A stretch of 64,000 nucleotides of DNA from Takakia lepidozioides (GCA_030704615.1 CM060732.1:70370001-70434000), one strand, 5' to 3'. Positions 1 to 64,000 are shown, counted from the first letter of the stretch. The notes: a model not told the origin generated them from the sequence alone. Made by a program: numbers and translations.

Positions 1-4
1 CGAT

Positions 5-1367
5 ATGCCCTCCTGCAATCTAGCGGAGACTGTGCATAGTCAGTGGATGGCACAATCCGGCAAAAACGGGAGGAACCTCTACGTTGCGACTGCAGATGAC
101 ATGGTCCGGGCTGTTTCGCAACAAACAAGGTACCGAGACTTCCTGAGGGGATGGGGAGCTGATAAAGGTCCAGACAGGGAAGAGTTGCTACTTAGGGCTG
201 CAAATAGAGCGAAGCATCCCGCTAAAATGGCGCGTGCTGTGAATGAGTTCACAAATGGAACACCTTTGCAGTCCAGGCTCCCACATCTGGAAGGGGAGGA
301 AGGATTCGGTTCATGCAAGCGCAAACATGACACCCCACCAGGATCCGCTGGTGACTCCCATCGGCATGACAGGGATAATTACTCAATCCCTTGTGTGCCT
401 GTGCGGCCTCCGACATTCGAATCTGGCAGTCCCTCTGTCGGTGCCTGTTCTTCTGTTGTATATATATCCCTCTGCTCCAGTGCGGGGAGAGGGAGGGATG
501 ATGCTGGCGGTGGAAGAGTCCGATTGTGTGGATGCAATATGGCACATTGAACAGACATCCCAAAGATCAAAAGTTGGGTGTTCTGCTGTTAAGGCATTGT
601 CCTTTGTGAAGTGCACTAGCAAGATTTCTAGGGGCGGAGGCGGGACTCCTGCCCCGTCTTTCACTGGTTTATTCAAACATTACGGTGCGCGAGAGTCCAG
701 GCCTCACAAGTTCTGGTTTTGCCCTGATGACATTCAGCGTTGTGTGATGGGGACTTGTCAGGATTCAGTCCTCAGCAAGACTCAAATTCCAGCCGTGTGG
801 CCAGTGAAGTTGGGAACATGTCTGTCGAAGCAAGAAATTGAGATGCTGGAGGATGCCAAATTTCGTCTTCCAAGAGGCCCAGTAGTCATAACACCAGTTT
901 CATGTCGGGGTTCGCAATCCGCATTCCCCCCACGTCCACCACATGGGAACGACTGGCCTACGAAACGAAATGGAAAATAGGTCCGTCATGTTGAGGCAGG
1001 TCCCGAAAACGATTGCAAAATTGAGTCAGCAAGAAACCTGCAGTGTCGGGTGACCCAAGTTGTCAATGTCCCCCCTCCAGGCTATGGGCAGGTGTACAGT
1101 TTGGTGACATCGGGTTCTGTTGTTCACGACAGGACTTATGAGGTAACTGTTGGCAATTTTCCAAATTGCACATGCCCGGACTTCCAGAACACTTTATCAA
1201 GCTCTATTGGAAAGAAACCCAAATTTGTCCCGTGCAAACACCTATACTACATCTACATTCACATGATGTTTTGTGATCCTCACCGAGACACGTGCATTCA
1301 CCAGTGTACAATGGGTCCCACTGACATTCATACACTTCTGCAGCGTGATATGATTACTGAAATGTGA
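5..1367 (+). pseudogene. Disrupted C-terminus of a MULE-like transposase / SWIM zinc-finger protein
   Basis: Three ORFs joined by a frameshift near 450 and an in-frame TAG at 978-980; YEVTVGNFPNCTCPDF...CKH SWIM motif. Confidence 0.65.
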
Positions 1368-1498
1368 GGTGTTCAGAAGGAGCTGGATTCTTTGACAATG
1401 ACTCCACTTTGTTCAATGTAATGTTTTTAACATGTTCTATTTATGTTTTGGCTGAATCTGTTTTCGGTTTGTTTGTTTTGGGGTTAGTGGTTTTTCCA

Positions 1499-2260
1499 AT
1501 TAAGATGTCGTTGACGACACCTTAATCCACCCACCTGCACACGCACTGCCTTCGTACCTTTGTTGGATTCATATTTTTTGGGTTATTTGGGTTTTTGGAT
1601 GAATTGAAATGTCGCAAAGGTGATGGGAAATAAGATGTCGTTGACGACACCTTAATTCCTGCAACCTGCACATGCACCGCTGTGGAAGTTTTGTTCAGGT
1701 GGTCGGAATTAAGATGTCGTTGACGACATCTTAATCCCCCCGACCTGCACATGCACTGCCTTCAAAATTCTGTTGAGGTTGTTGGAATTAAGATGTCGTT
1801 GACGACACCTTAATCCCCCCTGCACACGCACCGCCTGCAAAGCTTTCCTGGGTTCATTTTTTCTGGTTTTTTGGGTTTTTCCATGAATTGTCATATCGCA
1901 ACATGTTGTGGGAATTAAGATGTCGTTGACGACACCTTAATCGCCGCGACCTGCACACGCACCGCCTTCAAAGTTTTGTTGGATTTCTGTTTTTTTCCTT
2001 TTTTGGGCCATACTCTGAAAAGACATGTGGCAGCAGCTGGTGGGATTTAAGATGTCGTTGACGACACCTTAATTGCCACGACCTGCACAGGTGTAGACTT
2101 CGTAGTTTTGTTGGATTCAAATTTTCTGGTTTTTTGGGATTTTCCATGAAATGTTTGTGGCAACAGGAGGTGGGAATTAAGATGTCGTTGACGACACCTT
2201 ACCCTCCCCCACCACCTGGACACACACCGCCTTCAATGTTTTTTTGGACTCAATTTTTTG
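1499..2260. repeat. Array of 7 palindromic 28-bp cores ATTAAGATGTCGTTGACGACACCTTAAT in 79-bp or ~130-bp units
   Basis: Cores start at 1499, 1629, 1708, 1787, 1914, 2046 and 2176; each is followed by a CCTG(C/G)ACAC/T..CACC/TGCC-like motif and a T-rich tract. Confidence 0.95.
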
Positions 2261-2750
2261 CGTTCATTGTTTTTGGAGAAATGTTTCTGCGATTTGGTTT
2301 TGTCCTCCACTTCTCATGTTCTATCCTCCTCCCTCCTCTGCAGCCCCACCCCCATCAGAAGAGTCCATAGGTAACTCAAATTTACTCCTGTATGTAATTG
2401 CCTTCTAACTTCAGCAGTTTCCTTCAAGTTCCCTCAAAGTAAGTACTGCCAGGATCAGCCGACAAATCTGAAATTCAAGACACACTCGAGATGCAATTGC
2501 TCCACGTGAAACAAAAACGAGGTCATGGTTCATCCATTTCGCTCATTTCTCATCCACCATTCATCATTTCCACTTTTCATTCACCCTGAAACCATTCATC
2601 CGTCGGCTTTTTCATCGCACATTCGTACCATACGGTCGTCATGGAGCTTGGATTGTCCCATCGGATGGGGTGTGCATGCGTCCGTGCATTGTAGTTTTTT
2701 TCCACGGCAATAGGCCCTCTTCTTCCCTCGGTTGTAGGCTCCCATTCACT

Positions 2751-2931
2751 AATCTGCTCACGCCTTGAATCTGCTCACGCTTTAGGGATTTTGCTCACGT
2801 TTTCCACTTTAAGCGTGAGCGTGCTCACGTGAGCTGCTCACACGATAGTTGCTCTCGTTTTCCACGCCTCCACGAAATCCCGTTTCCTTTTCAAGGGCAT
2901 GTTGTTATTGTCATTCACAGGACGGAAAGCC
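2751..2931. repeat. GCTCACG/CGTGAGC motif cluster and probable transposon terminus (TIR)
   Basis: About 7 copies of GCTCAC(G) in both orientations at 2755-2843; ends ...AAGGGCATGTTGTTATTGTCATTCACAGGACGGAAAGCC at the LINE breakpoint. Confidence 0.5.
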
Positions 2932-5900
2932 TTTGCTGCCACATTGTCCCTTTCTCCTTTCTTATAAATCAATTTGACAAGGCCCTCTGAAATCTGCGAG
3001 GGCATCGCTTGTTTGAGGAGGATGTCATTGGCCATGGCAAGAAAGTCATCCCCTATGGTTTGCCATAAAGCTTTAAACAATTCAACAGGCAGCCCATCTA
3101 GACCTGGACTTTTGAAAGATGCCAGGGCGTCCGCCGCCTTTCCAAGCTCTTCCATAGTGACAGGTTCTGCCATACTTATCTTGTCAGTAGCAGAGAGAGA
3201 GCATGGAATGTTTCTGAGGAGAACATTTCTTGCCTCTTCCACCAAGGGAGTATGGTCTCTCTTTTGGAAGAGTTGTCTAAAAAAGTCAGCAGCAATGCTG
3301 GACATCTTTTTTGAGACAGCAGTTGAAGTACCCGATGCATCACGCAGGGAGGGGATCAGAGTAGAAGCACGGCGTTGGGCTGCTTTAGCAAAGAAGTATT
3401 TTGTCATTTTTTCTCCCTTTAGTGACCAGTTGACGCCAGCCTTTATCCTAATGAACTGCTCTCTTGAGTTTAACAATAGCGAGAGGTTTCTCTTTGCAGT
3501 TTTGTAAGAGATGAGGGTTTGGGGGTCATCCCTTCCCTCTTGCAGTTGAGATTGGCAAACAAGAAGACATTTAGTCAGGGCTTTCTCTCTTCTGGCAATT
3601 CCTCAGCTTTCTTCTGAGACAGTTCCTGGCAAGTGCTTCTCAAAATCTAAAGCTTAGAGAGAAAAAAGAGGGTAGGGGAGGAGAAGGGGAGGTCAGCAGA
3701 GGACCAAACCCTTTGGAGCGAGAGAATAACCTCTGGGTCTTTAAGTAGTGTGGGGTTTAGTTTGAAAAAACCCCTAGCCTTGACTCTGGACCCAGGGGTG
3801 TGGAGATCTAGCTGGATATTAGAGTGGTCAAACCCTGGAGGAATTGGATTAATAGCTTTTTTCACAAACCAATTCTACAGATGAGCAGAGCAGTAAAAGC
3901 TATCAAGCCGATCAAGAGAGAGGTTGGGAGGCTCTCTATTGTTAGCCCATGTGAATCTTAGCTCACCTTCTGCAGGGTGAGAAGCATCCAATAGACCGAT
4001 TGCTAGACAAAGAGAGTCCTAGGCGTCTCTTTTGGCAGTAGATAGGCCATGGACATTAGAGCCAGATCTGTCAATGTCTAATTCAACCATATTGGAGTCA
4101 CCTCCTACAATCTAGTGCTGGATATCCATATGCTGCAGCACCTTTAACCTTACAAGAGACCACAAGTCAATGTGCTCTTCTTCAGCGTTGGGAGCATACA
4201 TATTTACCATGCCAACCTTCCCTACGGACTGACCCATATTCATGATGATAAGCTGAACATGACCCTGGACACATATCTCATTAGCAAGAATACTAGGGCC
4301 CAACGAAGGAGAAACCAGGATCGTTGTCCCCCCTCTTGAGTCCACTACGGTGGGGTTCCAGAAGCAGAGTTAACAGGCCACGGAGATGCACCCAGGGAAG
4401 CAATTTTAGCTGGGTCCAGCTTGTGTTCTTGCAAAAAAATTACAGAGGATCGATTGATAAGATGAGAGACTCATAGTCTAATTCTCGCCCTTTTTGGAGC
4501 TGAGTGATCAGATCCAATGCCTCTTATGTTCTAGCTGGTTAGGGAGCAATTCATGGTACATGTGGTAGCAGGCCCGCGGCAATCCTACGATTTGATGGCC
4601 AGGCATGAAGGAACCTGAATTTGGTTCTTTTATCAAGGGGCTGAAGCGTGTAGATCCACTTAAAGCCAACAGGGGGGGGGGGTATAAGCGGGATATTCCA
4701 CAAATACGCTTGCCTAGACCTCTTCCTTTTGTTTACGCAATGTAATTCCATGAATTGGTTCCTGGTATCTTTGAACATTGACAAATCTGCCAAGGTAAGA
4801 TTCCAGGATAGAATTGAAGAGAGAAGGCCAACAGAGGTATCAAAAAGAAGAGAAAAAGAGGCATCGTTCCATCCTAGCAGGACCTTGTTTTCCATGGGTT
4901 GGTGTTCCATGACCAGCATCCAGCCTCTTTTTAGATTGGTATTGTCTGGAACAAAGAAAACAAGAGGAGCGTAAGCATGAGGAACATGCTTACCGCAAGG
5001 TGGCGAGTTTACAATCTCCTCCGACTGCATCGCCTCGGTGATGTCCTTGTGTGCCCCATTGGAGGAGAGCACCATGTCTGTGTTGTTGTATATCACCAAC
5101 TCATTGTTGTTGATGGACTCCACACTCCTGCCTTCCTGCACTGCCTGCATTGCCAAGCCTTTGAGCTTCTGCAAACTTGCCAGTTCTGCTACCATTCGAA
5201 TACCTTCTTCCATGATTAGGGAGCTGCGTGCCCAGGCATTGGGGTCGTTGACCCTACAAGACAAGCCAAATTTGTCCACCCATACCCCATTGATAGGCTT
5301 GTTCGAGGCCTGCCCCAAGTCGGTAGCATGGAAGATTGGGAGCACATGTATAACCGCCAAATTGACAAGGGCAGCGTTGTTCTCTACCATGATACCTATG
5401 TCATGAATGTGAGATAGAGATAGAGAAATATGGGGGAAGAACTCCTTGAGGATCTGGCTGGTTAGGAAGAGAGTGATATCCTTCACACTTCCGACCCCCA
5501 AATCCTTGGCCAAGGGCTCAGAAACCCATGCAGAGCAGAAACCCTCCTCGTCCTCTGGCAAGCAAAAATTTGTGTAATCATCAGAAAGGGTGTAAACCAA
5601 AGGAGTTACACAAATAGCTGCCCTGTCTCGCGCATATGCTGATCCGGGGGCCCATCCATTGAGAGGCTTTTTGGTGAAAGTGTGCAGTTCCAGGAAAGCA
5701 ATTGCCAGACTTGTGCTATCCAAAAACTGCAGCTCCTCCTCAGAGAAAGGAAAAGATGCCCAAGCGTCCTTCACTCTGATAGGATGTAGATCATACGGGC
5801 GGTTTGGGTGTATCCATGACCCGGACTTCTCTCCGTTTCTCTTCCCTTTTTTAGAAGTTTGACCTTGATGAGGGACCTCCACGTCTAATTCCATGGTGAC

Positions 5901-7300
5901 TGGAGCGTGAGTGGCCTGAGCAGCAGTCTTGTATGATGAGCCAACTACTTCTGTCTGTGGAAAGGGGTGCTTGGCATCGTCGGAGGCGTTTTGTCTGTTG
6001 ATTTTGGAATAGTTGGATCGCACATGACCTTCACCGTTGCAACCAAAGCAAATCGTGGAGATGAGCTCCTCGTGGATAGCTACCATGATATATGAATCAT
6101 CTAACGTTGGCAACTTGACGGACGAGCCTATTGGCTTAGTTTCCGGCATCAGAACAACCAACTTGGGCATGCCATTGTCTCTGGTGAAGTCAATGTAAGC
6201 AGCTTTTGTGTCCACGCTTTTGATGGTATCTTGAATAGGCTCGAACACGTTCAGAGAGCCGATGAAAGTGCCGAAGCTGGCCCCTATTTCAGGGAGAGAA
6301 GAGAGATATATGGCAGGCAGGAAAGGGATTGCAATAACCCTCGGTTTCCAGAGCACTCCCTGTTTGTGACCCCAGTCATGGGTCTAGGGGAAAATGAAAA
6401 CCTTTGCTGCTGACATTTGTGTCTTGAACTTGAGAGCCGATTCTGCTTCGGCTGAGTTGCAGAATAGAACCAGGTAGAAACCTCTGCCCATGGAAAGGCA
6501 AAAGTGTTGGTCGAGTCCTCCCTCCGCTCCAATGTGTTTCACGATCCACGTGTGGATCCACTTCCTAGCTCTAAGCTTCCCAGGGAAGTAGAGGAGAATT
6601 CCTCTCTGAGTGAGTTTTTCTGCTTGCACCTTGAGCTTTTCTTTGTCAAGTGCTAACACTGGCTGCTCATTGGTTTCTTGTGGAATGGAGTCCTCCCATA
6701 CCCCCTCATCTTCCGTGGAAAGTGGTCAATGATCGGTGGGGTTGGGCCTTTGCCCAAGATTGAATCGCCCGTACCATTGGAGGTAGAGTAGTTCTTAGTG
6801 ATCCATTTTGACTTCCCCTTGTTCATCGCAAGTGCAGATCCTGGGCGAATCGATGATCCCCCCCCTATTCCTCGCTTGTTGGCTGTACCTGGCACTCATG
6901 GCTTCAGATTTTGAGGAGAGGAGCAGACTGCACCTGTAGTATGCAACAGACGGTCACTCACCTCACCCCACACCCCCCAATTTCACAGTAAGAAGACACT
7001 TGTGTAGGGTATGGAAGAGACAGCTTAGAACAAGCAACAGAGTGGAGGCTAGAGGTAGAAACGTGTGATTGAGATGCAAGACTACACAATCTGTCACCTT
7101 TCGAGAAGCGGCAGGGAAGATGATTAAGAGTAACAGCAGTAAAGGGAGAAGGGGGAGCGCTCTTAGAAATATGAGGCCACTTGCAGCTTGGAATCCTGAG
7201 CGGGAAAAGGAATCGTGTCAAAGCCGCGTTTGCAGTCAAGAAATTAAAGCTGAGCAGATGGAGGGCATTCTGGAGTAAACCGCGCAGGCATTGCAAACAT
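2932..7300 (-). mobile_element. L1-clade LINE retrotransposon, degenerate, 3'-truncated
   Basis: ORF1 ~6900-4551 with MGRGFYLVLF and a degenerate zinc knuckle CFGCNGEGHVRSNY. ORF2 4554-2932 has APE endonuclease motifs (S*NIRG, LQEHK, NMYAPN, GGDSN, RLDSFY, FDH) and the start of RT (KSPGLDGLPVELFK, LIYKKG). 5' boundary approximate. Confidence 0.9.
4551..6356 (-). CDS. LINE ORF1 (gag-like), largest open segment
   Basis: 601-aa ORF upstream of the endonuclease; zinc-knuckle-like motif; stop codon overlaps the ORF2 ATG. Confidence 0.7.
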   Translation of the reverse strand: MLWKPRVIAIPFLPAIYLSSLPEIGASFGTFIGSLNVFEPIQDTIKSVDTKAAYIDFTRDNGMPKLVVLMPETKPIGSSVKLPTLDDSYIMVAIHEELISTICFGCNGEGHVRSNYSKINRQNASDDAKHPFPQTEVVGSSYKTAAQATHAPVTMELDVEVPHQGQTSKKGKRNGEKSGSWIHPNRPYDLHPIRVKDAWASFPFSEEELQFLDSTSLAIAFLELHTFTKKPLNGWAPGSAYARDRAAICVTPLVYTLSDDYTNFCLPEDEEGFCSAWVSEPLAKDLGVGSVKDITLFLTSQILKEFFPHISLSLSHIHDIGIMVENNAALVNLAVIHVLPIFHATDLGQASNKPINGVWVDKFGLSCRVNDPNAWARSSLIMEEGIRMVAELASLQKLKGLAMQAVQEGRSVESINNNELVIYNNTDMVLSSNGAHKDITEAMQSEEIVNSPPCGKHVPHAYAPLVFFVPDNTNLKRGWMLVMEHQPMENKVLLGWNDASFSLLFDTSVGLLSSILSWNLTLADLSMFKDTRNQFMELHCVNKRKRSRQAYLWNIPLIPPPPVGFKWIYTLQPLDKRTKFRFLHAWPSNRRIAAGLLPHVP

Positions 7301-7866
7301 GAACACAGCCAACAAAAAGATATATTTCTTGTAGACTTTTAGCTGGAGATAGCAGGGACTTAATGAAATTATAGAACAGTCAGAGGAGGCAGGTTTAGCA
7401 TGGTTGTCAATGTTGTTTGCACGGGGAATCGCGCTGCAGCTTAGTGAAGACGGCCCATAATTGGAGAATTGGGAAGAGCTCCCAGATGATAGATGGAAAA
7501 GAAAGGTTGTCCGGAGTAGAGAGAGAAGTGGAGGAGCTGGGGGGATGAGAAGAGTTCCATTAGTTCGTCAGTTAGATTAGGGATTGGGGCATGGCCCTAG
7601 AGACGTCGTATCTGTCTCGACGATGGTACTGAGAGCTTGCCTGTAGCTTCAATACACATCAAAATATATGTGGAGGTGCGAGGAGGCCGAACGGGGGAGA
7701 GCTTGAGAAAAACTAAGTCTCCCGGCTCTCTCACCGCAACCTGCGGAGCCATCCTCCCCCCTAGATTGATTCGCCAGATTTCGACCTCTAATCTCTCACA
7801 TATGTAAAGCAGTTTCATTAAGGCCCGGTTATTATTATTATTATTTTTGGTTAGAATTTGTTAATT

Positions 7867-8278
7867 CTAGAGTGGTCCAGGAATTAGCGTGGTCCACGAA
7901 GTAAAAGAGGGCCAATGTAATAAGGCCACTTGTATTAATTAACGAAATGAAGGGTCCGAAAATTAAGGATCCCAAGGTGTTAATTTAGGGTTTAGGGTTT
8001 AGTGAGGGGAGCACCCCCCTTATATAGGCCTGGGAGGAGGTGGTGGGCCCTCCCAGAAGACCCTAGAGACACCCCATGTGTCCTAACCCTACCCCACCCT
8101 TTGACGCGTTTCCACTAATTCTAACCCTACAAAACCTCTAATCCTAACCCACCATTGGCATACAACGGCAATCGGGCCGAGTATACTTCAAATCATGGAA
8201 TCCGTTTGAACAGTGGTAAAATGGCTCCAATCCAATGGTGGGCCTATTGCCTTACCTTCTATAAACGAAACATTCCCC
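7867..8278. mobile_element. Unclassified non-autonomous element with telomere-like repeats
   Basis: Begins CTAGAGTGGTCCAGGAATTA (identical to 39887-39906); TTTAGGGTTTAGGGTTTAG at 7984-8002 and several AACCCTA-like motifs. Confidence 0.4.
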
Positions 8279-10300
8279 GGTAGACCTTTCCAGGAAGCAA
8301 GTGTCCTGCCAGAGATTGAGAAGGTGGAAGGCTATGCAACCGAGGACAACGTTGTTACAGAAGCTATTCCAAGGTTCAGTGACCTCCCCTGATGTATCCC
8401 TGCATCGAATAGACAGAGGTCAAGTGACAACTTGAATGAAGGGCGCCTGTCTCATACAAGTGCTTCAACGTCAATTCATGAAAATGCACGCTACCCTGAA
8501 CCCCTGGTGGCTATTCCAAGGTTGGCCGCTGATATGTCATCCCCTGATTTACCACCTGCTTCGAGTCGACAGAGGTCAAGTGACAACTGGAATGAAGGTG
8601 GCCTGTCTCATACAACTGCTTCAATGTCAAAACATGAAAATGTACGCTACCCTGAACCCCTGGTGGTGATGCTTGAATTTTCTGTTCTCTTTTCTGCAAG
8701 GCATACCTGCACTTGTCTCTGTTTTGTATGTCTTGCAGAAGAGTGAGTTTCATTTCTAATTGTCTCCTTTCCCCTCACTCTTATTTCAAAGTCAGTGGAT
8801 TTTGTAAAAAGGTGACTAGAATCATGTTAAGTCTCAGTTTCATAATCCTGCAGGATGAAGTGCCAGCTCCTACATGCCAGCAAAGATTTGGTCTAATAGA
8901 TGTAGGGACAATCCATCCCCCAAGCAGCAATTGGCCAATGAAGAAGACGAACATGGTTTCCAGCATATGGCGGAAGAAGCTGAGCACATTCTCAAGCAAA
9001 TATCACAGCAGAAGGCTGGTCAAAGCACTGCCCGGAAAGTGATGCAACGGTTCCTTCAACGAAAGGACCAGGAGCCCATGAAATTAAACTTTTCAGCTGA
9101 CTGTACTGATGACTACACACCAAGGAGAAGAAGTTTGATTTCTCAAAGTCAAGCACAGGAAAAAGACTCCTGAGAATGTAAAAGGACATGAAATACTGGT
9201 GGGGTTGTCAAGGGACGTAAAGGGGTCCCAGTGTCAAGGACAACTTTTCCTGCAATCAGAAGCCCAGCTCCTTGGCCCAAAGGCTAAGGAAGAGGCATGT
9301 TTAAACGCCAAGGCAGAGGACGCCAGGATTCAATTTGAGGTGATCCCTCTCTATAGGCTTCTCCTTCCTAACGTTTCTAACATTGTGTTATGCCTTCCAA
9401 GTTTACAGGGCAACAATTCCAGGAAGCCTTGCAAGCTGTGGTTGACTTCTGAAAGCAGTCAAATTAGCTGAATCTCAGGGGTATCTGGTTACCCCTTGTG
9501 AAGGGCTTCACCATCTTAACGGTTTTAGTACATTCTATCCCCTCCACCTCTCGTATTAACATGCTCTGTGGTCTACCAGGAAGCCCGGGACAAGGTTGCC
9601 AGGCTGAAAAGATGGCTGGCAGAACTAGATTCCACTGCCCAAGAACTCTGCCACTCTCTTGTTGAAAATGCCAAGGTAGAAGCATGACGATGGAGGAGAG
9701 TGTTGCTGTCCAACCAGAGACTCTTGTCAACCAGCTTCGGAACCGGTTTTTCTTTCTACAGTGTATGCAGGTAGGTAACAATACTCCTGTAGTCTTCAGA
9801 AGGTCTGCACTATAAGTTATTGCGTGTGATGGATAAAAATTAGTGTGATAATAGTGGTAGACCTGAAGTTGCATACTCCTGCTAGACTTGGGAACAGTTT
9901 TAGACAAGACCATTCTGGTTGTGGCAGGATTGGCAGCTTGGGAGAAAATACAGTGAGGGAGATGAGTGTATCCTGGAGTTCAACTATTACTCATTGGTCA
10001 CCCACAGGTGGTTGCCTTTGTTACCTCAACTAACACCCTGATAGGTCCTTGTGTTTTTGTATGAATTGCTAGAGATAGCCGGAACATCTTCCTTCCGTGT
10101 AGCAATTTCTTGATGAATAAATTAGGTTAGCATTCATGGTTAGACTTGCAAGTTTCCATCTATGTAATAATCTATATGTTGTCTTGCTCACTCATGCATG
10201 CAGAGTTGATGTGAAGATGGGCCAGCCAGAGAATGCCTCCCTCTGAAGCACATTTGACATCAGTGTGAAGGCCATAGATAAGGTACACTTCCTCTGCCCC
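8279..10300 (+). pseudogene. KNL1: Partial duplicate of KNL1 (repeat region to start of the C-terminal domain), introns retained
   Basis: Colinear, high-identity copy of ~21824-24805 with 2 repeat units instead of 8, and frameshifts. Confidence 0.9.
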
Positions 10301-10306
10301 CTAGTG

Positions 10307-10366
10307 GACTTGAAGTGTTTTGTGTTTTCACTAATTGGCGTTCACTTCAAGATCAAGCCTATCTAG
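10307..10366 (+). pseudogene. MAGO: Isolated last exon of a MAGO NASHI paralog
   Basis: Encodes [19 protein letters not shown], matching exon 3 at 18055-18114 (-), with similar sequence just after the stop. Confidence 0.85.
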
Positions 10367-12083
10367 AAGCCGGACTCAAGATTATGCAAGGATGAGACTC
10401 CCAAAAGGACAACCTGTTTGCATGTTTGACCATCAATCAATTGCTCGTTCTAGGACAAACTCAGGCTTAGCATTAGTTGTGCATTGCACAAGGTGCTTCA
10501 TCCTTGGCCCCTCATTGTAGTCTGCCAATTTGGTGTCACTGACTGATATTCTTGGACCTGATCATACCCCTTCACCATGTATGGTCACGATAATAAAATT
10601 TCAAACTTCTGTAGCATGCAGTGTGTTCCAAAACGGAGCAAGGTGTCTGTCTGCCTATGCTAAAAATGATATTGGACACCATTGTGCACAATAGGTCTTC
10701 CTTGACTCACTGCCTTGCGGGGATGCACTTGGGTTGTGATCTATGTGCATTGGGCACTACGGTGCTTTGTGACAATGAACTTGTCAGTGTCACTATGTAT
10801 GTGACTTGACCTGTGCCTCTGCTATGACTGAAATTGTTACCTTTATTAGCACTAGACCATGAACACCTCTCCAGCTCTCCCTGAAAAGAAAGGTAGTCAC
10901 ACACATGCAGATGGTTGGTCCGTAGCAGAGTGGATCGTTGTCAGCAGTATGTAGAGTTGGCAGATGTACCCAAGCTTGTTCGCACTCGCCCGCATTGCTT
11001 CAAAGATCAAAAACTCTTGTTAGAAGCTTTATCACCCTCTTTGTCGCCTCCCTATACTCATCACATGAGAGAATTTGGTACAGGATAAGTAAATTTTGTA
11101 GTTCATTGTGCCAATGGCATTGTGCACCACCTCTCCAAAAGTCAAGGTGTCCAGGCAATGTACATCACACACAAATGCAACTGCCCACAATGGCATTGCT
11201 TCCTAGATCTCCCTACAACGCTTGGCTTGCTAACCGAGAACGCATACTGAACTCACAATGTCAGACAGTTCCGCAGTGAGGCGGAGTAAACTTGAATGCA
11301 AGCAACATTACAAGGCAGACTTCAAGTTGTTCCCCTGCAATCCCAGCATGTGCATCCAGTGCTACAAGCAATCACCCTCAGTACAAGTTGATAACATCAC
11401 ACCAATTTCACTAGACCAACAACGCTCGAGTACCTACGCAGATTTGACCTTCACATTTGCAGTTGCTATGGGCACTGCAGCTCTCTTCTTTAGTCTGTCG
11501 AAGCCATTACTCCGGGGTGGACTGTAGCCGAGCTGGTCCTTTGTTATGCTGATCATCATTCTTGCAGGCAAAGCTTGAAAGACTACCCGGCAGCCCTTAC
11601 TCTTTGGGGTGCAGGTCTGTTAATGTCGACGGTTACATAGCAGCTTTGTAGGCGCTGTACAGGAGTCGGCGGGAACGAAGCAAGCTGCGGTGGTATCCAT
11701 GTTCAATAAGGGTTCTGTTTCTTCTCTTCAGATGGTCCGGATAGAAGTGGCGTGAGGATGGAGAATGGTTGGAAGTGTTGATCGATTGATCCAACTCGGT
11801 TACCGATGCCTCTTGAGATGGAAGTGCACCTAGTGATGACGTCTGATTTGTAATTGGAGGTGAGGAGTTAGCTCAAGAGGGTGTGAGGCCAGTGGGTGTT
11901 CACGGGATGCAGCCATGGCATCGTGAGGGTTGAGATTTGAGCAAGAAAGATTGAAACCTTGTATGTGTGATTGATCTCTGAAGTGACATCGGCCATGGGA
12001 CGTAATTGCAAAAGCTGGCGCACGTTTGACTGGCTGCCTGCTGAGCTGAGCAGGTGCTTGAAATGTTGGTTTGTTGACAAGAA

Positions 12084-15048
12084 TTGAACATATGGTGGCT
12101 GAGGAATTCGAAGGTCTACAAGAAGAAAACATCCATTATGCCGAACATCGATGCTTGCGAAGCATGGCCACCTGTGCTAGTGATAGGACACGGAGATAGG
12201 ACTGATAAGAGTGATGTCCCAGCACGGTGCCTTGAGAACCTTAAGTTGAACTTGAAGAACTTGGATATGGAATTTTATCGGGAACGATTGATAGTAGCTC
12301 AAAGATATCCTGGGAGATGCTGCATATATGTTTTCTCACCTTCGGGTAGTGCCTATGTTGACGCAAAGAACTTGCAACGGAGGTGGATACGTTCTCGCGA
12401 TGGGGCACAGCCCCAAACTTGCAAGGCGACTACGATACAGTGTTGGTATGCAACGGTATCAGACATGACTATGATCGACCCAGACAGACAGCTTGTGAAG
12501 GAATGGGCACCCCGTGAAGTGCACATCGATCCCGAGGAGGTGTGAATAACTCTCTCACACAAGTGCAGTCATGGTCATGGGCCCTAATGTGATATTGCAA
12601 ACATTTTCTTTCTTGAACATTCTTTCATTCTCTTTCTATGGTTAAAGTGTCAATTTGCAGGATGATGGAAATGATCAAGAATCTGGAGAGGAAATCGAAT
12701 TCCCATCTGATCGCCGAATGACAGACCTGATCAAGAGAATGGTGGCCACCGATGACTCGGTGCTGGAGCGTAGAGCGGCCACCGATGACTACAATGAGCT
12801 TCGCGTGAGCAGCGTGAGTAATAACCCTCCATCGTATTCCCAACCGTTTGATTCCCGGGCATTATGATGTCTACGCATGTTTGTGATGACGAACCTTACC
12901 AACGCGAATCTAGTAGTGTACGAACTGGAGAACTGGAGACTGACTACTGCCATTTTGTGATCTTGTGTGCTGTTGGATCAATGTTGGAATGCACGGACAC
13001 TGTTGACTGTAGGTGTAAGTTTGGAATGCACGGACACTGTTGACTGTAGGTGAAGCGTCTTCAGTCAGATTGGAATAAGGCATTGTGGTCTTTCCTGAAG
13101 GACGACAAGATGCGAGCGATGTGGCTGCAACAACTATGGACCCCCCATGGTGATCTCCTTGCAGGTGCGTGTGAAGATCGTACTCAAAATTTGCTGCGTA
13201 AGTCGACTGTTCTCGAAGGAGACTTGCTCTCAAAAATGTAGGTGAAATGTGTGCCTGCCCCTGTACTCTTCCCCCTTCTTTATACCCGCATTTCTGTATT
13301 CATAGCCAGAGCAGATGGATGTCATCAGTCATGGTAAAGGGCTTCTTTGAGAAAGAAATGCTAGAATGCACCAGGGGTAAATTTCATTCTTGGGATTCGC
13401 TTCCCTTTCCACTATGGTAGTGAGCCTCTTTGTTTCTGCTGCTGTCCCATCTTTGTCTTTTCTGCTCTTTCAAAAATGGGTGCAGGCATTAACTTGGCTC
13501 GAAGACTACTGGGGCAACCCATGTCTAAATATCATTTTCTTTCTCTATCCCTGGATATAATAAGTGCCTTCCTTGTTCTTTTACTGAGTTCATTTCACTC
13601 AGTCTTAACCCGGGTGCTCTCACAATGAAACCCCACAAGCTCCAAGACCAAAAGTAGTGCATTTGCATGATGTTGCACATGTTTCTTTTGGGAGACCTGG
13701 TTACTTGTGAGAAACAGGGAGAGATCTGGCCACATGGGAAGTTCAAGATGATATATGACAGATTTTATAATGGTATCTCACAGGACAAGATTGGCTGTAG
13801 AGAAAGAGATGGACACATTGGAGATGAATGTACAGGAGAATGAATTTGCTATAGCTGAGCAAGAGGAAATACACAAATGTCAAGAAGAATTCTGGTTATT
13901 GCTAGAGTCATCACTGCGGCAGCATCACAAGGATACAATGGAGGTTAGTTGTTTTCCTCTATCTTGCACAGATTCTATGTTTCATGCTATCTGTGTTCTT
14001 TTCCTCCCAAGGGACATGATCTTCATGTGGATTAGTGTTTGGCTCCTGTTGCCGAAAAGGACTTGCACGGTATCATACTGAATTGGCGACAAAAACGAGA
14101 GTCCATCTTGGAGCGAAGGGTGAGTGAAAGGATGCAGTTGGTGGACCGCACCATAGTCACCAAGAAAGAAACACTCACGCTTCAAAGTATGCTGTCCGTT
14201 GAAGCTACTGTCGAGGTGATGAAAAAGGTGAATCTCTATTTGTGCTATTTAGCACCAGCCATCACCTTTCTGTTAACCTGTCACTCTGACTCAACGGTCC
14301 ATTGCAGTGGCAGCCACGCAAGCTTCAGTGTGGAGATCTCAGTAATCATTAGAACACTCTTTGCCTCAGAAGTGAGTAGTCTGACTTGGGTGGCCTCTAA
14401 CTAAATGCTTTTAATGGAAGTTCCTGAAGGCATTTTACCACCTCTGGCTGTTGGACAAGGTTCTATCATATATATAACATTGTATCTACAATTATGAAGT
14501 CATAAATCTCGCATGCATGATAGATCTTAGGTCATGTTTATTCAGTTTTATGTTGTGAAATTAAGATTGTTCATTTCCTTTAATGTCATCAAAGTTTTCA
14601 TGGTCATTTGGTTTTTAAGGATTTCTATACGTGTGTAGGTCGAGAATGTCACCAGATGGAGAAAGAGGACATGAAGAAGAAGCACAAAACGGAAGAGGTC
14701 AGGTTGTTGAGAGAGAAAGAGGACATGGAGAAACAGGGCAAAACGAAGGAGGAGACATTGCAAAGAGAGCTTCAAGAGGCAAGGCAAGCATTGCAGGAGC
14801 TTGAGCAAATTGTAGAGCAAGAATCTGAGTGTGCGGTTTGTTCTCGAGAAATGGAAGGCATCAAGGGAACTCGGAAGAGGCGGTTGAGTAGCTCTGGGGT
14901 TGAGTCAGCTCGGAAGAGAGTGTGTCTCAAACCATGCAACCATGCCGGGGTGTGTGATGAGTGTGCCATCAAGATCTGGACACAGACTCGGAAATGTCCC
15001 TTGTGCAACACCCAACTCACCGAGCGGCCAACTGCCATTTTCTTGTGA
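12084..15048 (+). CDS. XS-like domain + coiled-coil + C-terminal RING (C3HC4, IAP-like) protein, possibly disrupted
   Basis: Exons ~12084/12138-12539, 12661-12813, 13050-13237, 13784-13943, 14012/14036-14227 and 14639-15048. Phases are compatible for the first five; the link to the last exon is unresolved. WPPVLVI, CIYVFSPSGSAYVDAKNL and CWYATVSDM resemble SGS3 XS motifs. RING: CAVC...PCNH..VCDEC..CPLC. In-frame TAG at 14033. Confidence 0.6.
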
Positions 15049-15431
15049 CTATCAGCATATGCCCGATGCACCAGCAAGATACATTTGAATCCGTTGGATG
15101 ACACACTAGTCGGTTCCAAGTTCTAAGTTTTTGAAGAAAGAGAGGGATCAGCTTTACTTATTTTGCGACTAAGTTCTTTGCAGGTTCCAGCATTCCCAAC
15201 CTTATGAGAGGTATGGAACACTCGTGGGCTCAGTAACCAGCTCATCAGGCTCAATGAAAACAAAAACTTCAGGATTTTTGTGACTGTGACTGCCATCAAA
15301 AGTAGGTAAAATTACCTGATCATCTCCAGAGGTCAGTTGCATCGCATTTTGACGGAAGTTCTGGCCAATGTGGCTTGAATTAACAAAATTGGTTTCCTCT
15401 AATATTTGATTATGGAGTAAAACTGACTATA

Positions 15432-16345
15432 TAATGGTCACATCAAAGAGAACCGGTATCATACATTACATCAATGGAGAGGTAGAGTGCCCTAGGAGAT
15501 GTCAAGTGGGTGTCATATGCATTTCCTGCACATCTGTGATAGAATTGAATTCAAATGGAGGTCCATGGAGATTAGAAGTAACCGTTTGTAAAATGCCCCT
15601 AGCTTTGGTTTGTTGACCATATGAGTATGGAAATTAAGTGAACGCGTGAAGACAGTATAACCTTCTGGAACTGGGTACTCATGGTCAACACTTTTACGTA
15701 CTAGAATAGCATGCTTCTGAGTACTAGATGATGAATCCAAGAAGGCGGGGGGAGAGAGAGGCACTCAGTGTGCCTGCAGTGGCATTGTGGTCGTGGTCCC
15801 ACCCAGTTTGCAGGAAGAAGAGAAAAGACTCACCATGGTAGATGCTCTGCTCTGATTGGTGCTGGTGGGAGAGAAGTGCTTGACTGACAGTGATCGGGCT
15901 CCCCATTTTCATCATGTCCTGCTAAAGATTGGTTAAGCAGGAATCGCACTTGATTTAGAGGTTAGAGGCACATGTCAGGTATTGAAGAGTCGAATTTGAA
16001 CCTCGATGTGACCTTAACCCTGTGGCTTCTGTACCTGAAAGTAGATACCCATGGATCCATGTGAAAGGACAGGTGAGAGACCAACTGTTGTATTTGCAGC
16101 TGTTGCCTCCTTGCCTCTTTCCCCCCTCTCAAACTGATCTGATTTCCTCCTCTTACAGTGTGGGATTTCATGGGATTAGTTTTTTAGCATTCTCATAGTG
16201 AACATTGGTGGTGAGATGCATGACAAGGATTCTCAGCCAGAAATACAGGGTATTGTTGAGTTAAGATTCTCTTGCTGCTGGAGTTTGTTGGTAATTCTAT
16301 CTTTGTGCTGCCTTCCTGGACAATGTCATTCATGTTTGATCAGGG
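15432..16345 (+). repeat. Duplicated segment of a KNL1-paralog locus, inverted relative to 58020-58530, with a ~460-bp extra insert
   Basis: GGTCACATCAAAGAGAACCGGTATC and GAGATGCATGACAAGGATTCTCAGCCAGAAATACAGGG match the reverse complement of 58020-58530. Confidence 0.8.
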
Positions 16346-18054
16346 CGTGCTTCAAAACATATGTATAAAAGAGAGGAAATTACAGGGTTAACAGGATGAA
16401 GAGAGGTAGGTCCACCTTGTTGAGCAGGGGCCGAACACTAGACACTCTGGGGACATTGAACTGATTTTTCTTCAATCCAAGCAGTGAATTGACACCTGGA
16501 AAACATAGAGTAATGAGGTGTGCTGTTTTGTGTATGTGAGGACTGGACTTGCCAATTTCTTGTGCCATGGTCTCCAAATACGATGATGCTACTGTCGCGG
16601 CTTGAAAGATTAAAGGTTTTCTATGCACTTGGGCAGGCAGTGGCCAGGTGTTTCTGCCTAACCAGGCAGTTGTGTAGTAAAATGCTACAACTATCCATTG
16701 CCCCCATAATAGCTGTACATGGAGCTGCTCTCGATCATTTGATGTTGAGAAAATACGTTTAACACACTGGGGAGGAAGGTCGATCTGTGAAGAGACTTGC
16801 CACAGCAGTAGAACTAGAAATCAGTTAGGAACCATGCCGTGGAGAAACAAATGCATGGAATACATGCGAGCCCTGCCCTGTTACGATTATGAATAGGTTG
16901 TGAATATATGAATAGGCTGTCAAAACCTGTCATTGCCAGCTTCAGAAGCTTTAGAATCAACATGCTAATTGTGTCGATGCTGAGTGTCCTCACAAAGTGT
17001 GCTCACAATGATTGAAGACCGTGCAAATCATTGTACAATTCATCTATAATTAAATACATCTATATCTGTCTTCAGCTAACTTGTTCTCCGAAACTAATCC
17101 TGCCTAGGAGCATCGCCAACAAACCTAGTCACAGACACATGAGCTTATCATGGGTTTCTCACGAATTTGTGGAACCAGGACTAAAATATAGGAAACAGAA
17201 AAAAATAAAGGAAAGGGAGGTATGGTAAGGTTACCCCTTGCTGCGGTGTAGTGAATTCACTGGAAGGAAAGGAATGGATGGACATAGTTGTAGTGGCCAG
17301 TGGTTTTGCATCTGTGCTGATCTGTTACCTGCAGGTAAGAGGATGAATCCCACGATGGTTCATCGTGCAACAGCCTCATGCCTGGAAGGGGCTATTTTCT
17401 ACCCTTCCTCCAGTAGGGCCTGAATTGTGAAGGAAAACAAAAGGAAAACTGTATGAACTTAATGCAGAAGTGCCAAGCTGCCGCTTTTCCAATTGTGAAT
17501 CATTGCCCCCAGGTTTCCCTTTTCAGAAAAAAGAGAAAGGAAAATATAAATAAGTGTAGATTCACTACAGATATAGTTGGGCCCTCTTCGGCATTCCTTT
17601 ATTGGTTCACCTAACACCAAGTCAAGAGATTCAGCAGTTTGTTTGGCTATAAGAAGCTTCTATGGCAATTTGTCTTTCAGACAGGCATCAGAAGCCCATC
17701 CCACACCTAAAAATACAAACGCTGGCACTTGTCACTCTCTGACATACTCTATAACTCCTCTCATAAACAGGTATGCCACTCCAGTCTCACAGGGTGAGTC
17801 CAGAGAGTTATCCCCAACAAGTGAGGAGAACATCACCTGAAGGTCTCGCCATACTCAAATGGTCTTGGTCAACATTCAGTGACTTCTAACCTACAACTGT
17901 TGCATGTAAGTTCTACAACCGTACCTGGTGAAGGAAGTTGAACAAAAATTTGAGGCACCAACACTTGCAATGGTGGTAAACAATAAAGGTCAATACACTA
18001 CAGGATGTCTCAGTTCCTCCTAGTGCAGTACAGGCACCGTCTTGAATCCAGTTT

Positions 18055-19777
18055 CTAGATAGGCTTGATCTTGAAGTGAAGGCCGATTAGTGAAAAAACA
18101 AAGCACTTCAAATCCTGCCATTGAAAAGAATTTATCAGTACCAAATTTCTGCCCAACAGGAACCCCCCCAACATTTCTAATCTAAGAGTCCTAGTGGAAG
18201 GCAACAAACCCTACAAACTGATGAAACAAAAAGAACCTAGGCCGTGGAAGTGTGCATGTGGAAGCTGTAACTGTGCACTGGGCAGTCAGAGAAACTTTAT
18301 GGGACAGACCCACTTTGAGAAAGTCATCCATTGACTGCTGACAAACCTTCGCAAAGTCCTTCGAACAGCCAATCAGAAGACCAACATGCCAGCATACTAG
18401 ACTAACACAGCTCTGTACATTTAAGGTACTCATGCCGCACCTGGACGAGGTAGTAAAATATGCGCAGTCCCTCCGGGTCTTTGCTACTCTGGACATCAAG
18501 CAAAGAACCAATCTTCGAGGTAGTGAAGGAGATGTGCTCATTGCCCATCACAATCTCCAGCTCTTGTCGGCCAATTCTGTCTGGTTCTGGCCAATTGTTA
18601 TCATCTTCTTTTAGAATCTACACATTGCAACCCACAGATAGAGAAAGCAAATCTTCATCAAGTCAATCCGAAGATAGACAATCAAACAGAGCTGCGTAAC
18701 TGCCAGTGCCTTGACCTCTTAGATTGGACAGCTCCCGAACTATCTATATCCATGAAGAATTAGTTTAAACACCAATCACAACTGAAAGATATTGCATTTG
18801 TCTATAAAGTGTCACACTTCAGTCTGGCACCATACACAGCTGCATTTATGTCTTGAGACACACTTCAGTGGTAGTCTAGGAAGCAATCAAGTCGCCCTGC
18901 TTCTCAGCTCAGTCTCTGTTCCTGGTGAGACCAGAAAACTTGAAAGTACACTTTCCGTGACCCTGGATAAAATGAGGTTAACACAACATGCTGTTCCAGC
19001 TGATGGCTGACAAATTGCCTTTGCTGTACAGTTACCTGGGGCTTCAATTAGACCATGCCCTGGTTGTATGGACGAAATGCCGCCCTTCCTGGCAGGACGA
19101 ACTAGCTTGATGGGAGAAGTAGGCACAATGGTACGCTGGCTGTGACAGCGAGTCATTTTCTACAAGCAAGAAAATGAACATCCCAAACCTGTTCATACTA
19201 ATTTGTGCTTATCCTTAATCCGAGCAGGAGGTGCAATTAAGAGCGGGAAAAGTCCTTCCCAGAAATACGATAAGAGGCGGAAGAGGGTTTCAGATGCTAG
19301 GTTGGTAAGTCTAAGCTCATCATTTTCGTTGGAAGCTAACCTAATTACGGAATGTAGTCAAAGTTCTCTCTGCTTCCATTCTATCTCTATCCAGACCTCT
19401 GAAAGAACTCCCAACGCATTCTTCCATGATAAACAAAAGAGCTCCTCTCTCGCCCTTTCCAGTTTATTCCGTTCCACCACTACAAGTCTCCATGGTCCAA
19501 TACATTCAATCATACCACCTACGTCCACAAATTACTGAAGCGAAAAATTACAAATGGCACCCACCTCGCTATCGTTGATAATCCTGCGGCACTCGCGGAG
19601 GGCAGCCTGGGTAAGAAAGACTTCCTTCCTTATCATTGTGTCGTTTTTGTAGTTCGAGTTGTTAGCATACCTGAGCTTCCCGTCAGGCCGGAACTCAAAC
19701 TCCAGAAACTCATGCCCGAACTTTCCCTTGTGCCCCACGTAGTAGCGCACATAAAACTCTCCCACCTCCTCCGCCAT
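18055..19777 (-). CDS. MAGO: Protein mago nashi (exon junction complex core), 149 aa
   Basis: Exons 19777-19565, 18617-18441 and 18114-18055 (GT-AG, phase 0, 450 nt in total); [40 protein letters not shown] ... [13 protein letters not shown] ... LHFKIKPI*. Confidence 0.97.
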
Positions 19778-20331
19778 CTCGCTCTCTCTCTCTCTCGATC
19801 TCTCTCGATCTCGATTTTTCCTCTCTCGTCAGCCTCGGGCCAAGGCTGTAATAGGTTCGTCGGTCCGAGTCTGAGGCTGGGAAAGGTTCGGGATTGATGA
19901 TGGATGGATTATGGATGAAGATTCACTTGAACGGATGTCGCCTGCGAGGCACTGTCGCTAAAGACTCACTCGAAAAGAGTTCCCATTTTGAAGACCTCGC
20001 TATATTTTACGTTCCTTTATTTTTTATTTTTTTATTTTTTGTTTACCCTTTCTCTTTTTTTTTCTTTTTTTTTCCCTTTATTTTTTGTTTCTTTACTCGT
20101 CCAGTTTAAATTACAGTTCCCTTTCTTTAAGGAAACAAATTAAAAAAAAACGAATTACATCAGTAAAAACCCTCGTTTACGTGCGCGGTAACAATTACTT
20201 ACATTTGCGCGGGAATCCACTGGCTCGCTCTCGCTCTCTCTGTCTCTCTCTCAGTTTCTCTCGTTCGATGTTGCTCGGTTGTGAATTCTGTCTCTCACAA
20301 GGTGGCATGGGAGAGTAGGGAGGGCAGGAAG
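19778..20331. promoter_or_regulatory. Probable bidirectional promoter between MAGO and KNL1
   Basis: 554 bp between divergent ATGs; CT/GA-repeat tracts near both start codons; central T-rich tract. Confidence 0.55.
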
Positions 20332-23300
20332 ATGGATCGCGCGGAAGCTTTGGGTAGTCCTGAATACAAGGGGGCAGACGATACCGTTATTCTGGACGTG
20401 TTTGATGAAGGCAGTGCAGTGCAACACAGGAAATTACGGCGGTCTTCTTTACGCCGTGTGAGCTTTGCTGAACAGGCCTCCATCCATGTCTTTGCGAGGG
20501 ACGAGGAATACGAGACTCCTCCCGAGGGCACTGAGACGCTGTCTACCTACCATTCCACCCAAACTTTCACTGCGAAGTCAAAGAGTCCACAGAGAAGGTC
20601 TCCGAGGCTTGCTTTCAAAAGGATGGAAATGGAGATGGATAAAGAGAATGCGGGAATCTTCGATGGTGGCACTGTGCGGGTTGACGGCCAGCCGAGAGGA
20701 CAAAAGCGGCCTCTCGCTGTCAGAGATCGAACAGATGGTTGGATTGATGATGGAGATGTCTCGGCCCATGGAAGGTAAGAATCTAGTTTTCCACTTTGTT
20801 TCTGTCTGCGCTCAGACACGTGCCTTGTCCCTTTCCTTGTCTGATTCGCTCCTTCCTTCTTTGCCAGCTTCTGATTTGCTTCAATCCGAGTTGGTACAAA
20901 GAATTGACTACTGTGCTAAATCAATCAATCGCCCAAACTTTGCCACTACTGGTTTGTGCTTGCGTATGTGTTGAGCGTTCTGAAAGGAAAATGGTTGTGC
21001 CATATCCAGTTGCGATGATAATACCGGGCCTGTTGACCTTCGGCACTTGTCGTTTGGAGAAAGTAAAACGCCGCTCGAAGATGATGACAACATCACCATG
21101 GACAGCAACACATTCCATACTAGGCTCTCACAGCTCAAGGCAGGAGGGATGTCCTTCTCACAGCAAGGAGCAGATGGAAGTTTGGATCACGTCCAGTCCC
21201 TGCAGTCTACTATGAACTTCACCCTACTCATGCCCTCTGTTGAAGGGAATTCCGATTCCTCAACCTACGGGGGAGAGACGTCCAGTAACATGTGCCTCAC
21301 ACCAACTCCCCGGAATGCCTCTGCTGATGATACTGCGACAGCTTCCTGTGCAGCGACTAAACATATTCTTGCAGAGAGAACAAGGGATGTTGACATGAGC
21401 CCCATACCAAATTTCCCTCTAACGACCTCTGCAACAAGTTCCTGTGAAGGAGCGAAACAGATTCTCACAGAGGAAACAAGGGATGTTTTGGAACAGAACG
21501 GAGGGAAGGCTTTAGTGGAGGTTGAAGAGGAGCTGACTTCGCAAGCGAAATGTGGGAGATTGGAAGTGGAAGTTGTCCCCAGCAGACTACCGCTTGAAGG
21601 TTCTTCCATGGCAGTCTATCGGGTAGCAATGGACAACGAAAACGGTAGCCCTCACCCTGCAGAGACAAGGAGTCCCTTACCAGACGAGACTGTTTCTATG
21701 GACATATCACTTGTCTTACAGGTCAACGAAGAGGCATTGCTTCTCAGGCCTGAGAGCTCAACGCCTCCTGCTACTCACACAGAGACCCTGCATATAACAT
21801 CATTGACCATGGCAAAGGGCGCTGGTAGACCTTTTCAGGAAGCAAGTGTCTTGCCAGCGATTGAGAAGGTGGAAGGCTATGCAACCGAGGACTTGGACAA
21901 CGTTGTTACAGAAGCTATTCCAAGGTTCAGTGACCTTTTGGCCGCCGATATGTCATCCCCTGATGTACCACCTGCATCGAAGAGACAGAGGTCAAGTGAC
22001 AACTTGAATGAAGGGGGCCTGTCTCATACAAGTGCTTCCACGTCAATTCATGAAAATGCACGCTACCCTGAACCCCTGGTGGCTATTCCAAGGTTGGCCG
22101 CTGATATGTCATCCCCTGATTTACCACCTGCTTCGAGTCGACAGAGGTCAAGTGACAATTGGAATGAAGGTGGCCTGTCTCATACAACTGCTTCAATGTC
22201 AAAACATGAAAATGTACGCCACCCTGAACCCCTGGTGGCTATTCCTAGGTTGGCTGCTGGTACGTCATCCCCTGATTTACCACCTGCTTTGAATCCACAG
22301 AGGTTAAGTGACAACTCGAATGAATGGGGCCTGTCTCATACAACTGCTTCAATGTCAAAACATGATGTACGTCACCCTGAACCCCTGGTGGCTATTTCTG
22401 CTGATACAACATCCCCTGATTTACCACCTTCTAACCTGTCTCATACAACTGCTTCAATGTCAAAACATGACAATGTGCGCCACCTTGCACCCCTGGTGGC
22501 TATTCCAAGGTTGGCCGCTGATATGTTATCCCCTGATTTATCACCTGTTTCAAATAGACAGAGGTTAAGTGACAACTGGAATGAAGGGGACTTGTCTCAT
22601 ACAACTGCTCCAACGTCAAAACATGAAAATGTACGCAACCCTGAACCCCTGGTGGCTGTTCCGAGGTTCAGTGACCTCTTGGCCGCTGATATGTCCTCCC
22701 CTGATTTACCACCTGTTTCTCATAAACAGAGGTTAAGTGACAACTGGAATGAAGGGGACTTGTCTCACACAATTGCTTCGACTTTAACACATGAAAATGT
22801 ACGCGACCCTGAACCCCTGGTGGCTGTTCCAAGGTCTAGTGACCTCTTGGCCGCTGATATGTCATCCCCTGATTTACCACCTGCTTCGGATAGACAGAGG
22901 TTAAGTGACAACTGGAATGAAGGGGGCCTGTCTCATGCAACTGCTTCATCGTCAAAACATGAGAATGTACGCGACCCTGAACCCTTGGTGGCTGTTCCAA
23001 GGTTTAGTGACCTCTTGGCCGCTGATATGTCATCCCCTGATTCACCACCTGCATCTCATAGACAGAGGTTAAGTCACAACTGGAAGGAAGGGGGCCTGTC
23101 TCATACAACTGCGTCAAAACATGAAAATGTACGCTACCCCGAACCCCTGGTGGCTATGCTTGAATTTTCTGTTCTCTTTTCTACAGGGCATACCTACACT
23201 TGTCTCTGTTTTGTATGTCTTGCAGAAGATTGAGTTTCGTTTCGAATTGACTCCTTTCCTCTCACTCTTATTTCAAAGACAGTGGAGCTTACAACGTGAT

Positions 23301-26300
23301 TTTTTAAAAAGGTGACTAAGAAGTGCTTTGCTCATGTTAAGTCTCAGTTTCATAATCCTGCAGAATGAAGTGCCAGCTCCTACATGCCAAGGCCTGGAGA
23401 CCCCCAAGCAGCAATTGGCCAATGAAGAAGACGAACATGGTTTCCAGCATATGGCGGAAGAAGCTGAGCACACTCTCAAACAAATATCACAGCAGAAGGC
23501 TGGTCAAAGCACTGCACGGATAGTGATGCAACGGTTCCTTCGACGAAGGGACCAGGAGCCCATGAAATTAAACTTTTTCACTGACTGTACTGATGACTAT
23601 GCTCCAAGGAGAAAAAGTTTCATTTTTCAAAGTCAAGCACAGGAAAAGACTCCTGAGAATGTAAAAGCACATGAAATACTGGTGGGGTTGTCAAGGGACG
23701 TAAAGGGGTCCCAGTGTCAAGGACAACTTTTCCTGCAATCAGAAGCCCAGCTCCTTGGCCCAAAGGCAAAGGAAGAGGCACGTTTAAACGCCAAGGCAGA
23801 GGAGGCCAGGATTCAATTTGAGGTGATCCCTCTCTATAGGCTTCTCCTTCCTACCGTTTCTAACATTGTGTTCTGCCTTTAAGTTTACAGGGCAACAATT
23901 CCAGGAAGCCTTGCAAGCTGTGGTTGACTTCTGAAAGCAGTCAAATAAGTTGAATCTCAGGGGTATCTGGTTACTCGTTGTGAAGGGCTTCACCATCTTA
24001 ACATTTTTAGTAAATTCTATCCCCTCCACCTCTCGTATTAACATGCTCTGTGGTGTACCAGGAAGCCCAGGACAAGGTTGCCAGGCTGAAAAGACGGTTG
24101 GCAGAACTAGATTCCACTGCCCAAGAACTCCGCCACTCTCTTGTTGAGAAATGCCAAGGTAGAAGCATGACGATGGAGGAGAGTGTTGCTGTCAAACCAG
24201 AGACTCTTGTCAACCAGCTTCGGAACCGGTTTTTCTTTCTACAGTGTATGCAGGTAGGTGACAATACTCCTGTAGTCTTCAGAGGCCTGCATTGTAAGTT
24301 ATTGCGTGTGACGGATAAGAATTAGTGTGATAATAGTGGTGGAGCTGAAGTTGCATACTCCTGCTAGTCTTGGGAACAGTTTTAGACAAGACCATTCTGG
24401 TTGTGGCAGGATTGGCAGCCTGGGAGAAAATACAGTGAGGGAGACGAGTGTATCCAGGAGTTCAACTATTTCTCATTGGTCACCCACAGGTGGTTGCCTT
24501 TGTTACCCCAACTAAACCTTGATAGATCCTAAAATTACCATGTGTTTTTTCATGAATTGCTAGAGATAGCGAGAACAACATCTTCCCTCCGTGCAGCAAT
24601 TTCTTGATGAATAAATTAGGTTAGCATTCATGGTTAGACTTGCAAGTTTCCACCAATGTAATAATCTGTATTTTGTCTTGCTCACTCATGCATGCTGTGG
24701 GTGAGCAGAGTTCATGTGAAGATGGGCCAGCCAGAGAATGCCTCCCTCCGAAGCACATTTGACATCAACGCGAAGGCCATAGATAAGGTACATTTCCTCG
24801 GCCCCTTTACAGGTAGTACTGCTCCTTGAAGTAATGGTAGAGGACTAAGGCTCGTGTTTGTGGTATGTTTTTCGGATGCAGACATTTCCTCATGTCAATG
24901 CCTCACAAGTCTTCCAAGTGCTTCTCTGTGGGCACTGTAACCCAGCACAGCCATCCAGTGTGCGTGCTGTCATTCAGGTTCCTTTCCACACCTTGGGGCA
25001 TTTTGCGCTCTTTCTGACCTTGCTGACATTACTTTTAGCAAAGCATGTGATGTTGCTGTAAAGTACAATTGATTGAAGGATGGTCCTGCACCGTTGTTGT
25101 TCAGGACACAAACTTCAAGGTGTCATCATTGATTAATCTCATGGAAGAGATTTACAACTGTCGCCATACTTTCATGATTTCCCCCCATTTCCATCTCTTA
25201 ACTGGTAAGCATTTCCAATCATCACTTTCGCATGTTTTTAGTATGTCAGCTGCAGAAATAGTCTTGCACTGTGATGGAAGCTTTCCATTCCATAAAGTTG
25301 GCGAGTTGAACTCTGGACTAAGAACTCTGTGAGTTAAATCTCTCTCTGGGAGTTGCTCAGGGCTTTATATGAAATTTGTATGAAATTTGCCAGTGCATGT
25401 ATTATAAGTCAGCTATATGGTTCACTCAAGTAATAAAGTATATGTATTCCTCAGGCGGAGGTTATTGTACCAGTGCATGATAGCCTGCCTTCATGAGACA
25501 CCTTGTCTTCGAGAGTCGCTTGATGGTTAATAAAGTGGTTTCTTGTCGTTCTACTTTATTCCATGGGCCTTCTGGCCCTTAGTGGATGTCCTAAAGTTTT
25601 CTTCCTGTCTATGGTAAACCTTCTGACTAGGACGATTGCTTCAGATGGGGGTCTTCAATTGCGCATTGGGTTTACCGATAGGCAACTTTTGTTCAAGTTC
25701 ACAGTGTTGCTGGACTTTCAGTCGCTAATAAGGTACGTCTGAAACTAGCAAGGTCCTTACATCTGTGGCTAAGTTCAGAGTGTGCATCATAATGCCTCTA
25801 CACCAATGCATGTATTTTCTGGTCTATAAGGACAGCTTGGCAAACATGCAGGACGGAGTATCCTTTTGGAGGTATTCCATGTGAAGTGGAGATGGAATGT
25901 TTGGGGTGGAGAAATGGCAAGCGGGTGACAGCCGATGCCATCAAGGACTCTATAGCTACAGTAAAACCTGGATACCAGAGAGTGAGACGCATTTGCATGT
26001 CTGTGTACTCTCTTCTTGAAAGGATCAGGGCACATCCAGCTGACAATCCTCTCATGTAAGTAAGGTTGCCACGTTGCCACCCAAGTAATGATAAAGAAGC
26101 TCAATTGTTGCTGTGTGCTATCTGATTCGCTGTGCTGTGCACGGCTCTCTCCCCTCTGGTTGACATCTAGTGCTGCATCTGCTCAAAGGTGCAAGCTGAC
26201 ATGCTTCTTGTGGTTTTGAGCAGTATCTAGGGTTTCTAGGCTTATGAGAGATTGAATACTTTCAATAGGGATTTGTGTTGTCCCTGTAAGCTGAGCATTA

Positions 26301-26710
26301 GCTGCACAATTAACAGTTTTCTATCACCAAAATTGTTGCTCTTTCATTCTGAATGACAGATTTGCAGTTTTATTGTTGGACTTCAAAGCTCACAATAATG
26401 AATTACAACCCAAGGTAGACCACATACTTGGTGTCTCATCTCCTATAGACTGGAGCTCACAGGTTAGTATCCATCCTGGACTTTGGGGTCAACCCAAAGT
26501 TGTCAAGGCCGTTGGACGTGGGCATGACTTTGGTAGCGCCTGTTATTATTCCTGATCTCCAAAGGTTTGAAGGATGAGAGTTTCACATGGCCCTTGGGAT
26601 TGAATGGCCAACTTTTCTTTGTTGAAAAATCATTGCCATTGTACCAAATTATCACCTACAAGCAATCTTTAAAAATGCAGGATAATTTGCAGCAGCAGGA
26701 GGATGACTAA
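20332..26710 (+). CDS. KNL1: Kinetochore scaffold KNL1/Spc105; 3' exons uncertain, possibly a pseudogene
   Basis: Exon 1 20332-20774 has LRRVSFAEQASIHVFARDEEYETPP (PP1-binding RVSF motif in plant KNL1 context). Exon 2 from 21010 has GPV and DDDNITMDSNTF. Later exons include a coiled coil (EAQDKVARLKRRLAELD) and C-terminal pieces (TFPHVNASQVF; SSLINLMEEI). 3' end approximate. Confidence 0.8.
21920..23159 (+). repeat. Coding tandem repeat in KNL1: 8 units, mostly 51-56 aa (one shortened)
   Basis: PR(FSD)LAADMSSPDLPP..RQR.SDNWNEGGLSHTTAS.SKHENVR.PEPLVA repeated in frame. Confidence 0.95.
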
Positions 26711-27149
26711 TAAGAGTTTAATGAGTTCTAAGTGAATGTTTGAGTTCTGGTCCTGAAGCCTGGTAAGATGAGGCCTTACTCAGTCAAGACATCTTGGCAG
26801 AACATTCAGCAGAATCCTTTTCACTATGCATCTTGGCTAGACCATAGTAGAGGCAAAGTGGTATATATCTATGTAGCCCTTTCAACCAATCAAAACCCTG
26901 TTTTGTTCAATCAATGTAGCACTAGATTTGCTTTAGATGGGTACAGCAGGTTAGATTGACTTGGGCAGACTTCCCACCTATACTGGGTAGAGCCCACTAC
27001 CATTTCCTGTGGATATGCTACAGGAAATAGGAAATTACCTCGGTGGTACATAACGGTCTATATTATCAGGAAATGGTGGATGAACTGAGGAGGTACACAG
27101 ATCAATGAGTGAAACAAGACACTCCCACCTTTCTAGAAAAACATCTGCA

Positions 27150-28410
27150 GAGGCAGGGACAGCTGAAGGAGCCGGGATAGCGTGTGGATCCAGATTCATC
27201 ACAAAGATGTGTGATCACGGGGAATATAATGATGGGAGGATTTACCAAGCATGGGCGTGGTAGGAATGCTTTGGAGACATGAGCAAATGTTGTCGGAAGG
27301 GGTGAAGCCTGACCACATCAGTTGTGTTTGCATTTGCAATGCATGTGCGAGCCAGGCAGCCCTGGAAAAGGGCAAAGAGCTCCATGGTGACATCATCAAA
27401 GCAGGAATTGTACCCGATGTCATTCTGAATACTGCCCTGGTGGACATGTATGCCAAATGCAGAAGCATCGAAGATGCAAAGGGAGTGTTCAACAATATGG
27501 CTGAATGAGATGTGCTGTCATGGAGTGCAATGATCGCAAGATATGCCCAGCATGGTTGTCATATGGAGGCTCTGCAACTATTTGAAGGAATGCAAAAGGA
27601 AGGCTTAAGCCAGACAGTGTCACGATTCTCTATGCATGCAGCCATGCTGGCCTACTGGATGAAGGAAGACGCTACTTTGATTCCTTCAGTGAAGATCATG
27701 GTGTCACCCCAGCAGTAATGCACTTCGGCTGCAAGGTGGACCACCTTGGTCGGGGCATGCAATTGGATGAGGAAAAGGACCTCATTAATAGAATGCCAAT
27801 CAAACCAGATGCTGTCGTGTGGAAGGCCTTGCTTGGTGCCTGCAAAATCCATGGCAATGTGGAGATGGCTGAACATGCAGGACATCTATTCTCAAGTGGG
27901 ATTAACAGGATGTCATGACTTATGTGTTGTGACATCTATGCTGCAGCTGGCAGGTGGGAGGATAGTGCAAAGGTGAGAAAAATGATGAAGGTCAGAGGGG
28001 TTAGAAAGGAGCCAGGTCGCTGCTGCATTGAGGTTGGCAATAGGATGCACACATTTGTTGTAGATGACAAATCGCATTCCAAACTTAAGGAAATCCATGC
28101 TGAGCTGAGAAAATTGTCTGGGCAGAAGCAGGGTATGTGCGTGACACATGCTTTGTATTGTTTGATGTGGGGGAGGAGCAAAAGGAATTCTCTCTCTGCC
28201 ACCACAATGAGAAGCTGGCCATTGTTTTTGGGCTGATCATCACAGCCCCTAAGGACAACTCTTCGTCTCATCAAGAATCTTGGGGTGTGTGGTGACTGCC
28301 ACACCAAGTTCATCTCAAAGATTGTTGGCCGAGCAATTGTTGTACGGCATGCTAACCGCTTTCACCACTTGTGAAGATGGGGTTTGTTCTTGTGGGGATT
28401 ACTGCATCAT
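27150..28410 (+). pseudogene. PLS-PPR-E-DYW pseudogene, internally deleted
   Basis: P/L/S motifs, MPIKPDAVVWKALLGACKIHG, KEPGRCCIEV, HHNEKLA, DGVCSCGDYC; many frameshifts and stops. The 5' end matches the intron acceptor of the PDF exon in the copy at ~50.4-51 kb. Confidence 0.9.
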
Positions 28411-28439
28411 GTGCATACATTGTCGCCTTGCAAACACCC

Positions 28440-29085
28440 CAACCCTACCTATCACACTAGTTCCTCTGCTGAATTGCGTCTGCTTCTCTCTGGAATCTAC
28501 CAGCCACTCATCTTTTTGCCCCGATTGTGCCACAATTGACTGGGATCGGAAAAATATTCATTCCAAAGCTTCTCTTCGTCTCTGTTATCTGTTTTTTGGA
28601 TCTTTCCTGTTGCCACATTGGCAACTGGTAACATGTCAAAATCACCATAGACCCACCCAACGAGCTTATTCGCAGGGTTCAACACGAAAATCAGGGATGA
28701 CTTTGATAAGAGGGCAAAACAGGCTAAATAGGTTGAACCGACCATCAACCCAGAAGGATTCAACTGACCATCAACCCAGAAGGACCTCTTGTGTGTATTG
28801 CATGTGCCTGTAGTCAGGTGATCTCAGATTGGCCTATGAGAACCACCACGGTGCAGCTGAGCAGCCATAGATTGAAACCCGGCCTCCTAAGACCCAGCTG
28901 ACCCTCCCAAGTACCTTGTAAATACCAGGAAGAGCGGATGGACGTTCTTCACATCTTAACATTAAAGCCAGACCTTGGGATTGCAACTGTCCCACCATCG
29001 TGAAGGATCTTTAAAACCTCATGCCTATGCCAGGTCTGCTCCGTGCTCCACGGTACGCCTTTGTGCCCGAAAATCTGACAGCATG
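28440..29085 (-). pseudogene. 5' relic of a PDF-PPR gene (targeting-peptide-like region plus first half of the PDF motif)
   Basis: EEKLWNEYFSDPSQLWHNRGKK followed by a mutated donor (ATGAGT); DNA homologous to 50550-52110. Confidence 0.75.
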
Positions 29086-30438
29086 AGCTCTTGTACGGAG
29101 GGATGCTAGCGAGCTGTCAACATTCATGCACTTGCCACTTTGGGCTCCATTGCACTCTAGTCAATGATGAACATACGAACATGTAGATGCTAAACCAGCT
29201 TATTTCTCTAGTCTGGAGATCTTGGAGTGGTCTGTGCAAACGACAAGGGAGGAGCTGGGCAGCCACAAGAGTCTTGACTCAAGACCTTCCGTCCTGCTTT
29301 GATGCCCTCAGGAAGAACAACCCACGATACGGACAGTAAAACCAGTTTTTGGGTTGCAGATAAAGCGAGCTTCGAAACTTCACACATAAGTTACCATCAC
29401 AGTTACTCCATCACAATACCACAGTTCAGTCCCCAGATTGCCAGGCATGGTGTTTGTAACCCGGGGTTGGATGAACAGGCAGGCACTATCTCATCCCTGC
29501 TCTGAATGTTCATGCTCATAAAATCACTGAACCCTACACTGGAGAGGCTATTAGAAGGTTATAGAAGAGTGGAAATTAGGGTAAAAGAAGACAAGCTTGA
29601 GAGTGTGCACAATCTACAGCCGTTCACGAATGTGGCCATACATCACACACACAGTCACAAATATCAGAAAAGGACATTAAGTTCTCTGCATGAGTGAGAG
29701 GAAAGGAGTTAACTTGAAGTCAAACTAAATCTTACCTGCTACTTGGTACCCCCCTGGTGAGGTAAAGAGTAAAGACCGTGATTGGGAATGCATACAACCT
29801 GGCCTAAATCAGCACCCATCGCCTTCGCAGCTGGTATTTTTATCAAAAACGGCCCCAAAAACAAGGAGAATGGGAATTCAAGTGACCCAAGAAGGCGACC
29901 CTCTTCATTTCACCACAGTTCGAGACCACTTGTTAGGGTAGGGTTGGCATGACACATTGTGCGAAAGGAATTCTATCTTGAATCAAGGCAATGATTTTTC
30001 CATATTATCCCAAGCTTTAGCTAAGTTGGCAATCAGATCTCCTGTTGAAAGACAGACCACACAATCCATAGATCACTTTTCAAGTAGCCAACACAAGAGT
30101 AAACATACATGAGAGAAATCTAAAGCAGCAAGGTGAGCAATTCACTTGCCCTTTCATGAAATCATTATACCAGGCCTAGTAAACAGAATGTAGGGTTACC
30201 AGCAATTTGCTGGATATCTCAATATTATCTGTAAGAGGGGCCAATTAGTACACTCAGTGAACATGTCTCTTCCTGATTTAGATAGTCATGTCCTGCACAT
30301 TTACTGCTCATCACATGCCTAGAGCCGCCAAGTCTACACTGCCAACACTAGGCTAGAGTGCTGGATAGTCTCTCTCAGATCAAAAGATGATGACAACCGG
30401 TAACTAGATTTATGAGAAAGATAGAAGAGAACACGTAA

Positions 30439-31398
30439 TCAAGATAAGACGGCAAGGATATCAGACACCCTCAGAACGACAAACTGAACGCCATCCTTGT
30501 TCTTGAATTCGTTGCCTGCATACTTTGAGTACAGTACCGTGTTGCCTGGGGTCACTTCCAAAGGCTTTATCTCCCCATCTTCTCCGTATGTCCCAGGCCC
30601 TGAGGCAATCACTGTTCCAATCACAGGCTTCTCCTTTGAGCTGTCCGTCAATAGAACGCCACCAGCTGTCTTTGACTCAGACTCAGTCACCTGAATGAGC
30701 ACCCGGTCATTCAATGGTTGCAAATCCTTGATGTCATCTGTCGATAGCAGCCCCACAATATCATCTTCCTTCAGTAACAAGTGCCCCTCACCATTAAATT
30801 CCACCTCGGTGCCCGCATACTTGGAGTAAACAATCTGGGACCCAGTTTGCACAGAAAGCTCGAGTTTCTTCTCGCCAATGGTTTTGCCTTCACCTACAGC
30901 CACCACTTCGCCACCTGCGGAACACCTCAAAGAAAGGTGCAGCCACCGCTTGTGTTAAAAGCAACACTACCTCAGAGTACTCGACCAACACAACCATACA
31001 CGTAGGAACCTTCATTTCCCCAATGTAGGGCGCTACTTTGCACATACACAAACTCCAGTACAGAATTCTAGAATAGAATAATCCATCACCCCCAGAATCA
31101 AACCTTGTGGCTTAGTCTGAGCAGTGCTGGGGAGAAGAATGCCACCGATGCTCTTCTCCTCAACTGTCTGGATCTTGACAAGAACACGATCACCCAGGGG
31201 CTTCAGAGTTGTGAACTTCGTGGCAACGGATGTTGCAGCCCTTACGCCAACGCACCTCCTTGGCAAAGAAGGGACGAATGCCTGCAAACGTCCGACTTGC
31301 ACCCGGGCAGATGTGCCCCTCAGTCCCTCGAAAGACGCCATCCCAATCTGCGAGCTCACCGCTGATCCAAGCTGTGCAGCAGAGCCCATGGCTGCCAT
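30439..31398 (-). CDS. CPN20: Chloroplast 20-kDa co-chaperonin (two GroES domains), 256 aa
   Basis: Exons 31398-31104 and 30914-30439 (phase-1 intron, 771 nt in total); transit peptide with SFEGLR; LKPLGDRVLVK, LQPLNDRVLI and two YSKYAG motifs. Confidence 0.96.
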
Positions 31399-31694
31399 TT
31401 CTTCCCCGAATCTGAATCTAGTGGCAACAACAACAGCGATCGAGAGAGAAAGAATGCGAAGATGGATAGGGCAGCTCCAGGCAGGCACACTCTCGGTTAC
31501 GCGTGCTCCTCTCCAGATGCTTCTATCTCGCTAAAACATCATTCATCTCCACCACATTCATCCTTTTAGTTCGATGACGTGGCTACGATGACGTGAGCAG
31601 AAAGAGAGAGAGAATGGAAAGCTTTCCTCAATAATAAGACAGACAATAGAGGCTAAAGATCTGTGTTTCAGAGGTTTTCCCCGCAGCTCAAGGG

Positions 31695-34600
31695 ATGGGC
31701 CAGGAACGGCTGTGGCAGGAGTTCTTCTCAGATCCTTCACAATGGTGGGACAACAGGTTAGGTGAGGTGAGGCAATTAGGACATGATAGAGTATGTCAAT
31801 GAAGGGATGATGGTGTTGTGTGGACTTGGTTGATCTGCCGAGATTAGATTAATGACAATTTTGCTCATGGTTCAGAGAGTAGCAAAGTTTGGTTCTTACT
31901 GTTTCTACTTACAAGTTGGTTGTTCTCCCCTGTTATCAGACCATGAGAAAGGCTGCTTGAGGGTGATGGCTGTTAGGCTTGGAGCTTTGATCATTGTAGC
32001 CTGGTCTATATGAGACTGTCCTTGTGGCTATAACTTCTTGCTTAGCTGCTTATGTATGGATGATTCTGACAGAAAAGTCCAAGATCGCCAGACTTCCGAC
32101 ATAAACAGACAAAGGAAGGTCTGTGGGTTGAGGATTGGTTGAACCCCTCCTGGGTGAAAGAAAAACTACTTGGGATGAGTCATGGGCAAGCAGAATGGAG
32201 TGATGTAAGGAATCTGTGTTTGGCAGGACGGTTGAAAGAGGCCCTTCACATTTTGAACCAACGAGGGATTTTGCCAGACTCGTATGGTTATGTTTGTCTC
32301 CTGCAGGAGTGCATCAACAAGCAAGGCCTAGCCGAGGGAAAGCAAGTGCATGTCCACATTATTCAAAGTGGATTCAAGCCAAACATCTTCCTACTGAAGA
32401 CTCTTCTCAACATGTATGCCAGTGTGGAAGCGTGGTGGATGCGCGCCTAGTGTTTGACGAAATGCGTGAACGAGATGTGCATACATGGACTATAATGATG
32501 GCAGGATATGCGAAGCATGGGTGTGGTAAGGAGACTTTGACGATCTATCAGCAAATGATACTGGAAGAGGTAAAGCCCAACAAAGTCACGTACACTTGCA
32601 TTCTTAAGGCATGTGCCAACCTGGGGGTCCTGGCAAGGGGCAAGGAGGTTCATGCTGACATCATCAAAGCTGGCATTATGCAAGATATCAATCTGGAGAC
32701 TGCCCTTTCTGCCATGCATGCCAAATGCGGGAGCATGAAGGATGCACACCAAGTGTTTGACAAAATGACTGAACAAGATGTGGTCTCATGGAGTACAATG
32801 ATCGCTGGGTGCTGAGCATGGGTGTGGTATAGAGGCTTTCTAGATTTATGAGCAAATGATATGGGAAGGGCTGACACCTAACAAGGTCACCTTCGTATAT
32901 ATTCAATGCTTGTGCTAGCCTGGTAGCCGTGCAAAAGGGCAAAGAGGTTCATGCTGACATCATCAAAGCTGGATCCCCGGATATCATTCTGGAGACTGCC
33001 CTTGTGAGTATGTATGCCAAATGTGGGAGCATGAGCAACGCGCTTAAAGTGTTTGACAGCATGGCACAACGAAATGTGGTCTCATGGAGTGCAATAATCG
33101 CAGGCTATTCTCAGCATGGGTGTGGCAGGGAGGCTTTCGAGATGTATGAGCGAATGATGCGGGAAGAAATGACACCCAACAAAGTCACGTTCATTTCGGT
33201 TCTCAATGCATGTGCCAGTCTGGCAGCCCTGGAAAAGGGCCAGGAGGTCCATTCTGACATCATTGAAGCTGGAATTCGACCAGATATCATTCTGGAGACT
33301 GCCCTTGTGGACATGTATGCCAAATGCGGGAACATGAAAGATGCTCGTCGACTGTTTGACAATATGGCTGAACGAGATGTGGTCTCCTGGAGTGCGATAA
33401 TAGCAGGATATGCTCGGCATGATTGTGGTATGGAGGCTTTAGATATCTACGAGCAAATGATACAGGAAGGGTTGACGCCAGACAAAGGCACATTTCTTTC
33501 TGTTCTCAATGCATGTGGCAGCCTTGCAGCCCTGGAAAAATGCAAAGAGGTGCATGCTGACATCATCAAAGCTGGAATTGCGCCAGATATCATTCTGGAG
33601 ACGGCCCGTGTAGACATGTATGCCAAGTGCGGGTATATGAAGGATGCACATCAAGTGTTTGACAATATGTTTCAACAAAATGTCGTCTCATGGAGTGCGA
33701 TGATTGCAGGATATGCCCAGCTAGGAAATGGTATGGAGTCTTTGGAGATGTTCGAGCAAATGATAAAGAAAGGGGTGACACCCAACAACATCACCTTCAC
33801 TTCAGTTCTGAAGGCTTGTTCCAGCTTAGGAGCCCTGGAAGAGGGCAAACAGGTCCATGCTGAGATCATGGAAGCTTGAATTGAACCAGATATCTATCTG
33901 GAGAATACCCTTGTTAACATGTATGCCAAATGTGGGAGTATGAAGGACGCACGTGAAGTGTTTGACAAGATGACTGAACAAGATGTGGTTTCATGGAACT
34001 CCGTAATCGCAGGATATGCTCAGCATGGGTGTGTTGTGGAGGCTTTTGAAATGTATGAGGGGTGAACCCCAACAAAGTCACATTCATCTGCATTCTCAAT
34101 GCCTGTGCCAGCCAGGCAGCCTTGGAGAAGGGCAAAGAGGTCCATTCTAACATCATCAAGGCTGGAATTGAGTCATATATTATTTAGAGAATACTCTTGT
34201 TAACATGTATGCTAAATGTGGGAGCATGAACGTCAAGTGTTTGAGAATATGGCTCAACGAAATGTGGTCTCATGGAGTGCAATGATTGCAGGATTAGCTC
34301 ACCAAATATGTGGTATGGAGGCTTTGGAGATGTATGAGCAAATGCTACCAGAAGGGGTAACCCCAAACAAAGTCACATTCATTTGTGTTCTTAATGCACG
34401 TGCCATCGTAGCAGCCCTGGAAAAGGACAAAGAGGTTCATGTTGACATCATCAAAGCCGAAATTGGGTCAGATCTGATGTTGGAGAATACCCTAGCTGAC
34501 ATGTATGCCAAATGTGGGAGCGTAAAGGATGCACGACAAGTCTTTGACAATATGGTTGTTCGAGATGTTGTCTCATGGAATGTCATGATTGCAGGATATG

Positions 34601-35457
34601 CCCAGCATGGTTGCAGTATGGAGGCCCTGCAACTATTTGGGCAAATGCAACAGGAAGGCTGGAAGCCAAATGGTATCACATTTATATGTGTTCTGTCTGC
34701 ATGCAGCCATGTGGGCCTAGTGGATGAAGGCCATCACTACTTTGATTCAATGAGTGAAGAGCATTTTGGCTGCATGGTGGACCTTCTTGCTCGTGCAGGA
34801 CGATTGGGTGAGGGCAGAGGACTTCATTAACAAAATGCCAATCGAACCTGACGCTGTGGTATGGGGCACATTGCTTGGTGCCTGCAAAATTCATGGCAAT
34901 GTGGAGGTAGCAGAACTTGCGGCAAAACACCTTCTCAAATGGGATCCACAGCACGCTCCAACTTACGTGCTGCTATCGAACATCTATGCTGCTGCTGGTA
35001 GGTGGGACGATACAGCAAAGGTGAGACGAATGATGCAGGGCAGGGGTGTTAGAAAGGAACCAGGGCGCAGCTGGATTGAGGTGGACAGCCGGGTGCATAC
35101 ACTCGTTGTAGAAGATAACTTGCATCCACAACTTCAGGAAATTCAAGCTGAGTTGAAGAGATTGTCCGGTCGGATGAAGGAGGCTGGGTACAAGCCGGAC
35201 ACACGCTTTGTATTGCATGATTGGAGGAGCAGCAGAAGGAATCTTCTTTTTCCCACCCAGTGAGAATTGCTTTTGGGCTGATTAGCACTGCCCCTGGGAC
35301 ACCCATCCGCATCATCAAAAACCTTCGTGTGTGTGGTGACTTCCACACAGCCACCAAGTTCATATCAAAGATGGTTGGGCGTACAGTTGTTCTGCGCGTT
35401 TCCAATCGCTTTCACCACTTCCAGGACGGGGTCTGTTCTTGTCGGGCTTACTGGTGA
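31695..35457 (+). pseudogene. PDF motif + PLS-PPR + E + DYW (PG-type) RNA editing factor pseudogene
   Basis: Exon ending 31766 encodes ERLWQEFFSDPSQWWDNRLGE. Intron 31767-32072. Exon from 32073 encodes KSPRSPDFRHKQTKEGLWVEDWLNPSWVKEKL, then ~8 L-S-P triplets, E motifs, KEPGRSWIEV, IKNLRVCGDFH and FHHFQDGVCSCRAYW*. Multiple frameshifts and stops; HxE motif damaged. Confidence 0.9.
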
Positions 35458-36491
35458 AACAAGTAACATGGATGGGAAAAAGTGTGGCGCTTCAAAAGAC
35501 GAGGGCAGAAAGACAAGCTGTCAGAGTCACTTTGATAGAAAAAAATTGCGGCCTTGAAAGGGCTGTCACTAAAACTGAAAGGAACTGACTCACACAATAG
35601 AGCCGAAGGGAACTGAATATAAGGAAATTATAGCACTCACCAAATTCTAAATGAATGGGTAACAATAGGCGGATGAGAATCTAGATTATAGTGAAAATGG
35701 CTACATATTTATTGGGGAAAGTAATAAGTATGATCTGATAGATAGGTATTCACTGGGGAAGGTACATCAGGAGAAAATAGTCTGATCTCTCCTTAGGGAG
35801 GAGCCAATAAACCCCCTTTCAAGGCCATCCAGACAAACATGGTCAGAGCCCCGGCCTAAAGGTAGACAGTTCACACAAGGTTTGAGCCCCAGACCCAGGT
35901 CCTACTGACCACTAACACACTTCGATTTGATAATGATCAAGACAACAGTGCAGAACTTGTTTCTTGAGTGCCTCATCACCAGTGGAATCAAAGTGCACCT
36001 TAAGAATAAGCCCCCCCCCCATGTTTTTTGACAAATGTTGCTGCTCTTGATCGCAAACAAGTGGTTCCGGCGTGGGCAGATAGATATGTGCTCACCATAC
36101 ATATTCCATATGGACTTTTGTTGGGAACAGCTATCCTAATTTATTTCACTGGGCTATGGAGTCTTTACCATCTTCGAAATGGTCCTCTACTTTCTTCCTG
36201 ATCTGGACCTGTGTGATCTGCTAAACCTGGGTAGTAGACCCTTTGCACTACAGTACAATGTTACCAAATGTTCAAAATACCTGCAGCCACCAGTGAATCC
36301 AATCTGAAGCTGGATGTGGTGCATTGGACTTGAGGTGATACATCTAAGATGACAAGGCCCTAGAAAATTGTGAAGAGCAAAGTCAGATTTGAACTCTGGA
36401 GAAGGCAATGCTGAATCAATGCAATCTGAACGGAAGCCTTGAATTGACTAACAAACTTATGATCTTTATGAAGTGCACCGCCACAGTGTCA

Positions 36492-39400
36492 TCAGGAATA
36501 TGTGTATATTGGTTTCTGGGTCAAGCGTCTCTTACACATAGGACATCGTTTTTCCTCACTCCAGATTCTTAGCGAACATTCCATACAAAAGCAGGTATGG
36601 CCGCAAGGATATAAACAACTCCTCTTTCTTGGCTTCTCCAGATCGCTTGTGGAGCAGCTCGGCAACAATCGATTCAGATTAGTGCCACTGCCATCCAAGT
36701 TGGGTTGCGTGCTGCAAGGTGGATCCAACTCATTGTAACAGATGCTGCATTCATGTTTCTGCACATGTTTGGCATCCTCTCTCTTTTTGAGATTGTTGTT
36801 CGCCTCTTCAAGATTTCTCCACGAGATAGCCTGAGCTGCGTCATATTGGCTCTTCAGGTCTTCTTCAGACTGCATTCATTGCACCACACACATCCATGGA
36901 TATTGTCGAGTGTTTTCTTAACATGATGCCCAAGAAGTACAGCTCGCATAAATGTTTGTGAGGGAGCAACCTAAAGTAAAACAACTGAAGAAAATCCAGC
37001 AAAATTCATCTTTGCAATGTTTCAGACGTGACAAGATCAACACAAACTTACAGAACTGATTTGATGGACATGTGACTATTCTGTCTTTGGAAAAGAAGTC
37101 CAAGACAGGAGATATGCTTTCATAGCCTCGCTGCATGCATGATATGCTTGATTTTACAAACAATTAGCAACCAAGTAGCAACACAGACCTATGAGCAATT
37201 TGATTGCAAGCATGCAAACATTAATCTGGTATCACCACATATAGAAGAGAGGGCTGCACCTTCTCTATAACCCCTTGAATAGCTTCAACCTGCACTTGGA
37301 TGGTTTTTTCCTATGTAGCTATAACAAGTTCCATAACTTCCTTTCTTGCAGTCATCTCACGATCAAATAATGCAACTCTGATGGCTTGCTGCTGCTTGAG
37401 AAACTGTAAGAGATCAATAGTATTACAAGGGTCAGGTGACCTAATCAGGGAAAAAGATTAGGAAAAAAGTTGTCCCAGTGGTGCATCCAATTTTCTTTTT
37501 GACCTCTTCTTCTGGTGGCTGGTTGCAGCTCCCTCACTTTTAACAATTTGTCCAACCCTCCGATTCTCTGCTCCAGAGATCTCATCAACAACCATGTGCA
37601 CTTGCAGACAAACAACAAGACAGAGAAGGCATGTCCATGGCCAACCTGTTCCTTGCTCTGCGGTCAAAAGAGGAAATAATGGAAATTTCTTCAAAAAAAT
37701 ATCTGAGCAAAAGAGAGGAATAGGAGATACTACCTAGAACTAGAGGTCCTCGGTCAATGAGTTGGAAGGTTACAGGAAGATAGAATTTGCCAAAGAGAAA
37801 GTAAGGCTCTCACCTCCAAGAATTCCGTGTTTTGCCTCCTCAAAACCATAGCCGATATGTGTAATTCATGTTCCAAATCATGTAGTAGTTTCTCTTTGCT
37901 TTTGGCGTCTTTGCTCTTCTTCTCTACAACCTGCATTGTCTCTAGCTCCCTCTCTTCTACCATCAAGGCCCTATCCAACAATCACAGCATGGCGCATTTT
38001 CTCAATATATCAGATACATGTCATACCCTATCATGGATATACCCACACCAACTGTAACATTTCACCACACCACCGCAATGACTAATGACAAAAACTTTCT
38101 TGCCCAGACTTCGTGGCGACTTTCCGCGCATATGAGGCCCATCAGAGGAGCAGTTCTCTGTTTTCCAACCCTGTATGGTTTGAGGTGGCATTTTCGCAGT
38201 CAGGCCCGAATATCCTAAGTCCATAGTCGAGTTTTGAATTCACTCTACAAAGACAAGCCATTGTTAGACTGAAAGGGTTGCATGGCTGGTTGGCCGACAC
38301 CTGCTCCGCTAAGTATCGGCGGGTACGTCCAGTAGCAAGTCTGAAATTTGCACGCGAGGGTGGAACTTGACTTCGATATCTGACACAGAGAAAAGCTAGG
38401 GACGCCAAGTTCTGACACGGAGTTTGCGTGATATGAGCTTCTTCCCCTTCACACTTTTGATACCCTGATTAGTCAAGAGGACTTCGGCGTCAAAGTGTGG
38501 AGATCTGCTGCACCTACAAGTTGTCAGGTAGTGATTTGAGTCTCTCCAAACTGCTTTTCCCAAGCTGAGCACCACTTATGGCCCATGGTTCCCGCATCCA
38601 GCACTCCCTTCTTTGGCTGTAAAGTAAAAAATTCTCTCTCTCACTGTGGTTGTCTTGCAGGTCTTCGTCGTACAGCTGCATTTGCCGTACGCAAGTTATT
38701 ACCAAGCCAGGAGTGACACAAAGAAATTACGGACAGGGGATCCAATCGATCTAAATCTTTTCAGATCTGCAGAATCAGAAGACTGGTCACTAATCAATCA
38801 ATCAATCACGAGTCTTTTAGATATAGCAAGAGATATTTTAGAAGGGTCCGATCAATCAATCACGAGTCTTTAGATATAGCAGGAGATATTTGAGAAGGGT
38901 CCGAGCTCTAGCACCTGTTCAACCAATTCGCTTCGGGCTTCCTCGTCGGCCTCCTCGACAGCTTCCACGGAGAGATCTGCAGCTGTTATTGTCCGTATGG
39001 CATCCGCTATTAGCCTTTATTGTGACACTGCCACTTTTCTTGGACATTCCGCCTGTACACCATTTAATTGCCAACAACGGAAGGCCAGTCAGAAGTAACA
39101 CAAAAACCAGAGACAACCATGTGTGCTTACGAATTGTGGACCACAAAAGTAGAGTACTTAACCATGTGCCTAGAGACTAAACCCAGCTCGAAGACTAAGA
39201 ACATAAACCACACAAAATGTCGATTGGGATCAATCTCATTCATGTCATCCACTGTTGCATAATCCAATCGAAGAGAAGTTGGAGAACCAGCATTGAGCTC
39301 TCGGGCTGCCGCATAACCACTGGAAACAGGCGGAAAAACGTACAAGAAAGTTCTTTTGTTCTTTCCAAGTTCTGTTGCTTTCGTAAGGATAATCCATCTG

Positions 39401-39622
39401 TTCCAGACCATGCTTCAACCGCCGACGCGCATACTCACGCCAATGCTCGCCCAACAAATGCCATTCATGATGTCTCATGACGGTCACAGGTGGCCACACG
39501 TAATCGGTATTGCCAGACATCTTAGACGTTACCCAGTGATTGTTGAGAGATCCAACTCTCAATTGAAACTTGGGCTCGTACTCCACCTCAGTAAACCAAC
39601 ACTCAACTCCACACTCCACCAC
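36492..39622 (-). pseudogene. Second XS-like + coiled-coil + RING paralog (disrupted)
   Basis: YVWPPVTVM, FLYVFPPVSSGYAAAREL and LDYATVDDMNEIDP (frameshift near 39385); coiled-coil exons with a premature TAG near 37311; RING CSIC...PCGHTCFCMEC..CPMC; exon layout similar to 12084-15048. Confidence 0.7.
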
Positions 39623-39886
39623 CCTCTGCGACTGAAGTAACTAGTCGCGCCGCTCCAAATGCCGTGAGCAGAGAGAGATGGGTGCTACTTAACAGTACCC
39701 CCGTCTCTTATTAGAATGATTGCCTACATGGAGCTCGAGTGGTTGCCCCTCGTCAGCTTCCTGCGCCGTCTTTTGAAGCTCCATAAATAGATCTGCGCTG
39801 ATCTATCAAAAGTATGTACTATGTACTCACCGCCGCCACCCAACGTTCCTTCAATATGTAGAGCAGTTTCATTGGGGGCCTTGATC

Positions 39887-40270
39887 CTAGAGTGGTCCAG
39901 GAATTATTGTGGCCCAGGAATTAGAGTGGGGCGCTTATTATCAGGGCCTTCTAGAAGGGTTCGGTGGGCTTTTAGAAAGTCCCCCCTCTTACTACCTGCT
40001 AACTTATTACCTACTAAATTAGTAAATAGTGGGCTCTACAAAGGCAGGGCCCCCAAAAAAAAAACAACAAATTTATTAATAGAAACCTCATTATGGGCCA
40101 CTTGCCCTTTACACTAGGGACCAAGACCAAGCGGAAATGGAACATTCTTATTGGTCGAGGGCCAAAAATTGGTCCCAAGGGCTTTACACTAGGGACCAAG
40201 CCCAAAAGACCAAAGGGGGCCAATATGCTTACATGGCACCTACTTTCGTCGCGAACTTCTTGGTCCAGAC
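39887..40270. mobile_element. Unclassified non-autonomous element
   Basis: Shares a 20-bp start with 7867; internal direct repeat CTTTACACTAGGGACCAAG twice. Confidence 0.35.
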
Positions 40271-42005
40271 CGTGTTGTGCCGGTATATAGGGTATTCCGT
40301 GGTATGTGCATAGGTATATGCAATGGTATCAAGGACCCTACCAGCTTGATATCAACCAAGAGAAATACCCCAGCGGCTATGCACAAGTTGCCCCCAATAA
40401 GTCCCAAATTAATATCCTGGCTTCTACCATACCAGTAAGGTATTCATTAATGTCATACCCTTGTAGATACCAGTACTCCCCCGTTGGTGTGGCGAAATCC
40501 CTCGAGTATTTGTGCATGAGTGATGAAAGGGAAGCTAGATTACACAGATATTCAGCAAAAAAGAAAGTTATTTAAAAACTAATTATCCATATCTCTGGGA
40601 GAGATGAATAGACATAGGGGAATAATCTGGACCTCTCACACCAAGGCCAGAGAGTACATCACCCATACCGGAAGAACCAGATTTGGATGTCACTCCTTCT
40701 TATTCTTTACAAAAAAGATTAAGGGATTTGGTACAGGAAGAAGATCAGCCACGAGGGGAAAGATTTGAGGTACATCCCTGGGTTAATGATTTGACAGAAA
40801 TCTTTGATCAGAGTTGGCATGGAACACCAAGAGCAGGAACTCCAGTTTCTGAAACACAAGCCAAAGAAGGAGAGGAAGATGTGGCAGAGCCAACGGAGAG
40901 TTTAGACTCTCCAACACCACTTCAGTTGAGTTATATGAGTGAAGAAGAAGAAATCCAAGAGAAGAACCTTGAAAGATGAAAACAGAGAAAAGAACTTGGA
41001 AGATAAAGAGTATGAATAAGTAGACCCAACAGTTGAGGTTGAGACTACAACCAGGACATCCCAACCTATTTGTCGCGCACCTCGCTTCGGTAAGCTCCCC
41101 TTCAAGTCATAGTTACTCGCTTTGATGCGCGCGCCTGACTCCCAACCTGGCCGCCCGGGCCAACTTGGAGCTTCGGCTGCTCACCGGGACATAACGGTTC
41201 CCCCCTTTGCTCCCCTCTAAACCCTCCACCTAATTGGGACTAGGAGAATTCCCTTTGGTAGATGGCAGTCCGGAACAGCTCCCCACTCTTTGGTCGCTTT
41301 CCGGCTCGCTCGCTTACTCACTAGTTTTTGGTCACCAACGGCTTGCACCGTTCTCGGGGTTACTACTCCCTATATATACTTCTGTAGCTGTCCGCGGGGG
41401 TTCCACAACCAGCCATGCCATTTTATGGCGAACCACGACGAAAACCCTCGACTCCCGGTGATGAGTCGCGGTGAGTCTTGGCCCGCTCACCACGGCCCCT
41501 ATGGACCGTGATGAGTCCCAAGACTCCCCACGACTCCCACCACGAGGTCTCCGCCCCCATGGTGAGTCCTATGCCACCCCCACTAAGTCCCGCTAAGCTA
41601 CCACCACCCCTTGTGGAGCCACCCCCACCGCAACCCGTGTGCGGGGCTCCACCTTGTGAGCGCCTCCGCTTCCCTGAGTGCCTTGGGCACTCAAGGGTGC
41701 TTCAGCCCCCCATACCTATCGCTGCCGCTGCCCCCACCACAGGGACAGCCCCTCATGTGTCCCGACCCCCTGCCCCTCAAGGCAAAGGGCCGCGACACTG
41801 TTGGACCTGGATCAAGTGGAGCACTTGGATCACAGGCCAACACAGGTGTCGGCTCAGGGGGATCAGGCGGGCAGCTTGGATCTGGCTCTGGGGGGACAGG
41901 GAGTGTGGGAAGTAGTGCAACTGGAGCTGAGGGTACTGCAAGTGCAGGGGGGCCAGTAGCAGGGAGTGCTCAGGGGCCAACACCTGATGGGGGGGCGCTT
42001 CTTCA
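40271..42005. other. Unclassified, probably TE-derived GC-rich and low-complexity region
   Basis: Acidic ORF 40683-40979; Pro/Gly-rich overlapping ORFs; repeated TGAGTC/GACTC motifs; no recognisable domain. Confidence 0.3.
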
Positions 42006-42059
42006 ATGTCGAGTGTAGTGGCTGTAAATTTTACTTCAGATGCTGATTGGTTTCCTATG

Positions 42060-42744
42060 TCTTTTTCCCTGATTAGGTCACATGACCCATGCTATACTAT
42101 TGATCTCTTACAGTTTCTCAAGCAGCAGCAAGCCATCAGAGTTGCATTATTTGATCGTGAGATGATTGCAAGAAAAGAAGTTATTGAACTTGTTATAGCT
42201 ACAGTGGAAAAAACCATCCAAGTACATGTTGAAGTTATCCAAGGGGTTATAGAGAAGGTACAACCCTCTCTTCCCTTGTGGTCATACCAGATTAACATAC
42301 ACAGCTTCACCTATACAGGAGTATAAGTGTTAGACCCCAAGTTATGCATCATACATACCTGATGGTGGAAACAATTCGTTTGCATGATTGTAATCAAATT
42401 GCTCATAGTTCTGTGTTGCTACTTGGTTGCTAATTGTTTGTAACATAGCACAAGCTTTTCATGCATGCAGTGAGGCTATGAAAGTATGTCTATTGCCTTG
42501 GATTTCTTCTCCAAAGACAAAATAGTCACATGTCCATCAAATCAGTTCTGTAAATTTGAGTTGATTTTGTGACGTCTGAAATATTGCAAAGATGAATTTT
42601 GCTGGATTTTCTTCAGTTGTTTTACTTTAGGTTGCTCCCTCACAAACATTTATGCGAGCTGTACTTCTTGGCATCATGTTAAGAAAACACTTGACAATAT
42701 CCATGGATGTGTGTGGTGCAATGAATGCAGTCTGAAGAAGACCT
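42060..42744 (+). pseudogene. Inverted partial copy of XS-RING paralog 2, portion left of the LTR insertion
   Basis: Reverse complement of ~36856-37460 (FLKQQQAIRVALFDREM...). Confidence 0.9.
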
Positions 42745-43198
42745 TGTAAAGCCAGATTCCCGCCCACCCCGTTATTCCTCTTCCTCTATGGGTATTGAGC
42801 TATCAGGGGGATGTGTGCTCAGTAAAGCAGGCTAGCGAGATAGGCAGGATCCAACGGAGATCCAAAACTGACACACAGGTACAGTAGGGTTTCCACACCA
42901 AACGTACACCGCCGCCTTAAACGTCGTGTTGATCTCTTTTATAAACGAAGGCCCACAATCTCATCTAACCAAGTGGCAAGCCCTGATTGGTTACTTGGAT
43001 GCCATTCGGGTGTCTGTCCATATAGGACGTCACCTCATTCTATTTTAGAGATAAACTAGCTGTTAACATAAGACAATACTTAGTTTAAAAATAGATTGTT
43101 TCCAGCTGGTTTCATCCAAGCCCTTTTTCAACGGTCATCATCCAACGTCTGTTCATCCAAATGTCAAAAATGTAGGTAGAAAGAATCTGGCCATTACA
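42745..43198. mobile_element. LTR (454 bp) with TG...CA ends
   Basis: TGTAAAGCCAGATTC...GAATCTGGCCATTACA; preceded by ACCT; right half repeated at 52991-53214. Confidence 0.85.
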
Positions 43199-43653
43199 TA
43201 TGTAAAGCCTCCTGGCACACAGAGAAGCGAGCTCCAGTGAGCTAGCTAAAAAAACACTGCTCAAGACAGGGAGCAGTGTCACTCAAGGTCACACCAAGAT
43301 AGGATGAAAAAACCGCAACAAGGAAAACCTTGCTCTGCAATTTGAGCGAAGGACAAAACCTTGTTGTGGAAAAACCCTATCTTGTGAGGGGTGCAACCTG
43401 GAGAACAACAAAGAAAACTGAGAGAGATCCTATGTAGGGAGCAGCTGAATAAAAGACAATGTCATGAGGAAGTCTAGGTAGCAACTGAATCAGAATCAAG
43501 CCGAGCACGCTTCTTCGGAGTTAAAACCACATGTCGATTCTCCACGTTGAGGCAGGTCAAATCAAACTGCAGCTTAGAAAGGACCAGTTGAGAAACATGA
43601 ACTGTCCCTGCAATCTCCGCCGTAGAAGGATGCTGAGGAAGAAGACGGTACTG

Positions 43654-44826
43654 TCAACCAGGCAGAATCGCATGAATCAGATAAGGCCCATCGATCCGCA
43701 TCTTGGATTTGGTGACCTGCTTGCCAGGCTGCAATCGAACACAAACAGTCTGGCCTAGAGAAAAAAATTCAGAGTAAACAACCCTACGGTTATAATTTCT
43801 AGCCTGAGCAACTTGAGAAACCTTAATGTTATGTTTAGCAGTCTCTAATAAACGTAAACGATGAGAAGTGAGGTGAGTAAGAAAGTCTTCCCATATGATG
43901 GGCTCCTCAACCTGAGTTTGAAGCACAGGGACATGAAGAGGGGTGCGGCCATACAATAATTCAAAAGGGGAAAAGCGAGTGCTGGCATGTACCGAGGTCC
44001 TGTAGGCAAATATAAGAATGGGTAGAGTAACATCCCATTCTTCAGTGAGAGCCCCGTTCTTTTCTAACAACTGGCACATGGTTTTGTTGAACCTCTATGT
44101 AAGCCCGTTGCACTGGGGGTTGTAGGGAGCAGTCAAGCGATGTTTGACATCTAAATTAAAGCACACAACCTCCATTAGCTGATTACAAAACTCCATACCC
44201 TGATCAGTTAAAATTTCAAGGGGACAACCATGGCGTAGCAGGATTTCATCAAAGAAGAATTGAACCACCTCATCACTGTCCTTAGCAACCAACGGTCGGA
44301 TCTCAACCCACTTAGACAGGTAATCAGTAGCCACACTAATGTAGCTATTGCCCTTAGTCGTAGTTCGGAGGGGTCCAATAAGATCAAGACCAACTCGGGC
44401 AAACATCTCAGTCACCGGAATTGGTTGTAATTTAAGAGGAGATATGGTCCTAGGCAGCAATGTTTTAGACTTATATGGAACACACTTAGAAATGAAATCT
44501 GCCACATCCTTAGTTAACCCCTTCCAATGGTACTTTTCCTGGAGTCGCTTGACAGTTTTGTCAATGCCTAGATGACCAGCATATAGTGAGCAATGGTAAA
44601 GCTCAAGCAACGCAGGCATAGAGCTCCTAGTAGGGACCTCCACGGCAGTCTCTTGCCCATGAACATGAACTACCTTAAGCAACTTACCTTCATGCTCCCG
44701 ATGAGAGGGGAGATGATAGTTGACTTGCCTGAGGAGACGGGAAGAGAGGCCCGACAGATGAGTGTTGGTCTTACACTTCTGGAGGAGGGCTTGGTAAAGT
44801 AGGTCCTCCATGGTTGCAGCTGCCAT
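43654..44826 (-). mobile_element. Ty3/gypsy integrase remnant
   Basis: HCSLYAGHLG zinc-binding region; core GLDLIGPL, TDYLSKW, LTDQGMEF, APYNPQCNG; YRTSVHASTRFSPFELLYGR; stop at 44095. Confidence 0.92.
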
Positions 44827-45263
44827 AGCCAGCCCTTGGGTTAGTGTGAGCCTATCGGAGTATCCACCTCAGTGATCTCCGGGGAAGGCTTTCAGCTCAA
44901 TTGAATGACAAGGGAGACTTCATGAAGATGCAACCAAGGACAATGAAGCACAGAAGCAGATTTCCCCATGGAGAGGATTCAGTGCCAAAACCAAAACTAG
45001 AAGGACAAATGGACAGGTCAATCAGAGAAGAGAGAGTGATATCATACCTAGAATATGACCGCAGTGACAGTAGAACACTCTAAACCAACTTCAACCAGCA
45101 GAAAAGGAGAGCAAATCCTATTCAGACATGAGATCAGGTGGAAGAAAATGAACAAGGGCAAACAAAGCAAGTAAATTGGACCCGTCAGGAGAGGAAGAAG
45201 GCAAGGGTGAAGCACCAGATGGTAAGCAGTGTGCAAGGTCATCTAAGATAACATAAGGGTCAG

Positions 45264-48200
45264 TGTCACGGACATAGCCCATAAGAACTTACCAGGAGTA
45301 TATACCAGAAGTTACCAAGTTACCATGTTACCGAAAGTTATCATGACTTACCGTGATTTACCATGATCTACCATGATTTACCATTACTTACCAAGTTACC
45401 GGGAGTTTACCAAATTACCACCAAGAGTAATTGGGAAACTACTCAAGAAGCTTCCTTTGGAGGAAACTTCTCCATCAAGATACCTCATTTGTTTAAGGAA
45501 GCTTCTCCATCAAGAAACCTCCATAAGGGAAGCTTCTTGGAGAAGCTTCTTAGTAGCCAGTATATATAAGAGGTGAGATTGGACACTCTTCAGTCTCGCC
45601 AACACCAGTTCAAGCTACTCTTGTTTCCAGTTCCCAGTACTCCAATCCAGTTCCCAGTACTCTAGTCCAGTTTCCAGTATCTGGTACTCCAGTCCAGTTT
45701 CCAACATTCCAGTATTCAAGTCGTGTTCCAATATCTTGTACTCTTATTCATTGTTATAAAGATCGTCTTGATTCCTATTTACTCATCGTGCATTCGGCCA
45801 CGCCGACCTTGACTTCTTGTCTAACATTGTACCTCTAGTTTTATCTCTTGTTTGTGTTCAGTCATGTTCTCGTCCTTGACAGTTTGGCGAGATTGAAGTT
45901 TGTTCTTTAGTTAGTTAAGATGGAAGACACATTTGTGGAAATGGTCACCACATTGCAGAGTCTTCAGCTCCAGATGCAAGAACTTCGTACATCTACCGCC
46001 CAATTGCAAGCTGATCAGTCTCAAGATCTTGGCAACGCTCTCCACAATTTGCAACAACAAATTTCAGAGTTAAAGGAGTCGAACAATGGATCTTCAACCA
46101 TATGAGTCCCTACTGCAACAGCTCCTACTGCAACGGTTCATCTTCAACAGATTACAATAGAACCAAATATCAGCATGCCCGAGAAATTTGATGGGACGAG
46201 ATCAAGATTTCGCGGTTTTGTTCAACAAGTACGACTGTTCCTACGACTACATCCACAACGCTTCCCCGATGAAGGTATTCAAGTGGGATTCGTGGGCACT
46301 CTTTTATCAGACACTGTCATATCTTGGTTTGCACCGCTATTAGAAAAAAATTCACATTTACTATATAATTTTGAAGCATTCATGTCCGAGTTCACTGTAA
46401 CGTTTGGAGAGAATGATAGAGAGAGAGAGAGTTGTAGAAACAAAGATTCGAAATCTTCGACAAGGAACACGTCCTGCTTCTGTTTATGCTGTCGAATTTC
46501 GACAACTTGCGTGCGACCTCGACTGGAATGAGAAGAGCCTCATTAGTCAGTTTCGATGTGGACTAAAAGATGATGTAAAAGATTTATTGCTGACAATGCC
46601 AAACGTGAGCACACTGAGTGAATTCATTACCCAAGTCATTGCATGCGATAATCGTTTGTTCGAAAGACGTTAAGAGAAGCGATATGGATGGTCGATGACG
46701 CATCATGTCACTGCTACTACGACACCAAATACAACGATCCATCAGACATCCAGTAGTGATCCTATGCAGATTGATGCTGTCCGATTCAAACCATTGACGC
46801 CACAAGAAAAACAAAGACGGCGCTCGAATGGATTATGCCTCTATTGCAGATAAGAAGATCACATAACATTAAATTGCCCCAACAAGAGAAGATTCAAAGC
46901 TCGGGGCACAACTCAAGTGTTCGATACGAGGAAGTCGGAAAACGACGATGTCCAGTCACAGTAAGGACCATGCGGCTGGACACCACAAATTCCTTACCGA
47001 AAAAATGTCTTTTTCTACCTCCAGACCCTGCACCTTGCTTCACAGTTCCGGTAAAAATCAGAGTGCAAAATTGAGATATCGTTATAGAAGCACTTTTGGA
47101 CTCAGGAGCTTCAGCTTGTTTTATGGACAAAAACTTTGCGAAGCAACAGAATTTAACGCTCGTAAAGAAGAAACTTTCGGCCCCCGTTGAAGTCATCGAT
47201 GGACGACCGTTAGCATCAAGAAATGTGGACCATGAAACTCGACCACTTGAAGTGAAGCTTAAAGATCAAGCATCACATATTGTTTTCAATGTCATCCAGT
47301 CTCCAACGAATCATGTGATCTTTGGACTTCCCTGGTTCGTACTTCACAATCCCGACATCGACTGGCGATCGCGAAAAATTTATGCAAGACAAAAATGTAA
47401 AAATATCAAAGGTATTCAACCCCTATTCTTTGGAGCTAGAGCTTTCATGAGAACTACAAAAAATGAGGCGGCATTTGCACTTTATGCGACTCCGATGAAG
47501 ACCACAACAGACAAAGGTACGTGAATACATTGATGAAAATTTGTCGAAGCACTTCATCCGACATTCAAAATCACCCGCGGGGGCGCCTATTTTGTTTGTG
47601 AAAAAGAAGGACGGATCATTACGCATGTGTGTCGACTATCGCGGTCTCAACAAAGTCACAATCAATAATCGTTATCCGTTGCCGCTGATTTTTGGGCTTC
47701 TCGACCAGCTGGGACGAGCGAAGATTTTCACCAAAATCGACTTGAGAGGAGCCTATAACCTTGTACGGATAAAAGAAGGAGACGAATGGAAAACAACTTT
47801 TTGAACAAGGTATAAACATTTTGAATACAGTGTTATGCCTTTCAGTCTTACCAATGCTCCAGCAATTTTCCAACATATGATGAATGACATCTTTCAAGAA
47901 TTTTTAGATGACTTTGTAGTCATCTATTTGGACGACATTTTGATATTTTCACAGAATGAAGAAGAACATGGCCGCCATGTATGCCTTGTCCTTGATAAAT
48001 TAAGAGAAAGAAGATTATATACCAAGTTGGAGAAATGTTTTTTCCATCAATCTGAGGTCGAATTTCTGGGCTACATTATTTCCGACAAAGGCGTCTTTAT
48101 GGATCAGAAGAAAATACAAACCATCATCGAGTGGATTAAACCAACTTCGGTCCGAGATGTACAATGTTTTCTAGGCTTTGCAAATTTCTATAGAATCTTC

Positions 48201-48340
48201 ATCAATGACTATTCCAAAATTGCTGCACCATTGATACGACTCACATGGAAGGACAAATTTGTATGGGACGAGAAGGCTGACCAGGCATTTGAAAGGCTGA
48301 AGCAGACATTTACAACGGCTCCAATACTGATACATGCAGA
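45264..48340 (+). mobile_element. Ty3/gypsy chromovirus-like (Tcn1/Tf1-type) retrotransposon: 5' LTR + gag-pol, 3'-truncated
   Basis: LTR 45264-45881 TGTCACGGAC...GTCCTTGACA; gag PEKFDG, PMQID and a CLYC knuckle; protease LLDSGAS; [21 protein letters not shown] and YLDD; PBS complementary to the LTR itself. Confidence 0.92.
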
Positions 48341-49189
48341 CACTGTCCAATCTGCAAAATACATGTTGGAGATGATTGCGTCAATCCACCTATCAATGAC
48401 AAGTACACAACCCTGTTATATATTGTGCACCCTCCTTTCTCTCTGAGCAGATTAGAAACAGAACCAGTGAAGAAAGTGGCAACTGAAACTAGTACATCCA
48501 GGTCTCTGAAGTGTGTCTTCTTGATTGAACCAGCCTTAGGGTGCTTAAAAGTTAGGCATTGCTGCAGGCCAAGCATTCCTAGTAGCACCTCCGAGCCAAT
48601 TGAAGGATTTGTGGGTGCTGAGATCCCCTACACAGTTGGTTGGCCAACCTTGGACAAAGACATAGAGACTCATTGTTTTATGTGGTCAGGCACATTCACT
48701 CCAAATGACTCTCCTGCAGCTCGTGGAGCTGGAAGAACCTCTTCTGCCACTGCTATTCGAGAGTGGTAGTCAAGCTGGAGAGGGTTCCTTCTACAATACG
48801 AAAGAGAAGAAAGTCTCTTTATTTTACTTCCCTTAGAGAGAGCCCCAAACTGCCCCTCTCTTCACCATAGTATGCCTGCACGTAAGGCTTTGCAAAGAGG
48901 TGGACCCTACACTGTGCTTGCAAAACCAATACCAGTCTGAATAACATGCTTACAAATAAAAATTCCAACTTACTTTAGCTACAAAGGAGTGGCCATGCCA
49001 AACCGGTATGAGCGCATAGTAGCAGAACAATGAGCTTTCTGTTCCAGTCTCAATGTTAAATGTTGATGTACAGAGAAGACCAGAATCCCAATTATGAAGA
49101 TCTTGACAGAGGGCAACAAAGACTGCAACCAACAATTCAACAGAAGAATAAATGAACATAATTTGTCTCAAAAGAATTCAACATGCACC

Positions 49190-52131
49190 TCTTTGCCTAT
49201 TTGCAGAATTCAACATGTCGCCATGCACCTCTTTGCCCTTTTCCAGGGCTGCCAGGCTTGCACACGCATTGTAAACGCACACAAATGTGATGTGGTCGGG
49301 CTTCACCCCTTCGCACATCATTTGCTCATACGTCTCCAAAGCCTCCATCCCGCGCCCCTGCTGTGCATACCGTGCAATCATCGCGTTCCACGACACCACA
49401 TCTCGTTCAGCCATACTATCGAACACTCCCTTTGCATCCTCGATGCTCCCACATTTTGCATACATGTCCACCAGGGCAGTGTTCTCGCAGTGTTCAGGAT
49501 CACATCTGGTACAATTCGAGCTTTGACAATGTCGCCATGCACCTCTTTGCCCTTTTCCAAGGCTGCAAGGCTTGCACACGCACTGCAAACGCATACAAAT
49601 GTGATGTGGTCGGGCTTCACTCCTTCGCACATCATTTGCTCATATGTCTCCAAAGCCTCCATCCCGCGTCCTTGCTGTGCATACCCTGCAAGCATCGCAC
49701 TCCACAAACACCACATTTCGTTCAGCCATGTTTTTGAACACTCCCTTTGCACCCTCGATGCTCCCACATTTGGCATATATGTCCACCAGGGCAGTGTTCA
49801 AAATGACATCTGGTACAAATCCAGCTTAGACGATGTCACCATGGACTCTTTCACCTTTTCCAGAGCTCCCAGCCTTGCACACGCATTGCAACACAAACAA
49901 ACGTGATGTGGTTGGGCTTCACCCTTCGCACAACAGTTGCTCATAGGTCTCCAATGCATTCCTACCACACCCATCCTTGGTAATTCTGCCAATAATATAT
50001 TCCACGTGATCAAAGATCGTTGAGGCATTCTGTTGAACACTTGGTGAACATCCATGATGCTTTTGCACTTAACATACATGTTGACAAGGGTGTTGAGAAG
50101 AAAAACATTTGGTGTGAATCCACTTTGGATAATGTGAGTGTGCACCTGCTTTCCAGCTTCCAGGCCTAGAGCCTCTTTCAGTCTGCCTGCCTCACAAAGC
50201 ATCTTCACAGGCCCAGAAGTGCCAGAAGACACATTGTGGACTCCCTCTCTTGATCCTGTAGTCCCAGAAGTTGTGGTCATGGTTGAGGTGTCTGATTTTA
50301 TCAACTGTGCTGCTGCAGCTGCTGCCTTTAGTTGACCATATACCCATGCAGGTTTCTTGTAGCTATTGATCCACAGGGAATCATAGGTAATCTTGTGCTT
50401 GAAATCTGGCCCTCTTGGATGCATCTGTACCCACACTCTACCCCTGCTCCTTCAGCTATCCATGCCTCTGCACAAATCATGCATTCATCATTGCCTTGCT
50501 GCTAGCAGCTGACAATGACAGCCTAGATTGTTCTAGGAAAAACACAACTCAGCTTATCACACTAGTTCCTATGCTGACTTGTGTCTGCTACTCTCTTTAA
50601 TCTAACAGGCATTCACCTTTTAGCCTCAGTTATACCATCATTGACTGGTGTTCGAAAAGTATTCATTCCACAGCTTCTCCTCATCTCTGTTACCTGTTTT
50701 TTGATACTTTCCTATTCTGAAATTGGCAGTATCATGTCAAAGTCACTCCAAACTAGATTCACTCAACCAGCTAACTTGCAGAATTCAACATGGAGATTTA
50801 GGGCGGATTCTGATAAGAAGGAAAAACAAGGTGAAATGTGTTGAAGAAGGTGCCTTGATTAGCAGTGCCTGATTTTATCCATTGTGTCGCCGTTGCTGCG
50901 GCTTCCAGTTGACCATCTGTTTCTTGTAGCTATACTCCACAGGGAATCATCGGTAATCTGGAGCTTGAAATCCGGGCCTCTTGGATGAATCTGGACCCAC
51001 AATCTATCCTTGCACTCCTTCAGCTATCCATGGCTGTATACCAATCGTGAATACATCCTCAGCCTTGCTGCAGCTAGCAGCTGAAGCAGCTGACACTGAA
51101 GCTCTAACCCTAACTACAGTAACATGTCAAAATCACTCCAAAAACCACCATAGATCCACCAACGAGCTTTTCCTCATCTATGTTTATTGTTTTTGGATAC
51201 TTTCCTGCCGCCACATCGGTAATAACTTGTCAAAGTCACTCCTAACCACCACAGATCCACCCAACGAGCTAACTTACAGAATTCAATATGCATCTCAGGG
51301 CCGAGTCTGATGAGGGCGTAAAACAGGCAGAAATAGGCTCAAGAAGAAGGTGCCCTCACCACATTGTCCACCTTGACCTTGTGTCATGACCCATGGAGGA
51401 TTTGACCAACCATCAACCCAAAGAACCTCTTGTGTGTGCTGCTTGTGTCTGTAGTCAGGTACTGTCGGATTGGTCTGTGAGAACCACCACGGTGCAGTTG
51501 AGCAGGCAGAGATTGAAAGACGACATGCTAAGACCAAGCTGACTTTCCCAAGAACCTTGTAAACATCAGGAAGAATACCAAATCGTGGTACTAACAGGAG
51601 CCAAGAGCCCACATTTGCAGGATGGAGAAACTCCTTCACATCGTACATTAAGAAAAAGCCACACCTTGCTATTGCGGTTGTCGCACCATCATGAAGGATC
51701 TTAAAAAAAACTCATGCCAGCTCTGCTCCGTGCTGCAAATTCAAGGCCGAGTCTGAGGAGAGGGCAAAACAGGTCTGACCATGAACCCAAGAGGACCTCT
51801 TGTGTGTGCTGCTTGTGTCTGTAGTCAGGGGTGTCGGATTGGTCCATGAGAACCACCACGGTGCAGCTGAGCGGGCAGAGATTGAAACATGGCCTGCTAA
51901 GACCAAGCTGACTCTCCCAAGAACCATGTAAACATGAGGAAGAATACCAAATCGTGGTACTAACAGGAGCCAAGAGCCCACATTTGCAGGATTGACAAAC
52001 TTCTTCACATCATACATTAAGAAAAAGCCACACCTTGCGATTGCGGTTGTCCCACTATCTGGAAGGATCTGTAAACAACTCATGCCAGCTCTGCTCCGTG
52101 CTCCAAGGCAACGGTTTGTGCTCCGACACAC
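49190..52131 (-). pseudogene. PDF motif + PLS-PPR pseudogene with duplicated 5' segments, 3'-truncated
   Basis: EEKLWNEYFSNTSQ*WYN*G*K | intron 50616-50425 | MHPRGPDFKHKITYDSLWINSYKKPAWVYGQL, in frame with LCEAGRLKEAL and PLS motifs; extra PDF half at ~50900-50995; targeting-peptide-like block present twice (~51300-52131). Confidence 0.85.
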
Positions 52132-52990
52132 AGAGCAATCAGCACCTGCCGGCCCATGCCCTTGCTAAGAAAATCCTGCCATCATTGCAATCCACGAGAC
52201 TACATTGCGTTCAGGCATTTCGAAAAACACTCGTCGTGCATCCACTATACTTCCGCTCATGCCAGCTCTAAACCCTAAACACAAAGCCCGCCTTGCGATT
52301 GTACTCAATCCTCGCTCCTCTCCAGAAGCCCCGCAACTTCCAAACTACAGCTCACTAGCTTTCACGATGCTATCACGATGCTTTGGATGCAGACCCCAAA
52401 AACACTAAGTCCCAGCCTGCACATTGCGACTTAGCAACCCTAAATTCGAGCCAAGTGCATTATCATTCGTTCATACGTTCATCCAGTGCACAAAAATTAT
52501 GTTTGATACGTTCATCCAATAGTTGCCAGCAAGGTGTTTGTTTATCATTCCTTCAGATAAACATTTGTTTTGTTTCACTAACCTTTCATACGTTCATCCA
52601 ATAGCTGCCAGCAAGGCATTTGTTTATCATTCGTTCAGATATTTCAGTTGTTATGTTTCACTACCCTCAACCAGCACACGAGTAGTTTATTATTAATGTG
52701 TTGGGTCAGTGAAAAAATAGTTAAATATTTTTACTTCTTATTATCTACATATATATTGCTATATAATTTATATATTGTTATTACACGTGCCATTGCTTAA
52801 CTGGTTGTCTCAGTCAGTTCATTTTAGGTAGTCAAAGTCTCTCACTACAGTCAAAATTTTCGCGGTTGTCTAGCACCTCGAATATCTTAATATAAATTTT
52901 GACTGCAAAATGGTTGGAACAGTCGAAAGTGACAACAGTCAACGCCAGCATCAAGCTAAATCGTCGAAATTACAAAGGGTGTGTTGTAGT

Positions 52991-53214
52991 GTGGCAAGCC
53001 CTGATTGAGTACTTGGATGCCATCCGGGTGTCTGTCCAGATAGGATGCCACCTCATTCTATTTTAGAGATAAACTAGCTGTTAACATAAGACAATACTTA
53101 GTTTAAAAATAGATTGTTTCCAGATGGTTTCATCCAAGCCATTTCAACGGTCATCATCCAACGTCTGTTCATCCAAATGTCGAAAAGGTAGGTAGAAGGA
53201 ATCTGGCCATCACA
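52991..53214. mobile_element. Partial LTR (right half), partner of 42745-43198
   Basis: Matches 42973-43198; ends ...GGCCATCACA followed by ACCT. Confidence 0.85.
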
Positions 53215-53582
53215 ACCTGAAGAGCCAATATGACGCAGCTCAGGCTATCTCGTGGAGAAATCTTGAAGAGGCGAACAACAATCTCAAAAAGAGAGAGGAC
53301 GCCGAACATGTGCAGAAACATGAATGCAGCATCTGTTACAATGAGTTGGATCCACCTTGCAGCACGCAACCCAACTTGGATGGCAGTGGCACTAATCTGA
53401 AACGATTGTTGCCGAGCTGCTCCACAAGCGATCTGGAGAAGCCAAGAAAGAGGAGTTGTTTATATCCGTGCGGCCGTACTTGCTTTTGTATGGAATGTTC
53501 GCTAAGAATCTGGAGTGGGGAAAAACGATGTCCTATGTGTAAGAGACGCGTGACCCAGAAACCAATATACACATATTCCTGA
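53215..53582 (+). pseudogene. RING exon of the inverted XS-RING copy, right of the LTR insertion
   Basis: Near-identical to 36492-36860 (-); RING His changed to Arg (PCGRTCFC). Confidence 0.9.
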
Positions 53583-54136
53583 TGACGCTGTGGCGGTGCA
53601 CTTCATAAAGATCATAAATTTGTTAGTCAATTCAAGGCTTCTGTTCAGATTGCATTGATTCAGCATTGCATTCTTCAGAGTTCAAATCTGACTCTAGGGC
53701 CTTGTAATCTTAGATGTATCACCTCAAGTGCAATGCACCACATCCAGCTTCAGATTGGATTCACTGGTGGCTGCAGGTATTTTGAACATTTGGTAATATT
53801 GTATTGTAGTGCAAAGGTCTACTGCCCAGGTTTAGCAGATCACACAGGTCCAGGTCAGGAAGAAAGTAGAGGACCATTTCGAAGATGGTAATGATCCATA
53901 GCCCAGTGAAATACATCAGTAGAGCAGAAGTCCATATGGAATTTGTATGGTGAGCACATATCTATCTGCCAACGCTGCAACCACTTGTTTGCGATCAAGA
54001 GCAGCAACATTTGTCAAAAAAACATATGCATTCTACTGAAACTTCTTTTCTTTGGTTGAAGATCTAATGTACAACACTGACAAGAAACTGGTCAATTCAT
54101 CACAAGAGATCATTCCTGTAACTTAAGGACAGACTA

Positions 54137-56547
54137 GGGAATTCCAAAAAGGCCTTGATGTGAAATGCCTTGCAATTCACTTGATCACCCCCCTAAAAGT
54201 GCGCAATTCAATTCAATTGAACTGCTAAAACTAGCTTAAAAACAACCCTAGTTTGCAATTCAATTGAATTGTCGGCACATCATTCAATTGAATTGCTGAC
54301 TACAATTGAATTGAATTGTAATCTATAATTTTTAACTTTTTTTCTGTATATATTGTATATATATGTACATATTTAAATTATACATATACTCATACAAAAG
54401 TATAAGCTAAAAATACATGTTGCCCGTCTATTCTTGCTGTCTGTCAATCCTTTGCCCGTGGTAAGGCTTGAACCCGAGATAAGCCTAAGGGAGAGCGAAA
54501 GAGGGAGAGAGAAAGAGGGTCAATCCTTTGCCCGTGGTAAGGCTTGAACCCGAGATAAGCCTAAGGGAGAGCGAAAGAGGGAGAGAGAAAGAGGAAGTCA
54601 CGAAGCGCTTGTAAAAGCGGGATTGTCCCTCTTTGTGGATGTTGGTGCCAATATATGGCTATGTACATATACCAAACATGATACCAATGTAAGAGTATCA
54701 ACGAGTAAGAGTTTGATATATTAAACTTTATATGGAACACACATCCCAACTTCAACATGATACCTTTGTAAGAGTATCGAAACAATATTATTTTTGATAG
54801 ATGAACATATCATTTGTTTTCTTTGTCCTGGGCCAGATACTAGTGTTAGGGGACTACATGATGATGCGGGGGAAGCCTTTCATCAATTGTCAGGTTTGAT
54901 TTTGTCTGTTTCTTTCAGAGCCAGCCATGTTTCTTTTGCCAGTGAATCAGAGGAAGCTGCTGATCTCTCTCCCTCTCTGGCTCTCCCTTTCTCGCTGAGG
55001 CTGAGGCTTCACAACTCCACAATTTCCTCAAGGGCACAAGAAAGAGGGGCAGCAAGAATAGATGGGCAACATGTAGTTTTAGCTTATACTCTTATATGTG
55101 TATAAGTACAATTTGAATATATACATATACATATATATATTATATATTATATACAGAAATAAGTTAAAAAAATTATAGATTACAATTCAATTCAAATGTA
55201 GTCAGCAATTGAATTGATTTGCAAATTCACAATTCAATTGAATTGCAAATTAGGGTTGTTTTCAAGCTAGTTTTAGCAGTTCAATTGAATTGCCCTTGCA
55301 ATTCAATTGAATTGCGCACTTTTAGGGGGGTGATCAAGTGAATTGCAATGCATTTCACATCAAGGCCTTTTTGGAATTCCCTAGTAACTGCTAAAACTAG
55401 CTTGAAAACAACCCTAATTTGCAATTCAATTGAATTGTCAGCACACGATTCAATTGAATTGCGAATTGGTAATTCAATTGAATTGCTGACTACAATTCAA
55501 TTGAATTGCAATCTATTATTTAAAACTTATTTCTGTATATTATATATATATATATAATATATATATATATATATTCAAATTGTACTTATACACATATAAG
55601 AGTATAAGCTAAAACTACATGTTGCCCGTCTATTCTTGCTGCCCCTCTTTCTTGTGCCCTTGAGGAAATTGTGGAGTTGTGAAGCCAGCCTCAGCCTCAG
55701 CGAGAAAGGGAGAGCTAGAGAGGGAGAGAGATCAGCAGCTACCTCTGATTCACTGGCAAAAGAAACATGGCTTGCTCTGAAAGAAACAGACAAAATCAAA
55801 CCTGACAATTGATGAAAGGCTTCCCCCGCATCATCATGTAGTCCCCTAACACTAGTATCTGGCCCAGGACAAAGAAAACAAATGATATGTTCATCTATCA
55901 AAAATAATATTGTTTCGATACTCTTACAAAGGTATCATGTTGAAGTTGGGATGTGTGTTCCATATAAAGTTTAATATATCAAACTCTTACTCGTTGATAC
56001 TCTTACATTGGTATCATGTTTGGTATATGTACATAGCCATATATTGGCACCAACATCCACAAAGAGGGACAATCCTGCTTTTACAAGCGCTTCGTGACTT
56101 CCTCTTTCTCTCTCCCTCTTTCGCTCTCCCTTAGGCTTATCTCGGGCTCAAGCCTTACCACGGGCAAAGGATTGACAGACAGCAAGAATAGACGGGCAAC
56201 ATGTATTTTTAGCTTATACTTTTGTATGAGTATATGTATAATTTAAATATGTACATATATATAATATATATAGAAAAAAAGTTAAAAATTATAGATTACA
56301 ATTCAATTCAATTGTAGTCAGCAATTCAATTGATTTGCAAATTCACAATTCAATTGAAGTGCAGTCAACAATTCAACTGAATTGTCAACTAGCAATTCAA
56401 TTGAATCGTGTGCCGACAATTCAATTGAATTGCAAACTAGGGTTGTTTTCAAGCTAGTTTTAGCAGTTCAATTGAATTGCGCACTTTTAGGGGGGGTGAT
56501 CAAGTGAATTGCAATGCATTTCACATCAAGGCCTTTTTGGAACTCCC
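54137..56547. mobile_element. Palindromic dimer of a long-TIR non-autonomous DNA transposon
   Basis: Unit 1 54137-55381 has ~300-bp TIRs beginning GGGAATTCCAAAAAGGCC and rich in CAATTCAATTG; unit 2 55386-56547 is its inverted copy missing ~85 bp of the inner TIR; TA flanks. Confidence 0.85.
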
Positions 56548-56965
56548 TAAACAGACACCGCTGGGAGATGCACAAGTACGGCCAGGTGCATATATATCTG
56601 ATGTGGCCGCTATGCAAGATTGTATATGCACTCCAGCACACTCGGTTAGTAGCGATCACATATTTAAATCACACATATACTTCCACATCATTATCAAACA
56701 GTGTGTTAGTGGTCAGTGGGACCTGGGTCTCGGGTTCAAACTTCAAACCTTGTGAGCTGTCTACCTTTAGGCTGGGGCTCTCACCATGTTTGTCTGGACG
56801 GTCTTGAAAGGGGTTTACGTATTGGCTCCGAGTCCCTAAGGAGTGACCAGACTATTTTCTCCTGATGTATCTTCCCCAGTTAATACCTAATCAGATCATA
56901 CTTATTACTTTCCCCCATAAATATCCATTTTCATTATACTCGAGATTCTCATCCACCTATTGTTA

Positions 56966-57260
56966 GTGTTTTTTTTTTCATATTTCCAAAATCACCGGCG
57001 CGGCCACCTGTGAATTCCACGCAATGCCCATGTGGCGAGAATATCGAGGTGACAAAGTTAGAAAAGTGACTATATTCCAGGTGTCATGTTTTCATTGGTG
57101 CACCTCGGGAAGAAATATATATCCTGGTGCGTTTTGGCGAAAATCTCTGATTCTACTCCCCATAATTCCTTTGTACAAGTAGCTGATCGAGTTTCCAGGT
57201 TGAAATCTGGCGATTTTTCGCCAGAGACAAAAAAAAAAAAAAAAAAAAAAAAAATCCTAG
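56966..57260. mobile_element. Small insertion (MITE-like) with a TTGTTA target duplication
   Basis: Absent from the paralogous site at ~35660 (CCTATTGTTACCC on -); poly-T start, poly-A end, TTGTTA on both sides. Confidence 0.6.
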
Positions 57261-57639
57261 TTTGTTACCCATTCATTTAGAATTTGGTGAGTGTTATAAT
57301 TTCATTATATTTATTAAATGGTTAAATTAGGTTTCTGCTTAGAAATTAGCTAGAAACTAGGGATAATAATATTATAATTAATAATTTACATTTCTATTTC
57401 AGCTTAGAAAAGCCTACTTAAATAGTATTTCTTAAATTTGCCTTTGAAAATCTACTTCTAATGAGGGCGGAGATCCCCTCTCGCACTTGTCTCCACTATC
57501 TGCCAAATGTCCATCCTCCTATTTGACTTTACCACTATCTTTTAATGGTCCAGCTACTTTAGCCCCTTGTAGTTGTCGAGTCATTCTCATCTTTGAACTT
57601 TCTACTTTAATATTGTGTGGCTCTTTTTGTTTGCTTGGG

Positions 57640-58530
57640 GTCTTCATGTGCTCAACCGGCTGAGCTGGCCCCAGTTCTTGAGCAAGTCCCCAACCTTAGC
57701 CCCCGCTCGGCGATTTTGGCGATGTCTAGCTCTGTTAGATGTGCAAGTACATTTTTGGGCTCCGCTTCTTTCTCATGATTTGCAGAAAGTACCCCGATCA
57801 ATCTTTCTCACACGTATCGCACTGCATTGCTCCCAACTTGATACTCTCTCCCATCATAACATCTCCCATACACTGCTGCTGTAAGATTCTTATATCTAGT
57901 GGAGGAAGCCCATGCCTACATCTGTTGCGGCATTTAAACGTGCCTCTTCTTTCGTCATTTGGCCAAGGAGCTGGGCTTCTGACTGCAGGGAAAGTTGTTC
58001 TTGACACTGGGACCCGCTGGTCAAACATGAATGACATTGTCCATGAAGGTAGCACAAAGATAAAATTACCAACAAACTCCTGCAGCAAGAAAATATTAAC
58101 AACACCCTGTATTTCTGGCTGAGAATCCTTGTCATGCATCTCACCACCAATGTTCACTATGAGCAAACCTGAGGAATCAGTCACAGATAGTTGCGACGGA
58201 TATCAGAATGCTAAAAAACTAATCCCTTGAAATCCCACATTGTGAGAGGAGGAAATTCAGACCTATTTGAGATGGGGAAAGGAAGCAAGGAAGCAATAGC
58301 TGCAAATACAACAGTTAGTCTGTCACCTATATGAAACATGTCCTTCCACATGAACCCATGGGTATCTGTTTTCAGCTACAGTAACTTCTGATCTACATGG
58401 ACCTCCATTTGAATTGAATTCTATCACAGATGTGCAGGAAATGCATATTGTGACAGACTTGGCATCTCCTAGGGCACTCTACCTCTCCATTGATGTGCTG
58501 TAGGATACCGGTTCTCTTTGATGTGACCAT
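57640..58530 (-). pseudogene. KNL1: Diverged KNL1 paralog relic (Spc7-like region)
   Basis: GSQCQEQLSLQSEAQLLGQMTKEEARLNA versus GSQCQGQLFLQSEAQLLGPKAKEEARLNA in the main gene. Confidence 0.7.
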
Positions 58531-59777
58531 CAGTCGTGTTTATTGTAAAAGAAGACAAGGGAATTAGGGCGTGTAGCAAACTTGTCATCTTCCAGGTAAA
58601 CTTGGCAAAGAAGATGGATACCCATATTTAGGGGTCTGATATACGACTGTAGGCAACGGCATGTTTCCTGCCTCAACGTCCGATCGCTATCACATCAAAG
58701 ACAATTTAAGAGCGCTTGACCTCGATGACAAAGCGCCTTATGGGCTATATTTTTAAACAAGTACACATGCTCTTGGTCACATGAGTACACATGCTCTTGG
58801 TCGTGATCTTTGTTTACGCCCGAACATGCTATGAACAAGGATCAAGCATGGGTTCCTATGTATTTTGGTTTGCTAAAATGAACGACGTTGCATTGTGGTT
58901 AGCTACAATGGCCCGCAATCGATCTTTTTTCCTAGGTAGATATTTAAATATTTGTGTGTGAAATTAATTCAATGAGTTTTTAAGGAGTCTTAGGCTCCCA
59001 TTAAAAATCCAAAAGAGGTTTTACCCAGCGGTAGTCGCCGACCGGAATTTTGTTGTGTTAATGGTGCGAGAGAAGTTTCAGCCCCAAGCGTCAATTTGTC
59101 CACACCCTAAAAATTTGCTCCGCAATGGAAACTACGTTTTCACGGGGATTTGTGGTGGTTGAACACAATGGACCGGCAAATTCGTGGGGACTACAATGGG
59201 TACCACAAACCCTTCTCATATGGTTTGTGTAGCTATAACTTCTTTCTAGTACAATTTATGCTTAATCAATTTTGAACTTCATAAAATTTTGTGACACCAA
59301 GTGGCACTAATTGAAGTGACACTCTCTTGGTGGCACTAGAGTGGAGTGACATTCCCTTCAGTGCCACCCCCGTTCAATGTTAGTCTGACATAATTCTGAT
59401 CATGGCACCCCGTCTTGTGTCACTCCTAAGAGGGTAGGAAAGATTTCACATGCAAAAAACCAGCGTACAATGTTATGAGAGATTGCATATACATTAAGTT
59501 CTTAAGTTATTGATATTGTTTTCATAATGCTCCCTACTCGGCTTTGGGAAAGAAAAGGAGCTACACTTAAGTGTTGTACCACTTTTTACATTTTTTATTC
59601 ATGAATAAGACACGATGGGTGTGACCCACATGCTGGGTGTGACCCACATGCATTGCCGGATATTTCTCTGAAATGTGACCCTAAAATTGCAAAAAAGACG
59701 TGTTTGTTGGACTTAAGAATAATCAATTTTGCATTTGGAAACAACCATGAACACCCGCAAGATATCACATGAAACAC

Positions 59778-62557
59778 AACAGGTAGCCTCCCAATCTAGC
59801 ACTTGCTCAATTAGATAGATTTTACTGCTCTGCTCACTTGTTGACCTGGTCTATCAGATCTCCAATTGTCCCTATCTCCTTTGGATTTGACCACTCCGCA
59901 ATCCAAATTTCTCTCCACACCCCAGGGTCCAGAGTCAGGGGTAGGGGCTTCTTTAAGCTAAATCCATCTCTCCTCTCTGACCTAGAGGTTATAAATACTT
60001 TTCAGAGGGCTTGGTCCTTTGCTGACCCCTTCTCCTCCCCCACTCTGCTTTTTCTTTCCAAACTCAACACTGTGAAGAACATTTGCATGGAGCTATCTAG
60101 AAAGAAGGCATAAGAGTCTTCTCGCAGAGAGAAAGCCCTTACAAAGTGCCTTCATGTCTATCAGTTTCAAATGCAGATCGGTAGGGACAACCCCCAAACC
60201 TATGTCTCGTACAAAACTGTCAAGACGAACCGACCCTTGTTTTATCATTCAAGGGAGCAGTTTATAAAAATCAAGGCTGGGGTTAACTGGTCGCTTAAGG
60301 GAGAGAAAATGTCTAAATATTTCCTTGCTAAAGCTGCTCAATGGCAGGCTTCCACTCTCATTACTTCTCTACGTGTTGCTCTGGTCTTTCCTCCTCTGTT
60401 CCCAAGAAAATGTCCAGCATTGTTGCAGACTTCTTCAAGCAGCTCTTTGGAAAAAGACCTCACACACCTATGGTGGAGGAAGCCAAGAATTACGCTATTA
60501 CAGAATATCCCTTGCTTGTTGACTGCTATTGACAAGGTCAAGATGGCTGAGCCTTTCACGGTGGAGGAGCTGGGTAGGGCAGTGGATGCATTGGCTTCTA
60601 TGAAAAGTCCGGGACCTGATGGCTTGTCGATTGAATTATTCAAATCTCTTTGGATGACTATTGGGGGGGATTTTCCGCTCATGGCTAATGACATCTTTGA
60701 GAAACATATGATGCCCTCTCAAATGTCTGAGGGTCTCATAACCTTGATCTACAAAAAATGAGAGAGAGACAATGTTGCTAACTATCGTCCCATCACCCTC
60801 CTCAATTCGACGTACAAAAGGCTCTGGTTTTAAGAATCCAACCCTTGTTGCCCAAAATTATAAGAAAGGACCAGATTGGTTCTCTAAAAAATCGTATGAT
60901 ACTCGATAACATTCTGTTGGTGCATAAAGCACTCCATAGAGCTTCTTTGAATAACCAGCCCCTGGCCCTCCTTATGCTGGATTTCAGAAAAAAATTGACT
61001 CAATTGATTGGACTTTCCTCCTAGCTGCCTTGGATAAATAAGGTCTTCATGGGGTCTTCCTGTCTTGGGTCAATAGTATTGCTGCAGTATGCTTCCAGTA
61101 AATTGCTAGTTAATGGGGTGATCTCCCAATTTTTCCCTATTTCTAGGTCAATTAGGCATGTGCAAGCTGTGATGACTAAGCTGAAGAGAACTTTGGCCCA
61201 TTGGAGTTCTTCTATGCTTTCCATTGCAGGAAGAGCATTGGTGGCCAACCCGTGCTACTTGCCTCTACTTGGTAATTTTCTGCTGCTGTCTGGGATCCAG
61301 GTACCTCGATGGTGAAAGAGATAAAGGCTTTGATTCAAAACTTTATTTGGGGTGCAACCACGCAAACCCCAGTGAGAAGGGCCCTGTGATTTCTTGAGAA
61401 GGACACTGCCAGCCTAAGATCGAAGAGGGCCTCGACATTATTGACCTTGCATCGTAGATAAATGCTTTTTTGGCCAAATGGATTCGGAGAGCTCTTTGAC
61501 TCACAGCCACAGCCCATGGAGCAAGCTAATTCAACCTTATTTGATGGGAGCTATGCCTTCCTCATAGTTCCTCTAATTGTGGGCTCAATCCCTGTGTTGG
61601 ATTGTTCAAGGCAGAAACACTAATGTGCAGTTGGGATCTCGTCTGTGGCAATCAATCTGGGCAGCATGGTAATCCATAAGGTGCTCCCCTACCCAAACAC
61701 CCCCCACAAATTTATGCTGAGGCATTGCGTCAACCTCTCTTCGGGAATTACAATATGGATTCTGAAATGCTTTTGCTCAATGGCCTAAATAGGCTTTTTG
61801 TAGAAATTCATGCCTACATGGCTCCCTTACTCAATGCAGGAGAAGACAATTGGAGCCTGCCTGTGTGGATGGCCTTAAATGGCGTTGACGAACAATGTCA
61901 TCTTTGTTCTTTTTGTGTAAGGGCACATTGCTTCGGGTATGGCCTTTGTGGCAAACCTAGAAGGTGATGATCTGTAGTTGAGAGGTCAGCTGGACATGCA
62001 TAAAAGCTCCTTATTCCCCATTAGGGTGGTTGATGGATGGGAAACAATACCCCAACCCTTGCCAGGGGCACGCCAGGGGACATGAAGTTCAGTGGGCTCT
62101 TCACTCAAAATTCACATGGTCCTGTTGTACCCCCTGGCTGCTTTGCAGTTTGACCCAGGGGAGTGGAAGTGGATGGACGACCAACAATCCTTTTTTTTTG
62201 CCTATTATGTGAAGCTGGGTTACAAGTTGCTGAGGCCAACCACGTCTTTCCACTCAAGATGGGAGGAAAAGTTCCCAGGGCACGTACACCCTGACACAAA
62301 TCAACTGGGACTTGGTGTGGAAAGAGATCTGGAGAAAGGAAAGACTGGAGAAAATCTCGGGTTTTTTGTGGAAACTTGTGCACATAATCCTACTTGTCCA
62401 CGCCAAGACCCTCCTCAACAACACCTCCTGCATTTATGTAATGCTCAGCCAGAATCCATTGAGCATTGCTTGGCTGAATGCCACCTCTCCGCTAAAATCT
62501 GGAGGGTGGTGTTGAGGTTTTACGCAAATTGGGCTTCATTTCCCCCCCCCCCCCCCC
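59778..62557 (+). mobile_element. LINE ORF2 remnant (same family as 2932-7300); RT core deleted
   Basis: GFDHSAI, KAGVNWSLKGEKM, KSPGPDG, NYRPITLLN; jumps from ISRSIRH to post-RT sequence with no QG or YADD motif; C-terminal C..ESIEHC..C. Confidence 0.88.
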
Positions 62558-62558
62558 A

Positions 62559-62730
62559 TCACGTGAAGGTAAACTGTTCATGAGGATTGCCTTGGAAGGT
62601 CAGACCCATGCTATGGAGGTTCCTAATAGGGATTCAGTTCCAGAGTTGCTTGAGTTGCATCATTCTTCTGCTTTTTGCTGGTCACTTGGGCATCACTAAG
62701 ACCTTGAAGAGGCTCCAAGAGAGTTTTTGA
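62559..62730 (+). mobile_element. Gypsy integrase N-terminal fragment
   Basis: EGKLFMRIALEGQTHAMEVPNRDSVPELLELHH / GHLGITKTLKRLQE aligns with the integrase at 44540-44700. Confidence 0.75.
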
Positions 62731-62799
62731 ATATGCTGCCTGCTCACAGAACTTGTGTCTGCCCTGTCCGGGCCAGTCTAACATTTTTATGACTGTGGA

Positions 62800-63170
62800 T
62801 ATCACTGCATTTGCAGTGATAAGTGTTGTTATGACTACCTCACTCTGCAGTGACAAACACGAAGTCAGTTCTACCATGACTACGGAGTGATAAGTGCGAA
62901 GTCATGGTCGTCACCGAGGACGTGGCATGGGATAGTGATGCAGGGTTTGGTGATGTAGTCATAACAAATATGACTACACGACTGAAAGTTATGACTGAGG
63001 TTACGACTACATCACTACAATATTGCGCCTACATGGAGAGGCCTCTGCGTGACACGTGGGATCCTTGGGCATTGACATATGTAATCATCACTTGATGGTG
63101 CAGTGGAGTAGTCATATCTTTATGACTACACGACTATGGGTATGACTATATCACTACAGATGGCACGTGG
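62800..63170. repeat. Cluster of ATGACTAC/GTAGTCAT/TCACTACA motifs, resembling transposon subterminal repeats
   Basis: About 8 dispersed copies in both orientations. Confidence 0.45.
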
Positions 63171-63709
63171 TCTCGTTGGAGCAGGTGTGACTGACACGTG
63201 ATGATCATGTAGATTTTACAATTTATTAAATGTTATTTAATTTTAAATAACTAATTTAGATATTAAATTAAATTAAATTAATATGAAATTTAACTTTGTG
63301 GAGCTCTCATAAGCACAACAATTGGCAAAGAGGAAAGGCCATCTATACCAAGACACAACCCCTATGCAGGGAAAGAGAGCATGCATTAATCTTTCAATGA
63401 CCAATGAATCGACCCCCAACCCTGTTGGCAGTTGCAAAGAGTGGCAAAGAAAGATTCTACCACCAACCCTGTTGCATAGACTGGCAGAAACAACAACATG
63501 ATACAATATGAAAGACACAACTACCATCAAACATGTCATCCATAGAAACACCACAACACAACCTCAGAGGACATTGCACCTTCAAACGATATTGGATGTT
63601 AATACATTAGACACTGACATGGTATTTGAACCAGTCTGCCTATATACATTCCCAAAATATACTTCATTCTTCAAGCATGATGTTGCTAAGTACTACCGCA
63701 ACAAGAAAT

Positions 63710-63795
63710 TGACCATCTACGCAGGTTTCTTGTAGCTATCATTCCACAGGGAATCATAGGTAATCTGGAGCTTGAAATCCAACCTTCTTGGATGT
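63710..63795 (-). pseudogene. Isolated fragment of the PDF-motif exon
   Basis: HPRRLDFKLQITYDSLWNDSYKKPA*; DNA matches 50349-50422 and 50918-50990. Confidence 0.75.
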
Positions 63796-64000
63796 GTCAA
63801 GTTATCTTACCACTAGTGTGAAACTAGCTAGGAAATAGCTAGCTTTTACATATTGACATTTGGGATTGGCCCAAGTGTCAATCCAGGGGTCAAGGCAGCT
63901 TTTCTTTCACTCCAAGTGGAAACCAGCCCTAGACCTTCCATTCTAGCTCTCTAAAGCTTGAAAACAAGAGCCTCAATGGGCTGAAGGCATGCTCCACACA

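What the first reader, a model, noticed from the sequence alone, without database searches (positions are those of the whole stretch)
12084..15048. XS-like RNA-binding domain + coiled coil + RING: a candidate RNA-sensing E3 ligase
Seen: exon 1 carries AWPPVLVI...GRCCIYVFSPSGSAYVDAKNL...IQCWYATVSDM, followed by coiled-coil exons and a terminal RING with a long basic insert (RKRR) between the first ligand pairs. Established: the SGS3/IDN2/FDM XS domain binds dsRNA with 5' overhangs and has the motif order VWPP.V...G..VL.F....GY..A..L...LYG..AT..D; those proteins end in a coiled coil or XH domain, not a RING. Inference: a lineage-specific fusion linking RNA-silencing substrates to ubiquitination, for example in antiviral or TE defence.
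Basis: partly seen in the sequence, partly recalled or inferred. Interest (0 to 1): 0.8.

Follow-up and report, generated by a model that had tools for sequence, protein, structure and literature searches.

The report
Expressed plant RING ligase, orphan N-domain
This is a real, transcribed six-exon plant gene for a RING-type ubiquitin ligase. Its N-terminal domain resembles the RNA-binding XS domain only in a few short motifs, no tool could confirm that, and in this assembly the last exon is one base out of frame.

Summary
The C-terminal RING is solid: Pfam zf-C3HC4_3 scores 37 bits against a cut-off of 27, all eight zinc ligands are present, and a 31-residue basic loop 1 is conserved in a paralog.

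Spliced contigs from two public runs define six coding exons with GT..AG introns. Overlapping contigs chain the N-terminal exon to the RING exon, so it is one gene.

The XS call is not supported by any test:
- Pfam at E<=10 found nothing.
- An exhaustive HMMER search of 1.84 billion representatives found nothing real.
- PDB sequence and profile searches missed the IDN2 XS structure.
- The Atlas gave no usable hit.
- AlphaFold gave pLDDT 35.

What remains is a motif-and-spacing resemblance. The resembling positions are the ones conserved in a paralog at 36.5-39.5 kb (-).

Only the about 28 residues before the RING show a significant heptad pattern.

Spliced as the RNA shows, the window stops 11 codons into the last exon. 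RNA contigs from one run carry one more T after 14656, which restores the frame.

This scan noted XS-coil-RING genes elsewhere in the same genome (s1-488436, followed up; s1-479821; s1-481975). This copy is probably a very diverged member of that family, at about even odds. I found no literature on such a fusion.

The parts
11500..12137 (+). Transcribed leader (5' UTR). It is unspliced in the contig and runs at least 17 nt beyond 11500. An in-frame TGA lies at 12075-12077. An upstream ORF at 12092-12199 overlaps the start codon.
   Evidence: X1 record 1 is colinear over 11500-12537. Sequence read.
12138..12539 (+). Coding exon 1, 134 codons: the whole N-terminal domain. WPP is at residues 10-12, YVFSPSGSAYVDAKNL at 64-79 and WYATVSDM at 103-110. 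It is XS-like by motif order only.
   Evidence: donor GT at 12540; paralog match, E 3e-6. No Pfam, PDB, HMMER or Atlas hit.
12661..12813 (+). Coding exon 2, 51 codons, an acidic linker.
   Evidence: GT..AG joints 12539/12661 and 12813/13050 in both runs. Splice sites checked.
13050..13237 (+). Coding exon 3, with an alternative donor after 13164.
   Evidence: Joints 13237>13784 (X1), 13164>13801 (X2, in frame) and 13164>13784 (X1, out of frame, short side).
13784..13943 (+). Coding exon 4, with an alternative acceptor giving a start at 13801. Probably helical.
14060..14227 (+). Coding exon 5, 56 codons. It is skipped in one X2 contig. Intron 4 is retained in one X1 contig.
   Evidence: Joint 13943>14060. 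Loose ends at 14229 and 13945 run into exon 6.
14639..15048 (+). Coding exon 6, holding the coiled-coil segment, the RING and the stop codon. In the window it is out of frame by one base after 14656.
14656..14657 (+). Single-base difference: the window has GATGG where X2 RNA contigs have GATTGG. The extra T puts exon 6 in frame with the RING.
   Evidence: table 4 (depth 14.6 of 18.2) and loose ends at 13945 and 14229. Frame arithmetic.
14659..14766 (+). 54-nt tandem duplication (two 18-codon EKEDM units). A minor X2 form has only one unit.
   Evidence: table 5c.
14752..14835 (+). Heptad-patterned coiled-coil segment directly before the RING.
   Evidence: Heptad contrast 0.78, reached by 0 of 300 shuffles. 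AlphaFold helix 2-55 at pLDDT about 90.
14830..15006 (+). RING finger (C3HC4, zf-C3HC4_3 type). The 31-residue basic loop 1 lies at 14842-14934. A 13-residue tail ending AIFL follows.
15049..15440 (+). 3' UTR covered by RNA contigs.
   Evidence: X1 record 6 and X2 record 11.
36492..39520 (-). Paralog with the same layout: an N-domain (MSGNTDYVWPPVTVM ... FLYVFPPVSSGYAAAREL ... DYATVDDMNEIDP) that needs a frame change near 39400-39355, a diverged middle, and a RING exon at 36492-36875.
53215..53693 (+). Inverted, broken copy of the paralog's 3' end. The RING His ligand is replaced by Arg (CGRTC). Further pieces lie at 42060-42273 and 42451-42671.

Best explanation
This is an expressed, lineage-restricted land-plant gene of about 493 codons (counted by exon lengths with the RNA-supported extra T). 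It encodes a coiled-coil RING E3 ubiquitin ligase. Shown: six coding exons are joined in RNA contigs. The C-terminus is a canonical C3HC4 RING of the zf-C3HC4_3 type, preceded by a long helix with a heptad pattern. The N-terminal domain of about 110 residues is shared with at least one paralog. Inferred mechanism: the helix pairs two chains. The two C-terminal RINGs then form a dimer like those of IAP, RNF4, IDOL and MEX3C and activate a ubiquitin-loaded E2; the short tail ending in Phe-Leu fits that type. The N-terminal domain chooses the ligand or substrate. That domain is most likely a very diverged copy of the XS (RRM-like, RNA-binding) domain of the XS-coil-RING family that this scan noted elsewhere in the same genome. 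I put that at about even odds, because it rests on motif order and shared architecture and on no statistical match. The copy in this assembly has one T fewer than the RNA contigs at 14656/14657. It is therefore either mis-assembled at that base or a truncated allele lacking the RING.
For: RING: Pfam zf-C3HC4_3 at E 2.8e-9. The paralog's RING gives E 2.4e-9. A profile search hits the MEX3C RING at E 1e-5. The AlphaFold model has a helix at 2-55 with pLDDT about 90 and a RING core at 60-73. The best Foldseek rows are all RING E3s, many of them dimeric (RNF4, IDOL, Bre1, cIAP2, XIAP), though weak. One gene: GT..AG joints 12539/12661, 12813/13050, 13237/13784, 13164/13801 and 13943/14060, plus loose ends running from exons 4 and 5 into exon 6. 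X2 record 7 spans exons 1-4 in a single contig. Family: in-window paralogs were found by tblastn, N-domain E 3e-6 and RING E 8e-19. The secondary-structure order in the poor model is strand-helix-helix-strand-strand-strand, loosely RRM-like. The plant context is shown by PPR genes. Scan notes s1-488436, s1-479821, s1-481975 and s1-480092 report XS-coil-RING genes and a cluster 0.2-9.7 Mb away; I did not test them.
Against: No tool links the N-domain to XS. Pfam finds nothing at E<=10 for either paralog. phmmer over 1.84 billion representatives finds only P0001, a translated tandem repeat whose 12 weak matches add up. PDB phmmer and profile searches at E<=10 miss the IDN2 XS entry. The Atlas gives no usable hit, with recognition 1859. 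The model has pLDDT 34.8. There is no zf-XS or XH domain. Exons 2-5 show no heptad signal. As assembled, the window puts a stop before the RING. Loose ends in both runs show a close paralog sharing 14076 onwards, so part of the 3' RNA evidence may come from another copy.
Confidence: 0.55

Rival explanations
1. The N-terminal domain is unrelated to XS. It is a lineage-specific protein-binding or otherwise novel module on an ordinary coiled-coil RING E3, comparable in layout to plant BOI/BRG or MIP1-type ligases. The XS resemblance would be a coincidence of short hydrophobic-strand motifs.
For: Every sequence test for XS is blank. The Atlas recognition score is below the level of known families. 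No relatives were found in protein or metagenome collections.
Against: The motif order and the spacing of about 100 residues fit XS across the whole domain. The matching positions are the ones conserved in the paralog. The scan reports an XS-helix-RING family with the same architecture in the same genome (untested here).
Confidence: 0.35
2. This is a working XS-coil-RING fusion that binds double-stranded RNA with 5' overhangs and ubiquitinates proteins on such RNA, acting in antiviral or transposon defence.
For: The same evidence as for the XS part of the best explanation. There is also a precedent for RNA-binding RING ligases, and the nearest solved RING by sequence is MEX3C. The family is duplicated and decaying locally, as fast-evolving defence genes often are.
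Against: There is no evidence of RNA binding. The XS domain is not detected. Known SGS3-like proteins combine XS with zf-XS, coiled coil and XH, not RING (PMC3378875; PMC6631971).
Confidence: 0.2
3. The copy in this window is a decaying pseudogene. It is transcribed but truncated before the RING, and the in-frame RNA comes from another allele or from a near-identical paralog.
For: The window reads VENVTRWRKRT-stop with the RNA-supported acceptor. The neighbouring paralog also needs a frame change, and a third copy is broken and has lost a zinc ligand. Loose ends at 14076 (X1) and 14640 (X2) show a second upstream sequence joined to the same 3' part.
Against: An X2 contig joins exon 4 directly to exon 6 with the extra T, and exon 4 is not shared by the variant upstream sequence. 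The other two coding differences are one synonymous change (12732) and one Ile/Val change (13869). A single-base indel is a common assembly error. An in-frame alternative acceptor exists at 14620, though no RNA supports it.
Confidence: 0.25

Closest known systems
SGS3 / IDN2 / FDM (SGS3-like, XS-domain) proteins of plants
   Same: Both have an N-terminal domain of about 100 residues followed by a helical or coiled region that can dimerise. The organism is a plant.
   Different: There is no Pfam XS match, no zf-XS and no XH. The C-terminus is a RING, which no described SGS3-like protein has (PMC3378875, PMC6631971). Sequence similarity is below detection in all searches.
Dimeric C-terminal RING E3 ligases of the zf-C3HC4_3 type (IAPs, IDOL/MYLIP, RNF4, MEX3C, Bre1/RNF20-40)
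   Same: The RING lies at the extreme C-terminus with C3HC4 ligands and a short tail carrying a near-terminal aromatic residue (AIFL here, YTYS in the paralog). A helix leads directly into the RING. These are the best Pfam, PDB-sequence and Foldseek matches.
   Different: Loop 1 is 31 residues here and about 44 in the paralog, long and basic with a conserved RKR.CL.PC motif, against roughly 10 in those proteins. The N-terminal parts are unrelated. Dimerisation and activity were not tested.
XS-helix-RING gene family noted by this scan in the same genome (s1-488436, followed up; s1-479821, s1-481975)
   Same: The reported architecture is the same (XS-like N-domain, long helix, C-terminal RING, multi-exon, expressed), on the same chromosome piece 0.2-9.7 Mb away.
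   Different: That family is said to have relatives from bryophytes to conifers. This copy has no detectable relative outside the window. I could not read those loci, so homology between them and this copy is assumed, not shown.

Membership tests
XS domain (Pfam PF03468; SGS3/IDN2/FDM) | Match to the family profile at or above the curated score | tested here: not met
   hmmscan against Pfam-A found no family at E<=1 or E<=10 for exon 1 or for either piece of the paralog's N-domain.
XS domain (Pfam PF03468; SGS3/IDN2/FDM) | Detectable sequence similarity to known XS proteins, including the solved IDN2 XS structure | tested here: not met
   phmmer over 1.84 billion representatives returned only a spurious repeat protein. 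PDB phmmer and a two-sequence profile at E<=10 gave only chance hits: GH18, AapF and RPN14.
XS domain (Pfam PF03468; SGS3/IDN2/FDM) | RRM-like alpha/beta fold | tested here: inconclusive
   The single-sequence AlphaFold model has pLDDT 34.8. Its element order (E13-16, H29-36, H44-47, E51-57, E60-66, E101-103) is compatible with the fold but carries no weight. No alignment deep enough could be built.
XS domain (Pfam PF03468; SGS3/IDN2/FDM) | Conserved motif order (VWPP/VWPW ... G..V..F ... G[FY]..A..L ... LYG[WF].A...D) over about 100 residues | tested here: inconclusive
The motifs are present in that order in exon 1 and conserved in the paralog.
XS domain (Pfam PF03468; SGS3/IDN2/FDM) | Binding of double-stranded RNA with 5' overhangs | not testable with these tools
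   Needs a binding assay. The property is cited from PMC6631971.
SGS3-like protein family (architecture) | Accompanying zf-XS and/or XH domains | tested here: not met
   The protein starts 9 residues before WPP, with an in-frame stop at 12075, so there is no room for zf-XS. No exon matches Pfam XH or zf-XS.
RING finger, zf-C3HC4_3 type E3 ligase | Profile match above the curated score | tested here: met
   PF13920 at 37.1 bits against a cut-off of 27, E 2.8e-9. The paralog scores 37.3 bits.
RING finger, zf-C3HC4_3 type E3 ligase | Eight zinc ligands in C3HC4 order with canonical spacing | tested here: met
   The pattern is C58-x2-C61-x31-C93-x-H95-x3-C99-x2-C102-x10-C113-x2-C116. All Cys positions are invariant in the three window copies. 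The His is lost only in the broken third copy.
RING finger, zf-C3HC4_3 type E3 ligase | RING fold | tested here: inconclusive
   The model's RING core has pLDDT 60-73. The Foldseek top rows are all RING domains, but with E>=0.2.
RING finger, zf-C3HC4_3 type E3 ligase | E2-dependent ubiquitin transfer; dimerisation | not testable with these tools
   Needs autoubiquitination and sizing experiments.
RING finger, zf-C3HC4_3 type E3 ligase | RING in frame with the rest of the protein | tested here: inconclusive
   It is out of frame in the window as assembled and in frame in X2 RNA contigs, which carry an extra T after 14656.

The most novel reading that the evidence does not exclude
Non-flowering land plants have a family of ubiquitin ligases whose N-terminal XS domain reads the double-stranded RNA intermediates of RNA silencing, and whose dimeric RING marks proteins sitting on those RNAs. 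This window would hold fast-evolving, partly decaying members, diverged past profile detection by conflict with viruses or transposons.
Probability: 0.15. Interest if true: 0.75.

Novelty: new variant of a known kind. Interest (0 to 1): 0.42.

Why it matters
If the N-domain is a diverged XS domain, the gene would join an RNA-silencing type of RNA-binding module to a ubiquitin ligase. My literature searches found no description of that combination, and it would give a testable link between small-RNA pathways and protein turnover in early-diverging plants. If it is not XS, the gene is one more lineage-specific RING E3 with an orphan substrate-binding domain and is of local interest only. In either case this copy is a poor representative of the family. 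It is the most diverged, has no outside relatives, and is out of frame in the assembly. The member followed up elsewhere in this genome (s1-488436) is the better entry point.

Tried and rejected
- Word-index protein searches with exon 1 and with the last exon found nothing.
- The exhaustive HMMER search with exon 1 gave one hit, P0001. It is a 1176-residue translation of 12 near-identical repeats whose weak matches sum, and its Pfam 'hits' are artefacts of the same kind. I rejected it.
- Two Atlas look-ups gave no usable hit.
- Two metagenome scans, with N-domain and RING alignments, found no relative.
- The single-sequence fold of exon 1 was unusable, so I ran no fold search on it.
- MAFFT misplaced the paralog's first piece (YVWPPV aligned to YVFSPS), so I used the two-row alignment A2 instead.
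- The weak tblastn hit at 28003-28074 looks like the E-type motif of a PPR protein (my reading, not tested), so I did not count it as a copy of this domain.
- The 30-nt loose ends of foreign sequence in the RNA contigs are not in the window.
- I considered a transposon-borne gene because a 76-nt inverted pair flanks it, but there is no target-site duplication and there are only two copies. This is left open.
- Look-ups in the scan's notes by sequence and by relatives were blank.
- All searches were exon by exon and frames were checked by arithmetic. As a result, full-length relatives of about 400-600 residues were outside the length window of the word search.

Full report
**What is there**

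The window is eukaryotic DNA, about 45% G+C with no tRNA genes. It carries PPR genes (Pfam PPR at E 1e-48 to 1e-51 at 32929-33876) and retroelement remains. That fits a land plant. A note of this scan calls the genome a moss, which I did not test.

**Gene model from RNA**

Two public runs of the same organism hold 45% and 32% of the sampled words of the stretch. Their contigs lie on it with canonical GT..AG gaps. I therefore treat them as RNA, although they are not labelled as such.

| Coding exon | Coordinates | Notes |
|---|---|---|
| 1 | 12138-12539 | first in-frame ATG; in-frame TGA at 12075 |
| 2 | 12661-12813 | |
| 3 | 13050-13237 | alternative donor after 13164 |
| 4 | 13784-13943 | alternative acceptor giving a start at 13801 |
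| 5 | 14060-14227 | |
| 6 | 14639-15048 | ends with the stop codon |

- I verified the splice signals.
- One X2 contig spans exons 1 to 4. Joints and loose ends carry exon 4 to 5, 5 to 6 and 4 to 6.
- The N-terminal exon and the RING exon therefore belong to one transcript chain. No single contig covers all of it.
- Isoforms 13237>13784 and 13164>13801 are in frame. Isoform 13164>13784 is not.
- The leader is long (at least 655 nt, unspliced) and holds an upstream ORF that overlaps the start codon.
- Frames were checked by counting exon lengths.

**A one-base problem**

With the RNA-supported acceptor, exon 6 enters in phase 0 and the window reads VENVTRWRKRT-stop. The RING ORF lies in the next frame.

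X2 contigs carry GATTGG where the window has GATGG (extra T after 14656; depth 14.6 of 18.2). The same TT is seen in contigs coming from exon 5 and from exon 4. With it the frame runs into EKEDMKKK...RING, for a total of about 493 codons.

A minor X2 form lacks one unit of a 54-nt tandem duplication (14659-14766) but also has TT. The X1 contig ends just before the site.

The window is therefore either wrong by one base or carries a truncated allele. An in-frame alternative acceptor at 14620 exists but has no RNA support.

Loose ends at 14076 (X1) and 14640 (X2) show a second upstream sequence, absent from the window, joined to the same 3' part. A near-identical partial paralog therefore exists elsewhere.

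**The RING**

- Pfam zf-C3HC4_3 matches at E 2.8e-9, above the curated score.
- The ligands are C58, C61, C93, H95, C99, C102, C113 and C116, numbered on window:14659-15045.
- Loop 1 is 31 residues, basic, and conserved as RKR.CL.PC in the paralogs.
- AlphaFold on the three-row alignment gives a helix at 2-55 with pLDDT about 90, a disordered loop at 65-89 and a RING core at 60-73.
- A profile of the three copies hits the MEX3C RING (E 1e-5).
- Foldseek rows are weak (E>=0.2) but are all RING domains, with dimeric ones (RNF4, IDOL, Bre1, cIAP2, XIAP) near the top.
- The position at the very C-terminus, the helix leading in and the tail ending AIFL resemble dimeric IAP/MDM2-type RINGs. That last point rests on my own knowledge and is an inference.

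**Coiled coil**

A crude heptad contrast test is significant only for residues 32-59 of the last exon (0 of 300 shuffles). Exons 2-5 are charged and nearly free of Pro and Gly but give no signal. 'Coiled-coil exons' is thus only partly borne out.

**The N-terminal domain**

It is a real family domain. A paralog on the minus strand (39520 down to 36492) has MSGNTDYVWPPVTVM..., then after a frame change ...FLYVFPPVSSGYAAAREL...DYATVDDMNEIDP (tblastn E 3e-6), a diverged middle and a RING exon (E 8e-19).

A third copy is an inverted, fragmented duplicate of that paralog's 3' half. Its RING His is changed to Arg.

Every test for XS was blank:

| Test | Result |
|---|---|
| Pfam at E<=10, both paralogs | no family |
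| Word search with exon 1 | no candidate |
| phmmer over 1.84 billion representatives | only P0001, a translated tandem repeat |
| PDB phmmer and profile search at E<=10 | chance hits only; IDN2 XS not reached |
| Atlas | recognition 1859 (threshold 2300), no usable hit |
| Metagenome scans | no relative |
| AlphaFold, single sequence | pLDDT 34.8, not interpretable |

What remains in favour of XS:

- The motif order and the roughly 100-residue spacing fit.
- Those motif positions are the ones conserved between the paralogs.
- The N-domain, helix and RING layout is the same.
- The scan's own notes report an XS-helix-RING family in this genome, one member followed up and said to have relatives from bryophytes to conifers (s1-488436). 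They also report a cluster 219-335 kb away. These notes are leads that I could not test, because those loci are not readable from here.

A domain of about 120 residues at about 25% identity would fall below the score needed in a library of that size, so the blank HMMER search does not exclude remote homology. The blank Pfam scan is the more telling negative.

**Comparison with the known**

Described SGS3-like proteins combine XS, zf-XS, coiled coil and XH. The XS domain is RRM-like and binds double-stranded RNA with 5' overhangs, and the coiled coil dimerises IDN2 (PMC3378875; PMC6631971). None has a RING. My literature searches found no XS-RING protein.

RNA-binding RING ligases exist in animals (MEX3C), so the concept has precedent.

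**Verdict**

The gene is best described as a lineage-restricted coiled-coil RING E3 with a family-specific N-domain. That domain may be a strongly diverged XS domain, at about even odds. The copy here is out of frame in the assembly. I rate interest as moderate, because a better member of the putative family has already been followed up elsewhere in this genome.

Noticed in passing
window 21047-23230 (+): An open frame of 728 codons. Its second half is made of about 8-9 tandem units of roughly 45 residues (AADMSSPDLPPAS.RQRLSDNWNEGGLSHTTAS.SKHENVR.PEPLVAVPRFSDLL). It has no Pfam or PDB match.
   Followed up: partly
window 4554-6356 (-): An open frame of 601 codons with no Pfam or PDB match. 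It contains a zinc-knuckle-like CFGCNGEGH stretch and may be a transposon-derived protein.
   Followed up: partly
window 10306-10381 and 18040-18115: A 76-nt inverted pair (89% complementary) brackets the RING gene at a distance of 7.7 kb. These are the only two copies in the window, and no target-site duplication is seen at the outer edges.
   Followed up: partly
window 36381-37457, 42060-42671 and 53215-53693: The 3' half of the minus-strand paralog is duplicated in inverted orientation (93-97% identity). The duplicate is split over 11 kb by retroelement remains (integrase 44098-44826, reverse transcriptase 47835-48443) and PPR-like ORFs at 49-50 kb.
   Followed up: partly
window 54519-55008 and 55687-56176: A 490-nt inverted repeat, 99% complementary, with 678 nt between the arms, lying in the most A+T-rich part of the window. 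Its nature is unknown.
   Followed up: no
window 12092-12199 (+): An upstream ORF of 35 codons in the long leader overlaps the main start codon at 12138. It may affect translation.
   Followed up: no
RNA contigs laid on window 14076 and 14640: Contigs of both runs join 213-255 nt of sequence absent from this window to the 3' part of the gene. This points to a near-identical partial paralog, or an alternative 5' part, elsewhere in the genome.
   Followed up: partly
P0001 (library protein, 1176 aa): The only 'hit' of the exhaustive search is a protein made of 12 near-identical 84-residue repeats. It also collects inflated Pfam E-values (BamE, CASTOR1 and others) with zero passing stretches. This shows how repeat proteins sum weak scores.
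   Followed up: yes
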